The notes under the pieces are model-generated. The model had not been told where the DNA came from. It saw nothing but the letters and a program-made list of their open reading frames with translations, and did no database searches. Source: a virus (lineage: Duplodnaviria > Heunggongvirae > Uroviricota > Caudoviricetes). From it: a stretch of 64,000 bases of DNA. The DNA lies in IMG/VR virus record IMGVR_UViG_3300049596_000323, positions 1 through 64,000 of that record; one strand, given 5' to 3'. The position numbers were made by a program, and so were the translations under genes. Positions 1 through 64,000 of this stretch are shown here, piece by piece (the stretch's first letter is position 1; the number at the start of each line of letters is the position of its first letter).

Positions 1-478
1 TGTTACCTGGTTTTAATAAATATTCTTGTCTATAAGATCTAGCTATTGCATTGTTTGTTTTGTATACAGCTTGTATAAGCTCAGGCATACATGTAGGACA
101 ACCTGTTGTACATTGAGGATTGGTACAGGGTACTGTTCCACTAATGATAGGTGCTATCTGAATAGTTGTTTGAGATGCAGCTTGTGAATAGAATGAGTTA
201 GCTGATTGATAAGGATACCCTGGAATCTCAGTACACATCCAAGCTTCTCTAGCAGCATAAAAGTTATCAGGAAGCCTAGCTTGGAAGTCTTCAATATAAA
301 GAACTTGCTCAGCAATAGCATAAGTTGTCCTACCTAACTTGTTTAAACACTTGTTTAAATAAGTAGGGAAAAGCAAATCATCCACAGCTCCTGTGTCAAA
401 ATAGCTTTTTAATTCTTCTTTAACAGTTGCATAAACTGGTTCAGGAGATACAAATCTGTACTTATAATAGTATGACAT
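1..478 (-). CDS. hypothetical protein, N-terminal 159 aa only; the gene runs off the window start
   Basis: Minus-strand ATG at 476-478, then an open frame (MSYYYKYRFVSPEP...) with no stop before position 1; Cys-rich segment CTNPQCTTGCPTC. Confidence 0.4.
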   Translation of the reverse strand, partial: MSYYYKYRFVSPEPVYATVKEELKSYFDTGAVDDLLFPTYLNKCLNKLGRTTYAIAEQVLYIEDFQARLPDNFYAAREAWMCTEIPGYPYQSANSFYSQAASQTTIQIAPIISGTVPCTNPQCTTGCPTCMPELIQAVYKTNNAIARSYRQEYLLKPGN

Positions 479-481
479 AAT

Positions 482-958
482 TTATTTTTTCCACTCACGA
501 TAGATGTGTTGATACGTATCGTTTGTTTTTATATAATGTGAGAGCAATCTTGATGTAACTCTTGAAGGTTTAAAATACCACAAGTCTATGTTTCTTAGTC
601 TGGCAGTTTCTTTAAACCATACCCAGCCAAAAAAGTAACCCTCTGTGTGATAATTAAAGTTGTATATAATTTTTCCCTTCTCTTTAGACTTTTGCCAGTC
701 TACTGGTAAGTTAATGTACTCCTTACCATTGATATCCTTAACCTTCTTTCTTTTCTTTTTATTGATTGAGAACTCACCAAACCCAAAAGGTAGCTTTGCT
801 TTTTCTCCAGTTTCTAGTATATAACTTTTAAAATTCTCATTATAAGAATATAAAATGTTTCTCCACTCATCAAATGTAATTTTAATTGTGGGATGCTTCT
901 TGCAAAAGTTATTGTAGTTTTCTTTACTGGAGCTTCTCCAATCAATTTTTATCCTCAT
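482..958 (-). CDS. hypothetical protein
   Basis: 158-aa ORF packed tightly into the minus-strand operon; its start overlaps the upstream stop. Confidence 0.45.
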   Translation of the reverse strand: MRIKIDWRSSSKENYNNFCKKHPTIKITFDEWRNILYSYNENFKSYILETGEKAKLPFGFGEFSINKKKRKKVKDINGKEYINLPVDWQKSKEKGKIIYNFNYHTEGYFFGWVWFKETARLRNIDLWYFKPSRVTSRLLSHYIKTNDTYQHIYREWKK

Positions 959-1692
959 TACTGGGTTGGTTGTGCATTAGGAGCTTGCCCATCAACACCG
1001 TTATCTGCCATATCTGTTTTAATACTAAAATATGTAGATAATAATTTTTGAGACGTAAGCTCTAATACTTGTTTCTCAAGATATCCTGGACAACCATATT
1101 CTTTATCCAAAGGATTTTTGCAGTATTCTTCATTAGTAACCTCAGGACCAGTTCCACAACCACATTCTGGATACGCAATATCATTAGGAATATCTTCTTC
1201 AAAGAATGCTGATATCCTAACTGATTTTAAATTTGGATTACTCAAATATAAGTAACCTTCATTTGCTATCCAATAGTATGTTTGTTTTTTAATAATAGGA
1301 AGTCCCAGTAAGTTTAAATATCTATTGATTGTAATCTCTTTAAACTTTGTACCCATTCCTCCCATAGCGTTTATAGAATAAACACCTTGTATTAAATATT
1401 GATAATTTCCTTCTGTAATCCTAGGAAGTTTATATTTACTTCTAGAAACAGTACATGGATCTACGTAATTACAACAGTCAGAAATAGGAACTTCTACCAT
1501 TTCCAAACATTGGATGGTATTAAAGACAGTATCAGTAGCCCAAAGCTTTCTGAGATTTGTCTCACGTTTAACTAATAACTGTGTGTTGTTTCTAATCTCT
1601 GATGCTATAACCCTATCTGTGATAACGTTATCTGTGGATATAAGCTTATGCATTCCACGCACATCTGAAACTAACTTACGTAATGTTGCCAT
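958..1692 (-). CDS. hypothetical protein
   Basis: 244-aa ORF, translationally coupled to its neighbours; several Cys residues (CGCGTGPE). Confidence 0.45.
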   Translation of the reverse strand: MATLRKLVSDVRGMHKLISTDNVITDRVIASEIRNNTQLLVKRETNLRKLWATDTVFNTIQCLEMVEVPISDCCNYVDPCTVSRSKYKLPRITEGNYQYLIQGVYSINAMGGMGTKFKEITINRYLNLLGLPIIKKQTYYWIANEGYLYLSNPNLKSVRISAFFEEDIPNDIAYPECGCGTGPEVTNEEYCKNPLDKEYGCPGYLEKQVLELTSQKLLSTYFSIKTDMADNGVDGQAPNAQPTQ

Positions 1693-2933
1693 TATAAATA
1701 CTGTTTAAATATATTTGTCATTCCTGACCCTTGTTCTATTAAGAATCCAGTCACTTCTGCTTTAGACATTGTATGACCGTTCTTATCATCCCAAAGGCTT
1801 TTAGCATTAGAAAATGCTGGTATTTGGTAAAATTTAATACCATTGAAGTCGTGACTAACCTCATGGTGTTTGTCTCCTGTGAATATGTAGAAGTTGTTAT
1901 GGAAAGACCATCCTTCTCTAAATTCTATTGGGAATAGTGCTGCTAACTTAGCAGGCTTAATTGCATCTCCATGGTTAAACATCATTGCTGAACCACCATA
2001 GCTTATGTACTTTCTATACTTAGGAGAGCAGTCAAAAGTTAATCTGTCTGTGTTTCTAAAATACGTTTGTAACCAGTTAACCATATGCCATCCTACAAAC
2101 TCATCATGATTACCTGCTACGTACACAACATTCACATTCTCAGCATATTGTAATAACATTGTAATCATTAACACCTCATGTCCACAGATGTATTCAAAAG
2201 ATGTTTGATATGTATGAGTGTTTGTTTGAGGAGTACCCTTTGTGGTCATTCCTGTAAACTCACTGTTAAACTCATCAGAACCAATGATGTATGTAATTTG
2301 TTCTAAGTTGTTGGAAAGCTGTGCTTGATTAGCAATCAACTCTACCTTGTACATGATGTTAGAAAGCCTATCAACTATATCATTGTTGCCATCAATATCA
2401 TATTTGTTTAAATGAGAGTCTTGTTTGTTGATAATTAACATACCGTTACTCTTACCATTTATAAACTTAGGACTCATAATGTCCTGACTAACAGGCTCAT
2501 ATGAAGCTAAAAAGTCCACAAAGCTATCTTGAAACACTTGCTCTGCAGACTTCTTTCCTAACCAGGCTTTTACTTGCCAGTGTGGATTATCTCCGTTTCC
2601 CCAATAGTTTTGTACGTATTTAGTTATCTCCCACTTATCTGTGTCTATCTTACACTTCTCAATAAGCTCATCAAGGCTTTTAATCTCTTCTGAGACATTG
2701 GCTACAATCTCTCCAGTTCCTTTCACTAGGTCTTCTGTAAACTTAACTACAGTGTCCTCTAGATCAGATATATAGTTGCCAGTGATGGCCTCTTCTTCTC
2801 TCTTTCTAATATCTGTTAATAACTCATCAATCTCTAATTCTGTCACTCCTAGCTTGTCAGCGTAATATTTCTTTGATTTTTTCCAGTGTAACATCTGCTG
2901 TAGCTGCTCCAAAAGGGGTTGGTTTCCAGACAT
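1692..2933 (-). CDS. calcineurin-like metallophosphoesterase
   Basis: Metallophosphatase motifs VYVAGNHDE, FNHGD and GDKHHEVSH. Confidence 0.6.
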   Translation of the reverse strand: MSGNQPLLEQLQQMLHWKKSKKYYADKLGVTELEIDELLTDIRKREEEAITGNYISDLEDTVVKFTEDLVKGTGEIVANVSEEIKSLDELIEKCKIDTDKWEITKYVQNYWGNGDNPHWQVKAWLGKKSAEQVFQDSFVDFLASYEPVSQDIMSPKFINGKSNGMLIINKQDSHLNKYDIDGNNDIVDRLSNIMYKVELIANQAQLSNNLEQITYIIGSDEFNSEFTGMTTKGTPQTNTHTYQTSFEYICGHEVLMITMLLQYAENVNVVYVAGNHDEFVGWHMVNWLQTYFRNTDRLTFDCSPKYRKYISYGGSAMMFNHGDAIKPAKLAALFPIEFREGWSFHNNFYIFTGDKHHEVSHDFNGIKFYQIPAFSNAKSLWDDKNGHTMSKAEVTGFLIEQGSGMTNIFKQYL

Positions 2934-3044
2934 ATAGGTTTTAAGTTTGGTTAAAATTAAAGTAAAGGTATGAAACTTTTTTGATATTTTCCAAATTTAG
3001 TTAACTAATTTAATTATATAGTTTAATCAATTTGATTAGAGTTC

Positions 3045-3090
3045 AAAAAAAAAACCCCCAGGGTAGAAACCCCAGGGGATGCCCTGTAAA
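3045..3090 (-). terminator. rho-independent terminator after the tail-fibre genes
   Basis: On the minus strand CCCUGGGG-UUUCUA-CCCUGGGG gives an 8-bp stem with two G-U pairs, followed by a U10 run; a second small hairpin CAGGG-CAUC-CCCUG sits upstream. Confidence 0.55.
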
Positions 3091-3117
3091 CCAACAAACA
3101 GGGTTTTTAATAATTTA

Positions 3118-3600
3118 TTATAAACAAGGCCCAATTTCTGTTATTGAAATAGCTTCAGAACTTGAATCTACAGAATCTCTTGCAGCACAAATTTCTCTAC
3201 ATTGCGTATTTACTACACTTGACTCTATAGATGTTCCATTACAACTTATGTAAGTAAAAGGAAAAGCATCTCTATCTCCTGTACCATCATTTGCACAAAC
3301 CTCATAACCATAACATTCAATAGGAGGTATTAAAGTTGTACTTGAACTAGTTGTGCTAGTAGTACTAGTTGTTGTAGCAGGAGCACCTGATACATCTAAA
3401 TAAAGATCTCTTTGACAAGCTCCTGTAGACCTAACTAAAACTTCTGTAGTTCCATCAGGAACAGTTGCGTTATAGCCAGCTACCAAAGATGCTCTAGATA
3501 CACCAGAGATGATTATTGTTGAAAACCCATCTGCATTTGAGTATATGTTAAAAGGTCCTGTATCAGAACCAGCTGTTGTCAAAGTTATTAATACTGTCAT
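3118..3600 (-). CDS. Thr/Ser-rich fibre-associated protein
   Basis: 160 aa; linker TTTSTTSTTSSSTT plus Cys residues; lies in the tail-fibre cluster. Confidence 0.35.
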   Translation of the reverse strand: MTVLITLTTAGSDTGPFNIYSNADGFSTIIISGVSRASLVAGYNATVPDGTTEVLVRSTGACQRDLYLDVSGAPATTTSTTSTTSSSTTLIPPIECYGYEVCANDGTGDRDAFPFTYISCNGTSIESSVVNTQCREICAARDSVDSSSEAISITEIGPCL

Positions 3601-3614
3601 GTTGGTTTATTTAA

Positions 3615-4880
3615 TTAAGGTAATTTTATCCAATCAGATCCAGAATTTGTAGATCTCCAAAGTCCAGTTGTTTCTGAAGCAATTGCTACAAATGAATTAT
3701 AAGAAATTGATACACTATTCCAAAGTTGAGAACTTGTCACTGGAGAAAGCGTACCAAATGAAACTGATTTATATAATCTACTTGTACCTGTAAGAAATTG
3801 CATAGCTATAATATTTGTACCGCTTCCATCTATAGTTATATCACCCCATTGAGTAGAAACTCCACCAAAATTTGCGTATGTTTCTCCATAGTCTATACTT
3901 CTTTTTAATTGAACAGCTCCAGGACTAAATCCATAAACTCCACCTTGATTAGCAACAACCACCTTTGATCCATCTGCATTTGTACTCACTGCAAAATATG
4001 TTTGATCTTCATCAAGTGCTTTAGGTGTAAAAATACTTGAGGCACTTGTTGTTCTTCCTACACTACCTCTAAGTGGTGCTATAGAAAAATTGGGACTAGC
4101 AGCATATTGACGATCACCTGAACTATTTATTGCAACATCATATACTAATTGAGGAAGAACATCAATACCTGCATTAATTGAAAACTCCACTCTTACAAAA
4201 GATACTCCATAGTCTGAAGATCTCCAAACTTGATTTAAGTATGGCTCGTTTATTGCTTCACCTGAATTCATTGAACCAACTATTACATATTGTCCTGTTC
4301 TATTTGTAGTGATTGAAGAATATGCATTACCTGTACCCCCTGTAGCATTCCAATTAACCCCATAGTCTGTAGATCTTACAATAGTAGATGGTTGTCCTGA
4401 TTGTTGTACAGTGCAATATATATATTGACCTGTTCCACTTATTGCAACTCGTTTTATTAAATTTGCTGCAGCAGCTACAAAAACTGATCTATATGTAAGT
4501 CCGTAGTCATTAGAAATATATAACTTATTATTTGTTGAACATATTACAGCTACGTATTTACCATCATTTGAGCTAGTAACATCATCTCTACTTACAGCAA
4601 CACTAGTAAAATAAAGATTGTTAGTTGGATTAATTGTAGTGGTTGTAGTTGTAGTACTAGCACATGGAATAGCTTGTGCTATTACATTTGTACAAGCTCC
4701 AGTAGATGTTACTGTCACTTGACTAGCAGCATTATCTACATCAACAGTTTTACCTGCAAGCAGTTCTGCTTTTGTAGCAGTTGATGGACTTACACTTCCA
4801 ACATCTGCTGTAAGATTAAAGTTTGGTCCTAAGTTAGCACCTAACCCAGCTCCTAATGTTAATGTTATATTTATTGCCAT
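3615..4880 (-). CDS. BNR/Asp-box repeat protein (sialidase-like beta-propeller), probable tail fibre or receptor-binding protein
   Basis: Four S-x-D-x-G-x-T-W-like repeats: STDYGVNW, SSDYGVSF, SIDYGETY, STNSGSDW; poly-Thr stretch CASTTTTTTTINPT. Confidence 0.5.
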   Translation of the reverse strand: MAINITLTLGAGLGANLGPNFNLTADVGSVSPSTATKAELLAGKTVDVDNAASQVTVTSTGACTNVIAQAIPCASTTTTTTTINPTNNLYFTSVAVSRDDVTSSNDGKYVAVICSTNNKLYISNDYGLTYRSVFVAAAANLIKRVAISGTGQYIYCTVQQSGQPSTIVRSTDYGVNWNATGGTGNAYSSITTNRTGQYVIVGSMNSGEAINEPYLNQVWRSSDYGVSFVRVEFSINAGIDVLPQLVYDVAINSSGDRQYAASPNFSIAPLRGSVGRTTSASSIFTPKALDEDQTYFAVSTNADGSKVVVANQGGVYGFSPGAVQLKRSIDYGETYANFGGVSTQWGDITIDGSGTNIIAMQFLTGTSRLYKSVSFGTLSPVTSSQLWNSVSISYNSFVAIASETTGLWRSTNSGSDWIKLP

Positions 4881-4893
4881 TTTTTATTTTATT

Positions 4894-5757
4894 TTATATA
4901 CACCCACCATCACATCTTGAAAATACGTTTAACGTTAATGTGTTTCCAATATCTCCACTTGTAACAATATATGTTGCTGAAAATAAAGTAGTAGAACCAT
5001 TACCGCATGAAGCATCTGCTATAATACCAGATGTGTATGCGTTTGCTTTATCGTCAGGATTAGTACATCCATATGTAGTGACTTCAACATTAATTGAATC
5101 ACCCATAGAAACAGCATATATACCACTTGCATTTGTACTTCTACTTTCAACAACTGAACCATTTACATATAAATCCATATTACCAATAACACCTGAACCA
5201 CTTTCATTAAAAGTCCAAGATAAGTTCGCAGTTGAAGCAGTGTTACAAACTACAGTGAGTCCATTGTAATTACATTGAGGTATAGTAGTTGTACTAGTTG
5301 TAGTGCATGGATAGTTTGCATAACAACATCCTGAATAATTCACAGAAGATAAACGAACACCAACAACTGAACCTCTTAAAATTCCACAACCTGTTACAGG
5401 TCCACCTTCTCCTCCAGATGAACATGCAATAATTCCTATAGACCCACCGTAAGGAAGATAATAATAATATGTATTTCCAGAACAATCTTGATATGATATA
5501 GTTTGACTAAATCCATCTGACATTTGATTATATACTTCAACACCTGATACACAAGGACATGGATAGTCTTGATATTTAGGAGCTCGTGTATCAGGATAAG
5601 TAGACCAAGGGCTAACTGTACCATCTATATAGTAGTTAGTACTAGCTTCTCCTTTGCTCATAATACTACCATCAAGAGGAGGAGTTGTCCCAGGCTTCTG
5701 TATATATCCCATTGTAGCAAGATCTGCTCCTGTTACTAAAAAATTACTAACTTTCAT
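4894..5757 (-). CDS. Cys-rich tail-fibre-like protein
   Basis: 287 aa; many Cys pairs (CPC, CC, CG) and a TTTSTTTIP linker; adjacent to the fibre genes. Confidence 0.35.
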   Translation of the reverse strand: MKVSNFLVTGADLATMGYIQKPGTTPPLDGSIMSKGEASTNYYIDGTVSPWSTYPDTRAPKYQDYPCPCVSGVEVYNQMSDGFSQTISYQDCSGNTYYYYLPYGGSIGIIACSSGGEGGPVTGCGILRGSVVGVRLSSVNYSGCCYANYPCTTTSTTTIPQCNYNGLTVVCNTASTANLSWTFNESGSGVIGNMDLYVNGSVVESRSTNASGIYAVSMGDSINVEVTTYGCTNPDDKANAYTSGIIADASCGNGSTTLFSATYIVTSGDIGNTLTLNVFSRCDGGCI

Positions 5758-7619
5758 TATTGGTTTAATTTAGCTTCTAATTCTGCTATGCGTTTTTCTA
5801 ATTGTGCTATTTTTAATGTATGTACATCTGAATAGTTAACTACTAGTTTATCTTCTCCTGATACAACATCTGGTAAAATTGCTTGTACCTGTTGTGCAGA
5901 ATATCCATATCTAATTTGATTAGACTCTTCATCTGTACGAGTAAATTTAATCACTTGTATTCCTAATACATCAATATTAGGATTTGTTTCTAATACATTT
6001 TTAAATCTGATATCTGATGTTTCATAGAATGAACCAGCATTTAATTGAGAACCACTAATTGTAACTCCTGTATTTGCTGTTGCACTGTTTGATGTACCAT
6101 TTGCTGTAAGAACAGCTCCTGATGTTGTAGGAGAAATGGAATTAAATCCTGCTCCATTAGCTCCACTAGTTCCAGAAGTTCCAGATGTACCTCCTGTACT
6201 AGCTCCTGAAGAACCAGAAGTACCAGAAGTACCCCCAGTGCTAGCTCCAGATGTACCTGAAGTTCCTCCAGTACTTTGACCTGAAGACCCTGAGGTACCA
6301 GATGTACCACCTGTACTTTGACCTGAAGATCCACTGGTTCCAGTTGTACCAGAAGTACCTGTTGTTCCACTTGTGCCAGTTGTTCCACTTGTGCCAGTAG
6401 TTCCACTTGTACCGCTTGTACCTGAAGTTCCAGACGTACCAGAAGTCCCTGACGTTCCACTCGTACCAGATGTACCAGTGGTTCCAGATGTGCCTGATGT
6501 GCCAGTGGTACCGCTAGAACCAGCTGTTCCAGATGTTCCTGAACTACCAGCAGCACCTACAGGAACTAACATAAATACTTCACCACTAGCAGGATTTGTA
6601 CCCTGAGCTGCAGTTTGAGTAACTATAAATCGTTCAAAACCCACTTCAAAAGGAGAAGTGGATACAATTTCTAATATTTTAAATCTAGAAGAATCAACCG
6701 TACTAACTAGCTTAAGTGCTGAGAAAGGGTTCAGTGCATCTAGATATGCTGAGAAGTCAGCACTAGGATTATATGATAAATCACTGATAGCAATTTGAGA
6801 AGCAGAGGCTAACCAACTTGCATCATTTAAAGTGAAATATGTAGCACCAGGATTAATGTCTGTGTTTGTACTAGGATTAAATCTCCATTGTGCAAGACCT
6901 CCTTCAAAGCCTGATGTACCAGATGTGCCAGTTGTTCCACTGGTTCCAGTTGTTCCTGAAGTACCAGTGGTACCAGAAGTACCAGTTGTTCCACTTGTGC
7001 CAGTAGTTCCAGAAGTTCCAGTTGTACCACTAGTACCTGTTGTTCCTGAAGTTCCAGACGTACCAGTTGTTCCATGAGTACCATCTGTACCACTTGTACC
7101 AGAAGTTCCATCTTCACCACTTGTTCCAGCAGTACCAGATGTACCTGTAAGACCACTTGTACCGTTTGCACCACTAGTTCCATTAATACCACTTGTTCCA
7201 TCAGCACCTCTTCCACCAGATGTTCCACTGGTTCCTGAAGCACCGTTTGTACCACTTACACCAGAGGTACCAGAAGTACCGTTACCACCAGAAGTACCAT
7301 TGGCACCAGATGTTCCAGATGTACCAGAAGCTCCTGGTGTACCGTTAATACCAGAAGTTCCTGATGTTCCACTTGTACCACGAGTGCCAGAAGAACCAGA
7401 CGTACCTGAAGTACCTGTTCCTCCACCACCTGTACCAATGGCATCATCTAATTTTTCTATAGCAAGAGTTAAGCAGTTTCCGTTTTGAACTCCTGAGTTT
7501 GGTAAATTAGGACCAACGTATATTACATTATTTGAATTGCTAATGCACTCAGCACATCCACAGTTTTCACTAGGATGATAATAAGCGTTATAGCAAGGTG
7601 TACCAGGTAAACAAGACAT
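5757..7619 (-). CDS. collagen-like tail fibre with C-terminal intramolecular-chaperone (peptidase S74-like) domain
   Basis: Two long Gly-X-Y tracts (GTSGTSGT...) flank a non-collagen domain. The C-terminus SDIRFKNVLETNPNIDVLGI...LEKRIAELEAKL matches the auto-cleaving chaperone of phage fibres and endosialidases. Confidence 0.7.
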   Translation of the reverse strand: MSCLPGTPCYNAYYHPSENCGCAECISNSNNVIYVGPNLPNSGVQNGNCLTLAIEKLDDAIGTGGGGTGTSGTSGSSGTRGTSGTSGTSGINGTPGASGTSGTSGANGTSGGNGTSGTSGVSGTNGASGTSGTSGGRGADGTSGINGTSGANGTSGLTGTSGTAGTSGEDGTSGTSGTDGTHGTTGTSGTSGTTGTSGTTGTSGTTGTSGTTGTSGTTGTSGTTGTSGTTGTSGTSGFEGGLAQWRFNPSTNTDINPGATYFTLNDASWLASASQIAISDLSYNPSADFSAYLDALNPFSALKLVSTVDSSRFKILEIVSTSPFEVGFERFIVTQTAAQGTNPASGEVFMLVPVGAAGSSGTSGTAGSSGTTGTSGTSGTTGTSGTSGTSGTSGTSGTSGTSGTSGTTGTSGTTGTSGTTGTSGTTGTSGSSGQSTGGTSGTSGSSGQSTGGTSGTSGASTGGTSGTSGSSGASTGGTSGTSGTSGANGAGFNSISPTTSGAVLTANGTSNSATANTGVTISGSQLNAGSFYETSDIRFKNVLETNPNIDVLGIQVIKFTRTDEESNQIRYGYSAQQVQAILPDVVSGEDKLVVNYSDVHTLKIAQLEKRIAELEAKLNQ

Positions 7620-7638
7620 TTATAGTTGATTTAGAATA

Positions 7639-8742
7639 TTAAGGAATATACATGATGTAATAAGAAGCAATTACAGGTTGAATGTTTGGATGACCTTGAT
7701 TACTACCAGTGTTTGTGTTGCTTACATTTACAGTTGTTGCTACAGTGATACCTGTTGTAGAAGTTGTAGTTTGAACATTCTTTGGTGTTCTATTTACAAT
7801 ACCAATACTACCTGAACTATCCCAACCTTCTGGTGTATTACCAACATAATGACTATGCCCAGGATCTGTTACAGTGGATGAAGCACTTGCTGTTGCAGTG
7901 TGTGTGTGACTAGGAAGTTGATTAACATTTATAGCCACTGTGTTTGCACCAGCAATATCTTCAAGATCATAATTTGGATTACCAGCATAAACAGGATCTA
8001 CAGCAGCGGTTAATGGTCCACCAGGAACATTAAGAATAGCTCCTACACCAACTCTACCTCTTTTATCAGGAGTGCCGTTAGAACCATTACATAAATAGAT
8101 TTTATCCCATCCTAATGTTCCTATACCAGCACCTGTACCATCAAAGTTTGTAAGAGGACCATAGTATTCAACTACTGTAAAAGGAACCATCTTTAAATAG
8201 TTCTGAGTTACATTACCTGATTGACCAGCTATGTAAGCAGCTATTAATGCATCTAGGTCAGACAGCTTTACATAGTTTGTGCTTACATCTAAATCTAATG
8301 CTGCTAAATCTGCCACTACAACACAAAGTCTTGTAATAACAGCTTGTAAGATAGCATGTGTGTCAGAAGAGGCTGTTACACCTGTAAGACAATCTATTGT
8401 ATAATCTGCATTTAATACAGCAATATCAGCAGCAACTGCAGTCACCTGAGCTTGTAAACTACAAACAGATTTAACTAACGCTGTGAATAATTGAGTAGAA
8501 TTAGGAGAAGTGATTCCTATTAAGAATCCATTTATAAGAGCACATTTATCACCAGAAGCAATAGTTATAACATCACCTGTACCAGTTAATAACGGAACAA
8601 GTTTAGTTGTAATCATTTCTTCTACATGAAGCAATGTATCTCCTGTAGTAATATTTAGAGCAGGGATAGTTGGACCTGTATATCTAACACATTGATCAGA
8701 TACAGTCTCAACACATCCATTAAAACAACTTGTACAAGACAT
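7639..8742 (-). CDS. tail fibre protein with phage tail-collar domain
   Basis: WDKIYLCNGSNGTPDKRGRVGVG...LPSHTHTA resembles the T4 gp12-type tail-collar domain motif. Confidence 0.6.
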   Translation of the reverse strand: MSCTSCFNGCVETVSDQCVRYTGPTIPALNITTGDTLLHVEEMITTKLVPLLTGTGDVITIASGDKCALINGFLIGITSPNSTQLFTALVKSVCSLQAQVTAVAADIAVLNADYTIDCLTGVTASSDTHAILQAVITRLCVVVADLAALDLDVSTNYVKLSDLDALIAAYIAGQSGNVTQNYLKMVPFTVVEYYGPLTNFDGTGAGIGTLGWDKIYLCNGSNGTPDKRGRVGVGAILNVPGGPLTAAVDPVYAGNPNYDLEDIAGANTVAINVNQLPSHTHTATASASSTVTDPGHSHYVGNTPEGWDSSGSIGIVNRTPKNVQTTTSTTGITVATTVNVSNTNTGSNQGHPNIQPVIASYYIMYIP

Positions 8743-8750
8743 TTTATAAT

Positions 8751-9017
8751 TTATTTATTTATTAACAATATTACTCTACTTGCAATCATCTCCACTGTAA
8801 AAGGTGCACAGTATTCTGGATTACAAAGTTTGTAAGTTAATATTTGTTTATAGTGTAGTAAGTCACCAATTACCTGTCCTGGAATAAAATAATTCAAGGA
8901 GTATACAATATTATTATACTGATCATTAGCTAACGCAGTTAGTCTAAGATCAATATCAGTTAATAGTGCAGGTATGCTAGCACACTCAATACAGTCCGTT
9001 AATCTTGGTGATAACAT
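8751..9017 (-). CDS. hypothetical protein
   Basis: 88-aa ORF between structural genes. Confidence 0.3.
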   Translation of the reverse strand: MLSPRLTDCIECASIPALLTDIDLRLTALANDQYNNIVYSLNYFIPGQVIGDLLHYKQILTYKLCNPEYCAPFTVEMIASRVILLINK

Positions 9018-9130
9018 TTCTTATTCTTTGATTAATTTGTTTCAGCTTGTTATTACATGCTGAACACAAGCCATTAATTAATTGACATCCGCAGCCTACT
9101 TTAAGGCCACAATCTCTACAGTTTGCCATA

Positions 9131-9691
9131 TCAATAGAAGTTATTTATATAGTTGTTTCCAGAACAACCACAGTTGTTCCTAATAAAATTATCTAATTGT
9201 CTATCTGCCTGTAAATATAATCTGTTAGCTGTATCTATTGCACAGTTATTAGCAGCAGCAATAGAGCCTTGAATCATATAATATATACTATTTAGATTCA
9301 CTTTTGCTTGTGTTCTAATTGCACTATCACATTCCATCATATCAAGCTTCATGAAAGCATTATCAAATTTTTCTTGAATTCTTTCAGTACGCATTATGTT
9401 CTTTTCTACAAAGTTTAAATATGCAGGAGCAACAGAATATTTCATAAAGTATACACCATCTGGAAGAGGTTGCATACCTCCTGCAAGAGTATTAAGTCCT
9501 AATATAATAGAATTATAAACATTAAAATCTTGAGGTATAAAAGGAATAGACACAGGAACAGTATATCCAGGAATAGTAATCTCCATAGTTGGAGCAACAA
9601 CATTAGGAGGCTGTGTATCATAAACTGATATATCAGCAACACCTAGTGTTTTTGTATTGAAAGTATTTATTACTAAAAAATCTAGAGTCAT
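9131..9691 (-). CDS. hypothetical virion protein
   Basis: 186-aa ORF in the structural operon. Confidence 0.4.
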   Translation of the reverse strand: MTLDFLVINTFNTKTLGVADISVYDTQPPNVVAPTMEITIPGYTVPVSIPFIPQDFNVYNSIILGLNTLAGGMQPLPDGVYFMKYSVAPAYLNFVEKNIMRTERIQEKFDNAFMKLDMMECDSAIRTQAKVNLNSIYYMIQGSIAAANNCAIDTANRLYLQADRQLDNFIRNNCGCSGNNYINNFY

Positions 9692-9772
9692 GTCTTTAAA
9701 ATAAAAATGCCAGAGGACTTGAGATTATCCTCTCACCCTCTGGCATAGGTTAATATGATTCTACTTTTATTC

Positions 9773-10912
9773 TTAAGGAATCAAAGTAGTTGTTGTTGAA
9801 GTACTAGGCCAAATAGTAGTTGTAGTACTAGTTGTAGAAGTGATATCACCACTTTCATCAGATACAACACCCAAAGCAGCCTCTAATACATCTAAGATGT
9901 CTTGAGTTAACGCTTGTGGAGCAGCAATGATTACTTGAGAATCTTCAATGATATAATCACCCCACTTGTAAGCAGATTTGTCATACTCATTAAACTTGAT
10001 ATACAAAGTATCGTAAGTAGTACCATCAGTTACCCAAGACTCAAAGTTCTCGTTGTAACCAACCATTCTGTACAAATGCTTCAAATAACCAGCTTGGTAG
10101 CTATAGAAGTTTTTCTCTAATTGTTGAATCTCTCCAGAAGTACCAGAAACATAAGAACTACGTTGAGTAATTACAGCTTGAGCTACTTGGTTACAAGGAT
10201 CATCAACAATGAAGTCAGCAGTTGTAGCTGGACCAGAGAAGATGAATGTACGGAAATACATACGGTCATACTCCCAAGGGAATGCAGCCACATCACATGG
10301 TTGTCCATAGATAGTCAAAGGCTTACCGCTAATAACTAACTTAGCACTTGCATTATTACCAACTCTTTGGAATTGATAGAAAGTGTCAAAGCTAATGTTG
10401 TCAGGGTTGTTACCTGGAGCTTTTTGACGTAACTTGATGATTAATTCATCAATTAAAGCAGGTACATCAACATCTGTACAAGGATCACCACCACATTCTA
10501 AACATGGAGCGTTTACAGTTACACTACGAGTGAAACCGTTGAAATACAATGTGTCAATGTAACTAGAGAAAGCACGTAATGTTAAAGTTACAACTTCACC
10601 TGGTTTTACAGTGAAATCACCAACTTCTGTTACTTGGTTAGCAGCAACTGGATTACCTGTAACTTTGTACCATTCAGATACATTGTCTGCAGAAATCTTG
10701 TCAGAACGCTTAGAACCTTGTAAATACGTGTTTACTCTACCTTGAGCTAAATAGAAATAAGGAGCAGCTGCAATGTTACCTACAGTTGCAACAGCATAGT
10801 TATTGGTATAAATACCAAACTGACCAGCTGTTAAGTCTTGTGTTGATCCAGAGCTAGGTAATGAATTTCCTACTGGTACAACAAAGAGGGTGGTTAATGA
10901 AAAATCCGCCAT
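9773..10912 (-). CDS. structural protein with C-terminal poly-Thr linker
   Basis: 379 aa ending TSTTSTTTTIWPSTSTTTTLIP. Confidence 0.4.
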   Translation of the reverse strand: MADFSLTTLFVVPVGNSLPSSGSTQDLTAGQFGIYTNNYAVATVGNIAAAPYFYLAQGRVNTYLQGSKRSDKISADNVSEWYKVTGNPVAANQVTEVGDFTVKPGEVVTLTLRAFSSYIDTLYFNGFTRSVTVNAPCLECGGDPCTDVDVPALIDELIIKLRQKAPGNNPDNISFDTFYQFQRVGNNASAKLVISGKPLTIYGQPCDVAAFPWEYDRMYFRTFIFSGPATTADFIVDDPCNQVAQAVITQRSSYVSGTSGEIQQLEKNFYSYQAGYLKHLYRMVGYNENFESWVTDGTTYDTLYIKFNEYDKSAYKWGDYIIEDSQVIIAAPQALTQDILDVLEAALGVVSDESGDITSTTSTTTTIWPSTSTTTTLIP

Positions 10913-10938
10913 TTTGTTTTATTTTAAATTATGAAAAA

Positions 10939-11670
10939 TTACTCGTTTGTTTGAATCCTCATCTGAGCTGATTGAACTGCAGACATGTTTTCTGTGTACA
11001 TTGCTAAATTTTGAACTGTTAAATCTACTAATTCATCTTCTAAGTATAATTCAAGTTCGCAATTTTGGTTAATTGATGGTTGTCCATCAAAGTCAGTATA
11101 CCCTACTGAATCAATATACACTGGGTATCTCATATAAGATATGTACATCTTACTTGGTGTAAATGTACCATCTGTAAATATACTTATCTCATCAGAAGAT
11201 ATAAAGTTGAATGTCTCTTGATATTCAAAAGAAGGTCTATAATGAGTATTGTTTAAAAGCACAGATAAATCACCATGCTTTGCCAAATCCTTATTAATCC
11301 ATATCTTTCTATCAGTACATCTTCCTTTATTAGCCAAAACATATGAGTCTACATAGAACATATATTTAGGAACTAATAAATCTAAATCAGCAGACCATTG
11401 ATTTAACTCTGTGTTTTTTAAAGTTAGAGATAGTTCACCATCAATATAGTTCACTACCAATCTTTGTAGGTCTTCGTAACGCTTTTTAAAAGAGTCAAAG
11501 CCCATACCTGAAACTGTACTAAACCCATCAACCTTTTGCTTTATAAGCTTTATCTGAGCTTCATTTAAAGCTAAAATTTTGTCTTCTAGGTTAATTTGTT
11601 GATGCTCGTTAGTTGATAGTTTATTTAGTTTCTGGTCTATCTTATATAATAAACTATCTACAGGGATCAT
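10939..11670 (-). CDS. hypothetical structural protein
   Basis: 243-aa ORF; its end overlaps the upstream gene (ATGA coupling). Confidence 0.4.
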   Translation of the reverse strand: MIPVDSLLYKIDQKLNKLSTNEHQQINLEDKILALNEAQIKLIKQKVDGFSTVSGMGFDSFKKRYEDLQRLVVNYIDGELSLTLKNTELNQWSADLDLLVPKYMFYVDSYVLANKGRCTDRKIWINKDLAKHGDLSVLLNNTHYRPSFEYQETFNFISSDEISIFTDGTFTPSKMYISYMRYPVYIDSVGYTDFDGQPSINQNCELELYLEDELVDLTVQNLAMYTENMSAVQSAQMRIQTNE

Positions 11671-12635
11671 ACAGAGGCTAGTTTTTTAAGTTTCAATTTT
11701 TGTTCCAAAGTGATCAATGCATCTTGATTATCTTCATCTGCTAAGAATCTGATTAAATCATCTTCATCTTTTGCAATAGCATGTTCACCTTCATATACTT
11801 TGTCATTTGCTTTTATTCTATAAATAGAATGTGCAACTGCTTGTTTTACTAAATCTTTAATATGGAGTAAGTTTTCACTCATGTCTGCAAATCTGTTAAA
11901 CACTTCTACAGGATTTAAACCAGCGTGTTTACCATTTTTGAATTCAGTTTGTTTTAATAGGTTGTCTACTTGGTTATATACAGACTCTTCTTTAGAATCT
12001 TCACTAACTGGTAAACCTAATAATCTTGCTACCTTACGTTTCTTTTCAGGAGTCATTGCATCAAACTTAACAATAGCCTTGTTGATCAATTGTTTCTTCT
12101 TGAAAATCACTTGGTTTTCAATCTCATCATCAGCAACATAAAATTGTATATCTGCTGAATATTCACCACGCTCCCATGCTTGATAGCTAGAAGCAATTGT
12201 TGGATGAACTCTTAACCATGCAAAAGCTAACTCTTGAGATGGATTACTAAAATCAAAGAAGTTATCACCATCCATTAACTTAACAGCTTGTACATGTAGT
12301 ACATCATCTGTAGATGTAGACAATCCATAGTTCCAAAATTTAGAACGAGGACCTAAGTCAATATCACCCATAGCAGCTTCAAGTTTAGCTTTCAATGCTG
12401 TAACTCTTTCAACTTCTAACTCTCTTTCAAGATTATCACTAATGCGTCTAATGTAAGCAGCATTTGGATCAAGACCTGTTCTGTACTGTCCATCAAGTTC
12501 TTTATAAGGATACTTGAAAACACCTGTACCAGGAATTCTTGTTAAGCCTTTCTGTGCAAGACCAGCCTGCATCGTTTGTAACTGAGAATTGTTATACTCT
12601 TTTTTTAACGTAGAGATTTTTCCTATCTTACCCAT
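11667..12635 (-). CDS. hypothetical structural protein
   Basis: 322-aa ORF directly downstream of the capsid gene. Confidence 0.4.
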   Translation of the reverse strand: MGKIGKISTLKKEYNNSQLQTMQAGLAQKGLTRIPGTGVFKYPYKELDGQYRTGLDPNAAYIRRISDNLERELEVERVTALKAKLEAAMGDIDLGPRSKFWNYGLSTSTDDVLHVQAVKLMDGDNFFDFSNPSQELAFAWLRVHPTIASSYQAWERGEYSADIQFYVADDEIENQVIFKKKQLINKAIVKFDAMTPEKKRKVARLLGLPVSEDSKEESVYNQVDNLLKQTEFKNGKHAGLNPVEVFNRFADMSENLLHIKDLVKQAVAHSIYRIKANDKVYEGEHAIAKDEDDLIRFLADEDNQDALITLEQKLKLKKLASV

Positions 12636-12639
12636 ATGT

Positions 12640-12800
12640 AGTTGTTTTTTATTGGTTTATTTGCAGATGGTTCCCATTGAAGGGAATGCGGTGGGGCATG
12701 GAGCCCAAACCCATCCATCTGTGTAAGAAGATTCCCCCTCGTTGAGGGAGGGGGGAACATCTTCTCTGTGTAGTTTTAAGGATTTTAACCCTTAACTCTT
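12640..12800 (-). other. GC-rich structured intergenic element downstream of the major capsid gene
   Basis: In AT-rich DNA there are three hairpins: TTCCC-ATTGAA-GGGAA, GGGC-ATGGA-GCCC and CCCCCTC...GAGGGGG. Confidence 0.4.
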
Positions 12801-12803
12801 TTA

Positions 12804-14357
12804 TTAGAATTGAGGAATTTCTTCAATCAATACTGTTCTAGATAAATCTTCAATGAATACATCACAACGATCTTTCATCCAGATTTCGTATCCTGGGAAT
12901 TTATTTGCAGAACTCATACCTTGAGACTTAGCAAAGCCTAAGTGGTGACGAGTACCATCAATATAACCCCAAGTCATAGAAGGAGCACCCTTCATACGTA
13001 CTTCACGAATGTTGTTGATCATAGAACCATCAGACATTGGAGATACATCAAACACCATAAATACTGGAGTTGACTTCTTATTCTGACCAAATTCTAAGTT
13101 TGTTTGAGGAAGATCTAATTCTTTCAAGTGGATCAATTCAACACGACCAGTCTCACGTGTAACCATTGCATCAAATGCAAAGTTGTAAGTAATGTGTTGA
13201 CCTTCTCCTTGTAAATATCTGTTACCAGAATCAGCCATGAAAGTTAAACCTGAATTCAATGCATCATTCTTTAAAGCTTGTTGGAACACGTCAAAACCAG
13301 CTTCGTTAGTGTACATTTTAACTCTACGATCCTTAACATCAACACGTCTGTAGAACAAGTCACCAAACACTGAACGAATCAAGTTTGCAGTGAACTCACC
13401 ACGGTTGTATTGTACTAAGTTACCGTTATTACGCATTCTGTGGTAAACACCAGCAGATGTACGCTTTAATTCTTGCTTAGAACCATTAGTCTTCACGGTA
13501 CCAGGCTTAGCCCAGATCATACGCTTAACTTTTAATTCTAACATAGACTTACGCATCCAGAACTCAATAAATGGTTCCCACTTAACATCATTACGAGTTA
13601 AAGGTAATTGGTTACGTCTTTGAGGAGCATATACTAAAATGTCTAAAGCTTTACCAGAAGCATCAACCATCATCTTATCATCAGCCCACTCAGTGATTTT
13701 GTGCTCATAACCATATGCAGAACCTAAAGATTCAAACATTGTGATTTGCTCACCTAAACGAGGAAGACCTAATAAGTCTTGGTCAAATTCACCAATTGCA
13801 GCATCAACTAATTCCAATTCAATACCAACTCTTAAGAAGTTAGGACTAACGAAATCTACAGTTGGATTGTCTGTAACTAAAGTGAAAGTGTATAAGTAAC
13901 CCATGTTCCAGTTTACTGGATCTTTGATTACATAGAAACGAGGACCATACTGACGAGTACCTACAGATACAATTGCATTCTTAGAGAACTCATTAGTATC
14001 AATTACTAATTGGAATTCTTGACCATCAATACCTGGCTTGCTCAGCTCTAAAGTACTTGTTGGAATGTCAATGATTTTAGGGAACTTGTATGGAACTTGT
14101 ACCTGCCACTTCCAAGCATCACTGTTGTTGTCAATATAGTAAGGAGTGCTCTTGTTAATCATGTCCAAGAAGTCATTACTGTAAAGAGAGCTTTGAGTAT
14201 ACAAACTGATAATTTTCTTATCATAATCTGCTGGCTCTGTAGAGTGAAAGCTTTCCAAGTGGTTAGCATCTGTTAATTTACCTACAGCACGCTTGTCCAT
14301 AGAAGCTACTCTTGCGTAAGTAAAACCAGTTAAACCTGGAATTGTTTGAATTGCCAT
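12804..14357 (-). CDS. major capsid protein candidate
   Basis: 517-aa ORF immediately after the scaffold gene, in the terminase-portal-scaffold-capsid order; called by position only. Confidence 0.5.
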   Translation of the reverse strand: MAIQTIPGLTGFTYARVASMDKRAVGKLTDANHLESFHSTEPADYDKKIISLYTQSSLYSNDFLDMINKSTPYYIDNNSDAWKWQVQVPYKFPKIIDIPTSTLELSKPGIDGQEFQLVIDTNEFSKNAIVSVGTRQYGPRFYVIKDPVNWNMGYLYTFTLVTDNPTVDFVSPNFLRVGIELELVDAAIGEFDQDLLGLPRLGEQITMFESLGSAYGYEHKITEWADDKMMVDASGKALDILVYAPQRRNQLPLTRNDVKWEPFIEFWMRKSMLELKVKRMIWAKPGTVKTNGSKQELKRTSAGVYHRMRNNGNLVQYNRGEFTANLIRSVFGDLFYRRVDVKDRRVKMYTNEAGFDVFQQALKNDALNSGLTFMADSGNRYLQGEGQHITYNFAFDAMVTRETGRVELIHLKELDLPQTNLEFGQNKKSTPVFMVFDVSPMSDGSMINNIREVRMKGAPSMTWGYIDGTRHHLGFAKSQGMSSANKFPGYEIWMKDRCDVFIEDLSRTVLIEEIPQF

Positions 14358-14393
14358 TTTTTTATTTTTTTAATTAATGTTTATTGAAATTGT

Positions 14394-15680
14394 TTATTGA
14401 AACCATGAGTTAGCTTTGACTGGTTGTTTAGATTTCACAGCACTTTTACTAACCTGTCTGGCTACCTCACCAAACAATTCATTTGACTTTTTGGTGACAC
14501 CATTCTTTTGAATCGTAGAAAGTGTAGGATCTTTTTCCAAGATCTTAAGTAAAAGAGCAACTTTCACTTTTCTTTCATGATTCTCAGGACGTTTAAGTTC
14601 TAGAATAGTACGATCAAAGTCTGTTAATGTTTCACCAGAATTTGTCTTGTACTTATCTGTTACTAAGAAATCTTGTAGTTCACCAGCCAGTTTTGGATTA
14701 AGAGGAATACCATCAAACTCTTTTGCTTTTAGCTTGTCTTGTAACACTTGGGTTACATTATTAGCATATTGCTGTTTATATTGAGCTTGTTGTTGTAATT
14801 GTACTTCTTTCTCTTGTTCCATTTTTTGAAGCTTTACAGCTTCTTTCTTTACTAAGACCTTGTGATGCTTTGTAGCAACACTTTCAAGATCTCCGTAGTT
14901 CTTAAGTCTTTCAACTTCAGATGTAACATCTTCAGGATCAAATCCTTGATCAGCTAAAGCTTGTTTAATTACAGAAACCTGATTTGCTTCTTGTGCAAGA
15001 TCCATTTCAGCAAATGATTGAATTTGGTTATATGTACCAAAGTAATCTTTAGGATCAACTCCTTTTACAAATATGGCATCAAATGCATTACGATAATCTT
15101 CTCCAAATTGACCAATGAAGTTATCAACCACTTCAATAGCTCCTTTCTTTTTCTCAGCATTAAACTTCTCTAAGAATTGTTCTGGAGTTGTAATTGGTTC
15201 TTCTTCTTCATCTTCTCCTTGAGTGAATACACCCAGTTTGAAAAGGTCTTTAGATAAAGATGAAAATGTTGACTCAGGAGCATCATCTCCTTCCTCTTCA
15301 TCAGCATCATCTTGTTTACTATCTTGTTTACTAGTTTTTGCAACTGGTTGATTATCAGTATCTTCTGAATCATCACCATCTTCTTCATCGTCTCCACCTA
15401 ATAAGAAGTCTGTTAAAGATTTCTTTTCATCAGGTTTTTTATCAGAAGTGTCATCACTAGAATTGTCTGCATCAGGTTTTTTACCTGAATTTGCAGAAGT
15501 AGTTTTTTTATCAGGAGCAGGAGGGGGAGTGTCATTAATATCCTTAATGTCATCAGGATTAGATGTAGCACTATCAGGGCCCATTAAATCGTTTAACAAT
15601 TCAGCGTTGCCCATTCCCATTTCCATTGTATCTTGGATACTAAAGTTCCCAAAACCTGGATTATCTAGATTTTCAGCCAT
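14394..15680 (-). CDS. scaffolding protein candidate
   Basis: Highly acidic low-complexity N-terminal half (DDSEDTDNQ...EEEGDD) and a Q/K-rich coiled-coil C-terminal half; sits between portal and capsid. Confidence 0.5.
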   Translation of the reverse strand: MAENLDNPGFGNFSIQDTMEMGMGNAELLNDLMGPDSATSNPDDIKDINDTPPPAPDKKTTSANSGKKPDADNSSDDTSDKKPDEKKSLTDFLLGGDDEEDGDDSEDTDNQPVAKTSKQDSKQDDADEEEGDDAPESTFSSLSKDLFKLGVFTQGEDEEEEPITTPEQFLEKFNAEKKKGAIEVVDNFIGQFGEDYRNAFDAIFVKGVDPKDYFGTYNQIQSFAEMDLAQEANQVSVIKQALADQGFDPEDVTSEVERLKNYGDLESVATKHHKVLVKKEAVKLQKMEQEKEVQLQQQAQYKQQYANNVTQVLQDKLKAKEFDGIPLNPKLAGELQDFLVTDKYKTNSGETLTDFDRTILELKRPENHERKVKVALLLKILEKDPTLSTIQKNGVTKKSNELFGEVARQVSKSAVKSKQPVKANSWFQ

Positions 15681-15800
15681 ATGTAGTTGAGTTTTAATTG
15701 GTTTTGTAATGTAAAAGTATACTATAGTAAATTAATATCAAAGAGATGAAGCTCTATATAGATCATTATTTAAGATAATATAGCATTAATATTTTTTACT

Positions 15801-16331
15801 CTAATCTAATTTATTAATAAAGTTGTCATTTATAAGTCTAATGCTTCTTATTGGAGCTAGGTCAGTGAGTGTAACTTGTTGAACTTCAACCCCCCACTTC
15901 TTAGCTTCCACCCTCACTTTCTTAGTAAGAGTGTTATCAATTTCAGCATCTGTACACTCATCTAATGTCATAGACATAATGACATTTTTAATGATAGCTT
16001 GTGCCATATCTGATATAGCATCTTGAGCATCCCAAACTTCTAATAAGAATATTTTAACGTCAGCTATCTTATATTTAATCAATCCTTTCACAACAATATT
16101 CTGTTTATCTGCTGTATACAAAGATTGTGCATCAAGACTTAATGTTGTAGTGACAACATGCTGGTCAATCACCTCGTCAAACATTGGAATTTTCAAATGT
16201 ATTCCAGGTTCAAGAACTTTTTTAAATTTTCCAAACCTAAGTAATACAGCTTTCTCGTAATCTCTTATTATAATTATTGGGGTTAGTTGTAACCACCAAT
16301 TAGATATAATCTCAATCAGTTTATCAAACAT
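15801..16331 (-). CDS. SPFH/band-7 (stomatin/prohibitin-like) domain protein
   Basis: AVLLRFGKFKKVLEPGIHLKIPMFDEV...TADKQNIVVKGLIKYKI follows the SPFH consensus. Confidence 0.6.
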   Translation of the reverse strand: MFDKLIEIISNWWLQLTPIIIIRDYEKAVLLRFGKFKKVLEPGIHLKIPMFDEVIDQHVVTTTLSLDAQSLYTADKQNIVVKGLIKYKIADVKIFLLEVWDAQDAISDMAQAIIKNVIMSMTLDECTDAEIDNTLTKKVRVEAKKWGVEVQQVTLTDLAPIRSIRLINDNFINKLD

Positions 16332-16333
16332 AA

Positions 16334-18916
16334 CTATTTAGTTTTCTTGTTCGCCCTACCTTTAGCATTCTCTTTAGCAATAGCTAAATCATTTGCTTGA
16401 TTCTCTCTAGATACTTTTAACTTTTCTTTTTCTACTTCAAGTTTTTGTAAAGCTAATGTATTTTTAGATTGAATATCGTTCATTTTTAATTGATAATCAT
16501 TAGCAGCTTTTGTTTGTTCACGCATTAATTTATCAACTTCTAAAGCATCAGGAACTCCATTTATGTCTGTATCTGGTAATCCCCCTTTAGATTCAGCAGA
16601 AATAATAGCAATTTCTTTCTTATTAATTCTGTCTAATGCATTTTGATAATCATCATGAGCTATTTTTTCAGCTTGCATTTGTTTAGCACTTTCAATAGCT
16701 GCCATAGATTGCTGTTGCTGTTGCTCAAGTTCTTGTTGCTTTTGTTGCATTTGTTGATCTTGCATTTGATCTTGACGATCTTTAAGTGTCTTAAACACCT
16801 TCTTCATCTGACGTACAGAGTTAGTGCTGTAAAGCTCAATGATATCATGTAATGAACCACCGTTTTGTAAAACAGCTTGAGATAAGCCTCTAATTTCATT
16901 AAACATTTTCTGATCTTCTGGTCTATTAGTTAAATACACTTTAAGATCACGGAACTTAAGATCTGTACCATTCACTTGTACAAATGCAGATTCTCCTTCG
17001 TTAGTAATATATGAAATAGTTGACTCAGGTTTTTTAGCTTCTACATATAGTGATGCATCAATTATAGCTTGATAAAGCTGACCTAATACGTATTCATGTG
17101 CAACAAATATAGGCTCAGTTTGAGAATATGATTGTGTAATAGCAGTGTTAGTACCTGTAGCTGATTCACTAGCTGAAATAGATCCCATACGTTGTCTAGA
17201 CATACCTATCAATTCCCAACACTCATTCTTTAATTGTTGAGCTAGTGTATATCTAGATTGGATCTCTTGCGTACGTGTAAGATCAATATCACGGAACTGG
17301 TTAAATGATGATGGGCTCTTCAAATTTTCTGGAGAGTCATCAATAAACATTACACCACGGTTACGTGCTTCCATTTCCCATACATCAAGAGCATCTTGAG
17401 CATCTCCATCTTTAGGAATAGGAATATGTCTAATAGATGTTAAATACACCTTACCAACTTCTTTTTCTAACAGCTTGTATAATTGATTCATACAAACGTT
17501 ATAAAGAACCTGAAAAGGTTTCATCATATCTACCAAGCTTCTAGCTTCTGTATTCTTAACTTCATGTACTAATCCAATGATAGGACAATAAGGAAGTAAT
17601 TTATATGGTTTAATATGATAGATGTCTGGACCAATCTTAACTCCTTGGTACCATTCATTAATCCATCCCCACTCTAACGATTGTTGTGTAGGAATAGTTC
17701 CAGATTTGTAGTTTTCATCTACTAGTAAAGATTGCTCATTACCTAACTCATCTAAGTAAATTAATTTACCAATCTTCTTTTTAGAAATCCAATATGTACG
17801 TACAACAACATACTTGTAACCAAATGAACTAACATTAGATGTAAGACCTAAGAAGTCTTGTAAGCCATCATTGTTCTCTTTCATTTCAGACTCAATTACC
17901 ATTCTTGTTTGTAACACTAATGGATCATATGTATCATATTGTACTGAATCAATACCTGGAATAGCATTAGGATTACCTAGATTAGATTCACGTACGTTAA
18001 TCAAACCATAGTCTTGTAATGAACTACGTAAGTGATCAATCTCTTCTTTAGTGATATCAGGGAACGTTTCAATAATCTCAGATAGTTCCATCACCATAAC
18101 TGTACCAGCAGCATATGCTCCTTGTGCACGTCCTGAAGGATCTGAAATATATTTTCTATCTGGTGTAGTTAAGAAGAATGTATTCTTAGGGTTAGCCACC
18201 TCAATATTAAATCCAACTTTTGAGTTATCTTCATATACATGATAGAACTCTCTAGAAGAAATTAATAAATCTCTAAACGCATCTTCACTTTTTTCTTTTA
18301 AAATAAACTCAGCTTTCTGAGCTGTTAATACATGATTAGCCCACTTCTCTGCAACAGATGTATAAGAATCAAGTTGATCTTTTACATCCTCCATTGTCAT
18401 TTTTTGCAAGTCTTCGTCAGAGATTTCTTCTCCTTTTAAATCAGCTTGTTCTTGTATTTTAGACTGAGCTTGATTAATTACATAATCTTGTAATATACTT
18501 GTTTTAAATTCAAGCTCTTCAGACTTACTATCATCATCAAATGCCTTCACACGGAAAGCATCTGGACGTTTAGAAATCTCACCTACTAATTCATTAATAG
18601 GTGTTGTCATTATAGAATAATGTTTTACATATGCAGGAAGCTGTAAATCAGCTGTTAGCATATCTGTAAAACTTCTCACCTCAGGTTCTTGGTAAAAATC
18701 CTCATGTCTTAAAATACCCTTAACAAGATCGTAGTTCTTAACAAACGTATCACGGTTCTTTACATACTCAGCGTAAGCTTTGTTTGCAAAGTAGTCCATT
18801 GTATTCTTTATCCAACTCTCATCCATCTTTTCCTTCTCAGTTTTAAACTGATCAGGGAAGATGTTTAAATAGGCATACCTAATTGTTGCGTCTTTTGTAT
18901 ATCTTATAATTGCCAT
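16334..18916 (-). CDS. portal protein candidate
   Basis: 860-aa ORF directly downstream of the large terminase; Q-rich coiled-coil C-terminus (QDQMQDQQMQQKQQELEQQQQQ). Confidence 0.5.
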   Translation of the reverse strand: MAIIRYTKDATIRYAYLNIFPDQFKTEKEKMDESWIKNTMDYFANKAYAEYVKNRDTFVKNYDLVKGILRHEDFYQEPEVRSFTDMLTADLQLPAYVKHYSIMTTPINELVGEISKRPDAFRVKAFDDDSKSEELEFKTSILQDYVINQAQSKIQEQADLKGEEISDEDLQKMTMEDVKDQLDSYTSVAEKWANHVLTAQKAEFILKEKSEDAFRDLLISSREFYHVYEDNSKVGFNIEVANPKNTFFLTTPDRKYISDPSGRAQGAYAAGTVMVMELSEIIETFPDITKEEIDHLRSSLQDYGLINVRESNLGNPNAIPGIDSVQYDTYDPLVLQTRMVIESEMKENNDGLQDFLGLTSNVSSFGYKYVVVRTYWISKKKIGKLIYLDELGNEQSLLVDENYKSGTIPTQQSLEWGWINEWYQGVKIGPDIYHIKPYKLLPYCPIIGLVHEVKNTEARSLVDMMKPFQVLYNVCMNQLYKLLEKEVGKVYLTSIRHIPIPKDGDAQDALDVWEMEARNRGVMFIDDSPENLKSPSSFNQFRDIDLTRTQEIQSRYTLAQQLKNECWELIGMSRQRMGSISASESATGTNTAITQSYSQTEPIFVAHEYVLGQLYQAIIDASLYVEAKKPESTISYITNEGESAFVQVNGTDLKFRDLKVYLTNRPEDQKMFNEIRGLSQAVLQNGGSLHDIIELYSTNSVRQMKKVFKTLKDRQDQMQDQQMQQKQQELEQQQQQSMAAIESAKQMQAEKIAHDDYQNALDRINKKEIAIISAESKGGLPDTDINGVPDALEVDKLMREQTKAANDYQLKMNDIQSKNTLALQKLEVEKEKLKVSRENQANDLAIAKENAKGRANKKTK

Positions 18917-20958
18917 TATGTAAACAATTTATTTCTTTTATATTTATTATGAGAGGTTCCAAACATCCCACCTCTTGATTCTGTAAACAGTACGTTTCCT
19001 TTCTTCTTACTAAACATTGCCTTCACTCTATCATCAGATGTTCCACCAATCTTACCCATAATAGGGTCCATCTTTAATGCTTGTGCAATGGCTAACTCTG
19101 CAGCAATGATTCTATCAAAGTTACCTGAATCATTGTATTGTATAATCTCTTCAAGCAATACAGGATCAAATATCTTACTCACCCCTAGAACTTCTCTTAT
19201 AGTATCACCAGCCTCATTTGTTTCTTTGAATATCACAGACTCCATATACTTCTTTAAGCAGGTGTGAAGATACTCAATTATTTTGTCACTTGAACGATGA
19301 ATTCCATAATCTCTTTTAACTGTTGTGTTTGGAACAATTTCTTTAAGCCATTCAGGTTGTTTCTCTAAATAGTGAGCATCCCCTTTGGCCTTCATATATT
19401 CTATAAATGATATATCATCATTCTCACACAGTGTTCTTGCATTGTAATACTTAATAAGAAGTCTAGCTTGTTCTTCCCAAATCTCTTTCTTATCAGGTCT
19501 TGCACAATACGAAGCTACGAACATATCTTGATACTTCTCACCACTAATTTCATGCATTCTTTTATATATGAATACAGAACCAAGTGAACTTGAATACACA
19601 GACTTACCTTGTCTATAAGGGTCAACTCCTGCTACATACAATCCATAAGGAGGGTTTTCTACAGGGAATTCATATATAACTATAGGAGCATCTTTTGTAT
19701 CACTGTTCTTTAATGGAAAGTTAGATATAGGAAGCTTGTCTGTAAACTCATGCTCAATACCATTTTCTCCAGAGAACAATGTAACAGGAGTTCCTGTTCT
19801 TTCTTGTTGTAACAGTCTGGTTTTCTGTCTCTTAGCTGATTCAATATCAAAGATGTTTGTATCCTCATTCAAGAAGATATCATCCACCTCCATTGGGTAG
19901 TACATCTTCTCCTTCAAATAAGCAATTCTATCTCCAGCCTTTTTAAGTCTTTCTAGGTTCTTCTCTGTAATCTCTTTAGCTCTTTCCTCATCACCCACTA
20001 ACATTTCAACGTTATATAAGTCTGATCCAGTAGGCTCATTTAAGAAAGCTCCTAATGTAGATTTCTCTTTAGCTTCCATTCTATATTTAGCTGGGATGAA
20101 TAAGCCATGTATACGCTTATCATCTTTTGCATTATTATATGTAAGGAAATTAAAGTTGTCTACGTCAAACATCAGGGATTTTGCATCCTGAAATTTCTTC
20201 ATATCACCACCAGTGCCTGTGAGAATTGGAGAACATCCCCAACCATAGGGTGTAGTGAAACCTGGTATAGCCGCCTGTAAACCTCTAAGAAAATTTCCTT
20301 TACCAATCTCATCTATAATTAATTTACGTGGTTTTGTACCTGCAATTGCTTCTTCATTATTACCTTCATCAAGGTTACGTATCAGAATGGAAGAGAATGG
20401 GATACGTTCACCAGATTTGGTTTTAATACCTAATGTGACCTGGTTTTTCCAGTTATCCTCAATTCTCTGCCATCTCCAATACTCAGGGATAAAGTTTAAT
20501 CCTTTATCTATTTTATCCGTAATAAGTTTTATATCTGGTGCATTCAAACCAGCAATAATATTCTGGGAGTTCTCATCAAATGTTGCACCCCATGCAATAT
20601 AGGATGCTTCAAGAACGGATTTAGCAAAACGTCTAATACCTAGAATAACCAAGCCCTTTTTTTCCTGTTGGGCTCTATCAATTTCGTTTGTTACCAGCCA
20701 CTCATTATCTCTTAAAAACGGATTAGCATATTTTTGTGCAATTCTTCCTCTATCATCTATGACATCCACCTCAGTGTGCCATATATTTAGGTGCCAATAT
20801 AAAAAGGGGTTGATATACACACCCCCCATCATAGCACCATTTAAACATAATTCTCTATGGAAATCAAAGAACGGTTTACATTCAGCAGATTCCTTATCAG
20901 GAATACGTTTCTGATTTATGAACCAATCTTTGTAATCTATGTTTTGTAGTTCAATCAT
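18916..20958 (-). CDS. terL: terminase large subunit
   Basis: ATPase-like LVILGIRRFAKS and KLIIDEIG, then a nuclease-type LYVAGVDPYRQG; 680 aa, upstream of the portal. Confidence 0.7.
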   Translation of the reverse strand: MIELQNIDYKDWFINQKRIPDKESAECKPFFDFHRELCLNGAMMGGVYINPFLYWHLNIWHTEVDVIDDRGRIAQKYANPFLRDNEWLVTNEIDRAQQEKKGLVILGIRRFAKSVLEASYIAWGATFDENSQNIIAGLNAPDIKLITDKIDKGLNFIPEYWRWQRIEDNWKNQVTLGIKTKSGERIPFSSILIRNLDEGNNEEAIAGTKPRKLIIDEIGKGNFLRGLQAAIPGFTTPYGWGCSPILTGTGGDMKKFQDAKSLMFDVDNFNFLTYNNAKDDKRIHGLFIPAKYRMEAKEKSTLGAFLNEPTGSDLYNVEMLVGDEERAKEITEKNLERLKKAGDRIAYLKEKMYYPMEVDDIFLNEDTNIFDIESAKRQKTRLLQQERTGTPVTLFSGENGIEHEFTDKLPISNFPLKNSDTKDAPIVIYEFPVENPPYGLYVAGVDPYRQGKSVYSSSLGSVFIYKRMHEISGEKYQDMFVASYCARPDKKEIWEEQARLLIKYYNARTLCENDDISFIEYMKAKGDAHYLEKQPEWLKEIVPNTTVKRDYGIHRSSDKIIEYLHTCLKKYMESVIFKETNEAGDTIREVLGVSKIFDPVLLEEIIQYNDSGNFDRIIAAELAIAQALKMDPIMGKIGGTSDDRVKAMFSKKKGNVLFTESRGGMFGTSHNKYKRNKLFT

Positions 20959-21290
20959 TATTTTCTATTTGCTAAAAACTCAGCAGCAGCTCCTGACAAC
21001 TCACCCTTTCCTCTCACTTCCACCTTAGCTTCTTCCATGTTTCTTAGCTTATCTACCACTTCTACTAGAGCAAGGTAGTTCTTCATTGTCTCCTGTACAA
21101 ACTTACCCTGAGCTTCAATACTAGCTATTACCATAGGTAACATTCCTCCTTTAGCTGTAGGCTTCCACTCAATTCTATCTTTCAATTCATGTAGTGGGTT
21201 TGCATTTACATAAGCTTTCCAGGAAACAAGCTGTGCTTCTGCCCATTCAAGCTCTGTGTTTATATATGTAGTTTTTTTAATAGTCGCCAT
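20958..21290 (-). CDS. hypothetical protein
   Basis: 110-aa ORF, stop/start overlap with terL. Confidence 0.4.
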   Translation of the reverse strand: MATIKKTTYINTELEWAEAQLVSWKAYVNANPLHELKDRIEWKPTAKGGMLPMVIASIEAQGKFVQETMKNYLALVEVVDKLRNMEEAKVEVRGKGELSGAAAEFLANRK

Positions 21291-21558
21291 CTTCTTCTTC
21301 TTTTAGTATATTATCAAGGTCCATACCTTCTTTTATAATCTTATCAATCTCAGACTCATCTGTATGTGGAACGTCCATTTCAATCTCTGTCTTATATTTT
21401 TCCAAAGCAAAGACTAATTCTTTGTCTGTCATCCCCCATATATCTCCATAATCACTAAGAGCTGTAGCAAGATGCCTTCCTAAATTGTATGTAGGAAAGT
21501 CTTTATGTAGTTCTTGTAGTATATAAAGAGCTTTTTCGTAGTTGTTCTTTTTACTCAT
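21277..21558 (-). CDS. hypothetical protein
   Basis: 93-aa acidic ORF in the operon. Confidence 0.35.
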   Translation of the reverse strand: MSKKNNYEKALYILQELHKDFPTYNLGRHLATALSDYGDIWGMTDKELVFALEKYKTEIEMDVPHTDESEIDKIIKEGMDLDNILKEEEDGDY

Positions 21559-21833
21559 ATTAAATCATTCAAGTCTTTATCAGACAGTTTTTGATTCAGA
21601 AGCTCACTTATATCCATTCCTTGTATAGGAACATTTTTAAAGTTTTCTTCAGCTCCTTCCATCATATAGTCTTTTGTAAATGATACAGCCATCCTATCTT
21701 GATCACTCTCTTGATTATCATCTGGAGCACCTGTAATATCAATATAGTCCACACCTTTATTATAGAGATCTACTAAGATTTCTATAAAATTATCTAGGTG
21801 AATCTTCTTAATATGCATTACCTTATTGTCCAT
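21555..21833 (-). CDS. hypothetical protein
   Basis: 92-aa ORF, overlapping coupling. Confidence 0.35.
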   Translation of the reverse strand: MDNKVMHIKKIHLDNFIEILVDLYNKGVDYIDITGAPDDNQESDQDRMAVSFTKDYMMEGAEENFKNVPIQGMDISELLNQKLSDKDLNDLI

Positions 21834-22122
21834 GAACTTCTTTTTTTAATGCTTCCTCCTCTTCTACATTGGCTATAACAGCTTCCCATTTCTTAAGAGG
21901 ACAGTCACATGATAAACATTTTGTTTTAGCAATTAACATACATCCACAATTTGTGCAATGTACATCAGGTCTGACAGTTTTATGTTTTGTTGATATGAGA
22001 TCACACTCCTCACATATAGCCATTCTTTCATCACTCACTTGTTTAATGTAAGTTCTCATATTCTCAGCTGGGAAAAGGTTATTTTTCCAACCCTCATATA
22101 TCTGGGAGAAGTTAATCTTCAT
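21823..22122 (-). CDS. zinc-ribbon protein
   Basis: CEECD...CTNCGC...CLSCDC cysteine clusters. Confidence 0.4.
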   Translation of the reverse strand: MKINFSQIYEGWKNNLFPAENMRTYIKQVSDERMAICEECDLISTKHKTVRPDVHCTNCGCMLIAKTKCLSCDCPLKKWEAVIANVEEEEALKKEVHGQ

Positions 22123-22465
22123 ATGTAGTTCTTGGTTTAAGTTGGTTTATCTGCACTATTGTCTTTTCTAATGTGACAATAGAAGACTTTCTCTTTTGCT
22201 CAGACGTATTAACATCATTAATAATACGTTCCATAGCTAGCTTTTTAGCATTTAGCTTCTCCACCTTCTTTCCTGCCTTCTTCCTGTTAAAGAAGAGCTT
22301 TCCAAATCCAGAAATTTCTATGCTGTCATTTAAGTCCATTGCCTCATTGGCTGATTGGAACTGATGATTGACCACTGTCTCAATTGTCTTCTCTGAAACC
22401 ATCATCTTAACAGCTAGTGTCCTGACTAGATAATCCTTCACTGACATTGAGATTGGCTTATCCAT
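22112..22465 (-). CDS. HU/IHF-like DNA-binding protein
   Basis: MSVKDYLVRTLAVK...ISGFGKLFFNRKKAGKK parallels the HU fold motif LVGFGTFKVNHR. Confidence 0.5.
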   Translation of the reverse strand: MDKPISMSVKDYLVRTLAVKMMVSEKTIETVVNHQFQSANEAMDLNDSIEISGFGKLFFNRKKAGKKVEKLNAKKLAMERIINDVNTSEQKRKSSIVTLEKTIVQINQLKPRTTYED

Positions 22466-22820
22466 GACTTACAGTTATTTGTAAGACAATGTCTTTCTCA
22501 AAGTCTAGGATGATGACTGGGTTGACCTTCACCTTGGTACCGTCCTTGACAAATACACCAATACGTTTAAGTTTGGAGATGATGTTGTTGATGGTTGGGG
22601 GCGAGCTTTTGTACTTCTCACAGAACTCTTGACGAACATTGGCATAGGAGATGTTACCTTTGATGGCTGTGAAAGCAATCAATTGCACCTCACGTTCTGT
22701 CAATCCAAGACCATTCACAGCTGACAGTATATTGTAATACTTCTCAGCCACAGCGTAGGAATCCCCCACTGGTCTCTTCATTTTCTGAACAATTAGCTTC
22801 TTGTTGTTTGTTGGTTCCAT
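22458..22820 (-). CDS. hypothetical DNA-binding protein, first gene of the late operon
   Basis: 120-aa ORF; a small terminase or regulator is possible by position. Confidence 0.35.
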   Translation of the reverse strand: MEPTNNKKLIVQKMKRPVGDSYAVAEKYYNILSAVNGLGLTEREVQLIAFTAIKGNISYANVRQEFCEKYKSSPPTINNIISKLKRIGVFVKDGTKVKVNPVIILDFEKDIVLQITVSHG

Positions 22821-22875
22821 AATTAGTTAAAGCAAAGGTATGTATATTCCTTTGATTGTCAAATAACTATTTTAG
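22821..22875 (-). promoter_or_regulatory. Bacteroidota-type promoter candidate for the structural operon
   Basis: On the minus strand TATTTGACAATC...TACCTTTG: a TTG (-33) element about 22 nt upstream of a TAnnTTTG (-7) box, 15-20 nt before the ATG. Confidence 0.4.
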
Positions 22876-23159
22876 TTATCTGGAATAGGAATGCTATATT
22901 ATGCACTATTTTTATAATCCATTATATTCTACCAATAAATTGTAGATAGTGTATTAGCTGATTAGATGTACTTAGGGCCCCCCCTAAATCCCCCCCAAAG
23001 TTACGAAGACTATTTTGAAACTACCAAATTTATTTTCACCTATTATCAAAACTTGCAAAATATTATAGTTTTGATACAACAGGAGTTTATAATTTTGGTG
23101 GAACATTCCATCACTATACACCATAACATACCATAATGTGTTATAAAAGCAACATTGTT

Positions 23160-23345
23160 AAGCTGAGCATATCCCTTATAAGACACATTATGTTCACAAA
23201 CAAAGCTTGTTCACGAATACGTGAACAGAAGGAAAATGTGAACAATATGTAAAGCTATAGCTTGACAAAACGTAAGATGGGTAAAGCCATAGCTTGACTT
23301 TTGGCAGAATATAGACTTGTTATAACTTGCCAAATCAGGAAGTGA
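23160..23345. promoter_or_regulatory. operator-like repeat cluster in the divergent control region
   Basis: Four GTTCAC/GTGAAC half-sites including the inverted repeat GTTCACGAATACGTGAAC; two copies of AAAGC(T/C)ATAGCTTGAC containing the palindrome AGCTATAGCT. Confidence 0.45.
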
Positions 23346-23776
23346 AACACAGCCAAACCTGGAAGTGTGTCACAAATATTTGAAAAACTGTGACACTCTT
23401 GTAACATATTTATATAGTTATTTGTTACGAAAAATGGGGGCAAAGTTTAATTTATGGGTGCAATTTATACTGTAAGTATAAAAATGGGTGCATGAAACAT
23501 TTGGAAAAATTCATGCAAACATTTAACATGGGGCCATGGAACATTTAACACAGGGGCCACTTAAGCCATTGGTCCTCAGATGATTATACCCAAGGTTCCA
23601 TGTGGAACTATTTTACAAAATTTTTTTCTAGATGTTACAACCCCCTTATCCATGGGAGGAGAGGCTACTCCACATGGTGACCCCTCCTGTGATTTGAGCG
23701 ATTGGGGTAGCCCCCAGGGGTCTCAAAGACACAATTAAACATTGGGAACAGAACACAATCTGAACAAAAACACATT

Positions 23777-24283
23777 ATGGCACAGCCACAAACAAAAACA
23801 GCAAAGACAGCAGTAGCTAAAAAGCCTGCAATTTTTAACATCAGAAGAAATGCACCTGAAACTAACGGCACCACAGAGCGTGTGTTGGCAGGCACATTAC
23901 AAGACTATCTTGTAGATAGCGAAGAATTATCATTGAGTGATAATGTTAACTATCCTGTAATGAATGTTAAGACTGACCAAGCTGTCACTCTTAAAATTAA
24001 TTATGAAGGTACATCTGACTACGGTTTATTGTGGTTCAGTCGTCCATTGAGTGCAAAGCTTCGTAACAAGTCTATCAAGCTTGCTGATATGTTGAACTAT
24101 CCAATTCAAGAGCAACCAATCTTCCAAGATATTGATAATACAATACCTTTGATTAGTGATGAAACAGGCGAACAAGTCGTTAAGTATATCATTAGTAATC
24201 CAGAAGGTGGTTCTCGCGTTAAGGTTAAGATGCCTGTTGCTCCTGCGAAGAGTAATGTTGCATCAGTATCTGATGTTTGGTAG
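23777..24283 (+). CDS. hypothetical early protein
   Basis: 168-aa ORF, first on the plus strand after the control region. Confidence 0.45.
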   Translation: MAQPQTKTAKTAVAKKPAIFNIRRNAPETNGTTERVLAGTLQDYLVDSEELSLSDNVNYPVMNVKTDQAVTLKINYEGTSDYGLLWFSRPLSAKLRNKSIKLADMLNYPIQEQPIFQDIDNTIPLISDETGEQVVKYIISNPEGGSRVKVKMPVAPAKSNVASVSDVW

Positions 24284-24483
24284 TCACTAATATGAAAGAG
24301 AGTGCATTAAATTGTGCTCTCTTTCATTATTACATATACAAGTGGGTGTAGGGGTTAGGGGTTGTGGGAAATAGGCACAGCAAGCATAATAAACTGCTAA
24401 TAATCAATAACTTATCTGTGAACACAAGAGAAGGTGTGTAACCCTCACAGGATAATCATATACCAAATCACTATTAACTAATC

Positions 24484-25101
24484 ATGCTATTCAATACAAT
24501 ATATATAGCATTAAATAGAAAAAACATGTATTACATCATCAACAGAACAACCAACGAAACAAAAGTACATCATGGAAATTGGCCTGATGTTAATGAACAA
24601 TTAACCAATGGTGAAGACATCATTGTTGTTAGTCTTTATTCTAATACAATTAAAACTCCTTATATGGAGAATGATTGTTGGGAGTGGAAAGACTATAATG
24701 CTTCCTTCTTATCATATCATGCTGATGATCCAAAGGATATAGACTATCCTGATGATATAGATTATCCTGATTATGATTATGAGGAGCACACAGATGTTAT
24801 CACTGATGAACGTGATTATGAACAAGAACTTCATCCAGAGTATGTTGTTGCCTCTACAAATCTAATGATGCAAGAGACAATGGTATTTTGTGCCAATTCA
24901 GATGGAGAAATCACTAGTTATGGTGGTTTAAACTCTATTGCATTAAGATATGGTCAGGAGTATTGGGAAGATGCATTTGCTGCTGTTGTTCTATTAAACA
25001 CTGATGAGCACAAATACATATATGTACGAACTGTTGACAGTGATATGAACATTCATAATCTATTTAGAAAGATCAATACATCAGACACAGTTGTAATATA
25101 A
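24484..25101 (+). CDS. acidic early protein
   Basis: Tandem DIDYPDDIDYPDYDYEEH acidic segment. Confidence 0.45.
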   Translation: MLFNTIYIALNRKNMYYIINRTTNETKVHHGNWPDVNEQLTNGEDIIVVSLYSNTIKTPYMENDCWEWKDYNASFLSYHADDPKDIDYPDDIDYPDYDYEEHTDVITDERDYEQELHPEYVVASTNLMMQETMVFCANSDGEITSYGGLNSIALRYGQEYWEDAFAAVVLLNTDEHKYIYVRTVDSDMNIHNLFRKINTSDTVVI

Positions 25102-25195
25102 CACATAATATATATCTCTGTCATTAGCCTTTAGCGTACCAAAGGCGATATATATTATATAACACATTATTAATCAATCATTTAATAAACAACAC

Positions 25196-25423
25196 ATGAA
25201 CTTAATCAAACACATTGCTAACTTATTAGCTCTATGGACAGTACCATATGTAATTGTCCTATTCTTCTTATTAGTATCTGGATTTGCATTTGTATACCAA
25301 GATGCTATTTCTTCTACACCATACATTATATGTTATGCATTCTATTTCATTATGATGTCTATATTGTATATGACAGGTGATGAAAAAGACTTTGATTCTA
25401 TTAAACTATTTAAAATCAATTAG
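25196..25423 (+). CDS. small membrane protein
   Basis: 75 aa with two hydrophobic helices. Confidence 0.4.
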   Translation: MNLIKHIANLLALWTVPYVIVLFFLLVSGFAFVYQDAISSTPYIICYAFYFIMMSILYMTGDEKDFDSIKLFKIN

Positions 25424-25425
25424 TT

Positions 25426-25575
25426 ATGAAAAAAGAAGTACCAACAATGTTAGCATGGTTCTTTGCTACAATGGTTATAGTTATGTTACTATCATCATGC
25501 AGTGTACAAAGACAATATCATGCACCAAAACAAATGCGTTGCGTAGTAGGTAAAGTTAACCTATGGCAAAGATAA
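25426..25575 (+). CDS. small lipoprotein candidate
   Basis: 49-aa ORF MKKEVPTMLAWFFATMVIVMLLSSCS with an LSSC lipobox; begins 2 nt after the previous stop. Confidence 0.3.
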   Translation: MKKEVPTMLAWFFATMVIVMLLSSCSVQRQYHAPKQMRCVVGKVNLWQR

Positions 25576-25685
25576 TATAGGAGTTTATCTGTTCTACTTC
25601 ATTGAATAGAGGCTTTGTAGATTGAGGCACAAAATCTATATTCTTTACAACACATTATTACACAATCTTTTAACACACATTATTT

Positions 25686-25955
25686 ATGAAAAAATTTGAA
25701 TTGTACCTTGGTATTGCTATGATTATGATTACAACAGTGTTAATCATACTCTTTCCATTAGCTGTTGAATACAGTAATGAGAAGCTTGCACTCATCTCTT
25801 TAATGTCCGTTATTGGATATTTTGGAGGTTATTTACTTATTGATAGTTATATATGTAGAGTGGAAACATATTACTATTTTAAGGGTTATGACGAATGTTT
25901 AGATCAAATTAAAGACACAAAGGTTAGATTTAACCTATCTAAAAACTCACATTAA
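25686..25955 (+). CDS. small membrane protein
   Basis: 89 aa with two predicted transmembrane helices. Confidence 0.4.
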   Translation: MKKFELYLGIAMIMITTVLIILFPLAVEYSNEKLALISLMSVIGYFGGYLLIDSYICRVETYYYFKGYDECLDQIKDTKVRFNLSKNSH

Positions 25956-26186
25956 TATAGCAATAAGATGAAAACAATACAGTTAACACCTCAAGAGTTT
26001 TATATATTTAAAATGATAGCAAACTTTAAATATAGAATAGAAAGTATTAAACACACAATAGTCTCAATTGAGGCTAACGCACAAGATTTAGAACTATTAG
26101 GATTTTAGATGTGTGTGTTGGTAGATATAGGGCTCAGCTTCCCCTAGCTGGGTCCTTATTTATTTCATCATTAAACAAACAATTAT

Positions 26187-26597
26187 ATGACTAAAACCTT
26201 ATTGATTGATAAACAATCATTTATTGATTGGTATTTTGACCATGATATATGCAAAGAGTTCTTTAACAGACATGACATACTTGAGTCATTAACAGACAAA
26301 GGTGTATTCACTGTAACATTACAGGATATATTAGATGGTATTGGTTATCTACCAGCAGACATAGTTGCTGAAGGGCAAGAACCAATTCTTGATAATCATG
26401 ATGAGATAGATATGTCTTCATATGACACTATTACATTTGGTTCTAAAGAGAAATACATTTGTGAAGAATGTGGTGATTCATTAGATGGTAGCTTTGGTGA
26501 CAGAAGAGCAGAACTTTATCTACATACATCTGCAAAAGGAGATTATATAGCTAAAGTATGTTATTCTTGTTATGACTATCATAACAGATATAGATAA
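26187..26597 (+). CDS. zinc-ribbon protein
   Basis: CEECGDS...CYSCYDYH. Confidence 0.4.
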   Translation: MTKTLLIDKQSFIDWYFDHDICKEFFNRHDILESLTDKGVFTVTLQDILDGIGYLPADIVAEGQEPILDNHDEIDMSSYDTITFGSKEKYICEECGDSLDGSFGDRRAELYLHTSAKGDYIAKVCYSCYDYHNRYR

Positions 26598-26617
26598 TAC
26601 ATTAAAAACAAACAAAA

Positions 26618-27160
26618 ATGTACATAAAAGCAAAACTAACATTTGACTCATATATGCCTGAAAAACTAAAACCAGGCATGTGGTTTAAACAAACAATTAC
26701 AGACACCATATATGGTAAAAGATATACATATGATAGAGTATTTCTATTAGGTCACACACCAGAAGATCAAGAGGCTTATATACAAATAAATGGTTGTCCT
26801 ATTATGCCTGTTGTTGTATCATATACAGCTAATCCTGATGAAAAGGCTGTTGCATTAGCAGCACCTGATGAGGTAGGTTGGTGGGATGATGGACCAGGTA
26901 CAGATGAACTCAGAGACATAGAGCTCAAAGACATCAATCTTATACTATCAGATTATAATGGTGAGCTTGAGATAGAAATAGAAGACTTAGCCTTTGAAGA
27001 TGGCTTAGCTGTTCCAGTGCTATACATGGATAAGGTAACACTTAGACTATTATGGGATGAGGATGACTATTTATATGATCAAGATGACAATGAATATCCT
27101 GATGATGATGAATATTGGGATGAGATGGATGATAATCCAGATGATGAACCAGAAGACTAA
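26618..27160 (+). CDS. highly acidic early protein (DNA-mimic candidate)
   Basis: C-terminus DEDDYLYDQDDNEYPDDDEYWDEMDDNPDDEPED. Confidence 0.45.
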   Translation: MYIKAKLTFDSYMPEKLKPGMWFKQTITDTIYGKRYTYDRVFLLGHTPEDQEAYIQINGCPIMPVVVSYTANPDEKAVALAAPDEVGWWDDGPGTDELRDIELKDINLILSDYNGELEIEIEDLAFEDGLAVPVLYMDKVTLRLLWDEDDYLYDQDDNEYPDDDEYWDEMDDNPDDEPED

Positions 27161-27187
27161 TTTATTTAATTATTAATCAATTTAATT

Positions 27188-27376
27188 ATGGAGAACATTA
27201 AAACACAATCAACAGTTGTTCCTGAACAACAACTATCATTCACTGAATGGGCTAGAGAACTTAAAGTTGGTATTGCATATAACAGATCCAAACTAACAGA
27301 TAAGGCTCAAGACATGATGAATCTATGGGATAGAGAAAGACAAGTAAAATATCTAAAACAACTAACTCTTGCATAA
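27188..27376 (+). CDS. small early protein, paralogue of 29957-30118
   Basis: Shared motif SFTEWAREL versus TFNDWARKF. Confidence 0.35.
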   Translation: MENIKTQSTVVPEQQLSFTEWARELKVGIAYNRSKLTDKAQDMMNLWDRERQVKYLKQLTLA

Positions 27377-27600
27377 TGAGAAGGATAGATGCTAAACCAG
27401 GTGAACGTAAGTTTATAGATGGTAGATATAAAGATGATGTAGATAAGGGAGCAATGAGCTTTCTTAATATACCATTACCACTTAAACCACGGTTTCAGGT
27501 AATACAACCAATAATAGATGACATACCTAAGCAAGTACTTAGACAACAACAAGCTAGTAAACATTATAAAAAATCTAAAAATAAAACACAGAAAACATGA
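27376..27600 (+). CDS. hypothetical basic protein
   Basis: 74-aa ORF. Confidence 0.3.
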   Translation: MRRIDAKPGERKFIDGRYKDDVDKGAMSFLNIPLPLKPRFQVIQPIIDDIPKQVLRQQQASKHYKKSKNKTQKT

Positions 27601-28325
27601 AAATCTTAACATTGAAAAAAGACAGTAAACAGTCATTTTATTACCTAGCAGGTATTAACAGAGCTATTAATCCAGCTCAGGTGACTAAATTAGCAAACTC
27701 AGTGAACAAAATGGGTATTATTAGACCTGTTGTAGCAGCTGAGATATCATTTGTTGATGGTAAAAAGAAAATGTACATCATTGATGGTCAGCATTTGTTC
27801 AATGCATTGATTAGGAACAATATGGATATTCCATATGTAACAATCACTGTTAAAGACAAGGTGGAACTAGTAGAGAAGATAGCATTATTAAATGCATCAT
27901 CTAAAAACTGGGCTCTAACTGATTATATTACAGCATGGAGTTCATTAGTTCCTGATTATGTAAAGCTTAATCATTACTATCAAGTGTATGATTTTGACAT
28001 GGGTATATTATCTTCTGTATTATGTAATTATATATCAGATGGTGGCAATGTAACTAGAAAAATCAAATGTGGAGAGTTTAAAATAATTGACGAAGCAAAG
28101 AATGTTAATATATTAAACAATCTAACAGATGTATTAAAAGTTGTTCCTAGAATGAATAGAATGGAAAACAAATACTTATGTAGAGAGTATGTTAAGTTTG
28201 TAAGAAACACAAGTAAATACAATCATCCTAAATTCTTAGAAAATCTTAAAAAGAACAAAAAAGAGTTTATACTGGCTACACAAGAAGATGGTAAACTAGT
28301 AGAATTATTCACAAAATTAAAATAA
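27597..28325 (+). CDS. ParB-like N-terminal (nuclease/Srx-like) domain protein
   Basis: GIIRPVVAAEISFVDGKKKMYIIDGQHLFNAL matches the ParB box; DGQHL in place of DGxHR. Confidence 0.5.
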   Translation: MKILTLKKDSKQSFYYLAGINRAINPAQVTKLANSVNKMGIIRPVVAAEISFVDGKKKMYIIDGQHLFNALIRNNMDIPYVTITVKDKVELVEKIALLNASSKNWALTDYITAWSSLVPDYVKLNHYYQVYDFDMGILSSVLCNYISDGGNVTRKIKCGEFKIIDEAKNVNILNNLTDVLKVVPRMNRMENKYLCREYVKFVRNTSKYNHPKFLENLKKNKKEFILATQEDGKLVELFTKLK

Positions 28326-28330
28326 CAACC

Positions 28331-28549
28331 ATGGCAACATTAATTGCATCAAGTAAAGACTTTGCACACATTCAGGTATTAAGTTATGTACCTAGTGCAG
28401 ATAACTTAATTGAATCCATCTATCGTAATGCTTCAGCTAAAACAGCTGCTAATAGATTACAGATTAAGAATGGTAGATATATGTATACACCTACAAATGA
28501 GTATACACAAGAAAAGTCTAGATTTATCAGATTTAAATCCTACAAATAA
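28331..28549 (+). CDS. hypothetical protein
   Basis: 72-aa ORF. Confidence 0.3.
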   Translation: MATLIASSKDFAHIQVLSYVPSADNLIESIYRNASAKTAANRLQIKNGRYMYTPTNEYTQEKSRFIRFKSYK

Positions 28550-28859
28550 TGATATATATCGTTATCTTTGTGATGCTAACTGTCATTGTATGGATGTCCT
28601 ATGAATTTCATAGGGCTCCATTCATTGATAAAGATGGCAACATAATTAAAAAGAAAAAGAATGATTCTTCAACTGAATCCAATGATACCTATCATGAGAT
28701 ATTCTGATGGAATGGAAGGTTATGCTTTCTTGGTTATAGATTATAGCCAGGAGCATAATCTTCTATTTACTTGTGCCATGGATAATGGTGAAATATGGAC
28801 ATTGAGTAATAAAGAAATCAGATTCTGTAAGAATATATCTTTAGATAGAAATACATAAT

Positions 28860-29273
28860 GGGGGTGTACTGGCTTTGACAGACATGAGGCTGGTAGTATC
28901 ACATGCAAGCCTTGGAACAGGTAAACAAGTTCTAAACAATAACCGTAAAGAGTCAATCTGAGCGTGTTGAAGAAGGTGCTAGCATTATTGCTATGGCTTT
29001 CGCTTCTGAGTTAGCATTAGCTGCTTAGTCAACTGGGTGGTAACAACCTGGAAACAGAAAGTTACAAGCGTTTTCTCTATTATGTCAAAATAGAGTGGTG
29101 GTAGATAGCAAACCCTGCGATCCCAACTACTGATTAGAAGTGCTTAGGACTATGTAGTAATACATTGTAATTGCTCTAAGTAAATGTACATGAACAGCTT
29201 CAGATCTAAGCATGTAAGAATGGTATTATTATCACTTGTCTGGACAGGGGTTCAACTCCCCTCACCTCCACAA
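28860..29273 (+). ncRNA. ssrA: tmRNA (transfer-messenger RNA), phage-encoded
   Basis: The 5' GGGGGUG pairs with the 3' CACCUCC through a G3-U wobble, as in E. coli tmRNA. The 5' region carries ACUGGCUUUGAC (like GAUUCGAC). The T-arm is GGACAGGGGUUCAACUCCCCU. An internal tag ORF ends ...AFASELALAA with TAG at 29026-29028. Confidence 0.8.
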
Positions 29274-29296
29274 CATTAACAATTAAAAAACACAAC

Positions 29297-29563
29297 ATGG
29301 CAAAAAGTAAATTAAAGGTAGAAGACATGAATGCTCATTTCTTTATGAGTATACGTGGTAATCATGTAGACATTATATATCATGATGATTCAAATGGTGC
29401 AGGACTTGGTGCTGGATTAGCTAGCGTAATGGAAGAAGATAAAGAATTGCTTAAAATATTCAGTGCTGCATTACTAACAGCTCTTGAAGGAAAAGAGAAA
29501 TATAGTTCTAAAAAGAGCAATAAGTTGCCTAAAACACCAACAAAAGCAGCAAAAAAGAAATAA
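29297..29563 (+). CDS. hypothetical protein with Lys-rich tail
   Basis: 88-aa ORF. Confidence 0.35.
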   Translation: MAKSKLKVEDMNAHFFMSIRGNHVDIIYHDDSNGAGLGAGLASVMEEDKELLKIFSAALLTALEGKEKYSSKKSNKLPKTPTKAAKKK

Positions 29564-29717
29564 ATTTCTAATTTAGTGCATTAAATTACACATTATGAAC
29601 AAATATTTTAGTTATTATGAAGGTTTGTACAAACTAACCAAGTCTAAACAGAGATATTATCTATGGGATATGATTAAATGGTGTATTAAAGAATATATTA
29701 AAACATACAAATAACCT

Positions 29718-29957
29718 ATGAAAACAGCAATATTATTTGCAATAGCAGCAATTGTGTTATTTGCAGCTGGTTATGAAACAGCAAGTTTAAAGAGAGAAAA
29801 TACTCTCCTACAAAACAGAATAGATTCAATATATGATGAACTATATATTAGTAATGTAAACCTTACTAGATATGAAATAGCATTAGAGCTATTAGAAGAA
29901 CAAGACAGTATAGCTGCAGATAAATTTAAGAATATACATACTAACGAAACAGAATAA
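29718..29957 (+). CDS. small membrane-anchored coiled-coil protein
   Basis: N-terminal hydrophobic helix AILFAIAAIVLFAAG. Confidence 0.35.
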   Translation: MKTAILFAIAAIVLFAAGYETASLKRENTLLQNRIDSIYDELYISNVNLTRYEIALELLEEQDSIAADKFKNIHTNETE

Positions 29958-30118
29958 TGGCAATTAAAATAGAACAACAAATTACATTCAATGATTGGGC
30001 ACGCAAGTTTAATGTATCCACACTGTGGGACAATGAACGCTCTGAGAACAGAGAATTCTTAAAGAAATTAGATGAAGTGAGAGCAGTGTATCAATCTAAA
30101 CGAAATAAACGAAACTAA
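29957..30118 (+). CDS. small early protein, paralogue of 27188-27376
   Basis: 53-aa ORF not in the supplied track; ATGA coupling with the previous gene. Confidence 0.3.
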   Translation: MAIKIEQQITFNDWARKFNVSTLWDNERSENREFLKKLDEVRAVYQSKRNKRN

Positions 30119-30120
30119 TT

Positions 30121-30336
30121 ATGAAAAAGAAAACAATAGCTAAACCAGCTAAACAAAAACAATATGTTGTAATGTATGAAAATACAGAAGCATGGGTAGT
30201 AGGTACAAAACAAGATATCATTGATGATTTCAATGAAAATCCTGATACATATTTAGATGCTGACGGTAAACTTGAAATTTATGAATTAGGTGAGCCTATA
30301 AAATTCAGTTTTGTTACACCACAAATAAGCTTTTAA
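30121..30336 (+). CDS. hypothetical protein
   Basis: 71-aa ORF directly upstream of the polymerase. Confidence 0.35.
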   Translation: MKKKTIAKPAKQKQYVVMYENTEAWVVGTKQDIIDDFNENPDTYLDADGKLEIYELGEPIKFSFVTPQISF

Positions 30337-30338
30337 TT

Positions 30339-32291
30339 ATGAACGTACTCATCTATGATATAGAAACCATGCAGGAGCTGTTTCTAGTTTGTATATATAA
30401 TCCTGAAACACAGCAATGGCATGAATTCCAGGTGAGTAAAAATACAAACCAAATTGATGCCTTTGTTAGAATGACAGAAGACTACAAAGACTTCTATTGG
30501 GTAGGTTATAACAATCTACGCTTTGACAGTCAAGTGGTTGAGTGGATCATACGCAATCATCAGAACTGGCATGAAATAGGTGCACTAGATGTATGTGCAT
30601 TGATAGCTCAGAAGGCTGCAGATATAATACATGATGCAAACTATGATGTATTCCCAGAATATAGGGAAGAATGGCTAGCTAATAAGCAAATTGATTTGTT
30701 TAGGGTGAATCATTATGATAATAAGAACAGACGTGTATCATTGAAAAGATTAGAGTTTGAGATGGATCTAGAGAACATTGAAGAGATGCCCATTCATCAT
30801 ACAAAGACTAACATGACAGATGATGAAATAGAACTAACTATTGATTACTGTCGTAATGATATATATGCCACTTATGAATTCTATTTGGTAACAACAGGTG
30901 TCACTGAACATCCATTATATAAGGATAACAATCAGATAGAGCTCAGACAAGATATTGAAGAAGAGTTTAACATACCATGTCTTAACTATTCAGATAGTAA
31001 GATAGGTGATGAAATGATTAAGAAATATTATTGTCAAGAGAAAGGTATACAATATAGTGAACTACCAAAGAAAGGATACTTTCGTAAAGAAGTTAAAGCT
31101 AGAAACTGTATAGCTGATTATGTAACATTCCAGACACCAGAACTACAAGGATTCTTAAAGCATATAAAGAAACAAATCTTTACGCTCACTGATGATTTTA
31201 AAGAGTCATTAGTATTCTATGATAATACATATACGTTTGCTAAGGGTGGTTTACATACAGAGAACAAGCCCAAGATATTTGAAGCTGATGAAGATGTAGA
31301 AATTATTGATTGGGATGTTAGTTCATACTATCCAGCTATTATCATTAACAATGGTCGCTATCCACAGCATTTAGGTAAAGAGTTTCTTAGAGGATACAAA
31401 CAGATGTTTGAGAAGAGACTAGAACTCAAGCCATTAGCTAAGAAAGATAAGAAGATAGCAGGTATTGTTGGAGCGTTGAAGTTAGCAGTTAACTCTGTGT
31501 ATGGTAAAAGCTCTGACATGCAAAACTGGATCTATGATAGACAACTAACCATGTTCACCACTATTACAGGTGAGCTTAGTTTACTTATGCTAATTGAAGC
31601 CTATGAATTAAATGGTATACATGTTATATCAGCTAATACAGATGGTGTTACAGTTCAGATAAAGAAGGAACTATTGCAAAAAATGCATGAGTTAAACAAA
31701 TGGTGGATGGAACTAACTACATATGAACTAGAGCGTACAGATTATGCTAAGATTATATTCTCAACAGTAAATGACTATTTAGCAATTAAAACAAATGGAG
31801 AAATTAAAAAGAAAGGCGATTTCCTCACAGATTTTGAGCTTCATAAAAATAAGTCTGGTCGTGTTATTCCTTTGGCTCTTGAACAGTATTTTGTTCACAA
31901 TATACCTATTGCTGACACTATCACCAATCATAATAATATATATGATTTTGCGTTAAGGCAAAAGGCTAGCAAAGACTTTCATTATGAAGGTGTAGCTGGT
32001 GCTAAAAGAACAGTGTACAATAAGTTGATTCGTTATTATGTATCTAATACAGGAGAAAAGCTCTTAAAGATAAAGAATCCTGATTGTACAACTAATGCTG
32101 CAGATGTGTCACAAGTGGAAGCAGGTGAATGGCTAATGACAGTTTGTAATAAACTAAGCAAAGACCATTCTCTAGATAACATTAACCACGCATATTATAT
32201 AGAGCGTGCTGAGCGTATTGTATATAAGATACAGCTTGAAGGTAAGAAAAGAAAAATTATTGTTAATCCAAATCAATTAAATTTATTCTAA
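30339..32291 (+). CDS. family B DNA polymerase with 3'-5' exonuclease
   Basis: Exo I YDIET, Exo II YNNLRFD, Exo III YCRNDIYATYE; pol motif B KLAVNSVYGK (Kx3NSxYG); motif C SANTDGV. Confidence 0.75.
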   Translation: MNVLIYDIETMQELFLVCIYNPETQQWHEFQVSKNTNQIDAFVRMTEDYKDFYWVGYNNLRFDSQVVEWIIRNHQNWHEIGALDVCALIAQKAADIIHDANYDVFPEYREEWLANKQIDLFRVNHYDNKNRRVSLKRLEFEMDLENIEEMPIHHTKTNMTDDEIELTIDYCRNDIYATYEFYLVTTGVTEHPLYKDNNQIELRQDIEEEFNIPCLNYSDSKIGDEMIKKYYCQEKGIQYSELPKKGYFRKEVKARNCIADYVTFQTPELQGFLKHIKKQIFTLTDDFKESLVFYDNTYTFAKGGLHTENKPKIFEADEDVEIIDWDVSSYYPAIIINNGRYPQHLGKEFLRGYKQMFEKRLELKPLAKKDKKIAGIVGALKLAVNSVYGKSSDMQNWIYDRQLTMFTTITGELSLLMLIEAYELNGIHVISANTDGVTVQIKKELLQKMHELNKWWMELTTYELERTDYAKIIFSTVNDYLAIKTNGEIKKKGDFLTDFELHKNKSGRVIPLALEQYFVHNIPIADTITNHNNIYDFALRQKASKDFHYEGVAGAKRTVYNKLIRYYVSNTGEKLLKIKNPDCTTNAADVSQVEAGEWLMTVCNKLSKDHSLDNINHAYYIERAERIVYKIQLEGKKRKIIVNPNQLNLF

Positions 32292-32641
32292 TGAAAAAAG
32301 AATTTTTACCATATCAAGAATCATTAGACCTTAAAGAACTAGGATTTAATGAGAAGTGTGCTGCACATTATTTAGGAGAAGGAGAAGAATATTTAGAGTT
32401 AAAATGGCTCATATATAGAAATGATTCTATTAATATTAATAATTGTGTACAAGCACCACTTTATCAACAAGCATTTAGATTCTTCAGAGAGAAGTATGAG
32501 TTCACTTATTCTATAGGTAAAACAAATATAGCTGTTATACACTATGGACCAACAACACAATTATTACAAAACAATGATTCATATGAAGCAGCAGAACTTG
32601 CAGCTATCAAATGGTTTATTGATGTAGCTAAACAACAATAA
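32291..32641 (+). CDS. hypothetical protein
   Basis: 116-aa ORF coupled to the polymerase gene. Confidence 0.4.
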   Translation: MKKEFLPYQESLDLKELGFNEKCAAHYLGEGEEYLELKWLIYRNDSININNCVQAPLYQQAFRFFREKYEFTYSIGKTNIAVIHYGPTTQLLQNNDSYEAAELAAIKWFIDVAKQQ

Positions 32642-32642
32642 C

Positions 32643-32831
32643 ATGGACAACAAACATAAAGCAGCAGAACTAGTAATGGAATTCCTACCAATTATAGGAC
32701 AAGATCCATATACAGGTATAGATGTAGCTAAAAAATGTGCTAAAGTAGCTGCAAAACTATTAATGAAAGCAGATCAAGAAGAAGACATCTATGACTACGA
32801 TGAAATAATTAAACAAATAGATACATTCTAA
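32643..32831 (+). CDS. hypothetical protein
   Basis: 62-aa ORF. Confidence 0.3.
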   Translation: MDNKHKAAELVMEFLPIIGQDPYTGIDVAKKCAKVAAKLLMKADQEEDIYDYDEIIKQIDTF

Positions 32832-33085
32832 TGGCAAAGATAAATAGAGAAAATATAGGTAATCATCTAGTTGATTATCAATTAAACATGATTGGTAAGT
32901 CTATGCAAGAAGCATATATGACAAAAGAATGGTACAGTAAATGGACTATGACTTCACAACAACATCAGGAGTTTAAAGCATACGCTATACCATTAATGAA
33001 AAAAGTATTTAAAATAAACAAAGGAAGAGCGGAAGCAAACTTTGACTGGTTTGATTTAGAATTTGGTTTACGTATAAAAGACTAA
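32831..33085 (+). CDS. hypothetical protein
   Basis: 84-aa ORF. Confidence 0.35.
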   Translation: MAKINRENIGNHLVDYQLNMIGKSMQEAYMTKEWYSKWTMTSQQHQEFKAYAIPLMKKVFKINKGRAEANFDWFDLEFGLRIKD

Positions 33086-33088
33086 TTT

Positions 33089-33265
33089 ATGCCTGAACAA
33101 AAATATATAGTAAGACCTGTTCAAGTGGGGCAAAGATCTTCACTTGGAAAAAGGATGATTAATTGGTGGATATTTACTATGATACCTAGAAAAAAGAAAC
33201 ACAGCGGTCCATTCTATTCTAGATGGGACGCACAACAACAATTAGATCAAATTTTAAACAGATAA
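33089..33265 (+). CDS. hypothetical small protein
   Basis: 58-aa ORF not in the track; it fills the gap and ends 2 nt before the next ATG. Confidence 0.25.
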   Translation: MPEQKYIVRPVQVGQRSSLGKRMINWWIFTMIPRKKKHSGPFYSRWDAQQQLDQILNR

Positions 33266-33267
33266 TT

Positions 33268-33828
33268 ATGGGAGCATGTCAATTTAAAGAAAGAAGTACT
33301 GGTAAAACAGCAGAAGAAGCATATAAAAGAGTTTGTGAAATAGCTGAAGATGAATATGGTCATCAAGAAGGATATAATGGTACAATTAGTACTACTCATG
33401 GATTTAGAGATGAAACAGAAGCATATAATAAAAGTAAGTTTAATGATGTATCTACTTACATACGTGACAGATTTGATAGTCATACTATGAACAAACGTGA
33501 TTGTTCAGCTATATGTGTTCTAAAACCTGTTCCTAATAAAAATAAGACTAAGTCTCAAGTGGAGCACATAGTTACACCTGGTACCAAGAAGTGGATACTT
33601 AAGTATTTTGTATATTCTGGTTATGATACTTTTATTGGTGCATATCTTACTAAAGGCGAAGCTGTTACAAAAGCTAGAGCACATACAGAAAAGACAATAG
33701 AATCTACATATATAACAATGGAGAAGGTTCTTGATAAAGCTAATAAGACAGTAGCTAAGATAACATACAAGAAATCCACTACTGAAAGAGATGGAGAGTG
33801 GATATTCTTTGGTTATGCAGCAGAATAA
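33268..33828 (+). CDS. hypothetical protein
   Basis: Start moved to the internal Met (MGACQFKE) to remove the overlap with the upstream small ORF; the longest ORF starts at 33223. Confidence 0.4.
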   Translation: MGACQFKERSTGKTAEEAYKRVCEIAEDEYGHQEGYNGTISTTHGFRDETEAYNKSKFNDVSTYIRDRFDSHTMNKRDCSAICVLKPVPNKNKTKSQVEHIVTPGTKKWILKYFVYSGYDTFIGAYLTKGEAVTKARAHTEKTIESTYITMEKVLDKANKTVAKITYKKSTTERDGEWIFFGYAAE

Positions 33829-33842
33829 TTAAAACTAAACAT

Positions 33843-34073
33843 ATGTCAGGAAAATATCCTTATCACAGACCAATGAGTACAAGGGACATATCCCTAAACA
33901 AACTACCTCTACCTAGTAAAAATATATTAAACACTACACTAGTTACACAAATTGAGGTTGTAGAAGATGGTGTGGTTAAGTATTATAATTGGGATAAGAA
34001 TTCTAAAGTGATAGCTTTATTAGAAGATACACAAAAAACATTACGTATTTACATTAATCATAAAACCAAATAA
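33843..34073 (+). CDS. hypothetical protein
   Basis: Internal Met (MSGKYPYHRP) chosen; the longest ORF starts at 33798. Confidence 0.3.
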   Translation: MSGKYPYHRPMSTRDISLNKLPLPSKNILNTTLVTQIEVVEDGVVKYYNWDKNSKVIALLEDTQKTLRIYINHKTK

Positions 34074-34074
34074 T

Positions 34075-34308
34075 ATGCCAGATATTTCAATGTGCAAAGG
34101 TGGTAGTTGTATGCTAAGACTTACATGCCACAGATATACAGCAACAGCTGATGATTTAGGTCAATCATTTTTCTCAGACCCTCCATATAAAGTGAACATG
34201 ATGCTAGATGAACACAATGCTAATTTAGGTGTTGTAACATTATCTTGTAGTTACTTTTGGAACAATGAAAAATATAAGAAAGATGAAAAAAAACCTACAA
34301 ATAACTGA
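34075..34308 (+). CDS. small Cys-containing protein
   Basis: 77-aa ORF. Confidence 0.3.
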   Translation: MPDISMCKGGSCMLRLTCHRYTATADDLGQSFFSDPPYKVNMMLDEHNANLGVVTLSCSYFWNNEKYKKDEKKPTNN

Positions 34309-34483
34309 GGATTGGGAGCGTGAAGCTCTAAAAGATTTCATATATTTGCATGAAGAAAAACAGTTGATTTCTGATGAAATTCATAGAGAATTACATAGAA
34401 AACCAGCAATAATAACAGTTGTTGACAAACACAATATATTAGACAAACAACATGAACATCACAGTAACGCACTACCATTTTGA
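34265..34483 (+). CDS. hypothetical protein
   Basis: 72-aa ORF; overlaps the previous ORF, so the start is uncertain. Confidence 0.25.
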   Translation: MKNIRKMKKNLQITEDWEREALKDFIYLHEEKQLISDEIHRELHRKPAIITVVDKHNILDKQHEHHSNALPF

Positions 34484-35078
34484 GGAGATTATTAAAGCTG
34501 GCTATACGCTAGATATAATCTATTTCCTTAAACTTGTGGAAGAAGGTGTTGATGTGGAACAAATGTGTTCAGATCCAAAACTACAAATGCTTTGCCAGAC
34601 AGTGAGAAGAAAAGGTTTAATTAGTGAATCTTTTAAGCTCACTGTCATTGGTAAATCTGTATTAGGATTTCTAGATGAAGCTGGTACACCAGAAACAAAG
34701 TTCGTTAAGCAGAAAAAAGATGCTAATGATTTTGATGAGTGGTGGAAAGCTTATCCAGGTACAGACACATTCACACACAAAAAACAACCTTTCACAGGTA
34801 CAAGAAGCATGCGTGTAAAGAAAGATGACTGTAAAGTCAAGCTTTACGCTATTCTAGCTGAAGGTGAATATACTATCAAGGAAATGATAGCAGCATTAGA
34901 ATATGAAGTGCTTCAGAAGAAAGAGAATTCTGTAAAAACAAAGACCAATAGGTTAACGTTTATGCAGAATAGTCTCACGTATTTAAATCAAAGAACATTT
35001 GAGCCCTTCATTGAATTAATTAGAGAAGGTAAAACCGTGGTTGAAGAACCAATAGTAAGAGGAGGAACAGATATATGA
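34452..35078 (+). CDS. hypothetical protein
   Basis: 208-aa ORF. Confidence 0.4.
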   Translation: MNITVTHYHFEEIIKAGYTLDIIYFLKLVEEGVDVEQMCSDPKLQMLCQTVRRKGLISESFKLTVIGKSVLGFLDEAGTPETKFVKQKKDANDFDEWWKAYPGTDTFTHKKQPFTGTRSMRVKKDDCKVKLYAILAEGEYTIKEMIAALEYEVLQKKENSVKTKTNRLTFMQNSLTYLNQRTFEPFIELIREGKTVVEEPIVRGGTDI

Positions 35079-35266
35079 AAAATGAAATTTTGGTATGTGA
35101 AAAATGTGGATCAGCAGATTCTATCCAATTAAAAGTTTGGCAATATGTAAACTCTGGTGAGTTTGCAAGTGACTGTAGTGATGATAGTGGAGATAGATGG
35201 TGTGAAGACTGCGAAGAACACGTTGATTTCACAACACAAGAAGAATTTGAAAAAAGTAAAATATGA
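35075..35266 (+). CDS. zinc-ribbon protein
   Basis: CEKCG...CEDCEEH. Confidence 0.35.
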   Translation: MKNEILVCEKCGSADSIQLKVWQYVNSGEFASDCSDDSGDRWCEDCEEHVDFTTQEEFEKSKI

Positions 35267-36330
35267 GTAGTTTTGACGATTTAAAGAAAGCAGTTCAAGA
35301 CGGTATGGACGGTAGGAACAATGGTATTCCTATGGGCTTTAACAGATTGAACAGATATATAGGCATTAGAAAGTCTATGTATACTCTTGTGGGCGGACTA
35401 ACTGGTTCTGGTAAAACATCATTCATTGATGATGCATATGTACTTAATCCATTTGATTGGTACATAAGCAAAGAGAACAAGACAAACATTAAACTGAAGA
35501 TTATATACAGATCCATGGAGCGTAGTAGAACATACAAGTTTGCTAAATGGGTATCTCGTAAAATATTCTTAGACCAAGGGATAATCATTCCTGTTAATAA
35601 AATGCTTGGTTGGACTGATAAGATGACTCATGACGAACATGATCTATTTCTAATGTATGAAGATTACATGGGAGAGATGAATGAAGTGATGACAATCATT
35701 GATGGTCCAGAGAACGCTATAGGTATTGCTAAGCATCTAAAAGAACATGCATTAGCTAATGGTACAATAGAAGAAATAGATAAATATAACAAGAAATACG
35801 TTCCTAATGATGAGAATGCAGTTACACTTGTTATTGTTGATCATATTGGTCTATTGAAGATTACTAAGGACCAGCCTACAAAAAAGCAAGCTATTGACAA
35901 GATGTCTGATGAGCTAAGATATTCTAGAGATATGTATGGATTTAGTCCAGTGGTTGTTAGTCAGTTTAACCGTGACATCTCTAATCAAATGAGACTAAAG
36001 AATGGTGACGTTGAGCCAAGACTAGAAGATTTCAAAGAATCAAGTTCTACACAGGATGATGCTGATGTTGTATTAGCATTGTTTGATCCTATGAGATATA
36101 AGGTGGCAGACCCATCTGGTTACGATCTTAACAGACTAACAGATGATTTTGGTGCTAAGTATTTTAGATCACTAAGACTAATTAAGAATAGTTATGGTGA
36201 GGATGATGTAAGAATAGGCTTAGGATTCCTAGGTCAAATTGGTATGTTCAAAGAGCTACCAAGACAAAGAGACATGACTGAAGATGACTATAGTTCTGTA
36301 TTAAATAAAACGTATTTCCTAAACAAATAA
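35263..36330 (+). CDS. DnaB-like replicative helicase (RecA-fold C-terminal domain)
   Basis: GIPMGFNRLNRYIGIRKSMYTLVGGLTGSGKTSF matches the DnaB pattern GFxxLDxxxGGlxxGxLiiiAaRPsMGKT; Walker B VIVDHIG. Confidence 0.6.
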   Translation: MSSFDDLKKAVQDGMDGRNNGIPMGFNRLNRYIGIRKSMYTLVGGLTGSGKTSFIDDAYVLNPFDWYISKENKTNIKLKIIYRSMERSRTYKFAKWVSRKIFLDQGIIIPVNKMLGWTDKMTHDEHDLFLMYEDYMGEMNEVMTIIDGPENAIGIAKHLKEHALANGTIEEIDKYNKKYVPNDENAVTLVIVDHIGLLKITKDQPTKKQAIDKMSDELRYSRDMYGFSPVVVSQFNRDISNQMRLKNGDVEPRLEDFKESSSTQDDADVVLALFDPMRYKVADPSGYDLNRLTDDFGAKYFRSLRLIKNSYGEDDVRIGLGFLGQIGMFKELPRQRDMTEDDYSSVLNKTYFLNK

Positions 36331-36333
36331 AAC

Positions 36334-36546
36334 ATGAGAATAACAAGCAAAGTGTACAACACTTTACCAAGCAAAGATAGCCATTGGTGGCAGGTAGTCC
36401 TGATACCAACTGTAGCTATTATGAACAACATACAGGAGTTTGATCCGTATGTAGCAATTAATATAGAATGGTTATTTTGGTCACATACAATAATTATAAA
36501 CCATGGCAACCCTCCAGAAGAACCAGAAGCCTACTTTAAGGGATAA
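36334..36546 (+). CDS. hypothetical small protein
   Basis: 70-aa ORF; overlaps the start of the next gene. Confidence 0.2.
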   Translation: MRITSKVYNTLPSKDSHWWQVVLIPTVAIMNNIQEFDPYVAINIEWLFWSHTIIINHGNPPEEPEAYFKG

Positions 36547-37603
36547 TAGACAGCAAGAATTTGCTAATATATTCTTAGAGCACGGTAAGTTTGGTATTCT
36601 TAATCTATGTCCTAGATTTGGTAAGATTTATACTACCATTAACATACTAGAGAAACTAGATAAGGATATCAATATACTAATAGCCTATCCTGATTTAAAG
36701 ATTAAAACATCTTGGGAAGAGGATTTCAACGCTAGAAAGTATAATAATCCTAATATAACGTATACCACTCATTTATCCATTAAAAAGCACACAGAAGCTG
36801 TTTATGACTTAGTTGTACTTGATGAGATACATTTACTCTCAGAAGCACAAATAGAGGCTGTAAAGGAGCTAAAATGCATAAATGTACTTGGTTTAACTGG
36901 TACGCTATCTAGCTATACAGAGAAAACGCTTAGAGAAGAGCTTGGACTGAATGTATTGGCAGAATATCCAATAGAACAAGCTATTGAAGAAGGTGTTATT
37001 GTAGACTATGAAATAACAGTGGTAACCACTCCTTTAGATGATGTAATTAAATACAACTATAAGGGTAAGTGGAAAACTGAGAAGAAACAGTTTGATGCAT
37101 ATGGATGGGTAATAGATCAAATGGAAAGACAAGGTAAGGCAACTATGTTCTTACGTCTAGCCAGAATGAGAATTGTACAGAACAGTGTAGCAAAGCTTTG
37201 TTTAACTCAAAAACTGTTAGAAAAGCACAGAGATGAACGTGTATTGGTATTCTGTGGTGTCACTAGTATTGCTGATAGTTTAGGCATTCCTGTGTATCAT
37301 TCTAAAGCAGGAGATAAAGAAGTGTTTGAAGACTTTGCTAATGGTGAGGGTAATCACCTTGCTGTTGTAAAGATTGGAAACACTGGTGTTACGTATAAAC
37401 CACTTAACCGTGTGATTATCAATTACTTTGATAGCAATGGTGAAAATCTAGCACAAAAGATTAATAGATGCATGGCTATGGAGTATAATACACCAGACAA
37501 AAAAGCACACATATACATAGTGTGTTCCACGGAAGAAGTGGAAAAGAAATGGCTCAATAAAGCGTTAGAGTTCTTTGACAAAAACAAAATAAAATACATA
37601 TGA
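36503..37603 (+). CDS. superfamily-2 DEAH-box helicase
   Basis: Motif I CPRFGKIYT, motif II VLDEIHLL, motif III GLTGTLS. Confidence 0.55.
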   Translation: MATLQKNQKPTLRDNRQQEFANIFLEHGKFGILNLCPRFGKIYTTINILEKLDKDINILIAYPDLKIKTSWEEDFNARKYNNPNITYTTHLSIKKHTEAVYDLVVLDEIHLLSEAQIEAVKELKCINVLGLTGTLSSYTEKTLREELGLNVLAEYPIEQAIEEGVIVDYEITVVTTPLDDVIKYNYKGKWKTEKKQFDAYGWVIDQMERQGKATMFLRLARMRIVQNSVAKLCLTQKLLEKHRDERVLVFCGVTSIADSLGIPVYHSKAGDKEVFEDFANGEGNHLAVVKIGNTGVTYKPLNRVIINYFDSNGENLAQKINRCMAMEYNTPDKKAHIYIVCSTEEVEKKWLNKALEFFDKNKIKYI

Positions 37604-37812
37604 AAATAGAATTAATTGAAGAGACTTCCATAGGAAGTGGTACTATGTTTTTAGTAAAAATTGATGGTGCCAATATTAAATGGTTTGCACAAAAAACTTC
37701 TGCAGAAGCCTTTTATTTAGAGGTTATAGCTAATCCAGAAATATTAAAACCTAAAATAAATATTTTGAAAACTGATGAAATTAATGTATCTTTGGACGAA
37801 CAAAACAGTTAA
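37600..37812 (+). CDS. hypothetical protein
   Basis: 70-aa ORF. Confidence 0.3.
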   Translation: MKIELIEETSIGSGTMFLVKIDGANIKWFAQKTSAEAFYLEVIANPEILKPKINILKTDEINVSLDEQNS

Positions 37813-37815
37813 AAT

Positions 37816-38487
37816 ATGTCAAGCAAATTAATTGGTATCGTGGGTGCCACTGGTACAGGAAAATCCACATCAATCAAACATTTAGATCCAAAGGAAACTT
37901 ACATCATCAACGTTGCTAAAAAGGAATTACCTTTTAAGGGAGCAGAGAAGTTGTACAATTTGGAGAGCAAGAACTACAAAGAGGTAGATGATGCAATTGA
38001 AATCACAAAGTTATTACGAGTGATTTCAGAAAAAGCTCCTCACATCAAGAACATCATTATTGAAGACTCTAATTACATTATGGGATTCAATATTGTATCT
38101 AAAGCTACAGAGGTTGGTTTTACCAAATTCACTCTAATGGCTAGAGATATGGTGGAACTATTCAGAGAAGCAAGACGCTTACGTGATGATATCAAAGTGT
38201 TCTATTTTACACACCCTGAAACTATTGAAGATGGTGGTGAGATTATAGGATATAAGATTAAAACAGCAGGTAAGTTAATTGATAATCAGATTGTTCTTGA
38301 AGGTTTGTTAACTGTGTGCTTATACACACATGTTGAAGACAACAAAGATGGCTCAGCTAATTATAATTTCTTAACTAATCGTTTTAGAAAGTATCCAGCT
38401 AAGAGTCCAGACGGTATGTTTACAGAAGTAAAGATTCCAAACAATTTACAATCAGTTGTAAATGCAATAGACGAGTATTATAATTAA
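37816..38487 (+). CDS. Sak4-like RecA-fold ATPase (AAA_24-type)
   Basis: N-terminal Walker A IGIVGATGTGKST; Walker B-like IIIEDSN; about 220 aa. Confidence 0.45.
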   Translation: MSSKLIGIVGATGTGKSTSIKHLDPKETYIINVAKKELPFKGAEKLYNLESKNYKEVDDAIEITKLLRVISEKAPHIKNIIIEDSNYIMGFNIVSKATEVGFTKFTLMARDMVELFREARRLRDDIKVFYFTHPETIEDGGEIIGYKIKTAGKLIDNQIVLEGLLTVCLYTHVEDNKDGSANYNFLTNRFRKYPAKSPDGMFTEVKIPNNLQSVVNAIDEYYN

Positions 38488-38511
38488 TCATAAACAAAAA
38501 CAGAGAAAACA

Positions 38512-39387
38512 ATGAGTAACATTGGAGGCAAAAAAAGAGAATCGCAACAGTTTGACAACAAAGAGTTTGCGAAGAAAGTAGGTTTATTTGAAGCTGAAGT
38601 AGTGACAATTAACCCAACTACAGAAGAGTACAAGGACATTCTAGGAATGGAATTGAAAGAAGACAGTAAAGCAACTGAGTATCTAAGCAAGAACAATGAT
38701 GGTAACACCATTTTGCGTGTAGATGTTTGGTTGGAAGAAGTTAAGAACAAAGACAAGTTCAAGGTGACTTTCTTCTTGGAAAACAAAGAGAAAGAAAACA
38801 AAGATGCTACTAAGAAGCAGTATATCAATGCTGTAGGTATGTGTTCTTGGGCTGATGATGTAAACAATTTACCAACATGGTTCTCAGGTAGAGAATATCG
38901 TGTAGCTTATGTAGGTGAAGAAGATTTATACAACTTCTTACGTACTTGGATGGGTAATCTTGACTTACGTGATGCTGAATCTACATTACAGATTGAGTGG
39001 TCTAAGTTAATGAAAGGTAATGTTAAAGACTTAAAGAGTCAAGTGGGTGGTGAATATGCTACAAATGTAATTGCATTAGCAGCTATCAAAACTGTAGAGA
39101 AAGAAGATGGTCCTAAGGAGTATCAAACTATCTACAACAAAGCATTCTTACCTGCATATGCCTTAAAGAACTTCAGATTACTTGATTATAGTGCATCTGA
39201 TAACTTGAAAGCAATACGTGCCAAGAAATCTAAAGATTTGAAACCTCATGAGCGTTTTGTAATTAACGTTACAGGCGAGTATGGTTGTAAAGACTTTTAT
39301 ACACTAAAAGACTTGAGAGACTATAACTCTGATGATAATCTGGTAGCATCTGACAAGGTGATTGCTGAAGATGATGGTGATTATTAA
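38512..39387 (+). CDS. hypothetical protein (ssDNA-binding partner possible, by position only)
   Basis: 291-aa ORF immediately after the Sak4-like gene. Confidence 0.35.
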   Translation: MSNIGGKKRESQQFDNKEFAKKVGLFEAEVVTINPTTEEYKDILGMELKEDSKATEYLSKNNDGNTILRVDVWLEEVKNKDKFKVTFFLENKEKENKDATKKQYINAVGMCSWADDVNNLPTWFSGREYRVAYVGEEDLYNFLRTWMGNLDLRDAESTLQIEWSKLMKGNVKDLKSQVGGEYATNVIALAAIKTVEKEDGPKEYQTIYNKAFLPAYALKNFRLLDYSASDNLKAIRAKKSKDLKPHERFVINVTGEYGCKDFYTLKDLRDYNSDDNLVASDKVIAEDDGDY

Positions 39388-39403
39388 AATATAAATCCTC
39401 AAC

Positions 39404-39435
39404 AAAAGCCTCACAGAAATGTGGGGCTTTTTTAT
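39404..39435 (+). terminator. rho-independent terminator
   Basis: AAAGCCUCAC-AGAAAU-GUGGGGCUUU hairpin followed by a U run. Confidence 0.6.
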
Positions 39436-39447
39436 TAAACATGTATC

Positions 39448-40452
39448 ATGATTAAAGGAGTGAAGAAGACAAAATTGTCTATAGAAGCGGTGCTCAGCAA
39501 GATATCTGAATATGATATATTTAGATTCTATATGCCAGATCATGATTGGAAACTTAATAGGGTTACATATTCTCCATTTAGGAAAGAGAATAATCCATCA
39601 TTTGTTATTGGTAACAAACTTGGTTATATATCATTTATAGACTTTGCTGATACAAGTTTGAGAGGTGACTGTTTTAACTTTGTACAAAAGCTGTTCATGC
39701 TACCAAATATGATAGACACACTAAAGCTTATAGATAAAGACTTTGGGTTAGGTATCAGTAATGGTAAATCAACAGAAGAGTATAAAAAGATAGTCTCTGA
39801 ATACAAACAGCCTCAGATTGAGAAGAGATACTCTATCATCCAGGTGAGTACCAGAAAGTTCACTAGTAGAGAACTTAAGTATTGGAATCAATATCACATA
39901 GATCTTCAAGACCTTAGAGATAATAATGTATATGCTATAAAGAATGTATTTCTTAATAAGAGCAAGTTTGCACTTAAAGATGAAGAAATGACATTTGGTT
40001 ATCTATATGAAGGACAATATTGGAAGATATATAGGCCATTTGAAGACAAGAAACACAAATGGATTCCTAATAATGTTCCAATCACCGTAATGGACGGTAA
40101 AGAAGATATAGTTAACTGCAGCGTAGCATTTATCAATAAGAGTAAGAAAGACTATATGGTGATGAAGAAGATATTCCCATGTAGCTGTGCTGTACAGAAT
40201 GAGGGCATAGGTTGTTTCTCAGAAGACAATGTAGAATACCTAAAAGCCAATTCTGATAGCCAGATATTAAGTTTTGACAGTGATGTCACAGGTGTAACTA
40301 ACTCACAACAAATTACTAAATTGTTTGATTTTGGTTATGCTAACGTCCCACGTAAGTATTTAGCTGAAGGGATTAAAGATTGGGCAGATCTTGCAAAAGT
40401 CCACGGATTAGAAACAATAGAAAAGTATTTAATTAACAAAAACATTTTATGA
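39448..40452 (+). CDS. DnaG-like primase (TOPRIM) with degenerate zinc-binding motif
   Basis: YSPFRKENNPSFVI resembles DnaG CPFHDEKTPSFSV but the Cys/His ligands are replaced; TOPRIM-like ILSFDSDVTG near the C-terminus. Confidence 0.45.
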   Translation: MIKGVKKTKLSIEAVLSKISEYDIFRFYMPDHDWKLNRVTYSPFRKENNPSFVIGNKLGYISFIDFADTSLRGDCFNFVQKLFMLPNMIDTLKLIDKDFGLGISNGKSTEEYKKIVSEYKQPQIEKRYSIIQVSTRKFTSRELKYWNQYHIDLQDLRDNNVYAIKNVFLNKSKFALKDEEMTFGYLYEGQYWKIYRPFEDKKHKWIPNNVPITVMDGKEDIVNCSVAFINKSKKDYMVMKKIFPCSCAVQNEGIGCFSEDNVEYLKANSDSQILSFDSDVTGVTNSQQITKLFDFGYANVPRKYLAEGIKDWADLAKVHGLETIEKYLINKNIL

Positions 40453-40596
40453 CGATACAAAACTTAAAAGAAATCATTCAAAATAATGTAGAATGGTTAG
40501 AAACCTCTGAAGGAGATGAAGTAGAATGTATAGGAATAGAAAACCTAGAAGGTATATTATCAAAATATTTTAACACAGAAATTAAATTAACACAAG

Positions 40597-41361
40597 ATGG
40601 AAATTTATAACACAACAAAAGAGTTAATTCTCAACACACCAGTTCCTGCACAGACAAGAACATATAAGCCTGTTTCACATGGTCAATTAATAGACCTTAC
40701 ATTAGATGGTATTAGCAAAGCTGGTTTCATTTTAGACAAGCAAACATACTCAGCAGCTGCTAATGGTCAGATTGCTAATGGTAGATTCTCTATCAGTAAT
40801 GTTGCAGATAGTGAGATGCAATTACAAGTTGGTTGGCAGAATAGCTACAACAAGCAACTTACATTAAAGTTTGCTATTGGTACACGTATATTAATTTGTT
40901 CTAATGGTTGTGTGTCTGGTGACTACGGTGCATTCAAGAAGAAGCATGTTGGTGAGATTCAATCTTTCACACCACAGGCTATTGGAGATTATATCAAGAC
41001 AGCTGCAGACTCATTCAAGTTGATGCAAACTCAAAGAGAGAATATGAAGCAGATTGAAATCACTAGACGTATAAAAGCTGAGTTGATTGGTAGAATGATG
41101 ATTGAAGAACAGTTCATCCAGTCTACACAGATGAACATTATTAGCAGAGAGATGACGAATCCTACACATGATTATGGTGCACCTGATAGCTTATGGGAGT
41201 TGTATAACTATACCACCTTTGCTATGAAAGAAGTACATCCTAGTCTTTGGATGGAGAATCATATCCAAGCACATAAGTTCTTTAATGATTATGCATATGA
41301 TGCTACACCAATGGATTATGAGCAAGGAGAAATAATGCTTAATCAATTATCAATATTTTAA
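40597..41361 (+). CDS. hypothetical protein
   Basis: 254-aa ORF. Confidence 0.4.
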   Translation: MEIYNTTKELILNTPVPAQTRTYKPVSHGQLIDLTLDGISKAGFILDKQTYSAAANGQIANGRFSISNVADSEMQLQVGWQNSYNKQLTLKFAIGTRILICSNGCVSGDYGAFKKKHVGEIQSFTPQAIGDYIKTAADSFKLMQTQRENMKQIEITRRIKAELIGRMMIEEQFIQSTQMNIISREMTNPTHDYGAPDSLWELYNYTTFAMKEVHPSLWMENHIQAHKFFNDYAYDATPMDYEQGEIMLNQLSIF

Positions 41362-41362
41362 T

Positions 41363-42082
41363 ATGAATTGGGAAAAATTTAAAGATCAGTTTCATGAGAG
41401 TTGGCACTTAAAGATGAGACCATTTATTGAGAGCGAAGCTTGTGATGAAATCTATAAATTTCTTAAGTCAGAGAGTCAGAGGGGCAAGAAGATTGCTCCT
41501 CTGTCTTCTAATGTCTATAGATGTTTTATGGAGACCCCACTAGATGAGCTTAAGATTGTAATGATGGGTATGGCTCCATATCACACACTTAAACAAGGAA
41601 GTCCTGTAGCAGATGGTTTATTGATGGGCTGTTCCACCACTGGTGTATTACAGCCTTCATTAGAACAGTTCTATGGAGCAATTGAAAGAGAAGTGTATAA
41701 TGGACTATGTGCTTATTGTGACAAGACTAATCCAGATGTAAGCTATCTAGCTCATCAGGGTGTATTAATGTTTAATGCATCTCTCACCACTGAGATTAAC
41801 AAAGCAGGTAGTCATATCAAACTGTGGGAACCGTTCACAAAGTATGTCATAGAGGAGATTTTAAATCCTCAACAAGTTCCTTATATATTCTTAGGCAAAG
41901 ATGCTGCACAGTATGCTAGGTATGCAAATCCATTTGTATGGAGTTTCACAACTACACATCCTGCATCAGCTAGCTATAGGAATACAGAATGGGAATCTGG
42001 AGATGTATTCAGAATGGTTAACAAGGTGATAAAAGACAATAATAATTTTCAAATTGAATGGTTAGACGGTACACCATTTTAA
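41363..42082 (+). CDS. family-1 uracil-DNA glycosylase homologue with substituted catalytic Asp
   Basis: Collinear with E. coli Ung: LKIVMMGMAPYH (GQDPYH), GVLMFNASLTT (LLLNTVLTV), HIKLWEPFTKYVIEEI (HASLGWETFTDKVI), HPASASYR (HPSPLSAHR). Confidence 0.75.
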   Translation: MNWEKFKDQFHESWHLKMRPFIESEACDEIYKFLKSESQRGKKIAPLSSNVYRCFMETPLDELKIVMMGMAPYHTLKQGSPVADGLLMGCSTTGVLQPSLEQFYGAIEREVYNGLCAYCDKTNPDVSYLAHQGVLMFNASLTTEINKAGSHIKLWEPFTKYVIEEILNPQQVPYIFLGKDAAQYARYANPFVWSFTTTHPASASYRNTEWESGDVFRMVNKVIKDNNNFQIEWLDGTPF

Positions 42083-42094
42083 ACAAAAACAATT

Positions 42095-42457
42095 ATGTAT
42101 AAAGTAAAAGTTGGTGGAGATATCCACAAAGGTGATTTAGTTGCCATATCTAATGGTAATGATTTTAGTCTTGGTATTTATTATGGTCAAGGTAGAGGTG
42201 GTACATTTCAGTATTTTACACCATCAGGAGTTGTAAGCTCTAAAATTTGGTGGGAAAAAGCAAACAAAGACTCAGCATATGCTGATCATAATAAACCTTG
42301 GAAACTTACCAGAATCTGGAAGAGTTATGTAAATACACCAAGAGACACAAGAATTCTCAAATTAAATAGAGATAATATTACAGAACAACAAGACATAGAA
42401 AACATTATTGAAGCAAAAGAAATCCTTAAAGAATTTAACATAGAAGTAAACTTTTAA
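42095..42457 (+). CDS. hypothetical protein
   Basis: 120-aa ORF. Confidence 0.4.
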   Translation: MYKVKVGGDIHKGDLVAISNGNDFSLGIYYGQGRGGTFQYFTPSGVVSSKIWWEKANKDSAYADHNKPWKLTRIWKSYVNTPRDTRILKLNRDNITEQQDIENIIEAKEILKEFNIEVNF

Positions 42458-42459
42458 TT

Positions 42460-44820
42460 ATGATCTTAGAAAAACAAACAGAAGCACACATCCTCCAAGA
42501 AGGAGAATCACAGGAAACTGTGAAAATGTCATTAGACTTAGATTCTGCACAAGTATTGATGCAGATGTTAAGTAAGAATCTATATTCAGATTCAATAGGC
42601 TCTACTATCAGAGAATGTGCATCCAATGCACTAGATAGTCACAGAAGAGCTGGGAGTGACAGACCTATTATTGTCTCATTTAAGAGAAACAATCAGGCAG
42701 ATACATATGAATTTGCTGTTGAAGATTTTGGTATTGGTTTAGATGCAGATGATGTAGTTAACATTATCAGCAAATATGGTAAATCAACCAAGCGTAACAG
42801 CAATACAGAGTTAGGTATGATGGGCTTAGGTTTCAAAGCCCCACTAGCTTACAGTTCTAGCTTCTATTTTGTAGCTAGAAAAGATGGTATGGAACGCAAG
42901 TACATGATGTACGAAGGAGAAGAAACAAATAGTATTGATCTTCTGTATGAAAAAGCTACAGAAGAACCAAATGGTGTAAAGGTGATTGTACCTGTGAACT
43001 ATTATGATAGACACAGTTTCACTAGTAAGATTAGAGAGCAATTAGCTTATTTTGAGAATGTGTATTTTGATGTAGATAATAGTATTAGTTATGCTGTTAC
43101 TAATGATTTTACAATTCACAGAGCTGAACATTTCCAATTCTCTAGTATAGCTACTAACAATTACATGCATTTATGTTTGGACAATGTTAGTTATCCAATT
43201 GACTGGGAGAAGCTTGGTATTGAAAGGATTAATATCAAGATAGCTTTACGTTTTAGTCTTAGTGATGGATTGTTCCCTACACCAAATAGAGAAGCTATCA
43301 GATATACACAGGAAGCTAAGCAAGTTATTCTTAATAAGCTAGCTCAGGTGGCAGATGTATTCATGGAGAAGTTCAATGAATCAATTTCTGATAAAGCTAA
43401 TATTGATTCTATCATGAGCTTTTATGGAGAAAGACGTAAATACTTACCAAGCTTTTATAGAAAAGAAGAAGATAGAATTGAGATTGATGAACTTCTTAAG
43501 TATGCAACTATTCCTTTGAAACAACCTAAACTTGAAGGTGTAGATTTGTTAGATCTTAAGAGAATGGCTGAGCAGAACAAGGAGTATATGTTAGCTGAGT
43601 ATCAAATAAAGTTTAGATACCAAGGAAACAGATTCAATAATGCAAAGAATTATTGGGGTGGTAACCTAAGAATTCAAGACATTAGTTCTTACAATGCTGG
43701 TAACATTTATCTATTCTCTGACAGACTTGCTAAGAATAAGCAAGATTACATGAGAAGCTTACTTGGTGATAGCAGCAAATGTCACTTGTTTGTAAAGAAA
43801 GAAAAGCCTTTTCAATTAATGAAGGGTGAATCTATTGATTACAATAAGTATTATCATTCTATTTTAGGTCTTAAGAACTATCCAAAGAGTCAATGGAGAC
43901 AACTCATCACAGAATTCCAGTATGTAATTAGTTTATATTCTAAAGATTTCATTGATGTAGATGCTATTGATATTCCACAAACATGGATAGATACTCAGAA
44001 AGCTAAGAGAATGAAGGTGTTATCTAATCCTGTAACAGTGAATGGTGTTAAGAAGGTTAGAATGAAAGGTGAATTCTCTGGTAAGGTTGCTACCAAAACA
44101 GAGATTACATATTCTGATAGACATTCTAAGTTTGTTCCTACAACATTTAAGTTAGAAGATGTTCATAAAGTTAATAAACTGCATGTGTATGCTAAAGAAG
44201 AGCAAAGAGAGAAGTTAGATAAGCTCTGGTCTTTATTTAACGATCATGCAAACTTTGTTATTGTTGCTCAAGCTACAATAGATAATTTACAGAAAGCAGA
44301 TTTACATAACTGGATAACATTAGAAAAATTTATGGAAGGAAAAAACAGACCATTTAGAACAATGGCTACACAGTTTCTTGTTGAGAGAATGACAAACAAG
44401 TATACTAACACTTTTAAAAGAACTGAGGTTGTTAAGCAAATCTCTACAGATCTTTATGATAAGTTAGAAGTGATAAGACAGTACGATAACAAGTATTCTA
44501 AAAACTATTGTGACAATAAGACTAAAGATATAGTGTTAGAGCTAGCTTTAGAACAAAACTTATTTGACCAGGAAATACTAGTTGTGTACAAGCAGGTAGA
44601 AGAAGTATTTAACAAACTTACATTCTTAAATCCACTAATGGGACAAATTAATTCTTATTATGGTGGAGTTGATAAAGATTTATTAAAAGCTTATGTTGAT
44701 CTATTTAAATATAATAAACACAAGGTGAACCTTGAGCACTACACTATAAAGCTCAATGAAGATGCATCCTTGGAAGAAGTATTAACAGAAGACACAATTG
44801 AAGAATTACAAACAATTTAA
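42460..44820 (+). CDS. Hsp90/HtpG-like GHKL ATPase chaperone
   Basis: N-domain parallels HtpG: NLYSDSIGSTIRECASNALDS (LYSNKEIFLRELISNASDA), VEDFGIGLD (ISDNGVGMT), ISKYGKSTKR (IAKSGTKSF), LGMMGLGFKA (IGQFGVGFYS). The middle domain carries LFPTPNREAIRY, like Hsp90 LPLNISREMLQQ. Confidence 0.75.
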   Translation: MILEKQTEAHILQEGESQETVKMSLDLDSAQVLMQMLSKNLYSDSIGSTIRECASNALDSHRRAGSDRPIIVSFKRNNQADTYEFAVEDFGIGLDADDVVNIISKYGKSTKRNSNTELGMMGLGFKAPLAYSSSFYFVARKDGMERKYMMYEGEETNSIDLLYEKATEEPNGVKVIVPVNYYDRHSFTSKIREQLAYFENVYFDVDNSISYAVTNDFTIHRAEHFQFSSIATNNYMHLCLDNVSYPIDWEKLGIERINIKIALRFSLSDGLFPTPNREAIRYTQEAKQVILNKLAQVADVFMEKFNESISDKANIDSIMSFYGERRKYLPSFYRKEEDRIEIDELLKYATIPLKQPKLEGVDLLDLKRMAEQNKEYMLAEYQIKFRYQGNRFNNAKNYWGGNLRIQDISSYNAGNIYLFSDRLAKNKQDYMRSLLGDSSKCHLFVKKEKPFQLMKGESIDYNKYYHSILGLKNYPKSQWRQLITEFQYVISLYSKDFIDVDAIDIPQTWIDTQKAKRMKVLSNPVTVNGVKKVRMKGEFSGKVATKTEITYSDRHSKFVPTTFKLEDVHKVNKLHVYAKEEQREKLDKLWSLFNDHANFVIVAQATIDNLQKADLHNWITLEKFMEGKNRPFRTMATQFLVERMTNKYTNTFKRTEVVKQISTDLYDKLEVIRQYDNKYSKNYCDNKTKDIVLELALEQNLFDQEILVVYKQVEEVFNKLTFLNPLMGQINSYYGGVDKDLLKAYVDLFKYNKHKVNLEHYTIKLNEDASLEEVLTEDTIEELQTI

Positions 44821-44831
44821 AAAACAAAAAC

Positions 44832-46397
44832 ATGCTAAGTTTAAAATGGTTTAAAAGTGCTATTGAACGCACAATTGAAAAAGTAGTAGAAAACAAAATT
44901 GAACAAGCGTTCAATGAATTGGATAAAGAAGAAGGGGCTCAGGCTCCTTCTTTTAATTCTGCTTTCAATCCCAATGCTAATTGGAATTCAAGCAGTACAT
45001 GGACAGGGCCAACTAGTTACACAAAGCCCTATATAAACATCAAAATGGTTAATGATACATTGACTATTGTATTGAATGATGGCAATATCATTACCAAAAC
45101 TCCAGCTACAGCAGATGATTTTACTGCAGCTAAGCTATGTAAATCAGAAGCATGTTTACTAGATCTTGTTAGTACACAAGAGGTTAAAGACCAAAGAAGA
45201 CAAGCTGAAGCTGAGTATGAGAAAGCTAAAGCTGTTCAGAAAGGTGCTGAGTTCCTAGCTAAGTTTGATGATTTTGAGATGAAACACGGTAGTTTATATC
45301 TTAAGGGTATCAACAGAAGTATCCCACCTTTGATGGTGGAAGAGTTCTTAGAAATCATTGGTAGTTATTCTTATAATGGAATGGCTGATATAGATGAAAT
45401 GAATGCTCTTGTAATAGAAGATGAAGAGTATCAAGCACTTAAGCGTTTCTTCATGTGGTGTTGCTTGAATCCAAGAGCTGAAGTGGCAGATAAGTTATAT
45501 GGCTTCTTGAAGAAGAATAGCTTCAGCATCACTAAACAAGGATTCTTTGTAGCATTACGTAATGTTGTTACACTTCATGGTTCTACTGAGCTTGTGCACT
45601 TTGTAAGTAATGCTTATAATAAGGTGAAAGCTGTATGGAAGAAGAAACCAGATGATTATACTATCTTCTTAAAAGATGGTGAATATAAAATGGTTCATGA
45701 AGATGCTATGTATAAAAAAGAAACATGTACATGTTCTTATTGTGATGGTACAGGAACTATTCCTGAGTGTGATGAATGGGAAGATAGTGAAGAGTGTCCA
45801 GAGTGTAATGGTACAGGCGAATATGAAGATCTTGTTCTTGCAATTGAAGGTGAAAACCTTGGTAACTTAACTGAGCTATATCTTGATTTGCCTAATAGAG
45901 CAGAGAATAGATTCACAGATGCTCATACAAGAACATTTGACATCAGAATTGGTAGACCAGTAAGTATGCCTATGGAAAAGTGCAGATGGAATACTGATGA
46001 CTGTGGTGCTGAAGGTTTACACTTTACATCTGATGAGATTCATTATGTAGGTTGTGGTGACACATCTGTACTTGTACTTATCAATCCAATGAAGGTTGTA
46101 GGTATTGGTGAGAGTAAGGGTAGATGCTATGAGTATTTACCAATTATGACTGTGCCACGTGAAGAAGCAACAGAAATCTTACATGATTTAGATTTTGATA
46201 CATTACAGTTAGATGAGTCTTATGCGATTCGCGAATTGCAAAACTTGGCTGAGAAAGCTAAAGAAGGATTCACTGCAGAAGCTAAGAAGTATGATTTCAA
46301 CTTACCTGCTCTATCTGCTGTAGAAGTGTATACAATTGTTAGGAGTCTTGATGAAATTAAAGAAGAAATTTCAGGAAGAATCGTTACAATTGATTAA
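44832..46397 (+). CDS. protein with DnaJ-type CxxCxGxG zinc-finger pair
   Basis: CSYCDGTG and CPECNGTG repeats within CTCSYCDGTGTIPECDEWEDSEECPECNGTGEY; directly downstream of the Hsp90-like gene. Confidence 0.45.
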   Translation: MLSLKWFKSAIERTIEKVVENKIEQAFNELDKEEGAQAPSFNSAFNPNANWNSSSTWTGPTSYTKPYINIKMVNDTLTIVLNDGNIITKTPATADDFTAAKLCKSEACLLDLVSTQEVKDQRRQAEAEYEKAKAVQKGAEFLAKFDDFEMKHGSLYLKGINRSIPPLMVEEFLEIIGSYSYNGMADIDEMNALVIEDEEYQALKRFFMWCCLNPRAEVADKLYGFLKKNSFSITKQGFFVALRNVVTLHGSTELVHFVSNAYNKVKAVWKKKPDDYTIFLKDGEYKMVHEDAMYKKETCTCSYCDGTGTIPECDEWEDSEECPECNGTGEYEDLVLAIEGENLGNLTELYLDLPNRAENRFTDAHTRTFDIRIGRPVSMPMEKCRWNTDDCGAEGLHFTSDEIHYVGCGDTSVLVLINPMKVVGIGESKGRCYEYLPIMTVPREEATEILHDLDFDTLQLDESYAIRELQNLAEKAKEGFTAEAKKYDFNLPALSAVEVYTIVRSLDEIKEEISGRIVTID

Positions 46398-46402
46398 ATT
46401 TG

Positions 46403-46429
46403 TAGTCCCAGGGAGAAATCCCTGGGCTA
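46403..46429 (+). terminator. terminator-like GNRA hairpin
   Basis: CCCAGGGA-GAAA-UCCCUGGG stem-loop after the gene; the downstream U tract is weak. Confidence 0.35.
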
Positions 46430-46442
46430 TTAAATATAATAT

Positions 46443-46859
46443 ATGATAAAGAAAAAAGCAAACAAAAGAAAGCCTGCTGCTCCTAGAAAACCAAGAGTTC
46501 CTAAAACTAGGAATGCTGGTACTATGACAGAGTCAGGGTTCTGGAGTTTCATTAGAAGTGGATTGAGACAGAAATCTAGATGGTGGAAACCTATTAGTGA
46601 ATGTAAATTAAAAGCTCGTAGAGCTTACAAAGGTCCTAGTAAAAGACAAAAGTTTGAATACAAATGTGCTTGTTGTGGAGATTGGTTCCCAGAGAAACTG
46701 GTAAATGTAGATCATATCACCCCTGCAGGTTCATTAAACTGTGCTCAAGACTTACCAGGATTTGTAGAAAGATTGTTCTGTGAACAAGAAAACTTACAAG
46801 TGCTATGTGAAGCATGCCATAACATTAAAACAAAAAAAGATAAAGATGAAAGAGATTAA
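46443..46859 (+). CDS. HNH endonuclease
   Basis: CACCGDWF...VDHITPAG...CEACHNIKT: Cys pairs plus the HNH His/Asn pattern; very basic N-terminus. Confidence 0.65.
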   Translation: MIKKKANKRKPAAPRKPRVPKTRNAGTMTESGFWSFIRSGLRQKSRWWKPISECKLKARRAYKGPSKRQKFEYKCACCGDWFPEKLVNVDHITPAGSLNCAQDLPGFVERLFCEQENLQVLCEACHNIKTKKDKDERD

Positions 46860-47094
46860 AGTAAAATCAGACTTTGGAGGAAGAGTTCACCTACGTGACT
46901 TTGAAGTACAGAAGTCTATTGATGATAACGAATCAGTCAAAATTAAATATGGAATTGACTTTATGGTGTTGACACCAGATGAGTTAGTTAGTAAACGTAC
47001 TTATACATCAAAAGATAAGTATAAAAGTAAAATAGGGGGGCCAGATTATTTCTTATATGGATATAAGTGGGAACCTGAAGAAATAGATTATTAA
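46847..47094 (+). CDS. hypothetical protein
   Basis: Internal Met (MKEIKVKSDFGG) used; the longest ORF starts at 46780, inside the HNH gene. Confidence 0.35.
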
Positions 47095-47095
47095 T

Positions 47096-47338
47096 ATGGA
47101 AAATGCAATAACTGTAAGCATCAACAAAAAACCTTCTTTCACTGAAATATGGCATGAAGGATCTGTTGAATTTAATGACAAAACATACATGTTCTGGCTT
47201 ATCAATCCAAGAGGGTTTGATGAAAATGGACGTGAGTATGAAATGGAAGTGAGATGGTGGTTTAAACAAGTACCCATGGAGATTAGAAGAATGAGTGAAA
47301 CAATTATTAATGATTTTAAACAAAACAAACATGATTAG
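47096..47338 (+). CDS. hypothetical protein
   Basis: 80-aa ORF. Confidence 0.35.
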   Translation: MENAITVSINKKPSFTEIWHEGSVEFNDKTYMFWLINPRGFDENGREYEMEVRWWFKQVPMEIRRMSETIINDFKQNKHD

Positions 47339-48374
47339 CGGACAAACAAAAACAGAAGCTCAGTACAGAGCAGTTAAGATGGACAGTAGTTCAAGCTTAA
47401 AAGAATTCTCAACAAATCGTAAGAAGTATCACAAAAAGTACATTCTTAATGAACACGTTGAAGATGAAGACAGTAAAGCTGCCGTTACAGGTAGAGTGGT
47501 TGAAACATTGTTGTTAGAACCAGAAGAGTTTGACAACCGTTTCCACATGTCAGTTGTTAGCAGTGCACCAACAGCAATGATGTTAGATTTCGTAGAAGCA
47601 TTGTGTAAGCATACACTTGCAGCTACAAATGAAGACGGTGTAGTAACTAGAGCGTTTGAAGAATTAACTAGAGATGCACATGTTGATTCAGGATTCAAGA
47701 TCAAATTAGATGCTGTACTTGGTAAGTTCTTAGGAACTGATGCTGAGGTGTATTTCAAAGAGATGGTTGAAGTGAGACGTAGAGGATTAACTGTTGTTAC
47801 AATGCAGGAAGTAGATAATGCTACTAAGATTGTAGAAGAGTTAAAGACTAATGATTTCATAGCATCTATTGTAAACTTAGTTAATAGTGCTAGATATTCT
47901 GTATATAACCAATTACAAGTTGAGGGATATGAAGTGTTTGGTCATTTCTTTAAGTCTATGATGGACAAAATGATTGTAGATCATGAAGCAAAGACAGTTC
48001 AGGTGTATGATTTGAAATGTACTTGGTCTGTAGAGAACTTCTATGATGAGTATTACTTGTACAGAAGAGCCTACCTCCAAGGATTTCTATATCATAAAGC
48101 TGCAGAGTTTTGGGCTAGTGAAATGGGCTATGGAGATTACAAAATACTTTATCCTAAGTTTATTGTTTGTGACAGTACAAATTATAGCTCTCCATTAATT
48201 TATAAAATGTCTGATATAAATATGGTGGATGCTCGTGCTGGATTTGAGCACAAAGGAAGAGAGTATCCAGGTGTTGCTTCTTTAATAGAAGACCTTCAAT
48301 GGGCTATTGAGAATGATAAATGGAATATTTCTAGAGAAAACTATTTAAATAATGGTGTAGTAAAATTAGGTTAA
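47331..48374 (+). CDS. PD-(D/E)xK-type nuclease candidate
   Basis: MMDKMIVDHEAKTVQVYDLKCTW fits the D...(D/E)xK arrangement; start set at the third Met to limit overlap. Confidence 0.35.
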   Translation: MISGQTKTEAQYRAVKMDSSSSLKEFSTNRKKYHKKYILNEHVEDEDSKAAVTGRVVETLLLEPEEFDNRFHMSVVSSAPTAMMLDFVEALCKHTLAATNEDGVVTRAFEELTRDAHVDSGFKIKLDAVLGKFLGTDAEVYFKEMVEVRRRGLTVVTMQEVDNATKIVEELKTNDFIASIVNLVNSARYSVYNQLQVEGYEVFGHFFKSMMDKMIVDHEAKTVQVYDLKCTWSVENFYDEYYLYRRAYLQGFLYHKAAEFWASEMGYGDYKILYPKFIVCDSTNYSSPLIYKMSDINMVDARAGFEHKGREYPGVASLIEDLQWAIENDKWNISRENYLNNGVVKLG

Positions 48375-48922
48375 TGAAATTTGATAAAACTGTTACAACA
48401 ATATTTATTGTTCCTACATTAAGTATTAGTAGAGATAAATTGCGAGATAATATATTTATCAATGGTTATATCAAAGATGGTAGAAGAGATGTACAGTATG
48501 AAAATGCTGTATATCTCCTCTTTAAACCTGAAAACATTGATAAATTTAAAGAATTTTTAGATGAAGAATATGAGCGTACCAAATCTATTATAGATGATTA
48601 TGACTATGAAGATGGTTATGTGGTAGTAGTTTATGTACTTAATGAAAGATTAAAGTCTGACTTTGAGTTAATTAAACAAGGTAAATATTCTAAAACATCT
48701 GTTAAATTCCAGGGTATATTCCCAAAATCATTTACAAGTCCAGATGAAAACTATTCTACTAAAATAAGTCTTCAATTCCGTATCTTTAATAAAACTCAAG
48801 ATTTAAAGAAATTTTGGGAAGAAAAGCTTGATATGGAACTAGATGATGATATGGAAGTTTGGGATGGATTCTTTGAAGAAAACGAAACTCTTAATTTAGA
48901 TAAATTTAAAGAAAATGTATAA
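48374..48922 (+). CDS. hypothetical protein
   Basis: 182-aa ORF. Confidence 0.4.
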   Translation: MKFDKTVTTIFIVPTLSISRDKLRDNIFINGYIKDGRRDVQYENAVYLLFKPENIDKFKEFLDEEYERTKSIIDDYDYEDGYVVVVYVLNERLKSDFELIKQGKYSKTSVKFQGIFPKSFTSPDENYSTKISLQFRIFNKTQDLKKFWEEKLDMELDDDMEVWDGFFEENETLNLDKFKENV

Positions 48923-49139
48923 TCATGAAGTATTAGAAGAGCTTGTTAACCAGTTTGGTGAAGAAGCTACTGTCCTCTTCTGTAAAATGGAGAGTGTAAA
49001 GAATGGTATGCTTTTTGATAGTGTAGAAGAAAACAAACAACACTATCCAGAACCAAACGAATGGTCTTATGAAAGAGACTGGTGGAAAGAAAATGGTAAG
49101 AAATTAGAATCACGTAACTTAAAAACAAATTATGAATAG
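48915..49139 (+). CDS. hypothetical protein
   Basis: 74-aa ORF. Confidence 0.3.
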   Translation: MYNHEVLEELVNQFGEEATVLFCKMESVKNGMLFDSVEENKQHYPEPNEWSYERDWWKENGKKLESRNLKTNYE

Positions 49140-49500
49140 TCAAGAATTATTAGAAAATTATGGCAAAGCAGCCAGTGTCGTTAAAGATTTTTATTTAGGT
49201 AAATTCCTAGATTCTATAGAAGATTCAGAAAACCTTCCAGAAAACTTTAAAGATTTTGCTAAAGAGCAGGGTATAGACAATGATACCGTGGCTAAAATGA
49301 TAGATGCAATGCCTAGAGCATTGTTTGATGCATTTGATGCTCATGAGATTTATATTCAAATCACTGTAGATCTTGAGAATAATTGTTTCAGATATTCATT
49401 TGATGGAGGACAAGTAGAAAGTAATGACTTTCTTACAAGAATAGCAGCAGAAACTAGAGCAATTGAAGCAGCATTTGAAATCTTAAATGAGAAGTTATGA
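49132..49500 (+). CDS. hypothetical protein
   Basis: 122-aa ORF. Confidence 0.35.
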   Translation: MNSQELLENYGKAASVVKDFYLGKFLDSIEDSENLPENFKDFAKEQGIDNDTVAKMIDAMPRALFDAFDAHEIYIQITVDLENNCFRYSFDGGQVESNDFLTRIAAETRAIEAAFEILNEKL

Positions 49501-49748
49501 GTGATCAAATAGTATTGGAAGTGATTGAGAAGTATGCTCAGCGTAGTGGAATAGGACAAACCAAATACGGTACCACTCTAGAAGCTAACAATAAGGATAA
49601 CTATCTCAAGCATCTCCAGGAAGAATTGATGGACGCAACACTGTATTTGCAGAAGATTATGGACCAAAATAAGGAAATAACTAAGTTGGTTAAGAATCAT
49701 TCAAATGATGCAGAATTAGGACATAAAATAAGAGAATTGATTAGATAG
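49497..49748 (+). CDS. hypothetical protein
   Basis: 83-aa ORF. Confidence 0.35.
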   Translation: MSDQIVLEVIEKYAQRSGIGQTKYGTTLEANNKDNYLKHLQEELMDATLYLQKIMDQNKEITKLVKNHSNDAELGHKIRELIR

Positions 49749-49776
49749 AATTTTCTAATTTTCTTGGTTTATAAAA

Positions 49777-49811
49777 ATGAGGGTTGTACATTTGCAACCC
49801 TCATTTTTTTA
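49777..49811 (+). terminator. rho-independent terminator
   Basis: AUGAGGGUUG-loop-CAACCCUCAU 10-bp stem followed by U7. Confidence 0.6.
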
Positions 49812-49832
49812 CATATATTAAAACAAACAAAC

Positions 49833-51686
49833 ATGGATTTAGGATTAGATGCCTTAGGAAAGATTACTGTGTTTAGCAAGTACGCTAAGCACAATCCCCA
49901 GCTACAAAGAAGAGAAACTTGGGATGAAATAGTGGATAGATATCAAGTAATGATGATCAAGAAGTATCCTAAATTAGAATTAGCAATTGTAGAAAGTGCT
50001 AAGTTTATCAGAGAAAAGAAGATTTTGCCATCTATGAGAGCTTTGCAGTTTGCAGGTCCAGCAATGGAAGTGAACAACGCAAGAGGTTACAACTGTGCTT
50101 ACTTACCTGTAGATAGCTTATATAGTTTCAGTGAGACTATGTTTTTATTACTAGGAGGTTCAGGTGTAGGTTTTTCTGTACAAAAGCATCATGTAGAGCA
50201 GTTACCAGCTATTAAGAAACAAGAAACTTACAAGCATCGTAACTATCTTATAGAAGATTCTATTATGGGCTGGGCTGACTCAGTAAAGATGTTAATGAAG
50301 TTTTACTTTGAAGGTGGTCAAAAGCCTAAGTTTGACTTTAGAGCTATTAGACATAAAGGAGCTAGACTAGTAACAGCTGGTGGTAAAGCCCCAGGTCCAG
50401 AACCATTAAAGATTGCATTAGCTCATATTGATGCTATCATGGAAAGAAAAGAAGATGGTAGTAAACTATCTCCTTTAGAAGCTCATGATATTATGTGTCA
50501 TATTGCTAACTCAGTGCTAGCAGGTGGTATTAGAAGAAGTGCTATGATTAGTCTATTCAGCCATGATGATGAGGAAATGATTACATGTAAGTATGGCAAC
50601 TGGTGGGAACTAAACGAACAACGTGGTAGAAGTAATAACTCTGCAGTGTTAAAGAGAGGTGAAGTAGATGAAGCTGAATTTATGGCTTTATGGAAAAGAA
50701 TTGAAGCATCAGGAAGTGGTGAACCAGGTATCTATTGGTCTAACGACCTAGATTGGGGAACTAATCCTTGTTGTGAGATTGGATTACGTCCTTTCCAGTT
50801 CTGTAATCTATGTGAAGTGAATGTAAGCGATGTTGAGAATCAAGAAGATCTTAACAACCGTGTAGCAGTAGCTGCATTCTTTGGTACATTACAAGCAGGG
50901 TTTTATGACTTTCATTACCTACGTCCTATTTGGTCTAAAACAACCCAAAAAGACGCTTTATTAGGAATTGGTATGACAGGTATAGGAAGTGGAGAAATCC
51001 TTAAATATGACCTAGAACTAGTAGCTAATACAGCTAAGACAGTAAATAGAGATATCTCTGGATTTATTGGCACCAACGAAGCAGCTCGTATTACATGTAT
51101 TAAACCTTCAGGAACAACTAGTTTGGTCTTAGGTACAGCTAGTGGTATTCATGCTTGGCATGCTCCATACTACTTACGTACAATGAGATTTAACAAGAAT
51201 GAAGCTATTGCATTATACTTAATGATTAACCATCCTGAATTGTGCGAAGATGATGTGTTACGTCCTACAGATACAGTTTGTGTACGTATTCCTGTTAAAG
51301 CACCAGAAGGATCTATTTTCCGTACAGAGTCTCCAATAGATACATTAGAGCGTGTTAAGAAGTTCTCTACAGAATGGGTTAAACCAGGTCATATCAATGG
51401 GGCTAATACACACAATGTAAGTGCTACTGTTTCTATTGCTGATGAGTGGAAAGAAGTGGGTGCCTGGATGTGGGATAACAGAGAGACGTATAATGGCTTG
51501 TCTGTACTACCATTCTTTGGTGGCTCATATCAACAAGCTCCATTTGAAGATATCACAGAAGAAGAATACAACAAACGTATTGCTTCTGTACAAGAAATAG
51601 ATTTAACAAAGGTGATAGAGATGGATGACAACGTTGATTTTGGTCAAGTTGCAGCCTGTGCAGGAGGTGCTTGTGAAATCGCCTAA
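49833..51686 (+). CDS. ribonucleotide reductase, class II-like (monomeric)
   Basis: Active-site region GTNPCCEIGL...FQFCNLCEVNV (NPCxEI...CNL); C-terminal redox Cys pair CAGGACEIA; start placed at MDLGL after the upstream terminator. Confidence 0.6.
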   Translation: MDLGLDALGKITVFSKYAKHNPQLQRRETWDEIVDRYQVMMIKKYPKLELAIVESAKFIREKKILPSMRALQFAGPAMEVNNARGYNCAYLPVDSLYSFSETMFLLLGGSGVGFSVQKHHVEQLPAIKKQETYKHRNYLIEDSIMGWADSVKMLMKFYFEGGQKPKFDFRAIRHKGARLVTAGGKAPGPEPLKIALAHIDAIMERKEDGSKLSPLEAHDIMCHIANSVLAGGIRRSAMISLFSHDDEEMITCKYGNWWELNEQRGRSNNSAVLKRGEVDEAEFMALWKRIEASGSGEPGIYWSNDLDWGTNPCCEIGLRPFQFCNLCEVNVSDVENQEDLNNRVAVAAFFGTLQAGFYDFHYLRPIWSKTTQKDALLGIGMTGIGSGEILKYDLELVANTAKTVNRDISGFIGTNEAARITCIKPSGTTSLVLGTASGIHAWHAPYYLRTMRFNKNEAIALYLMINHPELCEDDVLRPTDTVCVRIPVKAPEGSIFRTESPIDTLERVKKFSTEWVKPGHINGANTHNVSATVSIADEWKEVGAWMWDNRETYNGLSVLPFFGGSYQQAPFEDITEEEYNKRIASVQEIDLTKVIEMDDNVDFGQVAACAGGACEIA

Positions 51687-51834
51687 TCTGTATTATCTGG
51701 ACAAAGACAAGGTGGTCTTTACAGAAGAATACTTGAAAGAAAGGGGATTTTGCTGTGGTAACAACTGTAGGCATTGTCCATACACTAAACCTGTTAAAAA
51801 AGGTAACAAAAAGTTAGAAAAAGAAAATAAATGA
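51625..51834 (+). CDS. small Cys-rich protein (CCGNNCRHCPY)
   Basis: 69-aa ORF overlapping the reductase 3' end; a GTG start at 51673 would remove most of the overlap. Confidence 0.3.
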   Translation: MTTLILVKLQPVQEVLVKSPNLYYLDKDKVVFTEEYLKERGFCCGNNCRHCPYTKPVKKGNKKLEKENK

Positions 51835-51840
51835 TAATAT

Positions 51841-51880
51841 TACGTAAGTGTGCATAAATATGCGTAATATTGCGTAACTG
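51841..51880. repeat. four tandem 10-bp repeats T(A/G)C(G/A)TAANNN
   Basis: TACGTAAGTG TGCATAAATA TGCGTAATAT TGCGTAACTG with an exact 10-bp period. Confidence 0.5.
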
Positions 51881-51906
51881 TTTTTGTTTAATGTGTGTCT
51901 TATATA

Positions 51907-51938
51907 ACCCCTGCCATTTTTATGGTGGGGGTTTTTTG
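51907..51938 (+). terminator. rho-independent terminator
   Basis: CCCCUGCCAU-UUUUU-AUGGUGGGGG (two G-U pairs) followed by U6. Confidence 0.6.
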
Positions 51939-52014
51939 TTCCAATTATCCAAAAAAGTTATGGAAATATCATACAATTTCAGTAAATTTGCTCTCAAACA
52001 AAAACAGTTAAATA

Positions 52015-53052
52015 ATGGCTAAAGCAGCAAAAACAGTAGACAGCGGTGTCTCTAAATTCCAAGAAGCTCTTGATAAATTAAACAAGACTTATGGTGTAGG
52101 TACAGTACTTACACTTGATTCAAAAGACAGTGGTGACTATGATGTCATCTCAACAGGTTCTATTGGATTTGATTACATTACATTAGGTGTTGGTGGATTT
52201 GTTAAAGGTAAAATGTATGAACTAATGGGCTGGGAAGGTACAGGTAAGTCTACTATTTGTGGACACGTTGTAGCTGAAGCTCAGAAGAAAGGTAACAAGG
52301 TGGTTTATATTGATGGCGAACATGCTGTTGATAAGAATTACTTTGAAGCTATTGGTGTTAACACTAGTGAGTTATTGATTGCTCAACCATCATGTGGTGA
52401 GGAAGGTTTTAACATTGCTATGGAAATGATTAACACTGGTGAGGTAGGTCTCATCATTATTGACTCAGATTCATCATTGATTCCTAAGAAACAATTAGAT
52501 GGTGAGGTGGGTGATAGTACTATTGGTTATAAATCTAGACTAAATAGTAATGCCTATCCAAAACTTAAATCTGCTCTATCAGAACATAATGTATGTCTCA
52601 TTGTCATCTCTCAATATAGAGAGAAGATTGGTGTGATGTTTGGTAATCCAACAACTACACAAGGTGGACATGCTCTTAAGTTTTACACAGATTGTAGAAT
52701 TGAGGTGAGCAAAAGCTTAGCCAAAGATGGTGATGTAAACTATGGTAATATTACCAAGGTGAAAGCTATTAAGAATAAGATGTGTCCTCCATATAAACTA
52801 GCTCAATTTGAGATTGTATATGGTTTAGGTATTGATAAGCTTGATGAAATCATGACTCTTATCAATGATTTTGGTATTGGTAGAAAGTATGGTAAAACAA
52901 TGACTATTGGTGAACATAAGTATGATCTTGAACAATTTAAGAGTATGCTTACTGATAATCAAGAATTCTATGATGAAATCAAAAAAGAAATTATAACTAA
53001 AATTAATCAAACAGAAACTAAAACAGAAGAAGATGATACAAGTGAAATTTAA
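52015..53052 (+). CDS. RecA/UvsX-like recombinase
   Basis: Walker A GWEGTGKST, Walker B LIIIDSDSS; 345 aa; a TAAATTTG box lies about 30 nt upstream. Confidence 0.6.
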   Translation: MAKAAKTVDSGVSKFQEALDKLNKTYGVGTVLTLDSKDSGDYDVISTGSIGFDYITLGVGGFVKGKMYELMGWEGTGKSTICGHVVAEAQKKGNKVVYIDGEHAVDKNYFEAIGVNTSELLIAQPSCGEEGFNIAMEMINTGEVGLIIIDSDSSLIPKKQLDGEVGDSTIGYKSRLNSNAYPKLKSALSEHNVCLIVISQYREKIGVMFGNPTTTQGGHALKFYTDCRIEVSKSLAKDGDVNYGNITKVKAIKNKMCPPYKLAQFEIVYGLGIDKLDEIMTLINDFGIGRKYGKTMTIGEHKYDLEQFKSMLTDNQEFYDEIKKEIITKINQTETKTEEDDTSEI

Positions 53053-53473
53053 GAAAGTCAGCGATGACGTAAAAATGCCTGTAAAAGGCTCTAAGTATGC
53101 AGCATGTTTTGATGTATATGCACATGATATTACATCTAATGCTACTAACAAGATTATAGTGGGTTTAGGTTTTAAAACAGAAATTCCTGTAGGATATAAA
53201 GGAATTATTGTACCTAGAAGTAATCTAACTAAATATGATTGGGTTTTAAACAATTCTTTTGGTATAATTGATGCAGACTACCGTGGTGAATGGAAAGCTG
53301 TATTTACATCATTAAAAGGAACTATAACAGAAAATCAGTTTCCTTATGGTGTAGGTGAAAGAGTTGCTCAGATCTATTTTGAACCAGTTATGATTGCAGA
53401 CCTTACCCAAGTACCTGAACTTGAAGAGTCTGAAAGAGGAGAAGGTGGATTTGGTTCAACTGGTGTGCAATAA
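53033..53473 (+). CDS. dut: dUTP diphosphatase (trimeric dUTPase)
   Basis: AACFDVYA, IVPRSNL, GIIDADYRGE, RVAQIYF, GEGGFGSTG. Confidence 0.8.
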   Translation: MIQVKFKKVSDDVKMPVKGSKYAACFDVYAHDITSNATNKIIVGLGFKTEIPVGYKGIIVPRSNLTKYDWVLNNSFGIIDADYRGEWKAVFTSLKGTITENQFPYGVGERVAQIYFEPVMIADLTQVPELEESERGEGGFGSTGVQ

Positions 53474-53865
53474 TGCCTACCTGTAAAACCTGTGGTAAGA
53501 GATGTGATGGAGAATATTGCTTTCAACATAAACCTAGAAAACGAATTGCTGCACAAAATTTGACAAAAAGTGTCAAAAAAAATGAAGTAATACGGAAGAT
53601 TGACGTAATGAGAGAGTTCTTCTTACAAATCTGGAAGAAAAGACAACATTTATCTGAGATTAGTGGGCTTCCCTTGGTTGGGGAGCCTCTCTCAGTATAT
53701 TTTCACCACATACTACCAAAAGAAAAATATCCTGATGCTTCTTTGGATGAAGAAAATATCATACTTTTGACATTAGATGAACACTCTAATGTTGAGAATG
53801 ATATGTATAAGTATGAAGAAGTTAATATTAAACGTGAACAATTAAAAAATAAATATGAAATCTAA
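53473..53865 (+). CDS. zinc-ribbon protein
   Basis: CKTCGKRCDGEYCFQH at the N-terminus; HNH-like nuclease possible but not shown. Confidence 0.35.
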   Translation: MPTCKTCGKRCDGEYCFQHKPRKRIAAQNLTKSVKKNEVIRKIDVMREFFLQIWKKRQHLSEISGLPLVGEPLSVYFHHILPKEKYPDASLDEENIILLTLDEHSNVENDMYKYEEVNIKREQLKNKYEI

Positions 53866-54292
53866 AATCTTATTATCTATTGTTATAATAGCAATATTAT
53901 ACTCATCATGTAAAAGTGCTGAGGATTTAACAGTTAAATATGAATTAGTTACATTACCTGGAAGCATGTTTGACCTGGATGTACAAGTTCTTATTACAGA
54001 CGATACAACTTTTGCTGCTAATTATGTAAGAGCTAATCTAGACAGTTCTGTTACAGCTGAAAACTTTGATTGTAGAGCTGCTACATTTCCTACACAAAAT
54101 GGTAATCCTATTATAATTTGGATGCCTTATGGAAGTCATGTAGATATCATCAATCATGAACTGTTTCATGCTGCAGTGAATATAATGGAATGGGCAGGTG
54201 TTCCCTTAAATGATACTACAGAAGAAATTTATGCATATCAATTACAATACCTATCAAAGCAATTAGATAACCAAATAAATATAACGAAATGA
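53855..54292 (+). CDS. lipoprotein
   Basis: MKSKILLSIVIIAILYSSCKS signal peptide with a Bacteroidota-type lipobox. Confidence 0.5.
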   Translation: MKSKILLSIVIIAILYSSCKSAEDLTVKYELVTLPGSMFDLDVQVLITDDTTFAANYVRANLDSSVTAENFDCRAATFPTQNGNPIIIWMPYGSHVDIINHELFHAAVNIMEWAGVPLNDTTEEIYAYQLQYLSKQLDNQINITK

Positions 54293-54555
54293 TCGCATCA
54301 GAATGGGACAATGTTCCAGAAGAAAAACAAGAAGTAGATTTACCTTTACAGTCTAAACTTCACATTGAAAGAATTGAATTATCAGGTAAGATTGAAAAGT
54401 TAAAAACTTTTATGACAATGAGTCCTGATTTTAAAAGTGTAAATTACTTTCATAAACGTTTGCTAGATAATCAATTGACTACTATGCAAAATTATGAAAA
54501 CATATTAGTTCAAAGAATGACAGATTTAAATAACCCAGATAAAATTGAAAATTAA
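54289..54555 (+). CDS. hypothetical protein
   Basis: 88-aa ORF. Confidence 0.35.
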   Translation: MIASEWDNVPEEKQEVDLPLQSKLHIERIELSGKIEKLKTFMTMSPDFKSVNYFHKRLLDNQLTTMQNYENILVQRMTDLNNPDKIEN

Positions 54556-54829
54556 AATGAGCAATTTATTCTTTTACACAAGAAAGACAGAAGACGGTAA
54601 AGTCTTCACAGACAGCTTTAACCTAAATAAGGTTATTAGATCAGTACAAATGGATGAGAACAAAGTGTTAGTCTTATTAGATGATGCACATGACCGTTCA
54701 GAAGATGTTCCAGATATTGATCCTAAGACAGGAAAACAAAGAGGAATTAAAAGACAACGTAACACTTATTCAACAGAGATTAGTTTAGTTGATGAAGATG
54801 TTGCAAGATTTAACAGTTTAAATAATTAA
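54545..54829 (+). CDS. hypothetical protein
   Basis: 94-aa ORF. Confidence 0.35.
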   Translation: MKIKMSNLFFYTRKTEDGKVFTDSFNLNKVIRSVQMDENKVLVLLDDAHDRSEDVPDIDPKTGKQRGIKRQRNTYSTEISLVDEDVARFNSLNN

Positions 54830-54831
54830 TC

Positions 54832-55119
54832 ATGCCAAAGTTATTAGGAAATAGAATTTTATTAGAGATGCCTCCACAAGATGACAATAGTAAGTTAATT
54901 GTGGATGACAATACTAAAGAAGCATTACAAAGAGAATTGCTTAACAAAATGTCTAAGTTAAAAGTGTTACAAGTGGGCACTATTGTTACAGAAATCAAAG
55001 CAGGAGACTATGTATTAGTAGATCCAGCAGCTTTAAACAAAGCTACATTAGTCCCAATCAATGAAGATGATGACCGTGCAATCTTGGTATCACCATTTGA
55101 CATAATTCAAATCTGGTAA
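54832..55119 (+). CDS. GroES-like co-chaperonin
   Basis: 95 aa collinear with GroES: LLGNRILLE (LHDRVIVK), KVLQVG (EVLAVG), IKAGDYVLV (VKVGDIVIF), DDRAILVSPFDIIQI (NEEVLIMSESDILAI). Confidence 0.55.
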   Translation: MPKLLGNRILLEMPPQDDNSKLIVDDNTKEALQRELLNKMSKLKVLQVGTIVTEIKAGDYVLVDPAALNKATLVPINEDDDRAILVSPFDIIQIW

Positions 55120-55850
55120 TGAAATACAAAATTGTATTAAAAACTAGTCATAAACATACTGACAGAGTAGATAACTGCCTTGAAACGTGGTTATCTGCTC
55201 TTGATTATGTATGTCTTACAGATAAACTTACAGGGAGACCTAATGAGATATCTTGTTCTGACAAAGATGATTATCAAAGCAATGAAGAGAAGACAGTCAA
55301 CTTCATTAACCTGGTTAGGACTACTGACCAACTTGATGCATATGATTGGTTAGTCTTCATTGATGATGATGCAATACTTAACATTCCTTTATTTGAAGAA
55401 GTGATTACATTCTTTAGTAAAACTGCTGTATACGGATATAGTATGAAAGGGTCTTATACAAAAGAACCTGAACTAGATTATCCATCAGGGGGATGTGGTT
55501 ATTTTATATCTCCACAACTGATTAAAAATTGTCAACCTATGACTGTAAAAGGTTATGGATATGAAGATGTTTGTATAGGCACATGGTTAAAAGAGAACCA
55601 GATAAAAATCTATGATAAGTTTTTAGATTCAAATGTTTTACATAGACTATATCTAAATGGCTGGTTTCCATTTCAAAGATATTTCAATGACCTTTGGAAA
55701 GAAGGAGATAGTTATGTACCTAAGATGCTAGCTGACCTTACAGAAGAAGATGTTACATTTTTACATAAACATGTAACACATCATTATATAAGACATAAAA
55801 GCTTTATGAGATATTTACATACTCTTCTAAATGAAAAAAGCCCCAAATAG
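55119..55850 (+). CDS. GT31/Fringe-like glycosyltransferase
   Basis: DxD motif LVFIDDDAI, PSGGCGYFIS (GGAGYVLS-like), YEDVCIGTWL (EDVxxG). Confidence 0.55.
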   Translation: MKYKIVLKTSHKHTDRVDNCLETWLSALDYVCLTDKLTGRPNEISCSDKDDYQSNEEKTVNFINLVRTTDQLDAYDWLVFIDDDAILNIPLFEEVITFFSKTAVYGYSMKGSYTKEPELDYPSGGCGYFISPQLIKNCQPMTVKGYGYEDVCIGTWLKENQIKIYDKFLDSNVLHRLYLNGWFPFQRYFNDLWKEGDSYVPKMLADLTEEDVTFLHKHVTHHYIRHKSFMRYLHTLLNEKSPK

Positions 55851-55864
55851 GGGCTTTTCTTTTA
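55835..55864. terminator. bidirectional terminator between convergent blocks
   Basis: AAAAAGCCCC-AAAUA-GGGGCUUUU, with A and U runs on both sides. Confidence 0.65.
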
Positions 55865-55996
55865 CTCCCATAAGGAGCAGACTTATAATACTGAGACTAT
55901 AAGGGGGGAATTTATGACTTCTTTAAGGGGCCCTGTCTAGAATGGGTTACCACAACCTGAGCGTGCAGTTCTTATGGGATGCAGGAGAAGTACTCT

Positions 55997-56155
55997 TTAT
56001 TTTGAAAGTCTCTTCTGCTTCATAGGAAGCATAGGACTCTTTCTTTGTAACTTTGTATCAGACTCCTTCATATAATTACCATTGATTGGTTTAGGAGCTG
56101 GTACCTTTGGTGCTTTACGAGGTGCACCTGATTTCTTAGCTTTACCAGCAGTCAT
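55997..56155 (-). CDS. small basic protein (MTAGKAKKSGAPRKAPK...)
   Basis: 52-aa ORF not in the track; last gene of the basic cassette. Confidence 0.3.
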   Translation of the reverse strand: MTAGKAKKSGAPRKAPKVPAPKPINGNYMKESDTKLQRKSPMLPMKQKRLSK

Positions 56156-56156
56156 A

Positions 56157-56654
56157 TTACTTGCAGCCATACTTACATTTTTTCATAGCACCACCCATTT
56201 TCATCTTAGTAGCACCTAATTGTTTATCTTTCTTTAAAACAGCTTTACCTTTAGCACCTGCTAGTGTTCTTTTTTGCACTGTGGTGTAAGCACCTTTAGG
56301 ATCTACAGGACCAACACGCTTGTTAGAAGCTTTTAATCCAGATAGACTACCGCCAGATTTGTACTTTTTAACAGCACCACCAGTTTTCATTTCTTTTTTC
56401 TTAGCTAAAACAGTGTATGCAGTAGAACCACTTTTTCTATCTTCAATTTTGTTTCCTTCTTTTTTATGGTAAGCACGTTCAAAGTTAGCTGCTTTTTTCC
56501 AATTAGCCATTGCTGTACTATCTGCTTTTCTACGTCTTTCATCACCTAAAGCAGGATTTTTTCTTTCATCTTCTGTCTGTTTATTAACTTTAGAAGCCCA
56601 TGAAGGAACATCACCACCGCCTTGATATTTTTTTGCTTTTTTAACAGTTGCCAT
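56157..56654 (-). CDS. Lys-rich basic protein, MATVKK family, member E
   Basis: Starts MATVKKAKK; two MK(T/M)GGA(V/M)KK repeats; pI clearly basic. Confidence 0.55.
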   Translation of the reverse strand: MATVKKAKKYQGGGDVPSWASKVNKQTEDERKNPALGDERRRKADSTAMANWKKAANFERAYHKKEGNKIEDRKSGSTAYTVLAKKKEMKTGGAVKKYKSGGSLSGLKASNKRVGPVDPKGAYTTVQKRTLAGAKGKAVLKKDKQLGATKMKMGGAMKKCKYGCK

Positions 56655-56655
56655 T

Positions 56656-57018
56656 TTATTTCTTTTTAATAGATTTTTTAATCATACCACCTTTTTTCAT
56701 CATAGATGTACCAGACATAGCTTTTTTCTTAGCACCTGCAATCTTATCTGCAAATGTAGCATTAGGGTTTTTGTCAACACCAGCTTTTACTGATAACATA
56801 CCAAAAGAAGAACCATCTTTAGATTTTTTCATTGGTAATTTAGGTAATGAATCAAAACTTTTCTTGTCAAAATTCATACCTGTTTTACGATTAGTTGAAT
56901 CTGATTTTTTGTTAGCTTCTTTTATTTTTGATACCATTTCCTTACCTTCTCTTGCATCTTTTTTCATTTTAAAAGCCATACCATCTTGAGCTTTTTTCAT
57001 CTTTTTAACTGTTGCCAT
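56656..57018 (-). CDS. Lys-rich basic protein, MATVKK family, member D
   Basis: Starts MATVKKMKK; MKKGGMIKK repeat. Confidence 0.55.
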   Translation of the reverse strand: MATVKKMKKAQDGMAFKMKKDAREGKEMVSKIKEANKKSDSTNRKTGMNFDKKSFDSLPKLPMKKSKDGSSFGMLSVKAGVDKNPNATFADKIAGAKKKAMSGTSMMKKGGMIKKSIKKK

Positions 57019-57023
57019 TTTAA

Positions 57024-57407
57024 TTATTTTTTAGATTTAGCTTTAATTTTTTTCTCTTGTTTTAACATTTGTGCTGTAGGTTTCTTTCCAGATCCTTTAG
57101 CAGCTCTGATGTTATCCCAAAGTCCTCTTTGAGAATAAGAACCATCAGCACGTTTTAACATACCACCTGCTTTCATTTTCTTTTTAGGAACAGCTTTTTC
57201 TTTAAGAGGATTGTTTTTAATAGCAGGATTTTTCTTAGGAGCATATTTACCAAGACCAGCTTGTCTGTCTAAAGCATCAGCCATATCAGATTGATGTTTA
57301 TCCATTGCTTCTTTCTTGTATAGTCTATTAGTCATTTCACCACGGACATATCCTTTAGGGACATCTTTACCGCTTTGAGCTTTTGCTACTTTCTTTGCTG
57401 TTGCCAT
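57024..57407 (-). CDS. Lys-rich basic protein, MATVKK family, member C
   Basis: Starts MATAKKVAK; MKAGGMLKR. Confidence 0.55.
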   Translation of the reverse strand: MATAKKVAKAQSGKDVPKGYVRGEMTNRLYKKEAMDKHQSDMADALDRQAGLGKYAPKKNPAIKNNPLKEKAVPKKKMKAGGMLKRADGSYSQRGLWDNIRAAKGSGKKPTAQMLKQEKKIKAKSKK

Positions 57408-57419
57408 AATATTATTGTT

Positions 57420-57722
57420 TTAACAATTCCATTTTCTTAATGCTAATGTTTTCCTTGTTGGTTCACCATTAGGTTTTTTTGCAGGTCCTTTAACTCCTGA
57501 CATTCTTGCACAAAAAGATTTACGTCTACCTGCAGCCTTAGAACCAGCTTTAAGTTTAGAAGGTTTAGTTGTGACAGCCATCTTTAATTTAGAACCTGGA
57601 TTAGCAGCTCTATAGCTTGCTACACCTTTTCTATTAAGACCACCCTTTGGATCTTTCCCTTCAGAACGAGTCCAAGCAGGTGTGCTCCCACCAGATTTCA
57701 TAACCTTTTTAACTGTTGCCAT
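57420..57722 (-). CDS. Lys-rich basic protein, MATVKK family, member B
   Basis: Starts MATVKKVMK; GGSTPAWT parallels GGGDVPSWA in member E. Confidence 0.55.
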   Translation of the reverse strand: MATVKKVMKSGGSTPAWTRSEGKDPKGGLNRKGVASYRAANPGSKLKMAVTTKPSKLKAGSKAAGRRKSFCARMSGVKGPAKKPNGEPTRKTLALRKWNC

Positions 57723-57916
57723 TATTTCTTTTTAACAGGTTTAACTTTAAATATATCTTTCTTAACCTTATCCATCCACATCTTTTCTTTCTTAGGCTTC
57801 ATAGCTCTTTTAACTTTACTAAAAGCATCTATCTTGCCACCTTTCTTTAATGATGTACCATCTTTTTTAATTAGATGACCATTTGGAACAGGAGTAGGTT
57901 TTTTTACAGTTGCCAT
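57722..57916 (-). CDS. Lys-rich basic protein, MATVKK family, member A
   Basis: Starts MATVKKPTP; LKKGGKI; about 30% Lys. Confidence 0.5.
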   Translation of the reverse strand: MATVKKPTPVPNGHLIKKDGTSLKKGGKIDAFSKVKRAMKPKKEKMWMDKVKKDIFKVKPVKKK

Positions 57917-58062
57917 TATTTACGTTTCTTAGCCATCGCTTTGAAAGTCTTAGCTAATGCTTTTCTTTTAGGAGTGCATGTAGCTTTAGTCATTGGAGTG
58001 CAATAACCCTTATGTTTAGGGTTAACAGCATCTTGTATCCAATTTTTCTTAGCAGTGGCCAT
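57917..58062 (-). CDS. small basic protein, MATAKK family, member F
   Basis: 48-aa ORF MATAKKNWIQDAVNPKHKGYCTPMTKATCTPKRKALAKTFKAMAKKRK, not in the track. Confidence 0.4.
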
Positions 58063-58072
58063 GATATATTAT

Positions 58073-58342
58073 TTATAAACTTGCTTTAGGAACTTCTGGA
58101 GCTTCTACAATAATGCCAATTTCAACATTTCTTGCTAAAATAGCTTCTACTTTATCTGCAGTTTCTGCAGCTAAGAACAATGCTTGTGCTTCTTGAGTTG
58201 ATGTAACACCACGTAAAGCATTTAAAATTGCACCAAACTCTGCACCAGAAACTACAATGCTAACATCACCAGCCCATGTATATTTCTTATTAGGATCAAA
58301 TTTTGGAGCTTCTTGTCCAACTTCTTGAATTTCTTCTGACAT
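58073..58342 (-). CDS. hypothetical acidic protein
   Basis: 89-aa ORF. Confidence 0.35.
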   Translation of the reverse strand: MSEEIQEVGQEAPKFDPNKKYTWAGDVSIVVSGAEFGAILNALRGVTSTQEAQALFLAAETADKVEAILARNVEIGIIVEAPEVPKASL

Positions 58343-58383
58343 AACTTTATTTTTTTTGGTTTAATAGCGAAGATATATATTTG

Positions 58384-58674
58384 TTACGAATCTTCCAAAT
58401 TTATTTCAAACGTAATAGTAGATGAATTTTTAATACTTTTAGATAACTCTAGTCTGATTTTAAACATATTATGAAACTTCAATAGCTCCTGCAAAAGAGA
58501 CTCAGTGTATTTTGGTACACTAGGAGCCAATCTAAAATGATAGGAGCGAGGATTTTTAACTATCTCCAAAGTAGATAGTTCATCTATTGAGTCAATTATT
58601 CCCTCTAGGTGAGCAAAATAAATCATTTCATTATCTTGCATCACCTTAGGGAAGTATTTTTTGTTTATCTGCAT
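58384..58674 (-). CDS. hypothetical protein
   Basis: 96-aa ORF. Confidence 0.35.
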   Translation of the reverse strand: MQINKKYFPKVMQDNEMIYFAHLEGIIDSIDELSTLEIVKNPRSYHFRLAPSVPKYTESLLQELLKFHNMFKIRLELSKSIKNSSTITFEINLEDS

Positions 58675-59078
58675 TAAGACAGAGTTAATAGATATTTCGT
58701 TTTAGCTGCTTCACCGCTTAATGCATCAGCTAAATTAGCTATATCGTGATAGCTGTTTGCTTCAGCATAACTTTTTAATGAAGATGCAAAAGATAAAAGA
58801 TTTGAAACACACTCGTTTCCTGTACAATTTGTAAGAGGTTCTATCTTGTATGGAGCAGGACGTTTGCCTGTATAGCCCATAAGTTTCTCTATTACACCAT
58901 CTTTGAAATCATGTACATAATCATACAATCCTCCTAAAGCTTGGTGCTCAGCATAACTCTTTGTTTGCCAATGAGTTAAGTGCAATTGCTCATGAAAATA
59001 CGTAAGCTTCCCAGCTATTGTTTCCAAGTTTAATTCTCCTGATTTCATCATCTCATCAGGGAACAATGATTTTGCCAT
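58674..59078 (-). CDS. hypothetical protein with weak Dps/ferritin-like pattern
   Basis: HLTHWQTKSYAEHQAL...DGVIEKLMGYTG loosely parallels Dps HWNMRGANFIAVHEM...DTMAERAVQLGG. Confidence 0.3.
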   Translation of the reverse strand: MAKSLFPDEMMKSGELNLETIAGKLTYFHEQLHLTHWQTKSYAEHQALGGLYDYVHDFKDGVIEKLMGYTGKRPAPYKIEPLTNCTGNECVSNLLSFASSLKSYAEANSYHDIANLADALSGEAAKTKYLLTLS

Positions 59079-59093
59079 GTTGTTTGGTTTTTA

Positions 59094-59294
59094 CTATTCT
59101 GGAATAGCTGTAGTTGTAGTACTAGTTGTACTAGTTGTACTAGTTGTAGGCACATACTCACAACATTCTGTTATAGCGATTTCATGCCATCTTCCAACTG
59201 TAGGTTTCTTTCTTCTAAAGATAAGACTACCTGCAACTACTCTACCACTACCATCATAGCGGACGTAAGCTTTTAAATTTTGATTGCTTCCCAT
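59094..59294 (-). CDS. small protein with poly-Thr tail
   Basis: Ends PTTSTTSTTSTTTTAIPE. Confidence 0.3.
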   Translation of the reverse strand: MGSNQNLKAYVRYDGSGRVVAGSLIFRRKKPTVGRWHEIAITECCEYVPTTSTTSTTSTTTTAIPE

Positions 59295-59313
59295 AATTTT
59301 GTTTTTAATTAGG

Positions 59314-60330
59314 TTAATAGTTAAGGTTATATTTGTTTTTTAATTCTAATAGTTTTTTAACATAGTAATATGTACCATGTTTTTTAGACTCATCACTAGT
59401 ATGCACTACATACATGTGACTATCACTGAAAGGATCTTTACCTGTGTGGTATGTTCCTTTATAGAACGCAGGGTAGCCATACATTGTTTTAGCTGTCACT
59501 CCTGCATTATGAAAGAGTCCTAGTTTCTCCACCTTTTCAATTGGGTCTGTTGCCCAAGAGAAATCCATCTCAGGGATGTTTTTAGTTTCTTGGTCTCTTA
59601 ACCAAAGGTTCCATAACACGGCCCACATATCTGCACACCAGCTTTGAAATCCTTTATCTTCACTACCAAAGAACTCTTTGTTTATATGTTGAAGATAGCT
59701 ACGAATAACAATACAGTCATTCATCACCTTCTTCCAGAAGGTAGCATCCACATTCTTTAAGAAGTATTGAGCTCCTCCTGAATGTTCGTTGTTAGCTTCA
59801 GCTATTTCTCTATTGATTCCTATTAAGCTTGTAAGCTCAGCTAGGACATCTCTAGTTTTGTATTCTTCTAGCTTAGCAGGAAGAACATCTTTTATTTTAC
59901 TATCAAAATATGAAGCATTTATGTAGCTGTTTGTGTCAGACAAGTAGCAGACTTCATCGTCTCTATACTTCTCTACATCAAATTTATCTGTAAACAGAAT
60001 ATCACAGTCACAGTAGAACACTGCTTTGCTTATCATCTCAGGGTGTTCCTGAAAGTATCTCATCAAGACATATGGACGTAAAACAGGAATATAAACTCCT
60101 AAGTATTTACTTACATCTCCTGTGTCTTTATAGAAAGCAAACTCTGCTTCTGGATACAGATCAACTATCTTTTGCCATTTATCACTTTTTTCTCTAAAGC
60201 TAGGAGTGTATATTAACACAATTGCTTTGTCCAAGTGCCCAATTTCTTTTAAACTTTCTAACCAGGCATGTACTTGCCAAGTATAGTAAGTATCATCTGG
60301 CTGAGCACAGATAAACTTTAAATCCTTCAT
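59314..60330 (-). CDS. DxD-motif glycosyltransferase candidate
   Basis: VFYCDCDILF DxD-like motif; 338 aa. Confidence 0.35.
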   Translation of the reverse strand: MKDLKFICAQPDDTYYTWQVHAWLESLKEIGHLDKAIVLIYTPSFREKSDKWQKIVDLYPEAEFAFYKDTGDVSKYLGVYIPVLRPYVLMRYFQEHPEMISKAVFYCDCDILFTDKFDVEKYRDDEVCYLSDTNSYINASYFDSKIKDVLPAKLEEYKTRDVLAELTSLIGINREIAEANNEHSGGAQYFLKNVDATFWKKVMNDCIVIRSYLQHINKEFFGSEDKGFQSWCADMWAVLWNLWLRDQETKNIPEMDFSWATDPIEKVEKLGLFHNAGVTAKTMYGYPAFYKGTYHTGKDPFSDSHMYVVHTSDESKKHGTYYYVKKLLELKNKYNLNY

Positions 60331-60359
60331 ATGTAGTTATTGTTGGTTTAGATAAATAC

Positions 60360-60557
60360 TTATGCTTGAAGACCAGCTAATAAAGCTTTCTTAACATCAA
60401 GTTGAGCTTGTAATTCAGCTTCATAATCTGCTGGAGTTTTTGCTGCTTCTTCAGCTGCTTTTGCTGCAATAAGTGCATCAATCTGAGCCTTTCTTGCTTC
60501 TTGAATTGCTTTATCTGTTGCTTCTAATTCTGCTTGTAACGCTTGTAAATTTGCCAT
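60360..60557 (-). CDS. Ala-rich coiled-coil protein
   Basis: 65 aa MANLQALQAELEATDKAIQEARKAQ... Confidence 0.35.
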   Translation of the reverse strand: MANLQALQAELEATDKAIQEARKAQIDALIAAKAAEEAAKTPADYEAELQAQLDVKKALLAGLQA

Positions 60558-60568
60558 TTTTATTTTAT

Positions 60569-60724
60569 TTAAGGGGTTGTTGTAGTGGTAGTTGTGGTAG
60601 TTAAGCCTGCAGTGTTTTTAACTACAGCTCCAACTTGTCCAATCAACTGTTCCATTTGTTTTGAGATGTTCCACAATTGTTGTGAAACTGGATCTTGCCC
60701 TATGGGCCTTGCTGGTATTGCCAT
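60569..60724 (-). CDS. small protein with poly-Thr C-terminus
   Basis: 51-aa ORF ending TTTTTTTTTP, not in the track. Confidence 0.2.
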   Translation of the reverse strand: MAIPARPIGQDPVSQQLWNISKQMEQLIGQVGAVVKNTAGLTTTTTTTTTP

Positions 60725-60872
60725 GTTATAAAAAATTAATTTTCAAAGATATGTTGTTTTTTACTATAATCAATGAGGTTTATAAAATTGGTATAACCAA
60801 ATTAATTAACTCAACTCTAATCAAGTTAGTTATAGATTTTAGTTTAGAAATGTTTGTATATTGGTAGTATTA

Positions 60873-61001
60873 CTACTTACCTTGACCTTTATATTTCTTT
60901 ACTGGTTTGTCTTTTGGACCTTGTGATTTAGCAGCTTTGCCACCTTTACGTTTTCCAAAATTTACTTTTTGTGAGGATGATCCTCCTTTAGCCTTTGCCA
61001 T
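60873..61001 (-). CDS. small Gly/Lys-rich basic protein
   Basis: Internal Met start (MAKAKGGSSSQKVNFGKRKGGKAAK...) chosen to avoid overlap; resembles the MATxKK cassette. Confidence 0.35.
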   Translation of the reverse strand: MAKAKGGSSSQKVNFGKRKGGKAAKSQGPKDKPVKKYKGQGK

Positions 61002-61009
61002 GTTGATTT

Positions 61010-61399
61010 TTATCTTTTTATAGTGAAGAATTGTAATACTATAACACCAACCAATACCATTTTTTGAGCAAACTCCCATCCGCTATTATCTTTAGCAATA
61101 GGGATACGCATATTTAATCTTTCATCATATCTTGCTCTGTACTGATTTGTAACTGCATGCAAGCTATCGTATGTTATTTTGTCTTTGCTTATAATGCTAT
61201 CTTTTATATAAACATACGTCTTCAACGAATCAATTGTAGTTTGATTAGATTGAAACTTATCATTTATAGTGTTTGCCTGTTTCAAGGTCATAACTACAAC
61301 AGAATCATTTCCTATTTTCTTAACGATTGGATACTGGCAATAACCTAAATTTGACACCAGTGTCACTAAGATTACTATCAAGTTTACTTTTAACATCAT
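61010..61399 (-). CDS. o-spanin-like lipoprotein
   Basis: Signal peptide MMLKVNLIVILVTLVSNLGYC with a lipobox Cys; its 5' end overlaps the upstream gene in another frame. Confidence 0.4.
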   Translation of the reverse strand: MMLKVNLIVILVTLVSNLGYCQYPIVKKIGNDSVVVMTLKQANTINDKFQSNQTTIDSLKTYVYIKDSIISKDKITYDSLHAVTNQYRARYDERLNMRIPIAKDNSGWEFAQKMVLVGVIVLQFFTIKR

Positions 61400-61673
61400 T
61401 TAATTCAGATTTTAATGAACTAACCTCTGCTTTTAACGATACTATTTGGTTAACTGCTTGGTTTACTATTTTTGTTTGTGCTTTGGTAGCACCTTCTTGT
61501 ACAGCTGCACCAGCCTTATTGTTTTCTGAAACTTTGTTAAGTAGAAGTTCAAATTCCTTATCTTCCTTAGCTGTTCCATCAACTTGCTGAGCTGTACCAA
61601 TTTGACATCCATATGCAAATAATACTAATATATATAATATATTTTTCATATTATTTAAGTTTTTTGATTGCAC
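61320..61673 (-). CDS. i-spanin-like protein
   Basis: N-terminal hydrophobic segment then a coiled coil (SLKAEVSSLKSELNDVKSKLD); its 3' end overlaps the downstream lipoprotein gene. Confidence 0.4.
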   Translation of the reverse strand: MQSKNLNNMKNILYILVLFAYGCQIGTAQQVDGTAKEDKEFELLLNKVSENNKAGAAVQEGATKAQTKIVNQAVNQIVSLKAEVSSLKSELNDVKSKLDSNLSDTGVKFRLLPVSNR

Positions 61674-61953
61674 CTAATTGTTGTAGAGTTTGTAATTGAG
61701 TGGTAGTCACAGCTTTAGTACTGTCACTAACTCTTAATGCTTCCTGCACCTTATCTAATCTACCTTCCACCTTTTCAATACGTACATTCTGAGAAGTTGC
61801 CTGCTCTTTGAATGTTGTACGAACATCTATGTATAGATATGAAATAGCAATGAGCACCAAGAAAAGGGTGCCCACTATTGGGTTTTTAGCAAACTCCTTA
61901 AAACTTATAGGTAAAGGATTTGCTGATACATTTAAGTCTTTTTTCGCTGCCAT
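61651..61953 (-). CDS. membrane protein (holin or antiholin candidate)
   Basis: Single transmembrane helix IVGTLFLVLIAISYLYI plus a coiled coil. Confidence 0.35.
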   Translation of the reverse strand: MAAKKDLNVSANPLPISFKEFAKNPIVGTLFLVLIAISYLYIDVRTTFKEQATSQNVRIEKVEGRLDKVQEALRVSDSTKAVTTTQLQTLQQLGAIKKLK

Positions 61954-62345
61954 TATCTTAATTTGTTTTTGTATTCTAATACAGCTAAACGCTGTTTGAT
62001 CTCTGCTCTTTCAGTTGCTGCAGATTCTTTAATATCAGTCATTTTTTGTATGATTTCCATCTTCATATCAGCTCTGCTTTGTGCTGCTGCCGCTCTAATA
62101 GCCTCCATCTCAATAGTAGTTCCCTGTGGAGGAATAGCTTTATTTTCAGTAGTTACTACCACTGCTATCTTATTATTTAAAACAGTTATCTGGTTGTTTA
62201 AGGTACTCACTTGAGTCAATAACCATCCAATAGCTGATACACAAATAGGTAAAAGTGTGAAAACTAACTTCTCTACCAACCCTGACTTACTTTTATCAGC
62301 TGCCAGTTGCTCAGATATCTTTTCATTCCTTTCTTCTTGTGTCAT
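61953..62345 (-). CDS. membrane protein (holin candidate)
   Basis: Transmembrane helix LVFTLLPICVSAIGWLL; directly downstream of the endolysin. Confidence 0.35.
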   Translation of the reverse strand: MTQEERNEKISEQLAADKSKSGLVEKLVFTLLPICVSAIGWLLTQVSTLNNQITVLNNKIAVVVTTENKAIPPQGTTIEMEAIRAAAAQSRADMKMEIIQKMTDIKESAATERAEIKQRLAVLEYKNKLR

Positions 62346-62950
62346 TATATACTTCCGTTTAATAGGTTATTGTATTCGTTGAAATGTTTTATACGATCTG
62401 GTAGACCAATTGTTCCACCATTAACACGTTTAGTCACCTTAGTAACCACAGCATCTGTAGCCCCCTCATCAGCAATCTTATGTAATCCATTCTTATGGAA
62501 GAACCAAGCTGCAGATAAAAGTGGGTACTTTGTAGCTACAAGATCTGGACTAACTAATATATCATCTTCTACCACCTTATCAAAAGCTGTGTAGTTATCT
62601 TTACCAGTTAACTGTATGTAACCACGTCCTCTAAACTTGTATCCTTCTCCACTAGCTTGAGGACCATTACCCATACGGTTAGCGTAAACAATGTTAGCAA
62701 TCTTTTCAGGCTTGCGTTCATATTCCTTAGCACTCACAGGAGTAAAGTATTTTTTAAAGATGCTCTGTAAACCAGCAGCACCGTAGTTTAAGTTCTCTGA
62801 AACAGCTTTAAAGCCACCAGATTCATGTCCACATTGAGCCAAGAAATGAGCTAAACGTAAAGGAGTATTGATCTCAAACTTCTCTTGTACAGCAGGGATT
62901 TGAGCAATCACTGTGTCAGGAATGTGTCCTTTTAATTTATCTAAATTCAT
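62345..62950 (-). CDS. GH19-family endolysin
   Basis: AHFLAQCGHESGGF and GRGYIQLTGKDNY are the catalytic motifs of glycoside hydrolase family 19 (chitinase-like lysozymes). Confidence 0.8.
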   Translation of the reverse strand: MNLDKLKGHIPDTVIAQIPAVQEKFEINTPLRLAHFLAQCGHESGGFKAVSENLNYGAAGLQSIFKKYFTPVSAKEYERKPEKIANIVYANRMGNGPQASGEGYKFRGRGYIQLTGKDNYTAFDKVVEDDILVSPDLVATKYPLLSAAWFFHKNGLHKIADEGATDAVVTKVTKRVNGGTIGLPDRIKHFNEYNNLLNGSI

Positions 62951-63108
62951 TTTTTCTTTTTCTTTTTATAGTTAACTTTTTCTATTTTCTCTTCAGAACC
63001 ATTAACTACAGCTTTAACTTCTTTCTCTAAGCTTTTGATAGTTAATAGTTTTTTAGCAAAAGAGCCTTCACCAAAAAGGCTTTTGACAAGTTCAATAATT
63101 TTTTTCAT
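62947..63108 (-). CDS. small Lys-rich protein translationally coupled to the endolysin
   Basis: 53-aa ORF not in the track; its stop overlaps the endolysin ATG (ATGA). Confidence 0.3.
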   Translation of the reverse strand: MKKIIELVKSLFGEGSFAKKLLTIKSLEKEVKAVVNGSEEKIEKVNYKKKKKK

Positions 63109-63113
63109 GTGTT

Positions 63114-63713
63114 TTATTTAATTTTCCAATATGATTGAAAACCATATATAACTTGACTATTATTGTTGATTCCAATATTTAATCCAAATATTTTATCTTT
63201 TTTAGATTTATACAATAGCCCTCCTTGTAAAATATTCAAACTATTCCTATCACTTGCAATACCCCCCCCTATAAATAGAGCACCTTTATTAGGAGCATAC
63301 TTAGTAATGGTGGTTGTTACAGTGACTGTAGGAACCTTATAGTTGTATTTATAAGATCTATTTAGTAATTCATTTTTATACACTGTATCAGCTACAGCTA
63401 CATAACCTAATGTATCCAACTTCACTGTGTCAGCATAAACATTCTTAGCTAAAAAATCTGATACTAACGCTTCATACTGAAGCTTAAGAGTTAAATAGTT
63501 TGTGTCTGCTATATATTCTGGAGGAGTGGCAATAGTGTCATGTATTGTCTCTTTGATCTTTATCTTCTTAACAATCAATGAGTCATGAACCTGCCAAGTA
63601 GTGTCATGTACAGTTACTATTTCAGACTTTTTGTCTATGTAAGTGCACCCATCATTTTGAAAAAATATAAATGCTAGTAAAACAACAATTACAACACTAA
63701 GTAGTTTATTCAT
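63114..63713 (-). CDS. secreted or lipoprotein
   Basis: Signal peptide MNKLLSVVIVVLLAFIFFQNDGC. Confidence 0.4.
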   Translation of the reverse strand: MNKLLSVVIVVLLAFIFFQNDGCTYIDKKSEIVTVHDTTWQVHDSLIVKKIKIKETIHDTIATPPEYIADTNYLTLKLQYEALVSDFLAKNVYADTVKLDTLGYVAVADTVYKNELLNRSYKYNYKVPTVTVTTTITKYAPNKGALFIGGGIASDRNSLNILQGGLLYKSKKDKIFGLNIGINNNSQVIYGFQSYWKIK

Positions 63714-63999
63714 TATCTTCAGTTTGGTTTCTCTTATTAATAAATTTATCTATAGAAGCAATACCAAAACAAGCTATAGTCAAGATTTTAAATGAGTCAT
63801 ATATGAACTCATTAACTAACAACGGTTTATTCATAGCCCCTGTAACAATATCTGTCAAAGCAAATATTATCATGATTACAAAAGAAGCAAAGCCAATTAC
63901 AGCCTTCTCATTGATTGAGTTGCTGTCATCAAATAAATCAGAAAAGAATTTCTTCATATTTTTTATTTTTAATTGTTTTTTTGTTAGGTAGAATAGCAT
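63706..63999 (-). CDS. small membrane protein
   Basis: Transmembrane helix VIGFASFVIMIIFALTDIV; the start is probably at MKKFFSDL. Confidence 0.35.
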   Translation of the reverse strand: MLFYLTKKQLKIKNMKKFFSDLFDDSNSINEKAVIGFASFVIMIIFALTDIVTGAMNKPLLVNEFIYDSFKILTIACFGIASIDKFINKRNQTEDNE

Positions 64000-64000
64000 A

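Follow-up and report, generated by a model that had tools for sequence, protein, structure and literature searches.

The phage analysed here carries threonine-rich tracts on putative particle proteins and encodes a predicted glycosyltransferase that, across unrelated phages, was found to be gained and lost together with such tracts. This points to an undescribed way of sugar-coating virus particles, although the support is so far genomic only. The enzyme, here called GT2, is encoded at 59314-60330 of the window, i.e. the whole 64,000-nucleotide stretch that was analysed (IMG/VR record IMGVR_UViG_3300049596_000323). A sequence-only reading of this DNA had reported Thr/Ser runs in at least six structural or fibre ORFs and two glycosyltransferase genes, one GT31/Fringe-like (here GT1) and one with a DxD motif (GT2), and had proposed virion O-glycosylation. 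The observation itself was confirmed. Its interpretation was only partly supported, since the comparative evidence strongly favours GT2 and not the GT31/Fringe-like gene on which that reading laid emphasis.

Threonine-rich tracts of the window

The ORF coordinates given by the sequence-only reading were correct. Seven ORFs displayed Thr/Ser runs far beyond chance, five of them in the crAss-type virion module (3118-10912), where [ST] runs of 6 or more were counted, and two, missed by that reading, on either side of GT2 (Table 1). The likely sixth ORF of the reading, 5757-7619, is a collagen-like protein whose longest [ST] run is 3. No genuine ORF elsewhere in the window had such a run, the few other [ST]5-6 hits being short frames that overlap longer ORFs. 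In per-protein shuffles, the probability of a run at least as long was below 5e-5 for four ORFs (0 of 20,000 shuffles for three, 1 of 20,000 for 9773-10912), 0.002 and 0.007 for two, and 0.016 for 7639-8742, which is the weakest case. The module context was established by a crAss-type capsid protein and a tail ring protein flanking the ORFs on one strand, together with a P22-like portal and a terminase (phrog_6681). Yet, the virion location of the tract-bearing proteins is inferred from gene order and weak profile hits.

Table 1. Features of the window, with tract positions, profile matches and conservation among relatives
Position (strand)	Feature	Thr/Ser tract (position)	Sequence evidence	Conservation
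958-1692	Tail ring protein		CrAss_Ring_2 7.5e-17	
3118-3600 (-)	160-aa protein: N-terminal domain, tract, Cys-rich C-terminal domain	14 residues, TTTSTTSTTSSSTT-LIPP (3334-3375)	N-domain homologous to that of 3615-4880 (36% identity, E 3e-5)	Tract present, with variable length, in 58 of 58 homologs
3615-4880 (-)	421-aa protein: ~62-aa N-terminal domain of the same family, linker, BNR/sortilin-like C-terminal domain	STTTTTTT-INP linker (4635-4658)		Tract kept in 9 of 9 homologs
4894-5757 (-)	Cys-rich 287-aa protein	Internal linker TTTSTTT-IPQ (5284-5304)		Tract kept in 10 of 10 homologs
5757-7619 (-)	Collagen-like fibre: two blocks of G-T-S/G-T-T triplets plus C-terminal Peptidase_S74 chaperone domain	No runs; Thr/Ser-rich (36%)	Pfam Collagen 2.3e-30, Peptidase_S74 4e-4; tail-fibre PHROGs; 9-nt periodic repeats	
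7639-8742 (-)	Tail-fibre-like protein (Gp10_C-like C-terminus)	TTTSTT (7753-7770)		Runs in 32 of 69 homologs
9773-10912 (-)	379-aa highly conserved virion-module protein of unknown role	Runs TSTTSTTTT and STSTTTT; C-terminal 22-aa tail TSTTSTTTTIWPSTSTTTTLIP (9776-9841)		Tail in 79 of 79 orthologs; 3635 homologs in public genome and metagenome data
12804-14357	crAss-type major capsid protein	No tag	Crass_capsid 8e-27	
55119-55850 (+)	GT1: Fringe/GT31-like glycosyltransferase, 243 aa; possible glycan-extending enzyme, link to the tracts unproven		Pfam Fringe 1.1e-6, 28.6 bits (cut-off 21); Galactosyl_T 22.9 bits (cut-off 23, just below); DDD at residues 82-84 within FIDDDAIL (80-87)	Narrow metagenomic family of 123 proteins (PF02434, PF01762); no hit in the phage collection
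59094-59294 (-)	66-aa ORF directly downstream of GT2: conserved ~49-aa N-terminal domain plus C-terminal tract	TTSTTSTTSTTTT-AIPE (59109-59147)		N-domain homologs in 78 of 80 related loci, with poly-T tails of very variable length or longer C-terminal domains
59314-60330 (-)	GT2: predicted soluble GT-A (GT8-like, retaining-type fold) glycosyltransferase, 338 aa; proposed poly-Thr-directed protein O-glycosyltransferase		phrog_4417, function unknown (1.7e-53)	
60569-60724 (-)	51-aa ORF upstream of GT2: conserved N-terminal module (MAIPxRxIG...LWxISKQxE) plus C-terminal tract	TTTTTTTTTP (60575-60601)		Homologs in 62 of 80 loci; N-module elsewhere fused to collagen-like or globular domains

The tail of the 379-aa protein, TSTTSTTTT[IV]WPSTSTTTTLIP, was under strong purifying selection at the amino-acid level, which indicates that it is not a neutral low-complexity spacer. 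Mean pairwise amino-acid identity was 93.6% for the tail against 51% for the preceding 60 residues, and Ser positions were kept through AGY/TCN codon switches. It also keeps its exact S/T order, an invariant Trp-Pro and the terminal LIP, which is stricter than a generic mucin-like acceptor would require and looks like a specific binding motif, whereas tracts beside GT2 vary greatly in length. A structural role is therefore conceivable: GT2 would recognise poly-T proteins, but the conserved tails would serve mainly in assembly, e.g. docking onto a neighbouring subunit, and glycosylation, if any, would be confined to the small carrier-like ORFs next to GT2 without coating the virion. We consider this unlikely, since in phages of Gram-positive bacteria the tags sit on the major capsid and major tail proteins themselves, as simple T7-T21 runs with no other conserved feature.

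The sequence-only reading had also suggested that repeated nucleotide motifs could drive recombination between fibre genes. This claim was weak, and an explanation in which the tracts matter mainly as slippage or recombination sites appears very unlikely. The exact motif ACTAGTTGTAGT occurred once, and tracts shared at most about 21 nt at 76-90% identity (11-12 nt exactly), as expected from ACT/ACA/AGT codon use. The 379-aa tail showed 37 nucleotide versions for 15 protein versions, i.e. it is conserved as protein with synonymous variation, and the idea does not explain the link to GT2. In its favour, tract length differs between close relatives (e.g. TTSTTSTTSTTTT, TTSTTSTTTT and TTTTTTTT in the same ORF) and the proteins are modular around the tracts.

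GT2 and its association with poly-Thr tracts

The GT2 model obtained with AF2 (pLDDT 88.8) displayed a confident GT-A, GT8-like fold. The best Foldseek hits in PDB were WbbM, glycogenin, the UGGT catalytic domain and GT6 (E about 1e-7, probability 1.0), and viral GT8 proteins as well as LP65 Orf49 were hit in BFVD. Residues Y106, D108 and D110 (YxDxD motif) were invariant from the window phage to the Enterococcus and Chryseobacterium phages, and further conserved motifs were SGGAQ (184-188), QxWxAxMWAxLWN and HNAG. Yet, no Pfam or NCBIfam family, including Glyco_transf_8, was matched at E <= 0.1 or 0.01, respectively.

A clear relationship was observed between GT2 and poly-T tracts. In 77 of 80 IMG/VR relatives of the clade (65-100% identity), poly-T ORFs lie within 700 nt of GT2 on the same strand. 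Likewise, all 10 unrelated annotated phages examined that carry a homolog (phiFL1A, VPE25, iLp84, Lactococcus 1706, bIL285, Clostridium phiCTP1, Semele, Staphylococcus F1, Arcanobacterium TPWB06 and Chryseobacterium MA9V-3, from Enterococcus, Lactobacillus, Lactococcus, Clostridium, Staphylococcus, Arcanobacterium and Chryseobacterium) place it in the morphogenesis module, where tail, capsid, portal or decoration/fibre-like proteins carry poly-T tracts, mostly as C-terminal tags. In siphophages, including temperate ones, GT2 sits inside the head-tail morphogenesis operon. A natural experiment was provided by Lactobacillus phages iLp84 and CL1, whose major capsid proteins are 98% identical and major tail proteins 90% identical: the tags, a poly-T ORF and GT2 are present only in iLp84. 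The GT2-negative relatives Davies and phiS11 also lack tags.

Loci were also sampled from the other direction. Of 120 IMG/VR loci (1.03 Mb) chosen only for having 10 or more Thr codons in a row, 8 carry a GT2-family gene, each with a beads-on-a-string poly-T protein directly upstream, the last tract being 206-274 nt from GT2. With a base rate of 77 of 50,697 phage records, about 0.03 would be expected by our arithmetic, although the other 112 loci showed no GT2 within the flank retrieved. Among prophages in Bacillota genomes, 13 of 16 have a tract within 35 nt of the gene. Yet, 55 of 80 GT2-family loci in bacterial genomes have no poly-T tract nearby, so the family is not restricted to poly-T acceptors. 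In Bacteroidota chromosomes, homologs sit in RiPP clusters with GG-leader peptides (hits below NCBIfam cut-offs), radical-SAM/SPASM maturases and LanC-like proteins, which fits a family acting on peptide acceptors. By contrast, GT1 is a genuine but sporadic gene, not co-conserved with GT2: it lies near it in only 5 of 53 relatives with enough flanking DNA.

These data bear on the simplest alternative, in which the tracts are unmodified flexible linkers or spacers and both glycosyltransferases act on phage DNA, host envelope polysaccharide or teichoic acid, or a small molecule. Four of the tracts of the window are indeed internal linkers between a conserved N-domain and a variable C-domain, S/T-rich low-complexity regions are common in polysaccharide-binding proteins (PMC6821194), GT1 is sporadic and there is no direct evidence of glycan on any protein. 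This alternative is nevertheless judged unlikely, because many tracts are C-terminal tags that link nothing, because tags and GT2 are gained and lost together in 98%-identical capsid backgrounds, and because gene adjacency holds within the clade and across phyla.

Proposed virion glycosylation and its implications

We propose, with moderate confidence, that GT2 is a soluble, cytoplasmic, metal-dependent (DxD) GT-A glycosyltransferase that transfers a sugar from a nucleotide-sugar onto the hydroxyls of Thr (and Ser) in poly-Thr tracts of phage particle proteins. In this phage, the tracts take two forms: C-terminal tails, on the 379-aa protein and the two small ORFs flanking GT2, and linkers between a conserved N-terminal anchor domain and a variable distal domain in fibre-like proteins. 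Each typically ends in x-Pro, a mucin-like 'PTS' design. The result would be a glycan brush on the virion, which other enzymes may extend or decorate, namely GT1 and, just beyond the window in near-identical relatives, a GT4/GT9-methyltransferase fusion, an APS kinase and sulfotransferases. The tracts, the predicted fold and motifs of GT2, the synteny and the co-occurrence and co-loss across phages are established by our analysis, whereas the action of GT2 on the tracts, the donor sugar, the linkage, any activity of GT1 on O-linked sugars and the biological role (shielding, stability or adhesion) are inferred. Five of the seven tract-bearing ORFs of the window lie about 50 kb from GT2, which is an argument against the proposal.

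More tentatively, a widespread system may exist in which a portable poly-threonine 'glyco-tag' on capsid, tail, decoration and fibre proteins and a dedicated GT8-like enzyme (phrog_4417; 774 clusters at 50% identity) together build mucin-like glycan coats on virions of Bacteroidota, Bacillota and Actinomycetota phages, including therapeutic and dairy phages such as VPE25, phiFL1A, 1706 and iLp84. The enzyme would share ancestry with the transferases of Bacteroidota RiPP clusters. No description of such a system turned up in the literature searched. Virion glycosylation by phage enzymes is so far documented only in mycobacteriophages, where it alters antibody recognition. If the pair works as proposed, virion glycosylation would be far more widespread than known, extending to Enterococcus and Staphylococcus phages considered for therapy, dairy phages and very abundant environmental Bacteroidota phages, and its presence could be predicted from sequence by a simple rule. 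It would matter for phage immunogenicity, stability and adhesion, offer a short genetically encoded tag for glyco-engineering phage particles, assign a function to a PHROG of unknown function and explain a recurrent low-complexity feature in phage structural proteins.

Comparison with known glycosylation systems

The closest structural matches to GT2 are GT8-type retaining GT-A enzymes (glycogenin, the WbbM C-terminal domain and the UGGT catalytic domain). Glycogenin, itself a protein glycosyltransferase, and UGGT act on protein-linked acceptors. Yet, TM-scores were only 0.40-0.47, sequence identity was 11-14% and GT2 has its own conserved motifs. Animal mucin-type O-glycosylation (ppGalNAc-T, GT27, then core-1 synthase C1GalT1, GT31) offers an analogy through Thr-rich tracts with nearby Pro, a retaining-type GT-A fold as candidate initiator and a GT31-like gene as possible extender. 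However, there is no GT27 or lectin domain here, the process would be cytoplasmic rather than Golgi-based and GT1 is not conserved with the tracts.

Serine-rich-repeat adhesins of Gram-positive bacteria are O-glycosylated in the cytoplasm on long Ser/Thr-rich repeats by GtfA/GtfB with accessory GT8 enzymes; a literature search on the topic returned PMC6973325 and PMC7948813. No GtfA/B pair or accessory Sec genes were noticed near GT2, and the proposed acceptors are Thr runs on phage structural proteins instead of SxSx repeats on secreted adhesins. The general O-glycosylation of Bacteroidota is periplasmic and uses a D-S/T-A/I/L/V/M/T sequon, whereas phage particles assemble in the cytoplasm and the tracts are Thr runs rather than D-S/T-x sequons. 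As for glycosylated ribosomal peptides (glycocins such as sublancin/SunS and glycocin F), the position of cellular GT2 homologs in as yet uncharacterised RiPP clusters suggests peptide-directed glycosylation, but known glycocin transferases are Glycos_transf_2 family enzymes.

In giant viruses (chlorovirus Vp54, mimivirus fibrils), virus-encoded glycosyltransferases modify structural proteins independently of host machinery, and collagen-like G-x-T repeats are O-glycosylated in Bacillus BclA; PMC5408694 and PMC9614988 were returned by the same search. These cases involve eukaryotic viruses or bacterial spores, different enzymes and different attachment chemistry, and glycosylation of the collagen-like fibre of the window is speculation.

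The sequence-only reading had drawn a parallel with mycobacteriophages, in which phage-encoded glycosyltransferases (Che8 gp108-110, Corndog, Myrna) are thought or shown to put glycans on C-terminal parts of capsid and tail-tube subunits in the host cytoplasm (Freeman et al. 2023, as cited in PMC12363180 and PMC12619734). This parallel is functional, not homologous. BLASTP of GT1 and GT2 against Che8 gp108, gp109 and gp110 gave only chance hits (E >= 0.06). The Che8 enzymes belong to the glycosyltransferase families GT2/GT25 (Pfam Glycos_transf_2, one fused to a methyltransferase, and Glyco_transf_25). The Che8 capsid and tail C-termini are not poly-Thr. In the present phage, where the tags are on module proteins other than the capsid protein, the enzyme is GT8-like with no Pfam family and the acceptor signature would be a poly-Thr tract.

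Virion module and tract-bearing ORFs

The window is part of a phage genome of roughly 115 kb with about 34% G+C. A virion module on the minus strand runs from 22.8 kb down to 0.9 kb and includes a terminase (phrog_6681), a P22-like portal, an SPFH protein, a crAss-type major capsid protein and a crAss tail ring protein 2. All of the presumed virion ORFs named in the sequence-only reading are located between the capsid and ring genes on the same strand. Their assignment as virion proteins is thus inferred, since it rests on position and, for two of them (5757-7619 and 7639-8742), on profile hits to tail fibres, without proteomic evidence. No close relative was found among annotated phages: megablast of 20 kb gave only a 151-nt hit to two huge uncultured-phage records, and tblastn of the capsid protein found only a 25%-identical cyanophage protein. 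On the other hand, hundreds of relatives were found in IMG/VR and other metagenomes. A 67%-identical copy of GT2, the second transferase of the window, occurred on a contig of phage-genome size (JBBAJS010000010.1, 111,986 bp) deposited as part of a Sediminibacterium sp. MAG. This contig is probably a phage genome binned with, or infecting, that host, which hints at a Bacteroidota host for the clade.

The observation that Thr/Ser runs recur in these ORFs was real and non-random. Five ORFs in the interval 3118-10912 carried [ST] runs of 6-14 residues. When the ORF size limit was lowered, two further poly-T ORFs appeared that the sequence-only reading had missed, immediately downstream and upstream of GT2 (59094-59294 and 60569-60724). 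Among the roughly 94 ORFs of the window no other genuine ORF displayed such a run, the few additional short hits being frames that overlap longer ORFs. In per-protein shuffles, the probability of a run as long as the one observed was below 5e-5 for four ORFs, 0.002 and 0.007 for two, and 0.016 for the weakest (7639-8742). Nearly every tract was followed within one to three residues by Pro (LIPP, INP, IPQ, IWP, LIP, AIPE, P).

The claim that the tracts are encoded by a repeated nucleotide motif was only loosely true. The exact 12-mer ACTAGTTGTAGT occurred once and the tracts shared at most about 21 nt at 76-90% identity; the derived idea of recombination at an exact motif was accordingly rejected.

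A conserved tract forms the tail of the 379-aa protein (9773-10912), for which 3635 homologs were found. Its last 22 residues, TSTTSTTTT[IV]WPSTSTTTTLIP, were present in 79 of 79 orthologs examined, with a mean pairwise identity of 93.6%, against 51% for the 60 residues before it. There were 37 nucleotide versions for 15 protein versions, and Ser positions were held through switches between AGY and TCN codons. Selection therefore acts on the peptide and not on the DNA, which argues against a neutral spacer but also leaves room for a structural role. Searches for a role of this protein gave nothing: the AF2 model was of low confidence (pLDDT 46), PDB sequence searches with it, with its 322-aa neighbour and with the capsid protein found nothing meaningful, and Pfam, PHROGs and NCBIfam returned nothing. 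Elsewhere in the module, tracts were kept in all homologs of 3118-3600 (58/58), 3615-4880 (9/9) and 4894-5757 (10/10), and in about half of the fibre homologs. ORFs 3118-3600 and 3615-4880 share a 62-residue N-terminal domain ahead of the tract.

Features of the window, with coordinates and main characteristics
Position	Strand	Feature	Characteristics
958-1692	-	crAss tail ring protein 2	Virion module
1692-2933	-	413-aa protein	Matches the PHROG 'DNA repair exonuclease' (phrog_704, 1.6e-41); lies between the fibre-like genes and the tail ring protein, an odd place for a nuclease or phosphoesterase
3118-3600	-	Tract-bearing ORF	[ST] run
3615-4880	-	Tract-bearing ORF, fibre-like	The domain after the poly-T linker (residues ~83-421) gives weak hits to BNR/Sortilin-Vps10 and to an 'F510_1955 family glycosylhydrolase', suggesting a beta-propeller that binds or cleaves carbohydrate
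4894-5757	-	Tract-bearing ORF	[ST] run
5757-7619	-	Collagen-like fibre	36% Ser+Thr, arranged as G-T-S/G-T-T triplets, longest [ST] run of 3
7639-8742	-	Tract-bearing ORF with tail-fibre profile hit	[ST] run
9773-10912	-	379-aa protein	Conserved 22-residue C-terminal tail
12804-14357	-	crAss-type major capsid protein	Pfam Crass_capsid, 8e-27
15801-16331	-	SPFH/Band 7 protein	Pfam 1.6e-26; between the portal gene and the acidic, low-complexity 428-aa ORF upstream of the capsid gene
41363-42082	+	UDG-superfamily protein	Barely reaches the Pfam cut-off (24.5 against 24.3 bits); by eye, GMAPYH where family-1 UDGs have GQDPYH, so it may be catalytically altered
42460-44820	+	786-aa protein	Weak N-terminal GHKL (HATPase_c) ATPase hit, in the replication block
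55119-55850	+	GT1	Fringe/GT31-like
56157-57722	-	Four tandem small Lys-rich basic proteins	165, 120, 127 and 100 aa, all starting MAT(V/A)KK; one matches DUF6321; may be paralogous DNA-binding or internal proteins
59094-59294		Poly-T ORF downstream of GT2	66 aa, ending ...TTSTTSTTSTTTTAIPE
59314-60330	-	GT2	phrog_4417
60569-60724		Poly-T ORF upstream of GT2	51 aa, ending ...TTTTTTTTTP

The two TRANSFERASES

GT1 passed the Pfam Fringe threshold, nearly passed that of Galactosyl_T, and displayed the GT31-type DDD motif. Its family is small (123 proteins, all metagenomic) and tblastn found no homolog in the annotated phage collection. Although GT1 lies 3.5 kb from GT2 here, it was found near GT2 in only 5 of 53 relatives with enough flank, all of them close ones. 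Coupling of GT1 to the tracts was therefore rejected as a conserved feature.

GT2 had no Pfam or NCBIfam match and belongs to phrog_4417, of unknown function. An AlphaFold model built on 28 homologs was confident (pLDDT 88.8, pTM 0.88), and Foldseek placed it with retaining-type GT-A enzymes, i.e. WbbM, glycogenin, the UGGT catalytic domain and GT6 (E about 1e-7, TM 0.40-0.47). It also matched viral GT8-annotated proteins and Lactobacillus phage LP65 Orf49. The motifs YxDxD (D108, D110), SGGAQ, QxWxAxMWAxLWN and HNAG were invariant from this phage to the Enterococcus and Chryseobacterium phages. The family comprises 774 clusters at 50% identity. Of the ten longer members that were read, several were visibly fused to further transferase-like or methyltransferase-like domains, as judged by eye.

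Further glycan genes were observed in relatives with a 98%-identical GT2 (loci L003, positions 1-5730, and L004-L006), in the region that would lie just beyond window position 64000. They code for a ~1160-aa protein with Glycos_transf_1/Glyco_trans_1_4 hits and, in two of the four loci, Glyco_transf_9 hits (GT4/GT9-type), plus a faint methyltransferase hit, for an APS kinase, for sulfotransferases and, in one locus, for a Methyltransf_21 protein. These would form a toolkit for a methylated or sulfated glycan and could elaborate one, yet nothing ties them to the tracts.

Association of GT2 with poly-Thr tracts

A relationship was observed between GT2 and poly-Thr tracts within the clade. Of 80 IMG/VR loci with GT2 at 65-100% identity, 79 contained [ST] runs of 6 or more, and in 77 the tract-bearing ORF was located within 700 nt of GT2 on the same strand. 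Tract length varied greatly, often as (T7-x3)n repeats, with up to 11 tandem T7-x3 units or 45-residue (TS)n stretches in the small ORFs next to GT2 in some of these relatives (among loci L031-L086, e.g. L065, where the ORF starts 325 nt after the GT2 match, and L075, where it starts 62 nt after it), an extreme length polymorphism between closely related phages. In contrast, the N-terminal domains of the two small ORF families were conserved. In some relatives they were followed by collagen-like or globular domains instead of a bare tail, which is the pattern of a virion-anchoring module with a variable distal part.

The association extended across phyla. With tblastn, GT2 homologs were found in 77 of 50,697 phage records, ten of which, from different lineages, were examined. 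In every one the gene sits in the head-tail morphogenesis module, usually directly after the major tail or head gene, and nearby structural proteins carry poly-T tracts, mostly as C-terminal tags. This was the case for Enterococcus phiFL1A (capsid ending ...TTTTTKPTTTTTKPTTTTTTTQG and tail ending ...TTTTTSTTTTTTSSTTTTTTTQASSK), Enterococcus VPE25, Lactobacillus iLp84, Lactococcus 1706, Clostridium phiCTP1, Semele, Staphylococcus F1, Arcanobacterium TPWB06 and Lactococcus bIL285, while Chryseobacterium MA9V-3 displayed internal tracts of 21 to 41 residues in the two ORFs upstream. A small protein made of one domain plus several T7-x-(K/A)P repeats was often encoded directly upstream of the gene.

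Lactobacillus phages iLp84 and CL1 offered a natural experiment, since their capsid proteins are 98% and their tail proteins 90% identical. The iLp84 capsid protein ends ...VLVPTTTTTTTSK and its tail protein ...SGETTTTTTTSK, and this phage has both the poly-T ORF8 and GT2. The CL1 proteins end ...VLIPKP and ...GGSGTGA, and neither the poly-T ORF nor GT2 is present. The more distant GT2-negative relatives Davies and phiS11 also lack tags.

The relationship was also recovered when sampling started from the tracts. Among 120 IMG/VR loci (1.03 Mb) selected only for ten consecutive ACN codons, eight contained a GT2-family gene, whereas about 0.03 would be expected from the density in the phage collection (77 genes in 2.3 Gb). 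Each was 35-41% identical to the Chryseobacterium or Lactobacillus reference and not to the window's own GT2, and in each a beads-on-a-string protein with poly-T linkers every 90-100 residues was located directly upstream. In bacterial genomes, 13 of 16 Bacillota loci, presumably prophages, had a tract within 35 nt of the gene.

A universal link between the GT2 family and poly-T was nevertheless rejected, as 55 of the 80 bacterial-genome loci had no tract. These were mostly in the chromosomes of Sphingobacterium, Chitinophaga, Pedobacter and Elizabethkingia. In the three that were inspected (L309:1942-9603, L312:2556-8934 and L320:5995-8482, from Sphingobacterium, Chitinophaga and Elizabethkingia chromosomes), the homolog is a longer, fused protein (451-582 aa) located in an apparent RiPP cluster. 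Its neighbours are small peptides with the Bacteroidota GG-leader (TIGR04149-like, below cut-off) and Ser/Thr/Cys-rich cores, a C39-peptidase/VKOR/thioredoxin protein, a radical-SAM/SPASM RiPP maturase, a LanC-like protein and a Glycos_transf_2 enzyme. The family is thus not tied to poly-T everywhere, but in its cellular setting it again sits beside ribosomal peptide substrates, which fits a peptide- or protein-directed transferase. These clusters may encode uncharacterised glycosylated peptides.

Interpretation and comparison with known virion glycosylation

The proposal of the sequence-only reading, that phage transferases glycosylate the Thr/Ser tracts of virion proteins, was supported in part. 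For GT2 it is well supported by four independent kinds of comparative evidence, namely adjacency, cross-phylum co-occurrence, co-loss and sampling from the tract side; for GT1 it is supported only as a possibility. The tracts and their association with GT2 are what our analysis established, while the glycosylation itself, i.e. transfer by GT2 to poly-Thr tracts, is inferred from genomics without biochemical evidence, and DNA glycosylation as the target is not formally excluded. On balance, we consider it more likely than not that GT2 glycosylates the poly-Thr tracts of this phage's particle proteins.

Literature searches found no description of this enzyme family or of poly-Thr tags on phage proteins as glycosylation sites, although one in a subscription journal cannot be excluded. 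A survey of low-complexity regions reports Ala, Gly and Pro, not Thr, as the residues enriched in those of phages (PMC6821194).

Phage-encoded virion glycosylation is reported to have been shown for mycobacteriophages Che8, Corndog and Myrna, with glycans at the C-termini of the capsid and tail-tube subunits and with Che8 gp110 and Corndog gp38 as the essential transferases (Freeman et al. 2023, as reported in citing papers PMC12363180 and PMC12619734). Examination of Che8 showed that its three transferases are Glycos_transf_2 (one fused to a methyltransferase) and Glyco_transf_25. They displayed no similarity to GT1 or GT2, and the Che8 capsid and tail C-termini are not poly-Thr. The present case therefore resembles the mycobacteriophage system in what it would do but is not a member of it, being distinguished by a different enzyme family and by a distinct, sequence-recognisable putative acceptor tag.

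Follow-up and report, generated by a model that had tools for sequence, protein, structure and literature searches.

The 64-kb window analysed here (positions 1 to 64,000 of the IMG/VR record IMGVR_UViG_3300049596_000323) very probably carries a one-piece tmRNA gene that is phage-borne and functional; the phage is uncultured, has a genome of ~115 kb, is distantly akin to the crAss-like phages and probably infects a member of Bacteroidota. As judged from its sequence, the RNA would most likely perform trans-translation together with the AlaRS, SmpB and CCA-adding enzyme of the host. The canonical anatomy, the frame-setting U-A, the covariation of the main helices, the in-frame evolution of the tag and the tight fit of the gene between phage ORFs were all computed directly. 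The class of molecule is a known one, and the interest of this locus is therefore modest; what is worth following is the long conserved tag, along with the natural variants in which the gene is present, absent or stripped of its tag.

The earlier note on this DNA had proposed a tmRNA of about 414 nt and suggested checking it with Rfam and ARAGORN, and both programs call a full-length tmRNA. In the whole 64-kb window, ARAGORN found a single RNA gene, a tmRNA at 28860-29271 on the plus strand with the tag VKSQSERVEEGASIIAMAFASELALAA. The only match of Rfam release 15 in the 64 kb is RF00023 at 28860-29273, which covers model positions 1-374 with 88 bits (E=8.3e-33), well above what chance would give; the gathering score of this family is 47 bits. 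All of the listed features were recovered at their places in the raw sequence (Table 1), namely the 7-bp acceptor stem GGGGGUG/CACCUCC with its G3·U pair, the 5' box UGGCUUUGAC, the T-arm AGGGG-UUCAACU-CCCCU, whose loop is of the GUUCRANUC type, and the end of the reading frame, GAG UUA GCA UUA GCU GCU UAG, which gives ELALAA and a stop. ARAGORN and the Rfam alignment agree on the base at which translation resumes, G86 of the gene (28945). As for the pseudoknots PK1-PK4, PK1 is present and a hand-drawn PK2 is supported by the pair counts, but the PK3/PK4 region offers only one covarying hairpin; this region is aligned with low posterior probability by Rfam and shows large indels among homologs.

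Table 1. Positions of the tmRNA, its structural parts and the neighbouring and landmark phage genes in the 64-kb window.
Feature	Position	Strand	Details
Mature tmRNA (ssrA)	28860-29270	+	411 nt to discriminator A; ARAGORN, Rfam RF00023, homologs
Acceptor stem, 5' strand	28860-28866	+	GGGGGUG; G3 (28862) in G·U pair
Long helix P2, 5' strand	28879-28906	+	gene positions 20-47; RNAalifold, pair counts
Pseudoknot PK1	28909-28935	+	GCC/GGU plus UUGGAAC/GUUCUAA; H-type
Frame-setting U-A	28940-28941	+	A four nt ahead of resume codon
Tag frame	28945-29028	+	resume codon GUA, 27 codons VKSQSERVEEGASIIAMAFASELALAA, stop UAG (29026-29028)
Pseudoknot PK2	29033-29065	+	CUGGG/CCUGG plus GUAAC/GUUAC; drawn by hand
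Variable region, usual PK3/PK4 site	29066-29204	+	one covarying hairpin (29075-29095)
Long helix P2, 3' strand	29210-29242	+	gene positions 351-383; contains conserved CUAAGCAUGUA
T-arm	29246-29262	+	AGGGG-UUCAACU-CCCCU; 5-bp stem, loop UUCAACU
Acceptor stem, 3' strand	29263-29269	+	CACCUCC; then discriminator A (29270), CAA (29271-29273)
65-aa ORF upstream of tmRNA	28661-28858	+	stop codon ends 1 nt before tmRNA
88-aa ORF downstream of tmRNA	29297-29563	+	start 24 nt past CAA tail, 27 nt past discriminator A
Major head protein	12804-14357	-	PHROGs
Portal	16334-18916	-	PHROGs
Large terminase	18916-20958	-	PHROGs
DNA polymerase	30339-32291	+	PHROG 1252, E=2e-140; anchors replication-gene block

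The surrounding DNA is that of a phage, with the portal, TerL, major capsid and DNA polymerase genes of Table 1 and genes for rIIA, rIIB, ribonucleotide reductase (RNR) and tail fibres, all identified by PHROGs. Pfam, run on the 98 ORFs of the window, adds Crass_capsid, CrAss_Ring_2, crAss001_48, RecA, DnaB, dUTPase and UDG. The TerL protein shares 40% identity with that of Leptolyngbya phage Lbo-JY46, 33% with those of Cellulophaga phages phi17:2 and phi4:1 and ~26% with those of crAss-like phages, while the capsid protein has its only match in Lbo-JY46 (25% identity). Among GenBank phages we found no nucleotide relative of the tmRNA locus. The DNA polymerase, which was used as the query for collecting relatives of this phage, has 435 relatives in IMG/VR, on contigs of up to ~118 kb. 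By these protein similarities, the phage is a member of a large uncultured family that is distant kin of Crassvirales. A Shine-Dalgarno-like motif precedes only 2 of 92 window ORFs, and the leaders are A-rich and G-poor; this scarcity and the relatives of the phage indicate that the host is probably a member of Bacteroidota.

The earlier note had also put the tmRNA inside the early gene block of the phage, and PHROGs, Pfam and the ORF context bear this out. By GC skew and ORF orientation, the gene sits within a plus-strand block of replication genes of ~23.7-55.9 kb. A scan for sigma-70 promoters and terminators around the tmRNA gave no enrichment and nothing adjoining it, the consensus being probably wrong for this host. 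From the sequence, the simplest reading is that the tmRNA belongs to a polycistronic transcript and would be excised from it.

Of 80 related contigs in IMG/VR, at least 9 contain a homologous tmRNA upstream of the same polymerase and on the same strand. ARAGORN finds it in L003-L006 and L044; the Rfam model and an nhmmer profile add L015, L046, L065 and L047, and a search with 23 conserved nt of helix P2 recovered additional contigs with a tmRNA. About one homolog in three turned out to have been overlooked by ARAGORN. In full length, the homologs span 343-471 nt.

To summarize the conservation of the structure, eight homologs were aligned (alignment A1). The consensus fold that RNAalifold gives for this alignment contains the acceptor stem, P2 and the T-arm, and 26 of its 71 pairs are changed on both sides. 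For the pair counts, a structure was written by hand, made up of P1, three P2 segments, the T-arm, one hairpin and the two stems of PK2. In A1, 91.9% of the cells form a standard pair, compared with 42-50% when the partners are slid, and compensatory changes are seen in 22 of 51 pairs, compared with 4-8 with slid partners. None of 500 shuffles reached the observed values of pairing and covariation. The covariation is seen in each of the main helices. P2 (helices 2-4) consists of three segments with 22 pairs in total, and in 10 of these both sides have changed; the T-arm is 100% paired with compensatory changes in 4 of 5 pairs; the two stems of PK2 are 92% and 100% paired, the second with compensatory changes in 3 of 5 pairs; and the hairpin of the variable region shows such changes in 4 of 7 pairs. 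At the PK1 site, all eight homologs form an H-type pseudoknot, with differing sequences.

In the acceptor stem, all 7 pairs are formed in each of the eight aligned homologs, and the G3·U pair is invariant. Among 17 homologs the 5' strand reads GGGGGUG, GGGGCCG, GGGCCCG, GGGGCUG, GGGGAUG, GGGCCUG or GGGGGUA, and the 3' strand always matches. Positions 4-7 covary, and there is no change in G1-C, G2-C, G3·U or the discriminator A. The constancy of G3·U is the pattern that would be expected under selection for charging with alanine.

The messenger part is conserved in its frame as well. U81-A82 is invariant in A1, followed by ACC and then by G86. This agrees with the U-A rule for setting the frame, in which U85-A86 of E. 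coli tmRNA stands at the same spacing (PMC2481249). The indels in the tag among homologs are of 3 or 15 nt and always in phase. As resume codon, the window and its nearest relatives have GUA (Val), and L015 and L065 have GCA or GCU. The tags of the homologs include VKSQSERVAEGEAILASIFATEYALAA, AKSKSERVAEGASIIAMAFASEVALAA, AKTQSQRVSEGEAILASLFSDVAVAA, DKRQQEGAAIIRMAFAADKAIAA, VELSTMDFEGLMAFVGGELEIAA, DNKSTFSFEDAMSFVGADLAVAA and others. The count of changes by codon position in six close tags shows only a weak excess at the third position (13/9/16), so the phase of the indels and the pN/pS of ten tags were used instead. For these ten tags, 43 of the 45 pairwise comparisons give a pN/pS below 1 (median about 0.66), which points to a real but mild constraint on the residues of the tag. 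The constraint is clearest in the core E-G-x-x-I-(I/L)-x-x-x-F and in the terminal A-x-A-A. Since the helices covary, G3·U and the discriminator A are fixed and the tag indels are multiples of 3, the tmRNA is selectively maintained.

The steps by which the RNA might act follow established tmRNA biology, except for the encoded CAA, which is seen in the gene. The tmRNA would be transcribed on the plus strand along with the replication genes, its 5' end would be cut from the polycistronic transcript by host RNase P, and its 3' end would then be trimmed. As the gene encodes CAA, CCA would be added by the host nucleotidyltransferase. The earlier note had called the CCACAA end unusual, and this proved to be ordinary among related phages: in 18 homologs, the trinucleotide that follows the discriminator A takes nine forms (CAA, CCA, CGU, CUC, CAC, CCU, CUG, CUA and CUU). 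CCA is encoded in about 4 of the 18, and because most copies do not encode it, it would have to be added post-transcriptionally, which is plausible. The host AlaRS would charge the RNA with alanine through G3·U, and with host SmpB and EF-Tu the charged tmRNA would enter ribosomes stalled on broken or stop-less mRNAs. Resumption at GUA (28945) would append Ala and 27 residues ending in ALAA and free the ribosome. Proteins tagged in this way would be marked for host proteolysis of the ClpXP type. The native tag of Bacteroides, GETNYALAA, has the same last four residues as the window tag and is a strong degron (bioRxiv 10.1101/2025.03.18.644028). No SmpB was found in the 64-kb window, either by Pfam on the 98 ORFs or by tblastn with an E. 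coli SmpB query, so the function of the phage tmRNA would depend on its compatibility with host SmpB. The benefit to the phage is speculative; the likeliest would be that ribosomes stay free for use as phage and host nucleases truncate mRNAs, and recycling of amino acids or resistance to RNA-cleaving defences might be others. The roles suggested in the earlier note, rescue of ribosomes in the course of takeover and re-tagging of host proteins, are likewise speculative.

The less expected feature is the tag of 27 codons, which is about three times the usual length. The 27-nt 3' end of the gene is shared with other tmRNAs, and we compared the tag lengths among those that have it. Among bacterial tmRNAs whose 27-nt 3' end is identical (n=92), the tags are 8-16 aa long with a median of 10, while in 16 tmRNAs from viral contigs, picked with a 29-nt pattern that contains the 27-nt 3' end, the median is 28 aa, and 15 of the 16 lie between 21 and 32. 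Likewise, 10 aa is the commonest tag length in the tmRNA database (PMC11915505). The tags of cyanophages S-CAM1 (21 aa) and S-SSM7 (31 aa) exceed typical host tags in the same way as that of the window. The Bxz1 tag is likewise long and acidic. Our literature search found no paper on long phage tags.

These lengths raise the possibility of a tagger more specialised than the rescue-and-degradation system set out above. The ~17 extra residues, acidic and hydrophobic with the conserved E-G-x-x-I-(I/L)-x-x-x-F core, might send the tagged proteins to a different fate than the short tag of the host does, for example to another protease or adaptor, to faster turnover for amino-acid recycling, or to sequestration. 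We consider this possible but unlikely. Besides the difference in length between bacterial and viral tags at the shared 3' end, it is favoured by the retention of the core, EG(A/G/E)(A/S)I(I/L)...F, in homologs with strongly diverged nucleotides; for instance, 4 synonymous and 2 non-synonymous codon differences separate the 11-codon core of L355 from that of the window. On the other hand, long tags are not universal in phages, since ARAGORN gives 11 aa for Streptomyces phage Wakanda and 13 aa for crAss-like cr7_1. A broader viral sample of tag lengths is mixed, and it is confounded by host genes beside prophages: a broad degenerate T-loop/acceptor pattern in IMG/VR retrieved mostly tRNAs and host-like short-tag tmRNAs which probably flank prophages. 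The mildness of the overall pN/pS also speaks against this reading, as does the lack of a known partner protein, and in E. coli tmRNA, changes to the tag template have little influence on the rescue of ribosomes (PMC2481249). The contrast in tag length between phages and bacteria with shared 3' ends is thus a lead and not a conclusion. In its wider form, which we put forward only tentatively and with low confidence, environmental phages (the crAss-related family and several unrelated tRNA-rich phages) might carry their own long-tag type of tmRNA instead of recent host copies, with tags of 23-32 residues that have an acidic segment and a conserved hydrophobic/aromatic core ~8-11 residues before the C-terminal x-A-A, the extension being adaptive. 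If this were true, the long extension would give phage-tagged proteins a fate unlike that conferred by the 9-11-residue tag of the host. The systematic difference in tag length between bacterial and viral tmRNAs with the same tRNA-like 3' end is a concrete and testable lead.

Returning to the functional rescue RNA, its patchy distribution has to be considered. In L012, L035 and L040 the two ORFs that flank the tmRNA elsewhere are directly adjacent, with a 17-nt spacer instead of the tmRNA, and in L023, L028, L041 and L053 small hydrophobic ORFs, without a tmRNA, lie between the same flanking ORFs. The polymerase shares 75-97% identity with that of the window in phages with the tmRNA and 78-85% in phages without it. 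As the identities of the non-carriers fall between those of the carriers, the tmRNA seems to have been lost or exchanged repeatedly, and as some close relatives carry it and others lack it, it is an accessory gene. Lbo-JY46, the closest cultured relative, has no tmRNA in its first 50 kb, in which the polymerase region is included, and no cultured relative was found for L101, which has another long-tag tmRNA. The copy in L047 has only 219 nt, with ~139 nt deleted, and is without the 3' strand of PK1, the resume region, the tag and PK2. From the many close relatives without the gene and this copy without a tag frame, it follows that the tmRNA is dispensable and can decay.

The 17-nt spacers and the L047 deletion would also suit an acquired gene, of bacterial or other phage origin, that contributes nothing to infection and is on its way to loss by drift. 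For the window copy this is very unlikely. Compensatory changes are present in all main helices and the identity elements are invariant; the frame is intact across homologs whose polymerases span the whole 75-97% range; and the similarity to the sampled bacterial tmRNAs is confined to the 3' 30-66 nt, beyond which no likeness is left, so that the tmRNA is no recent capture.

The tag-less variant of L047 brings up another role, in which the RNA would soak up host SmpB or compete with host tmRNA and so shut down rescue and tagging in the host. Such a role has been proposed for the molecule of mycobacteriophage DS6A, which comprises little beyond the tRNA-like domain; in E. coli, tmRNA is inhibited by a similar molecule (PMC4131195, PMC11915505). 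However, the window copy keeps PK1, the U-A, an open frame of 27 codons and the stop, which are conserved and would be needless in a decoy, and we give this role, too, little credence.

The earlier note had further described the 3' end as a classic mimic of an integration site, that is, an attP-like copy of the 3' end of host ssrA. It is true that ssrA is an integration target of many temperate elements, which carry a 3' fragment of it (PMC9004378). This claim did not hold up and is highly improbable here: the gene is full length and not a 3' fragment, Pfam shows no integrase or recombinase family among the 98 ORFs of the window, and the relatives are crAss-like phages of the lytic type. An attP fragment of ssrA was ruled out as a candidate by the complete gene and the lack of an integrase family in the window. 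Besides, the 27-nt 3' end points to no particular host. It is identical in >120 bacterial genomes of many phyla and classes, such as Verrucomicrobiota, Fibrobacterota, Lentisphaerae, Clostridia and Spirochaetes, and the rest of the RNA matches none of them. Being common to so many phyla, this segment gives no host signal, and the search for a bacterial donor or host through it was given up. The tmRNAs of GenBank phages likewise match that of the window only over the last 30-35 nt.

That a fragment of host DNA with a bacterial tmRNA was mis-joined to phage sequence in assembly can practically be dismissed: the GC content of the gene (42%) does stand above that of its surroundings (~31-33%), but higher GC is normal for structured RNAs, only 1 nt separates the tmRNA from the phage ORF before it and 24 nt lie between its CAA tail and the start of the following ORF, and the same arrangement recurs in independent metagenomes, which already refutes this reading.

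Compared with known systems, the functional phage-borne tmRNA is less novel than the earlier note implied. Phage tmRNAs have been known since Bxz1; they were first described and catalogued in the Bxz1-type mycobacteriophages and Bacillus phage G (PMC4131195), are present in 402 of 18,146 phage genomes (~2.3%), including several Bacteroidota phages in the table of that survey (PMC9004378), and are reported in huge phages (PMC7162821). One entry, the tmRNA of Cellulophaga phage phi14:2 (PMC9004378 Table S1), was dropped as a comparator because the ARAGORN call is atypical and Rfam matches nothing in the first 50 kb. Since about a third of our homologs were missed by ARAGORN and the phi14:2 call is doubtful, counts of phage tmRNAs based on ARAGORN only are imprecise in both directions. 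We know of no experiment that has established the role of phage tmRNA genes. In this respect, the locus adds a well-supported example from the large, abundant and uncultured kin of the crAss-like phages (the 435 polymerase relatives), and the natural contrasts among close relatives, with the tmRNA present, absent or tag-less, could reveal what the gene contributes.

In its anatomy, the window gene is like the bacterial one-piece tmRNA (RF00023) in the G3·U pair, discriminator A, T-arm, P2, PK1 and the hand-drawn PK2, in the U-A four nt before a resume codon that starts with G, and in the ALAA followed by a stop. It is unlike bacterial tmRNA in being phage-borne, in its tag of 27 codons and resume codon GUA, in encoding no CCA, in its divergent PK3/PK4 region and in having no adjacent smpB. 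PK2-PK4 are replaceable in E. coli tmRNA (PMC2481249). The Bxz1 group and Bacillus phage G also have a complete one-piece tmRNA in large lytic phages, for which no phage SmpB is reported (PMC4131195), but they belong to a different host phylum and phage lineage and have no detectable sequence relationship to the window gene. The tmRNA derivative of DS6A is phage-borne as well and consists of the tRNA-like domain alone; L047 is similarly without a tag frame, whereas the window gene retains the complete messenger part.

Closer in lineage are the crAss-like Burzaovirus cr7_1 and cr124_1 (RefSeq), in which a tmRNA also lies among small ORFs on the early/replication side of a Crassvirales-type phage and shares 94% identity with the window over its last 35 nt. 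These tmRNAs, however, are of the circularly permuted two-piece form (RF04321, 66 bits) with a tag of 13 aa, while the window tmRNA is one-piece with 27 aa. The tmRNAs of cyano- and pelagimyophages (S-SSM7, S-CAM1, Melnitz and HTVC008M; PMC9004378) are, like that of the window, phage-borne and located in early regions. They differ in being permuted and of cyanobacterial or alphaproteobacterial descent, and some of them are coupled to a glutamine riboswitch, an element that Rfam does not find in the window. Several of these phage tmRNAs have the same 3' end as the window gene.

Two phage ORFs, of 65 aa and 88 aa, flank the tmRNA gene, and the slot between their homologs is a swap site. When the slot of the window was compared with its equivalents in related IMG/VR contigs (L012, L023, L028, L035, L040, L041 and L053), it turned out that its contents vary between a tmRNA, a 17-nt spacer alone, and small hydrophobic ORFs, singly or as a pair. 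A 71-aa ORF also runs antisense to the + strand tmRNA and overlaps its 5' part; it is almost certainly spurious, and automatic pipelines could mis-annotate it as a gene.

Exchange may also take place inside the tmRNA itself. A 54-nt stretch of its variable PK3/PK4 region shares 94% identity with an intergenic segment located elsewhere in the genome of L053, a relative without tmRNA. The equivalent sequence in L006 is unrelated, though the rest of the L006 tmRNA is nearly identical to that of the window. The stretch is possibly a small module that recombines or moves. The tag gives a second possible case. Overall, L003 and the window share 95% identity in their tmRNAs, yet the mid-tag of L003 (GEAILASIF) matches the allele of L065 (GEAILASLF) and not that of the window (GASIIAMAF). 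L065 is a distant relative, and comparison of the three mid-tags suggests recombination inside the tag.

The viral (L083-L109) and bacterial-genome (L110-L229) tmRNAs compared here have a common 27-nt 3' end. The bacterial tags are 8-16 aa long (median 10, n=92), while the median on viral contigs is 28 aa. The viral-contig tags are acidic, with a recurring hydrophobic/aromatic core, such as EADAFLEATGF, AVLASIFEDE and NADEFLVEE.

A tmRNA homolog of 219 nt was observed in L047, a relative of L046. It retains the tRNA-like domain and P2, and about 139 nt are missing; the loss takes in the 3' strand of PK1 together with the resume region, the entire tag frame and PK2. This copy is either a decaying gene or a tag-less form resembling that of mycobacteriophage DS6A.

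In L015, L044 and L065, a GC-rich hairpin with a U-run after it lies within 4-6 nt of the tmRNA 5' end, and L065 has a second hairpin 3' of the gene. These hairpins might serve in termination, in processing or in stabilisation. The window tmRNA, unlike these three, has no such flanking hairpins.

Feature locations (window positions unless a locus is named)
Feature	Location	Strand	Remark
Slot between 65-aa and 88-aa ORFs	28859-29296
71-aa ORF	28741-28956	-
54-nt PK3/PK4 stretch	29146-29199
Intergenic match in L053	L053:2091-2144
L003 tag	L003:6473-6556
Tag-less tmRNA homolog	L047:1645-1863
phi14:2 tmRNA call	L354:4031-4500
GC-rich hairpin + U-run	L015:786-820
GC-rich hairpin + U-run	L044:6340-6370
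Hairpins flanking the tmRNA	L065:4675-4707 and 5155-5220
Tail-fibre protein, collagen triple-helix repeats	5757-7619	-	Pfam Collagen, 2e-30

ARAGORN and Rfam disagreed at L015, L046, L047, L065, L358 and L359. Several bona fide family tmRNAs scoring 60-85 bits with Rfam are missed by ARAGORN, which also calls a tmRNA in Cellulophaga phage phi14:2 that Rfam does not support. Counts of phage tmRNAs by ARAGORN alone are therefore unreliable in both directions.

Across the window, only 2 of 92 ORFs carry a Shine-Dalgarno-like motif, and the leaders at these 92 starts are rich in A and poor in G. Stop usage (TAA 72, TGA 11, TAG 9) gives no sign of stop-codon recoding among the 92 ORFs. This pattern fits a Bacteroidota-type host. 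In L359, L361 and L366, the DNA polymerase match is split into parts of ~320-390 aa and ~260-330 aa with ~1 kb between. Some members of the family thus seem to carry an insertion in this gene, such as an intron, an intein or a homing endonuclease. A LAGLIDADG gene adjoins the DNA polymerase in the Leptolyngbya phage Lbo-JY46. Besides, a local GC peak (0.42 at 6001-8000) coincides with the collagen-repeat tail-fibre gene.

Follow-up and report, generated by a model that had tools for sequence, protein, structure and literature searches.

Family-1 uracil-DNA glycosylases (UNGs) carry a catalytic aspartate in their first motif, GQDPY[HF], and kcat falls by three to four orders of magnitude in Asp-to-Asn mutants of UNG. 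During catalysis, the Asp of motif 1 activates the water molecule that attacks, and the motif-2 His stabilizes uracilate; the Gln-Asp doublet of motif 1 co-evolves and is needed for efficiency (PMC5387724). An engineered human UNG used as a uracil sensor, D145N/H268N, binds U-DNA specifically and performs no excision (PMC4756853). In the uracil-DNA glycosylase (UDG) families 4, 5, and 6 (UDGa, UDGb, and HDG), the place of the motif-1 Asp is taken by a small or apolar residue; families 4 and 5 retain the motif-2 His (PMC5387724).

The poxvirus protein D4 (E4 in mpox), a subunit of the polymerase processivity factor, has the UNG fold, and its role in replication is independent of glycosylase catalysis (PMC1936997). 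D4 retains the Asp (GIDPYP), is an active enzyme, and acts via A20. In gammaherpesviruses, the UNGs of MHV68 (ORF46), EBV, and KSHV bind the polymerase and processivity factor (vPOL/vPPF) independently of their catalytic residues, such that a null mutant is defective, whereas a catalytic mutant is not.

Phage homologues are labelled simply "uracil-DNA glycosylase" in JGI names, GenBank annotations, and crAss-phage papers. The crAss-phage literature lists "UDG" under nucleotide-metabolism genes and does not discuss its active site (PMC7886860), and a recent preprint on phage polymerase-UDG fusions treats UDGs "in trans" as active enzymes. A full-text literature search of incomplete coverage retrieved no description of naturally Asp-less phage family-1 UNGs.

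The window analyzed here, a 64,000-nucleotide stretch of a phage genome of about 113 kb, encodes such a protein:

41363..42082, + strand: UDG-like ORF of 239 aa with a family-1 UNG fold lacking the Gln-Asp doublet (ATG at 41363; the stop codon ends at 42082)

The protein shares with E. coli Ung and human UNG the fold over its full length and the equivalents of Tyr147, Ser169, Asn204, and His268. However, Gln144, Asp145, Phe158, and Leu272 are replaced in the phage by Met, Ala/Cys, Met, and Ala, respectively, and the phage gene sits in a replication module. Like D145N/H268N human UNG, the phage protein has no water-activating carboxylate. The former is a laboratory double mutant that is also devoid of the His, whereas the phage protein has the His and lacks the Gln, Phe, and Leu. 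Herpesvirus UNGs are all catalytically competent, whereas the loss of catalytic residues in the phage is natural and fixed.

Homology and Fold

In a phmmer search of all PDB chains, the best match of the UDG-like ORF is 3cxm, the Leishmania UNG (E=4.8e-17), one of about 55 distinct family-1 UNG sequences that match. Poxvirus D4/E4 match more weakly (E ~1e-4). Both D4 and the phage protein have an HPA-type motif 2; in its sequence, the phage protein resembles cellular UNGs more closely than D4. The NCBIfam UNG equivalog models recognize the ORF at E=6e-34, and it stays under every one of their cut-offs, scoring 117.8 versus 162 bits for NF003592 and 94 versus 185.75 bits for TIGR00628. The GQDPYP protein of Flavobacterium phage Fpv3 clears the NCBIfam UNG cut-offs (178.4 bits, versus 117.8 for the window protein). 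The Pfam UDG model, PF03167, is barely passed (24.5 bits, cut-off 24.3), and the best PHROG, phrog_12143, is annotated as "unknown function".

The AF2 model, made with a 36-sequence alignment, has a pLDDT of 95.8 and a pTM of 0.92 and displays the full-length UDG alpha/beta fold of family-1 UNGs. Its top 50 Foldseek matches in the PDB are all family-1 UNGs, with TM values of 0.78-0.88; the highest, 0.88, belongs to DNA-bound human UNG, and KSHV UNG is among the top fold matches. The window protein is unambiguously a family-1 UNG by descent and fold. It is not an isofunctional UNG by its catalytic motif, its stacking Phe position, and the curated equivalog thresholds.

Two other assignments are ruled out. 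Families 4, 5, and 6 are separate by sequence, with a GE[A/G][V/P]G-type motif 1, and family 4 contains an Fe-S cluster. The likeness of the window protein to families 4 and 5 is limited to the small residue at the Asp position; it has neither a GE[A/G][V/P]G nor a GLAPG motif 1, and all of its significant sequence and fold matches are family-1 UNGs. The hallmark of UdgX is an extra KRRIH-type loop bearing the cross-linking His. The 239-aa window protein has no KRRIH-type sequence and no family-4-like scaffold, and a UdgX-type cross-linking enzyme is thus rejected as well.

Active Site

Residue equivalences are given in human UNG numbering and derive from a MAFFT alignment of the window protein with E. 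coli Ung, human UNG, and vaccinia D4, the references being full-length PDB matches. The positions concerned are the following:

41567..41584, + strand: motif 1, G69-M-A-P-Y-H74, corresponding to GQDPYH; the A71 codon is GCT (41573-41575), and relatives have Cys (TGT/TGC) or Ala
41624..41626, + strand: Met88, at the position of the uracil-stacking Phe158; Met in 116 of 118 close relatives
41774..41776, + strand: Asn138, the counterpart of the uracil-specificity Asn204; without variation in the clade
41957..41977, + strand: motif 2, H199-P-A-S-A-S-Y205, corresponding to HPSPLSV; the catalytic His is present, and the Leu272 wedge is Ala203

In three independent phmmer alignments as well as in the MAFFT alignment, G69-M-A71-P-Y-H74 lies opposite G-Q-D-P-Y-H, such that Gln144 becomes Met70 and Asp145 becomes Ala71. 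The family-1 signature GQDPY[HF] is therefore absent from the window protein (GMAPYH) and from its relatives (GMCPYH, GFCPYH, or GMAPYH). A 4-residue insertion directly follows PYH, the Gly-Ser loop is replaced by Gly178-Lys179, and the uracil-stacking Phe is missing. Retained are Tyr73 (Tyr147, which excludes thymine), Ser99 (Ser169 of the Pro-rich loop), Asn138, and His199 (His268); neither Asn138 nor Tyr73 varies among the 118 close relatives.

The preliminary description of this ORF had read the water-activating Asp as replaced by Ala, and this reading holds, in that none of the alignments, including the one with E. coli Ung, human UNG, and vaccinia D4, offers an Asp or Glu at the catalytic position. 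There is likewise no Asp or Glu near motif 1 in the surrounding KIVMMGMAPYHTLKQGS of the window protein in any alignment. A column-by-column comparison of Asp-keeping and Asp-less representatives shows no column in which a compensating carboxylate has been gained; beside motif 1, the changes are confined to Q to L/M, P to H, and x to T. Asp84 (ADGL) is not compensatory because it is conserved in both groups alike. The same description had the ORF matching family 1 across all conserved blocks. The homology and His199 bear this out, but the replacement of Gln by Met, Phe158 by Met88, and Leu272 by Ala203 means that the extent of change was understated. Because Gln, Asp, Phe, and Leu are all gone together, efficient hydrolysis is unlikely, while the invariant Asn, Tyr, and His fit continued binding of a base or of DNA.

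Conservation and Selection

A search of 5.8 billion proteins gave 1244 matches, the best 120 of which (67-92% identity) were examined. Motif 1 in these best 120 of 1244 is GMCPYH (96), GMAPYH (18), or GFCPYH (6); the Asp position is occupied by Cys in 102 and by Ala in 18, and never by Asp. Among the 118 full-length close relatives, residue 71 is Cys in 101 and Ala in 17, and conservation is highest in the active-site-like blocks. The positions without variation include G69, P72, Y73, H74, D84-G-L86, Q97-P-S-L100, Q132-G133, N138, A139, L141, T142, N146-KAGS-H151, G178, H199-P-A201, A203, and Y205.

At least 579 of the 600 pattern-matching IMG/VR stretches listed encode a relative. Eighty related IMG/VR loci (60-99% identity, several on contigs of about 101-117 kb) were compared with the window, and the ORF is intact and full-length in 81 of 81 coding sequences. 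Codon 71 is TGT/TGC in 71 of these and GCT/GCC/GCA in 10. On a rough NJ tree, Fitch parsimony yields about 5 independent Cys/Ala switches at this position among the 81 sequences, each exchange requiring two nucleotide changes. The median pairwise dN/dS is 0.21 (range 0.03-0.35; NG86, 595 pairs with dS of 0.05-1.5), and the window compared with the Ala-bearing relatives L005-L007 gives 0.05-0.15, with 0.05 for the closest relative.

Since Cys and Ala are exchanged under continued constraint, neither a base nor a nucleophile is required at position 71, where only a small apolar side chain is needed, and the gene is not in decay. The fixation of the Asp loss throughout the clade under purifying selection further implies that the function of the protein needs no carboxylate there. 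A Cys nucleophile is ruled out for the window protein, in which the residue is Ala and which belongs to a group that has switched between the two under constraint. For Cys/Ser relatives (G[LM][CS]PYH), a separate and rather unlikely possibility is a UdgX-like covalent capture of the oxocarbenium, in which the thiol or hydroxyl would act jointly with the co-varying His74.

A decaying relic, or an annotation or sequencing artefact, would account for the lost catalytic residues and for a Pfam score barely at threshold. This explanation is highly improbable, given the low dN/dS, the full-length ORF in every coding sequence, the many invariant blocks, the confident AF2 model, and the occurrence of Ala in 10 independent contigs; the pseudogene reading is refuted by dN/dS and conservation. 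Sequencing error as the source of the Ala is ruled out by Ala codons of three kinds (GCT, GCC, and GCA) in 9 relatives besides a 99%-identical contig.

Genomic Context

The UDG-like gene lies in a replication module, the relevant members of which are:

30339..32291, + strand: DNA polymerase (phrog_1252), same replication module
39448..40452, + strand: DNA primase (phrog_12622), upstream of the UDG-like gene on the same strand in 80 of 80 related loci
40597..41361, + strand: DUF932 protein, with its stop 1 nt before the UDG-like ATG; an optional neighbour, present in 67 of 80 loci
42095..42457, + strand: orf120, a 120-aa ORF between the UDG-like and rIIA-like genes; optional, present in 36 of 80 loci
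53033..53473, + strand: dUTPase (phrog_135, E=1.6e-44; TIGR00576, 101.8 bits), which keeps uracil out of phage DNA

The module runs from the polymerase through a DnaB-like helicase, an SNF2 helicase, a Sak4-like ATPase, a 291-aa protein, the primase, orf53, and DUF932 to the UDG-like gene. Beyond it follow orf120, an rIIA-like GHKL ATPase, an rIIB-like gene, an HNH endonuclease, a PD-(D/E)XK-type exonuclease, RNR, a RecA/UvsX-like recombinase, and the dUTPase, the presence of which in the same genome had been correctly noted in the preliminary description. The order primase-(orf53)-(DUF932)-UDG-like-(orf120)-rIIA-like-rIIB-like is conserved and its genes are tightly packed; orf53, between the primase and DUF932, is an optional insert found in 46 of 80 loci. 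An UNG-fold protein is thus encoded among viral replication genes. The synteny with the primase shows co-expression, not contact. For orf120, no PHROG, Pfam, or PDB match was found, and a PDB sequence search with the polymerase returned no match.

The nearest isolates by terminase are Leptolyngbya phage Lbo-JY46 (40%), Cellulophaga phages phi17:2 and phi4:1 (33%), Crassvirales (27-30%), and the Fpv phages, which assigns the phage to a crAss-related environmental lineage. A near-identity DNA search with the 38-46 kb region against GenBank phages gave no match, and hence there is no annotated close relative of this region there. Upstream of the polymerase, an ORF-poor stretch contains a full-length tmRNA gene (28860-29273, + strand), the tag of which ends in ALAA according to ARAGORN; it scores 88 bits with Rfam RF00023, compared to a gathering score of 47.

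Canonical Homologues and Wider Family

Canonical UDGs are found in the same slot of the module in phages of other clades. CrAss001 Gp74 (28% identity), cr111_1, and Flavobacterium phage Fpv3 gp56 (30%) are 28-30% identical to the window protein and, unlike it, possess GQDPYP and the stacking Phe. In Fpv3, the UDG gene overlaps the stop of the primase gene and comes after a Sak4-like gene; the primase-UDG arrangement and the Sak4-like neighbour are shared with the window. The homologue of Cellulophaga phage phi14:2 has GKEPY at motif 1. In a scan seeded with a GQDPYH representative, a canonical UDG lies directly downstream of a window-type primase in four loci (L090, L142, L146, and L148) and more loosely so in L119, and in many other loci a gene of the rIIA/rIIB-like, exonuclease, Sak4, or DnaB type lies no more than 6 kb away. 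The occurrence of canonical GQDPY[HP] UDGs in this slot indicates that the Asp-less gene is a descendant of a canonical UDG in a conserved position of the module.

A library of representatives at 50% identity contains 6053 proteins matching at E <=1e-3, of which the 138 nearest full-length ones were examined; this sample is biased to relatives of an Asp-less query, and its counts are not phylogenetically independent. The Asp position is occupied by D in 64, C in 19, S in 19, E in 14, A in 6, N in 4, G in 4, K in 3, T in 2, P in 2, and V in 1. Conservation of the Asp is thus 46%, versus 95% for the equivalent of Asn204 (131), 97% for Tyr147 (134), and 86% for His268 (119); the Phe158 equivalent is F in 76, M in 31, and L in 27. 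NJ and Fitch reconstruction on the 138 places Asp at the root and counts about 17 changes between Asp and non-Asp. The Asn and/or His has also been lost in 16 of the 59 representatives with neither Asp nor Glu, compared to 1 of the 64 Asp-keepers (Fisher p=2.9e-5, on non-independent counts), and those that have lost them are still full-length, at 218-270 aa. The picture in this biased sample is that of a catalytic apparatus repeatedly and progressively eroded in a protein that is nevertheless retained. Related IMG/VR loci number 1 for the Ser-type representative P0126 and 0 for the Glu-type P0133.

Proposed Function

A function may be proposed on the basis of what was observed: the homology and fold, the replaced residues and their fixation across the clade, purifying selection, fixed synteny, and orthology by position. 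With a uracil-reading pocket and fold under selection and a fixed place beside the primase, the best-supported model, which is about as likely as not, is that the window protein would be an accessory of the phage replisome that binds DNA/uracil and hydrolyses either very slowly or not at all. The fixed position in the replication module just downstream of the primase, which the preliminary description had overlooked, is the strongest contextual clue and, by analogy, points to a replisome-associated role like that of poxvirus D4 or herpesvirus UNG. The decoy and sensor roles put forward in that description find no specific evidence in their favour.

The ancestor of the window gene would have been a canonical phage UDG encoded right after the primase. 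Small or apolar residues (Met-Ala/Cys, Met, and Ala) would then have replaced the Gln-Asp doublet, the stacking Phe, and the Leu wedge in this clade, with the fold, the loops that contact phosphate, and the Asn, Tyr, and His that read the base staying invariant. Efficient hydrolytic excision of uracil would have been lost, and the protein would probably have been kept as an accessory subunit of the replisome that binds DNA, and possibly uracil, and may associate physically with the primase or polymerase. No bridging partner resembling A20 was recognized here. The invariance of Asn138, Tyr73, His74, and His199 in the close clade is more than a purely structural role would call for and fits a still-working pocket equally well.

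An extension of this model, which is rather unlikely, has the Asp-less UNG as a non-cutting "reader" of uracil tethered to the primase or polymerase at the fork, with the UDG family of this slot being primarily a replisome subunit for which catalysis is facultative. Template uracils may be flipped and held, or shielded from the host Ung, and single-stranded replication intermediates would, through such shielding of the substrate, be spared abasic sites and breaks. PBS2 and phi29 block Ung by means of the inhibitors Ugi and p56, respectively.

How far the catalytic loss extends to activity bears on the main competing explanation, in which the protein is a working, Asp-independent glycosylase for uracil or deaminated bases, slow and MUG/TDG-like, at the fork. 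The preliminary description had suggested that the protein may not act as a glycosylase and had pointed to Asp mutants that bind U-DNA tightly but are nearly inactive. Binding of U-DNA without excision is documented for D145N/H268N UNG, a double mutant (PMC4756853), whereas inactivity of the phage protein, for which the absent catalytic Asp speaks, is tempered by families 4, 5, and 6, which have no motif-1 Asp (Gly/Ala in family 4) yet are active via the motif-2 His and a water-positioning motif-3 Asn (PMC5387724). By such a route, His199 would stabilize uracilate, and the water might be placed by another residue, for example the invariant Asn146-Lys147. These lie 8-9 residues past Asn138, which is the offset of Asn89 after Asn80 in Thermus UDGa (family 4), although the equivalence of Asn146 and Asn89 is one of sequence offset only. 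Retention of His199, Asn138, Tyr73, and Ser99, the invariant block NKAGSH, and pocket residues that are the most conserved part of the protein would all fit a working pocket, and the dUTPase of the same genome shows that the phage invests in uracil avoidance. However, the Gln-Asp doublet is needed for efficiency in the family-1 scaffold (PMC5387724), and the Gln, Asp, stacking Phe, and Leu wedge are simultaneously lost. Moreover, the residue tolerated at position 71 ranges widely over the family (C, A, S, G, T, K, P, or V), and Asp-less lineages lose the His or Asn significantly more often, as expected after a real loss of catalysis. An Asp-independent glycosylase is less likely than the replisome accessory.

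Four pocket-lining residues (Met70, Ala/Cys71, Leu87, and Met88) have changed together and are then invariant in the clade, which would suit a hydrophobic pocket re-targeted as a glycosylase or reader of another or a modified base, for example in self/non-self discrimination or counter-defence. Enzymes of the UDG superfamily have repeatedly been re-targeted to other bases, according to two reports (PMC10776899, PMC9796141), and glycosylases acting on modified phage DNA have been mentioned as well. Re-targeting is nevertheless distinctly unlikely, because the uracil-defining Asn138 (N3/O4) and Tyr73 (which excludes 5-substituents) are unchanged and no DNA-modification genes were seen among the roughly 50 window ORFs scanned, which span 64 kb of the ~113-kb genome; such a pocket would also still be without a water activator. 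A phage with modified DNA is not supported, as no base-modification genes were detected in these ORFs.

Implications

The label "uracil-DNA glycosylase" is probably functionally wrong for this clade, which affects the annotation of hundreds of phage genomes. In the nearest-relative sample, a sizeable part of the wider phage UDG family is Asp-less as well. A family-1 UNG that has repeatedly lost its catalytic Asp and is still selected in a replication module constitutes an evolutionary experiment. It supports the idea of an essential, non-enzymatic replisome job of viral UNGs, so far shown only for poxviruses and herpesviruses, and such a role would extend to bacteriophages. Asp-less UNGs also lend themselves as natural scaffolds for sensors of uracil-DNA, and on them one can test how much catalysis the family-1 fold sustains with the motif-2 His alone. 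If the UDG family of this slot were indeed primarily a replisome subunit, bacteriophages would for the first time provide a counterpart to the D4 arrangement of poxviruses, and uracil shielding, if true, would accomplish what PBS2 and phi29 do via Ugi and p56.

Genomic Neighbourhood of the UDG-like Gene

The uracil-DNA glycosylase (UDG)-like gene, which encodes the family-1 homologue with GMAPYH in place of GQDPYH, is closely flanked on both sides by genes of the same strand.

40597-41361 (+), DUF932 protein (Pfam, 27.5 bits)
42095-42457 (+), 120-aa ORF
42460-46397 (+), rIIA-like and rIIB-like genes

The DUF932 gene is an insert that separates the primase from the UDG-like gene, its stop falling 1 nt ahead of the UDG-like ATG, and it is present in 67 of the 80 IMG/VR loci that carry relatives of the latter. 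The 120-aa ORF separates the UDG-like gene from the rIIA-like one; searches of PHROG, Pfam, and PDB gave no match for it, and it was detected in only 36 of these loci.

The rIIA-like/rIIB-like pair sits inside the replication module, directly downstream of the UDG-like gene. The rIIA-like protein (786 aa) has a GHKL/HATPase_c N-terminus and matches phrog_612 (E=1e-58), and the rIIB-like protein comprises 521 aa. Synteny is kept across the related loci (rIIA-like in 73/80, rIIB-like in 64/80), and canonical UDGs in other phage clades, which retain GQDPY[HP], are also accompanied by rIIA-like/rIIB-like genes.

Replication and Nucleotide-Metabolism Genes, and a tmRNA Gene

28860-29273 (+), tmRNA gene
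30339-32291 (+), DNA polymerase (phrog_1252, E=2e-140)
46443-46859 (+), first HNH endonuclease
53033-53473 (+), dUTPase (strong PHROG match)
53473-53865 (+), second HNH endonuclease

The DNA polymerase of the window has no Pfam match and no PDB match by sequence. Its relatives at ~31% identity are found in Sashavirus, Proteus, and Flavobacterium phages, and their labels disagree (i.e., PolB, Pol II, or "exonuclease related to PolB"). Ahead of the polymerase, in a gap with few ORFs, this phage carries a full-length tmRNA gene. It scores 88 bits against Rfam RF00023 (gathering score 47, E=2.7e-34), covers the model end to end (positions 1-374 of 374), and encodes the tag peptide VKSQSERVEEGASIIAMAFASELALAA* as predicted by ARAGORN.

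The dUTPase falls slightly below the NCBIfam cut-offs (TIGR00576, 101.8 vs 102.55 bits; NF001862, 92.1 vs 103). The second HNH endonuclease gene is immediately 3′ of it, and both HNH genes, which may be mobile homing elements, are within the replication and nucleotide-metabolism module.

Structural Module

5757-7619 (-), tail fibre gene (620-aa product)
12804-14357, major head protein
16334-18916, portal
18916-20958, large terminase

The tail fibre protein of this module carries collagen-like repeats and matches multiple PHROGs for tail fibres.

UDG-like Domains in Longer Proteins

In some of the 50%-identity library representatives that match the UDG-like protein, the UDG-like domain constitutes the C-terminal portion of a longer polypeptide.

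P0138, 385 aa, UDG-like domain at residues 159-384, motif GLSPYH
P0141, 524 aa, UDG-like domain at residues 284-524, motif GMCPYH
P0250, 295 aa, UDG-like domain at residues 78-295, motif SLDPYP

The N-terminal fusion partners in these three proteins could hint at an interaction partner.

Follow-up and report, generated by a model that had tools for sequence, protein, structure and literature searches.

The locus examined here raises the question of whether a phage can encode its own dedicated chaperone pair. The window, a 64,000-nucleotide stretch of Caudoviricetes DNA (positions 1 to 64,000 of IMG/VR record IMGVR_UViG_3300049596_000323), carries two adjacent genes, ORF1 and ORF2 (Table 1), which a sequence-only reading had interpreted as an Hsp90/HtpG-like chaperone followed by a DnaJ-type zinc-finger protein. 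Judged by sequence, the two are homologous to rIIA and rIIB, whose founding members come from T4. They do not make up a chaperone pair of the Hsp90/DnaJ kind; the ATPase domain of rIIA nevertheless resembles the ATP-binding domain of Hsp90. Paired rIIA and rIIB genes are very common in phages, which they help to overcome bacterial ‘suicide’ defences. The best joint explanation of the two genes, which we consider very probable, is an rII module carried by a crAss-like phage, with a probable counter-defence role and a proposed ATP-driven mechanism.

Table 1. Features of the rIIA-rIIB pair, with positions in the window and residue numbers in the respective protein.
Feature	Position	Strand	Remarks
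ORF1, rIIA homologue	42460..44820	+	786 aa; ATG start, TAA stop
GHKL (Bergerat-fold) ATPase domain of rIIA	42547..43044	+	about aa 30-195
N box, RECASNALDSH	42610..42642	+	R51, E52, N56, D59 and H61 invariant in 11 diverse rIIA
G1 box, DFGIG	42724..42738	+	D89, G91 and G93 invariant in 11 diverse rIIA
ATP-lid segment YGKSTK to G2 box GMMGLGFK	42775..42837	+	S109, K111, G119, G122, G124 and K126 invariant in 11 diverse rIIA
Second, transducer-like rIIA domain	43045..43389	+	about aa 196-310: beta strands, loop, long helix (284-307)
Loop P-T-P-N-R277-E278, candidate ATP-sensing ‘switch’ Arg	43276..43293	+	R277 and E278 invariant, P275 nearly so, in 11 diverse rIIA
rIIA C-terminal region	43477..44817	+	aa 340-786, confidently modelled mixed alpha/beta
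ORF2, rIIB homologue	44832..46397	+	521 aa; start 11 nt past the ORF1 stop
N-terminal helix (conserved W-F-K) and low-complexity linker	44832..45026	+	in place of the T4 rIIB HTH
rIIB N-terminal/central homology region	45027..45566	+	aa 66-245; aligns with cr116_1 rIIB aa 7-155 (E 5e-9) and T4 rIIB 185-217
Insert of ~110 aa	45567..45902	+	aa 246-357; gap in both pairwise alignments (T4, cr116_1) and in the multiple alignment
Putative zinc knuckle, CSYCDGTG … CPECNGTG	45732..45818	+	two CxxCxGxG units, C301-SYCDGTG and C322-PECNGTG
Conserved rIIB C-terminal core	45903..46181	+	aa 358-450; G-L-H, N-P-x-x-V-V and K-x-R motifs

ORF1 matches PHROG 612 (‘RIIA’) at E 1.3e-58, with aa 1-749 aligned to positions 1-722 of the 725-position profile, and T4 rIIA is assigned to this same PHROG at E 9e-250. 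BLASTP aligns ORF1 with T4 rIIA directly (aa 1-331 with 1-336, E 1e-18), hhalign gives the two a probability of 97.9%, and Foldseek returns full-length matches between ORF1 and rIIA models. Across 11 diverse rIIA proteins, 21 columns are invariant, comprising all GHKL boxes together with Y245, R277 and E278, and the rIIA-specific invariant residues beyond the GHKL boxes (L37, Y42, H61, K126, Y245 and R277-E278) are all found in ORF1. An rIIB gene lies directly downstream, as expected for rIIA. The earlier description of Hsp90 homologues as very unusual in phages is wrong for this protein: homologues of ORF1 are detected by tblastn in 2,620 of 50,697 phage records, and the annotated ones among the 30 matches listed are named rIIA.

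The motifs of ORF1 were located at L41-Y-S43, R51-E-C-A-S-N-A-L-D-S-H61, D89-F-G-I-G93, Y106-G-K-S-T-K111, G119-M-M-G-L-G-F-K126 and L271-FPTPNREAIRY-282, and those quoted by the sequence-only reading for both ORFs are all present; its ‘GTK lid’ actually reads GKSTK. The ORF1 motifs do not vary among 72 close homologues or among 11 rIIA proteins of unrelated phages, and the motif set of the two ORFs is far above chance. The ATPase domain matches GHKL profiles with its N, G1 and G2 boxes intact; within the N box, E52 is presumably the general base and N56 a Mg ligand, roles predicted from what is known of GHKL proteins. No other part of ORF1 is modelled with so little confidence as this domain (pLDDT about 50-75), and the low pLDDT of the lid segment at residues 104-127 fits a mobile lid. 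In the second domain, the R277 loop aligns with ‘APSREA’ of T4 rIIA and also with the ‘SAGKES’ switch-Lys loop of Topo VI-B. As to the proposed equivalence with the Hsp90 middle-domain catalytic loop, two methods, hhalign and HMMER, align N-R-E with the HtpG loop ‘NVSR336E’ and place R277 on R336, but only weakly (E 0.014-0.035) and with a score that 27 of 3000 shuffles reach (p 0.009).

ORF2 matches PHROGs 609, 11221 and 36818, all ‘RIIB’, with PHROG 609 covering aa 357-441 of the core at E 1.6e-14. BLASTP aligns it with T4 rIIB at 8e-7 and 3e-4 (the latter segment being aa 213-245) and with the rIIB of the crAss-like phage cr116_1 at 3e-13 and 5e-9 (the latter being aa 73-245). In the core, D363, G395, H397, P419, V423, K429 and R431 are invariant, T4 included; in the central region, G84, F206, P214, L222, F225, G237 and V245 are invariant, and the N-P…L..FL…G-F-F pattern upstream of the core is present. 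The N-terminus is modelled by AF2 as a helix over residues 2-31 followed by disorder, and its ‘WFK’ is kept in environmental homologues. T4 rIIB has sub-threshold HTH_7 and HTH_28 matches at aa 7-50; the profile search gave no HTH match in ORF2, and crAss-like rIIB likewise lacks an N-terminal HTH, so this domain is not family-defining for rIIB. The first part of the insert (…AVWKKKP…) is common to environmental homologues, and its middle is hypervariable. Alignment makes ORF2 an rIIB with a clade-specific insert that breaks into its fold and bears one putative zinc knuckle. The AF2 model of ORF2 is poor (pLDDT 50), so neither a fold nor anything structural about the display of the knuckle is claimed; Foldseek returned one significant match, probably another rIIB, with small ‘DnaJ-like’ phage proteins among the non-significant ones.

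Within the knuckle, C301, C304, C322, C325, G308, G327 and G329 are invariant in 61 close homologues of ORF2, and the two CxxCxGxG units probably form a single Zn(Cys)4 site. The knuckle belongs to a narrow clade only, occurring in two of 105 full-length representatives of 50%-identity clusters, and both T4 and crAss-like rIIB are without it. Its Pfam matches, Anti-TRAP at 18.4 bits and DnaJ_CXXCXGXG at 13.7 bits against a cut-off of 32.7, are both sub-threshold. ORF2 gives no Pfam DnaJ match and has no HPD tripeptide, no Pfam or NCBIfam match to the DnaJ C-terminal client-binding domains is found outside the knuckle, and it carries two repeats against the four, in two zinc centres, of DnaJ. 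Membership of the DnaJ family was rejected on these grounds; the earlier description of the gene as DnaJ-type is right about the repeats and wrong about the gene, which is rIIB. The likeliest role of the knuckle is that of a small structural or contact element carried on a variable loop at the rIIB surface, as opposed to client binding in the manner of DnaJ.

ORF1 and ORF2 lie on the same strand within a block of replication genes whose order is that of the Crassvirales replication module, and the terminase of this phage is crAss-like; a search of the phage collection turned up no near-identical DNA. The same rIIA-to-rIIB adjacency is seen in seven other phages (Dorin, SUSP2, Litunavirus, Frozen, Samisti12, a Demerecviridae phage and cr116_1), and in RB43 the two are fused as a single protein. 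The 46 promoter-like sites do not exceed the 53.6 expected by chance, and operon boundaries are for that reason left undrawn. The T4 rII proteins have been called membrane-associated; no membrane segments were found in ORF1 or ORF2, the highest 19-residue Kyte-Doolittle mean being 1.2.

Knock-down of rII in five phages, whose modules share <40% identity, sensitised each to lambda RexAB; the modules of T4, MM02, EdH4, SUSP1 and N4 are needed on hosts with Rex-type exclusion, and infection of hosts without Rex is unaffected by the knock-downs (PMC11879866). rIIA has been described as a counter-defence GHKL ATPase with a variable C-terminus (PMC7824862). rIIB can also trigger defence, as with a gasdermin system (PMC10312443), and its net role is therefore context-dependent. 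By homology with those five modules, the present pair is probably not required for growth in itself, its likely role being to shield the infection from Rex-type abortive infection mounted by the host or its prophages. In the mechanism proposed here, rIIA would bind ATP in the Bergerat pocket through E52, N56, D89 and the G119-x-x-G-x-G lid, and Arg277 on the second-domain loop would complete the active site in the manner of the Hsp90/HtpG catalytic Arg or the Topo VI-B switch Lys. ATP-driven closing and opening would then be relayed to the large C-terminal region of rIIA, acting with rIIB, and the rIIA-rIIB complex would keep a defence sensor or effector from firing. A literature search returned no paper reporting ATP binding or hydrolysis for any rIIA, and none relevant to rIIA/rIIB structure or to a link between rIIA and Hsp90.

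Were ORF1 an Hsp90/HtpG chaperone and ORF2 a DnaJ-like zinc-finger co-chaperone, the pair would serve virion-protein folding or a takeover of host proteostasis. A profile from 72 close homologues was shallow (Neff 1.7), did not separate HtpG from MutL (6.6% vs 5.3% probability) and ranked only Topo VI-B in the PDB, so the comparison called for a profile built from 11 distant rIIA proteins. With the latter, the PDB ranking is TRAP1 (6.6e-12), GRP94 (1.8e-10), HtpG (6e-10) and Topo VI-B (2.8e-8), and all 11 N-termini match the NCBIfam ‘HSP90 family protein’ and the sacsin domain. The assignment of the N-terminal ~190 residues to a Bergerat/GHKL ATPase domain is supported, with Hsp90-family N-domains as its nearest solved relatives by profile. 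To this the chaperone interpretation can add the alignment of the R277 and R336 loops (p about 0.009) and the two CxxCxGxG units with their weak DnaJ and Anti-TRAP matches. However, the NCBIfam Hsp90 match spans about 100 residues at 28-30 bits against a cut-off of 455, Pfam HSP90 (PF00183, the middle and C-terminal dimerisation regions) finds nothing in ORF1 while scoring 424 bits on E. coli HtpG, and the 450-residue C-terminal region of ORF1 matches no Hsp90 domain. Hsp90 membership of ORF1 was rejected on the missing PF00183 match and on scores far under curated cut-offs, so that the claimed Hsp90 likeness is kept for the N-domain and given up for the protein. ORF2 has two of four repeats and lacks a J domain, an HPD and a DnaJ C-terminal domain, its knuckle is absent from 103 of 105 related clusters, and homologous modules serve counter-defence and are otherwise dispensable (PMC11879866). 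Nothing was found in favour of a dedicated chaperone pair; as a statement of family membership this interpretation is already largely refuted, and overall we regard it as very improbable.

The primase, UDG-like, HNH and PD-(D/E)XK exonuclease genes that neighbour the pair would suit an action on DNA, with rIIA as a Topo VI-B/MutL/MORC-like clamp on replication or recombination intermediates, rIIB as a DNA-binding or regulatory partner, and the knuckle in contact with nucleic acid. With ORF1 alone as the query, Topo VI-B heads the PDB and NCBIfam matches; two-domain GHKL structures align with the ORF1 model over 190-270 residues, T4 rIIB shows its sub-threshold HTH matches, and Iyer et al. treated rIIB as a transcription factor. 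Yet ORF2 has no HTH, profile search detected no nuclease, Toprim or DNA-binding domain in ORF1, both proteins are net acidic, and the published rII phenotype is RexAB escape, not replication (PMC11879866); an action on DNA is accordingly improbable. The PHROG category ‘lysis’ and the product names ‘RIIA/RIIB lysis inhibitor’ would instead favour a true lysis-timing device in direct control of holin or endolysin, but the name derives from the rapid-lysis plaque phenotype, knock-downs have no effect in hosts without Rex (PMC11879866), and the pair, in which no membrane segments were found, sits in the early/replication block and does not adjoin lysis genes. We consider such a device the least probable of these explanations.

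Beyond the assignment of the pair to an rII counter-defence module, the whole rIIA family may be an offshoot of the Hsp90/sacsin GHKL branch that kept an Hsp90-type N-domain and catalytic Arg loop (R277), an idea we advance tentatively and think rather unlikely. If true, rII function, now 70 years old as a subject, would be that of an ATP-driven Hsp90-like clamp and not a membrane ‘plug’; jointly with rIIB, the rIIA clamp would remodel or hold its protein target, a sensor or an effector of defence, and the rIIB of this clade would have gained the zinc knuckle as an extra contact surface. E52 and R277 provide concrete mutation targets (E52A, R277A) for the rII mechanism. The invariance of the Arg-Glu loop and the top rank of Hsp90 for the ATPase domain hold across the rIIA family and are not special to this window. 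What the pair contributes is a divergent rII module from a crAss-like lineage that is abundant and uncultured, and an rIIB that tolerates a hypervariable insert, here with a putative zinc knuckle. For annotation, caution is advised: rIIA resembles Hsp90 at the motif level, and ‘phage Hsp90’ calls need an rIIA check first. On the matter of names, some database entries for rIIA proteins are already called ‘HSP90 family’.

Compared with the Hsp90 family (HtpG, TRAP1, GRP94), ORF1 shares the Bergerat N-domain, including the pre-N-box segment L-Y-S…R-E-x-x-x-N-A-x-D, and possibly an equivalent catalytic Arg loop, whereas the PF00183 middle/C-terminal dimerisation region is undetectable in it. Its structural similarity to Hsp90 is no greater than that to type II topoisomerases or MutL, and the biology differs, rIIA being a counter-defence protein with an rIIB partner. 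Topo VI-B and MORC-type GHKL ATPases, which lead the PDB matches of ORF1 as a single sequence, resemble it in the GHKL domain, in a second domain whose loop gives a basic residue to the ATP site, and in a long helix, but no H2TH, CW or S5-type domain is recognised by sequence in ORF1; moreover, no Topo VI-A partner is present here, and the C-terminal region is unrelated. The units of ORF2, ~17 residues apart, are of the CxxCxGxG type found in the DnaJ Cys-rich domain and Anti-TRAP, and a single Zn(Cys)4 site could arise from the two, as it does in Anti-TRAP or half a DnaJ domain. Unlike DnaJ, ORF2 has two units instead of four and lacks the J domain, G/F region and DnaJ C-terminal domains; its units sit in a variable loop of rIIB, and the DnaJ and Anti-TRAP matches are all sub-threshold.

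T4 rIIA is colinear with ORF1 for about 335 residues starting at Met1, where the two are 23% identical (E 1e-18), and the two share the GHKL boxes, a Y-P motif, the P-[SN]-R-E loop, an rIIB gene next in line, and a PHROG that spans their length and C-terminal region. Their C-terminal halves, in contrast, are not alignable pairwise, and ORF1 lies in a crAss-like replication module whereas T4 rIIA lies at the end of the T4 genome. ORF2 is about 200 aa longer than the rIIB of T4 or cr116_1; it begins with a helix and low-complexity linker where T4 rIIB has an HTH, and it carries a ~110-aa insert with a putative zinc knuckle, an insert that the other two lack. With T4 rIIB and cr116_1 rIIB (‘protector from prophage-induced early lysis’), ORF2 shares its central region, its C-terminal core and its position after rIIA.

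ORF1, the 786-aa reading frame, is a homologue of rIIA. It matches the PHROG 612 profile ('RIIA') over its full length (aa 1-749, E 1.3e-58), a family that also contains T4 rIIA (E 9e-250), and BLASTP aligns it colinearly with T4 rIIA from Met1 (aa 1-331 against 1-336, E 1e-18), a relationship to which hhalign assigns 97.9% probability. The AlphaFold model of ORF1 (mean pLDDT 73) matches predicted rIIA structures across their whole length. A sequence-only reading had described ORF1 as an Hsp90/HtpG-like chaperone, and all the motifs it quoted are indeed found in ORF1 and in the downstream ORF2. However, when 11 rIIA N-termini representing at least seven phage lineages are aligned, the 21 invariant columns include all the 'Hsp90 motifs' of that reading, together with Y245 and the R277-E278 pair of a second-domain loop; the motifs thus characterise the rIIA family. 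Nor are such proteins rare in phages, as that reading had supposed: of 50,697 phage records, 2,620 yield a tblastn match to ORF1, and among the 30 matches listed, those with a functional annotation are all named rIIA. Few phage genes are as widespread as rIIA and rIIB.

The resemblance of rIIA to Hsp90 concerns its ATPase domain. The Pfam HSP90 model gives no match to ORF1, compared with 424 bits for E. coli HtpG, and the NCBIfam 'HSP90 family protein' model scores 28-30 bits on rIIA, covering ~100 residues, against a cut-off of 455; membership of ORF1 in the Hsp90 family was rejected on these grounds. It also speaks against membership that a PDB search with ORF1 alone, or with a shallow profile built from its close homologues, gives no sequence matches other than Topo VI-B and MORC2, and that the shallow profile leaves HtpG and MutL indistinguishable. 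In contrast, when a profile of 11 diverse rIIA N-termini is searched against the PDB, the top 34 sequences are all Hsp90-family (TRAP1 6.6e-12, GRP94 1.8e-10, HtpG 6e-10), followed by Topo VI-B (2.8e-8) and then all others (>1.5e-6). The Hsp90-family matches span the entire N-domain, including the segment ahead of the N box. Local hhalign likewise gives 96.6% for HtpG (E 4.8e-10) versus 88.6% for MutL (E 2.6e-6), and NCBIfam models for the Hsp90 family and for sacsin each match 11/11 N-termini, those for Topo VI-B 6/11 and those for MutL 2/11. The resemblance of the rIIA ATPase domain to the Hsp90 N-domain is thus real, and it is a property of the whole rIIA family; to that extent the sequence-only reading is supported. 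The same Hsp90 reading appears in public databases, where the rIIA homologues BFVD K4I3N1 (Escherichia phage EC6) and A0A8S5ULM6 are labelled 'Molecular chaperone, HSP90 family' or 'HSP90 family protein'.

The loop with R277 is a possible counterpart of the Hsp90 middle-domain catalytic loop. Both hhalign and HMMER place HtpG R336, the catalytic arginine, on R277, aligning P-[SN]-R277-E with N-V-S-R336-E and the helix that follows, but the match is weak (E 0.014-0.035) and its score was reached in 27 of 3000 shuffles. It is the sole second-domain alignment to HtpG with either program, and it is colinear with the N-domain match. A weak alignment also links the R277 loop to the switch-Lys loop of Topo VI-B. 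These alignments are suggestive rather than conclusive; they are read as a 'switch' loop of GHKL (Bergerat-fold) ATPases, probably homologous across Hsp90, Topo VI-B and rIIA.

ORF2, in turn, is rIIB: it matches three PHROGs labelled 'RIIB' at aa 355-450, and BLASTP aligns it with T4 rIIB at aa 361-435 (8e-7) and 213-245 (3e-4), and with rIIB of the uncultured crAss-like phage cr116_1 at aa 358-512 (3e-13) and 73-245 (5e-9). Neither comparison includes aa 246-357, which marks this segment as an insert of ~110 aa in ORF2. A multiple alignment shows that environmental homologues share the first part of the insert and that its middle is hypervariable; the putative zinc knuckle, formed by two CxxCxGxG units, lies within the variable part. 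Its four cysteines are invariant in 61 close homologues, and the two units occur in just 2 of 105 full-length 50%-identity cluster representatives, the two closest relatives. The knuckle had been taken as the mark of a DnaJ-type partner, but profile and motif searches of ORF2 found no J domain, HPD or DnaJ C-terminal domain, and its DnaJ_CXXCXGXG and Anti-TRAP matches are both sub-threshold. Neither the DnaJ assignment nor the idea of a dedicated chaperone pair stands: the genes are rIIA followed by rIIB. The knuckle most plausibly serves as a small structural or contact element specific to its clade, a minor variation on the known rII pair.

Features of the rIIA/rIIB locus and of other parts of the window (motif positions in amino acids)
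Feature	Position	Strand	Remarks
ORF1	42460-44820	+	786 aa, ATG-to-TAA
ORF1 motifs	LYS 41-43; RECASNALDSH 51-61; DFGIG 89-93	+	translated sequence
ORF1 motifs	YGKSTK 106-111; GMMGLGFK 119-126; LFPTPNREAIRY 271-282	+	translated sequence
ORF2	44832-46397	+	521 aa, start 11 nt past ORF1
ORF2 motifs	CSYCDGTG 301-308; CPECNGTG 322-329	+	translated sequence
Terminator-like hairpin	44927-44954	+	12-bp hairpin, then T-rich tail
HNH endonuclease	46443-46859	+	directly 3' of rIIB
PD-(D/E)XK/RecE-like exonuclease	47295-48374	+	a bit further downstream of rIIB
tmRNA, full-length	28860-29273	+	ARAGORN; predicted tag peptide VKSQSERVEEGASIIAMAFASELALAA
Tail-fibre gene, collagen-like repeats	5757-7619	-	PHROG tail-fibre and 'collagen like minor tail' matches, aa 114-271

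The window is a phage genome, with genes for a large terminase, portal, major head protein, collagen-like tail fibre, DNA polymerase and ribonucleotide reductase. The nearest relatives of the terminase are in Leptolyngbya phage Lbo-JY46 (40%), Cellulophaga phages phi17:2/phi4:1 and Crassvirales. No Shine-Dalgarno-like sequence precedes the start of ORF1 or ORF2 (42440-42462 and 44790-44834 inspected), and the upstream stretches are A-rich (AAAAACAAAAACATG); such starts may be compatible with a Bacteroidota-type or cyanobacterial host, to which the terminase relatives also point. The strand opposite the two genes holds short ORFs only. The terminator-like hairpin lies ~95 nt into ORF2, in its variable N-terminal linker; 11 such sites occur in 38000-50000 against 3.6 expected, the majority on the non-coding strand. 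The tmRNA, located just 5' of the DNA polymerase gene, scores 88 bits against Rfam RF00023 (gathering score 47; model positions 1-374 covered), and the tail-fibre gene coincides with the window's only GC-rich stretch (GC 0.42 vs ~0.33). No near-identical DNA was found in the phage collection searched; metagenomes contain an identical ORF1 and thousands of relatives at 67-92% identity, on contigs of up to ~135 kb.

rII modules from five phages, <40% identical, are dispensable on plain E. coli and required on cells expressing lambda RexAB (PMC11879866). By itself, rIIB is toxic and sets off a bacterial gasdermin system (PMC10312443), and another paper treats rIIA as a counter-defence GHKL ATPase whose C-terminal domain is variable (PMC7824862). 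By homology, the window's pair probably has a counter-defence role. In a mechanism drawn from GHKL enzymology rather than from rII protein data, ATP would close rIIA, with R277 completing the active site; closure would be signalled to the rIIA C-terminal region, and rIIA would act jointly with rIIB. The sole reading with wider reach would make rIIA a descendant of the Hsp90 branch that works as an Hsp90-like clamp.

rIIA is likewise followed by rIIB in phages of Rhodococcus, Streptomyces, Escherichia, Pseudomonas, Erwinia and Salmonella, as well as in cr116_1. In Escherichia phage RB43 (BFVD Q56C47), the two are a single fused RIIA-RIIB protein of 1,049 aa. PHROG 609 (1,055 positions, labelled 'RIIB') is a profile of such fusions; rIIA proteins therefore match its first 310 positions and could receive a wrong rIIB label. 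In cr116_1 (MT774389.1, 1327-4533), rIIA is split into a 125-aa N-terminal GHKL fragment and a 565-aa remainder, parted by an 'intron-encoded endonuclease' gene, and in Pseudomonas phage vB_Pae575P-3 rIIA is also annotated as two pieces. The window's rIIA and rIIB genes neighbour those for a primase, a DUF932 protein, a UDG-like protein, an HNH endonuclease and a PD-(D/E)XK-type exonuclease, and the same gene set flanks rIIA/rIIB in cr116_1. There too the HNH and exonuclease genes lie 3' of rIIB, but past the UDG gene and three hypothetical genes.
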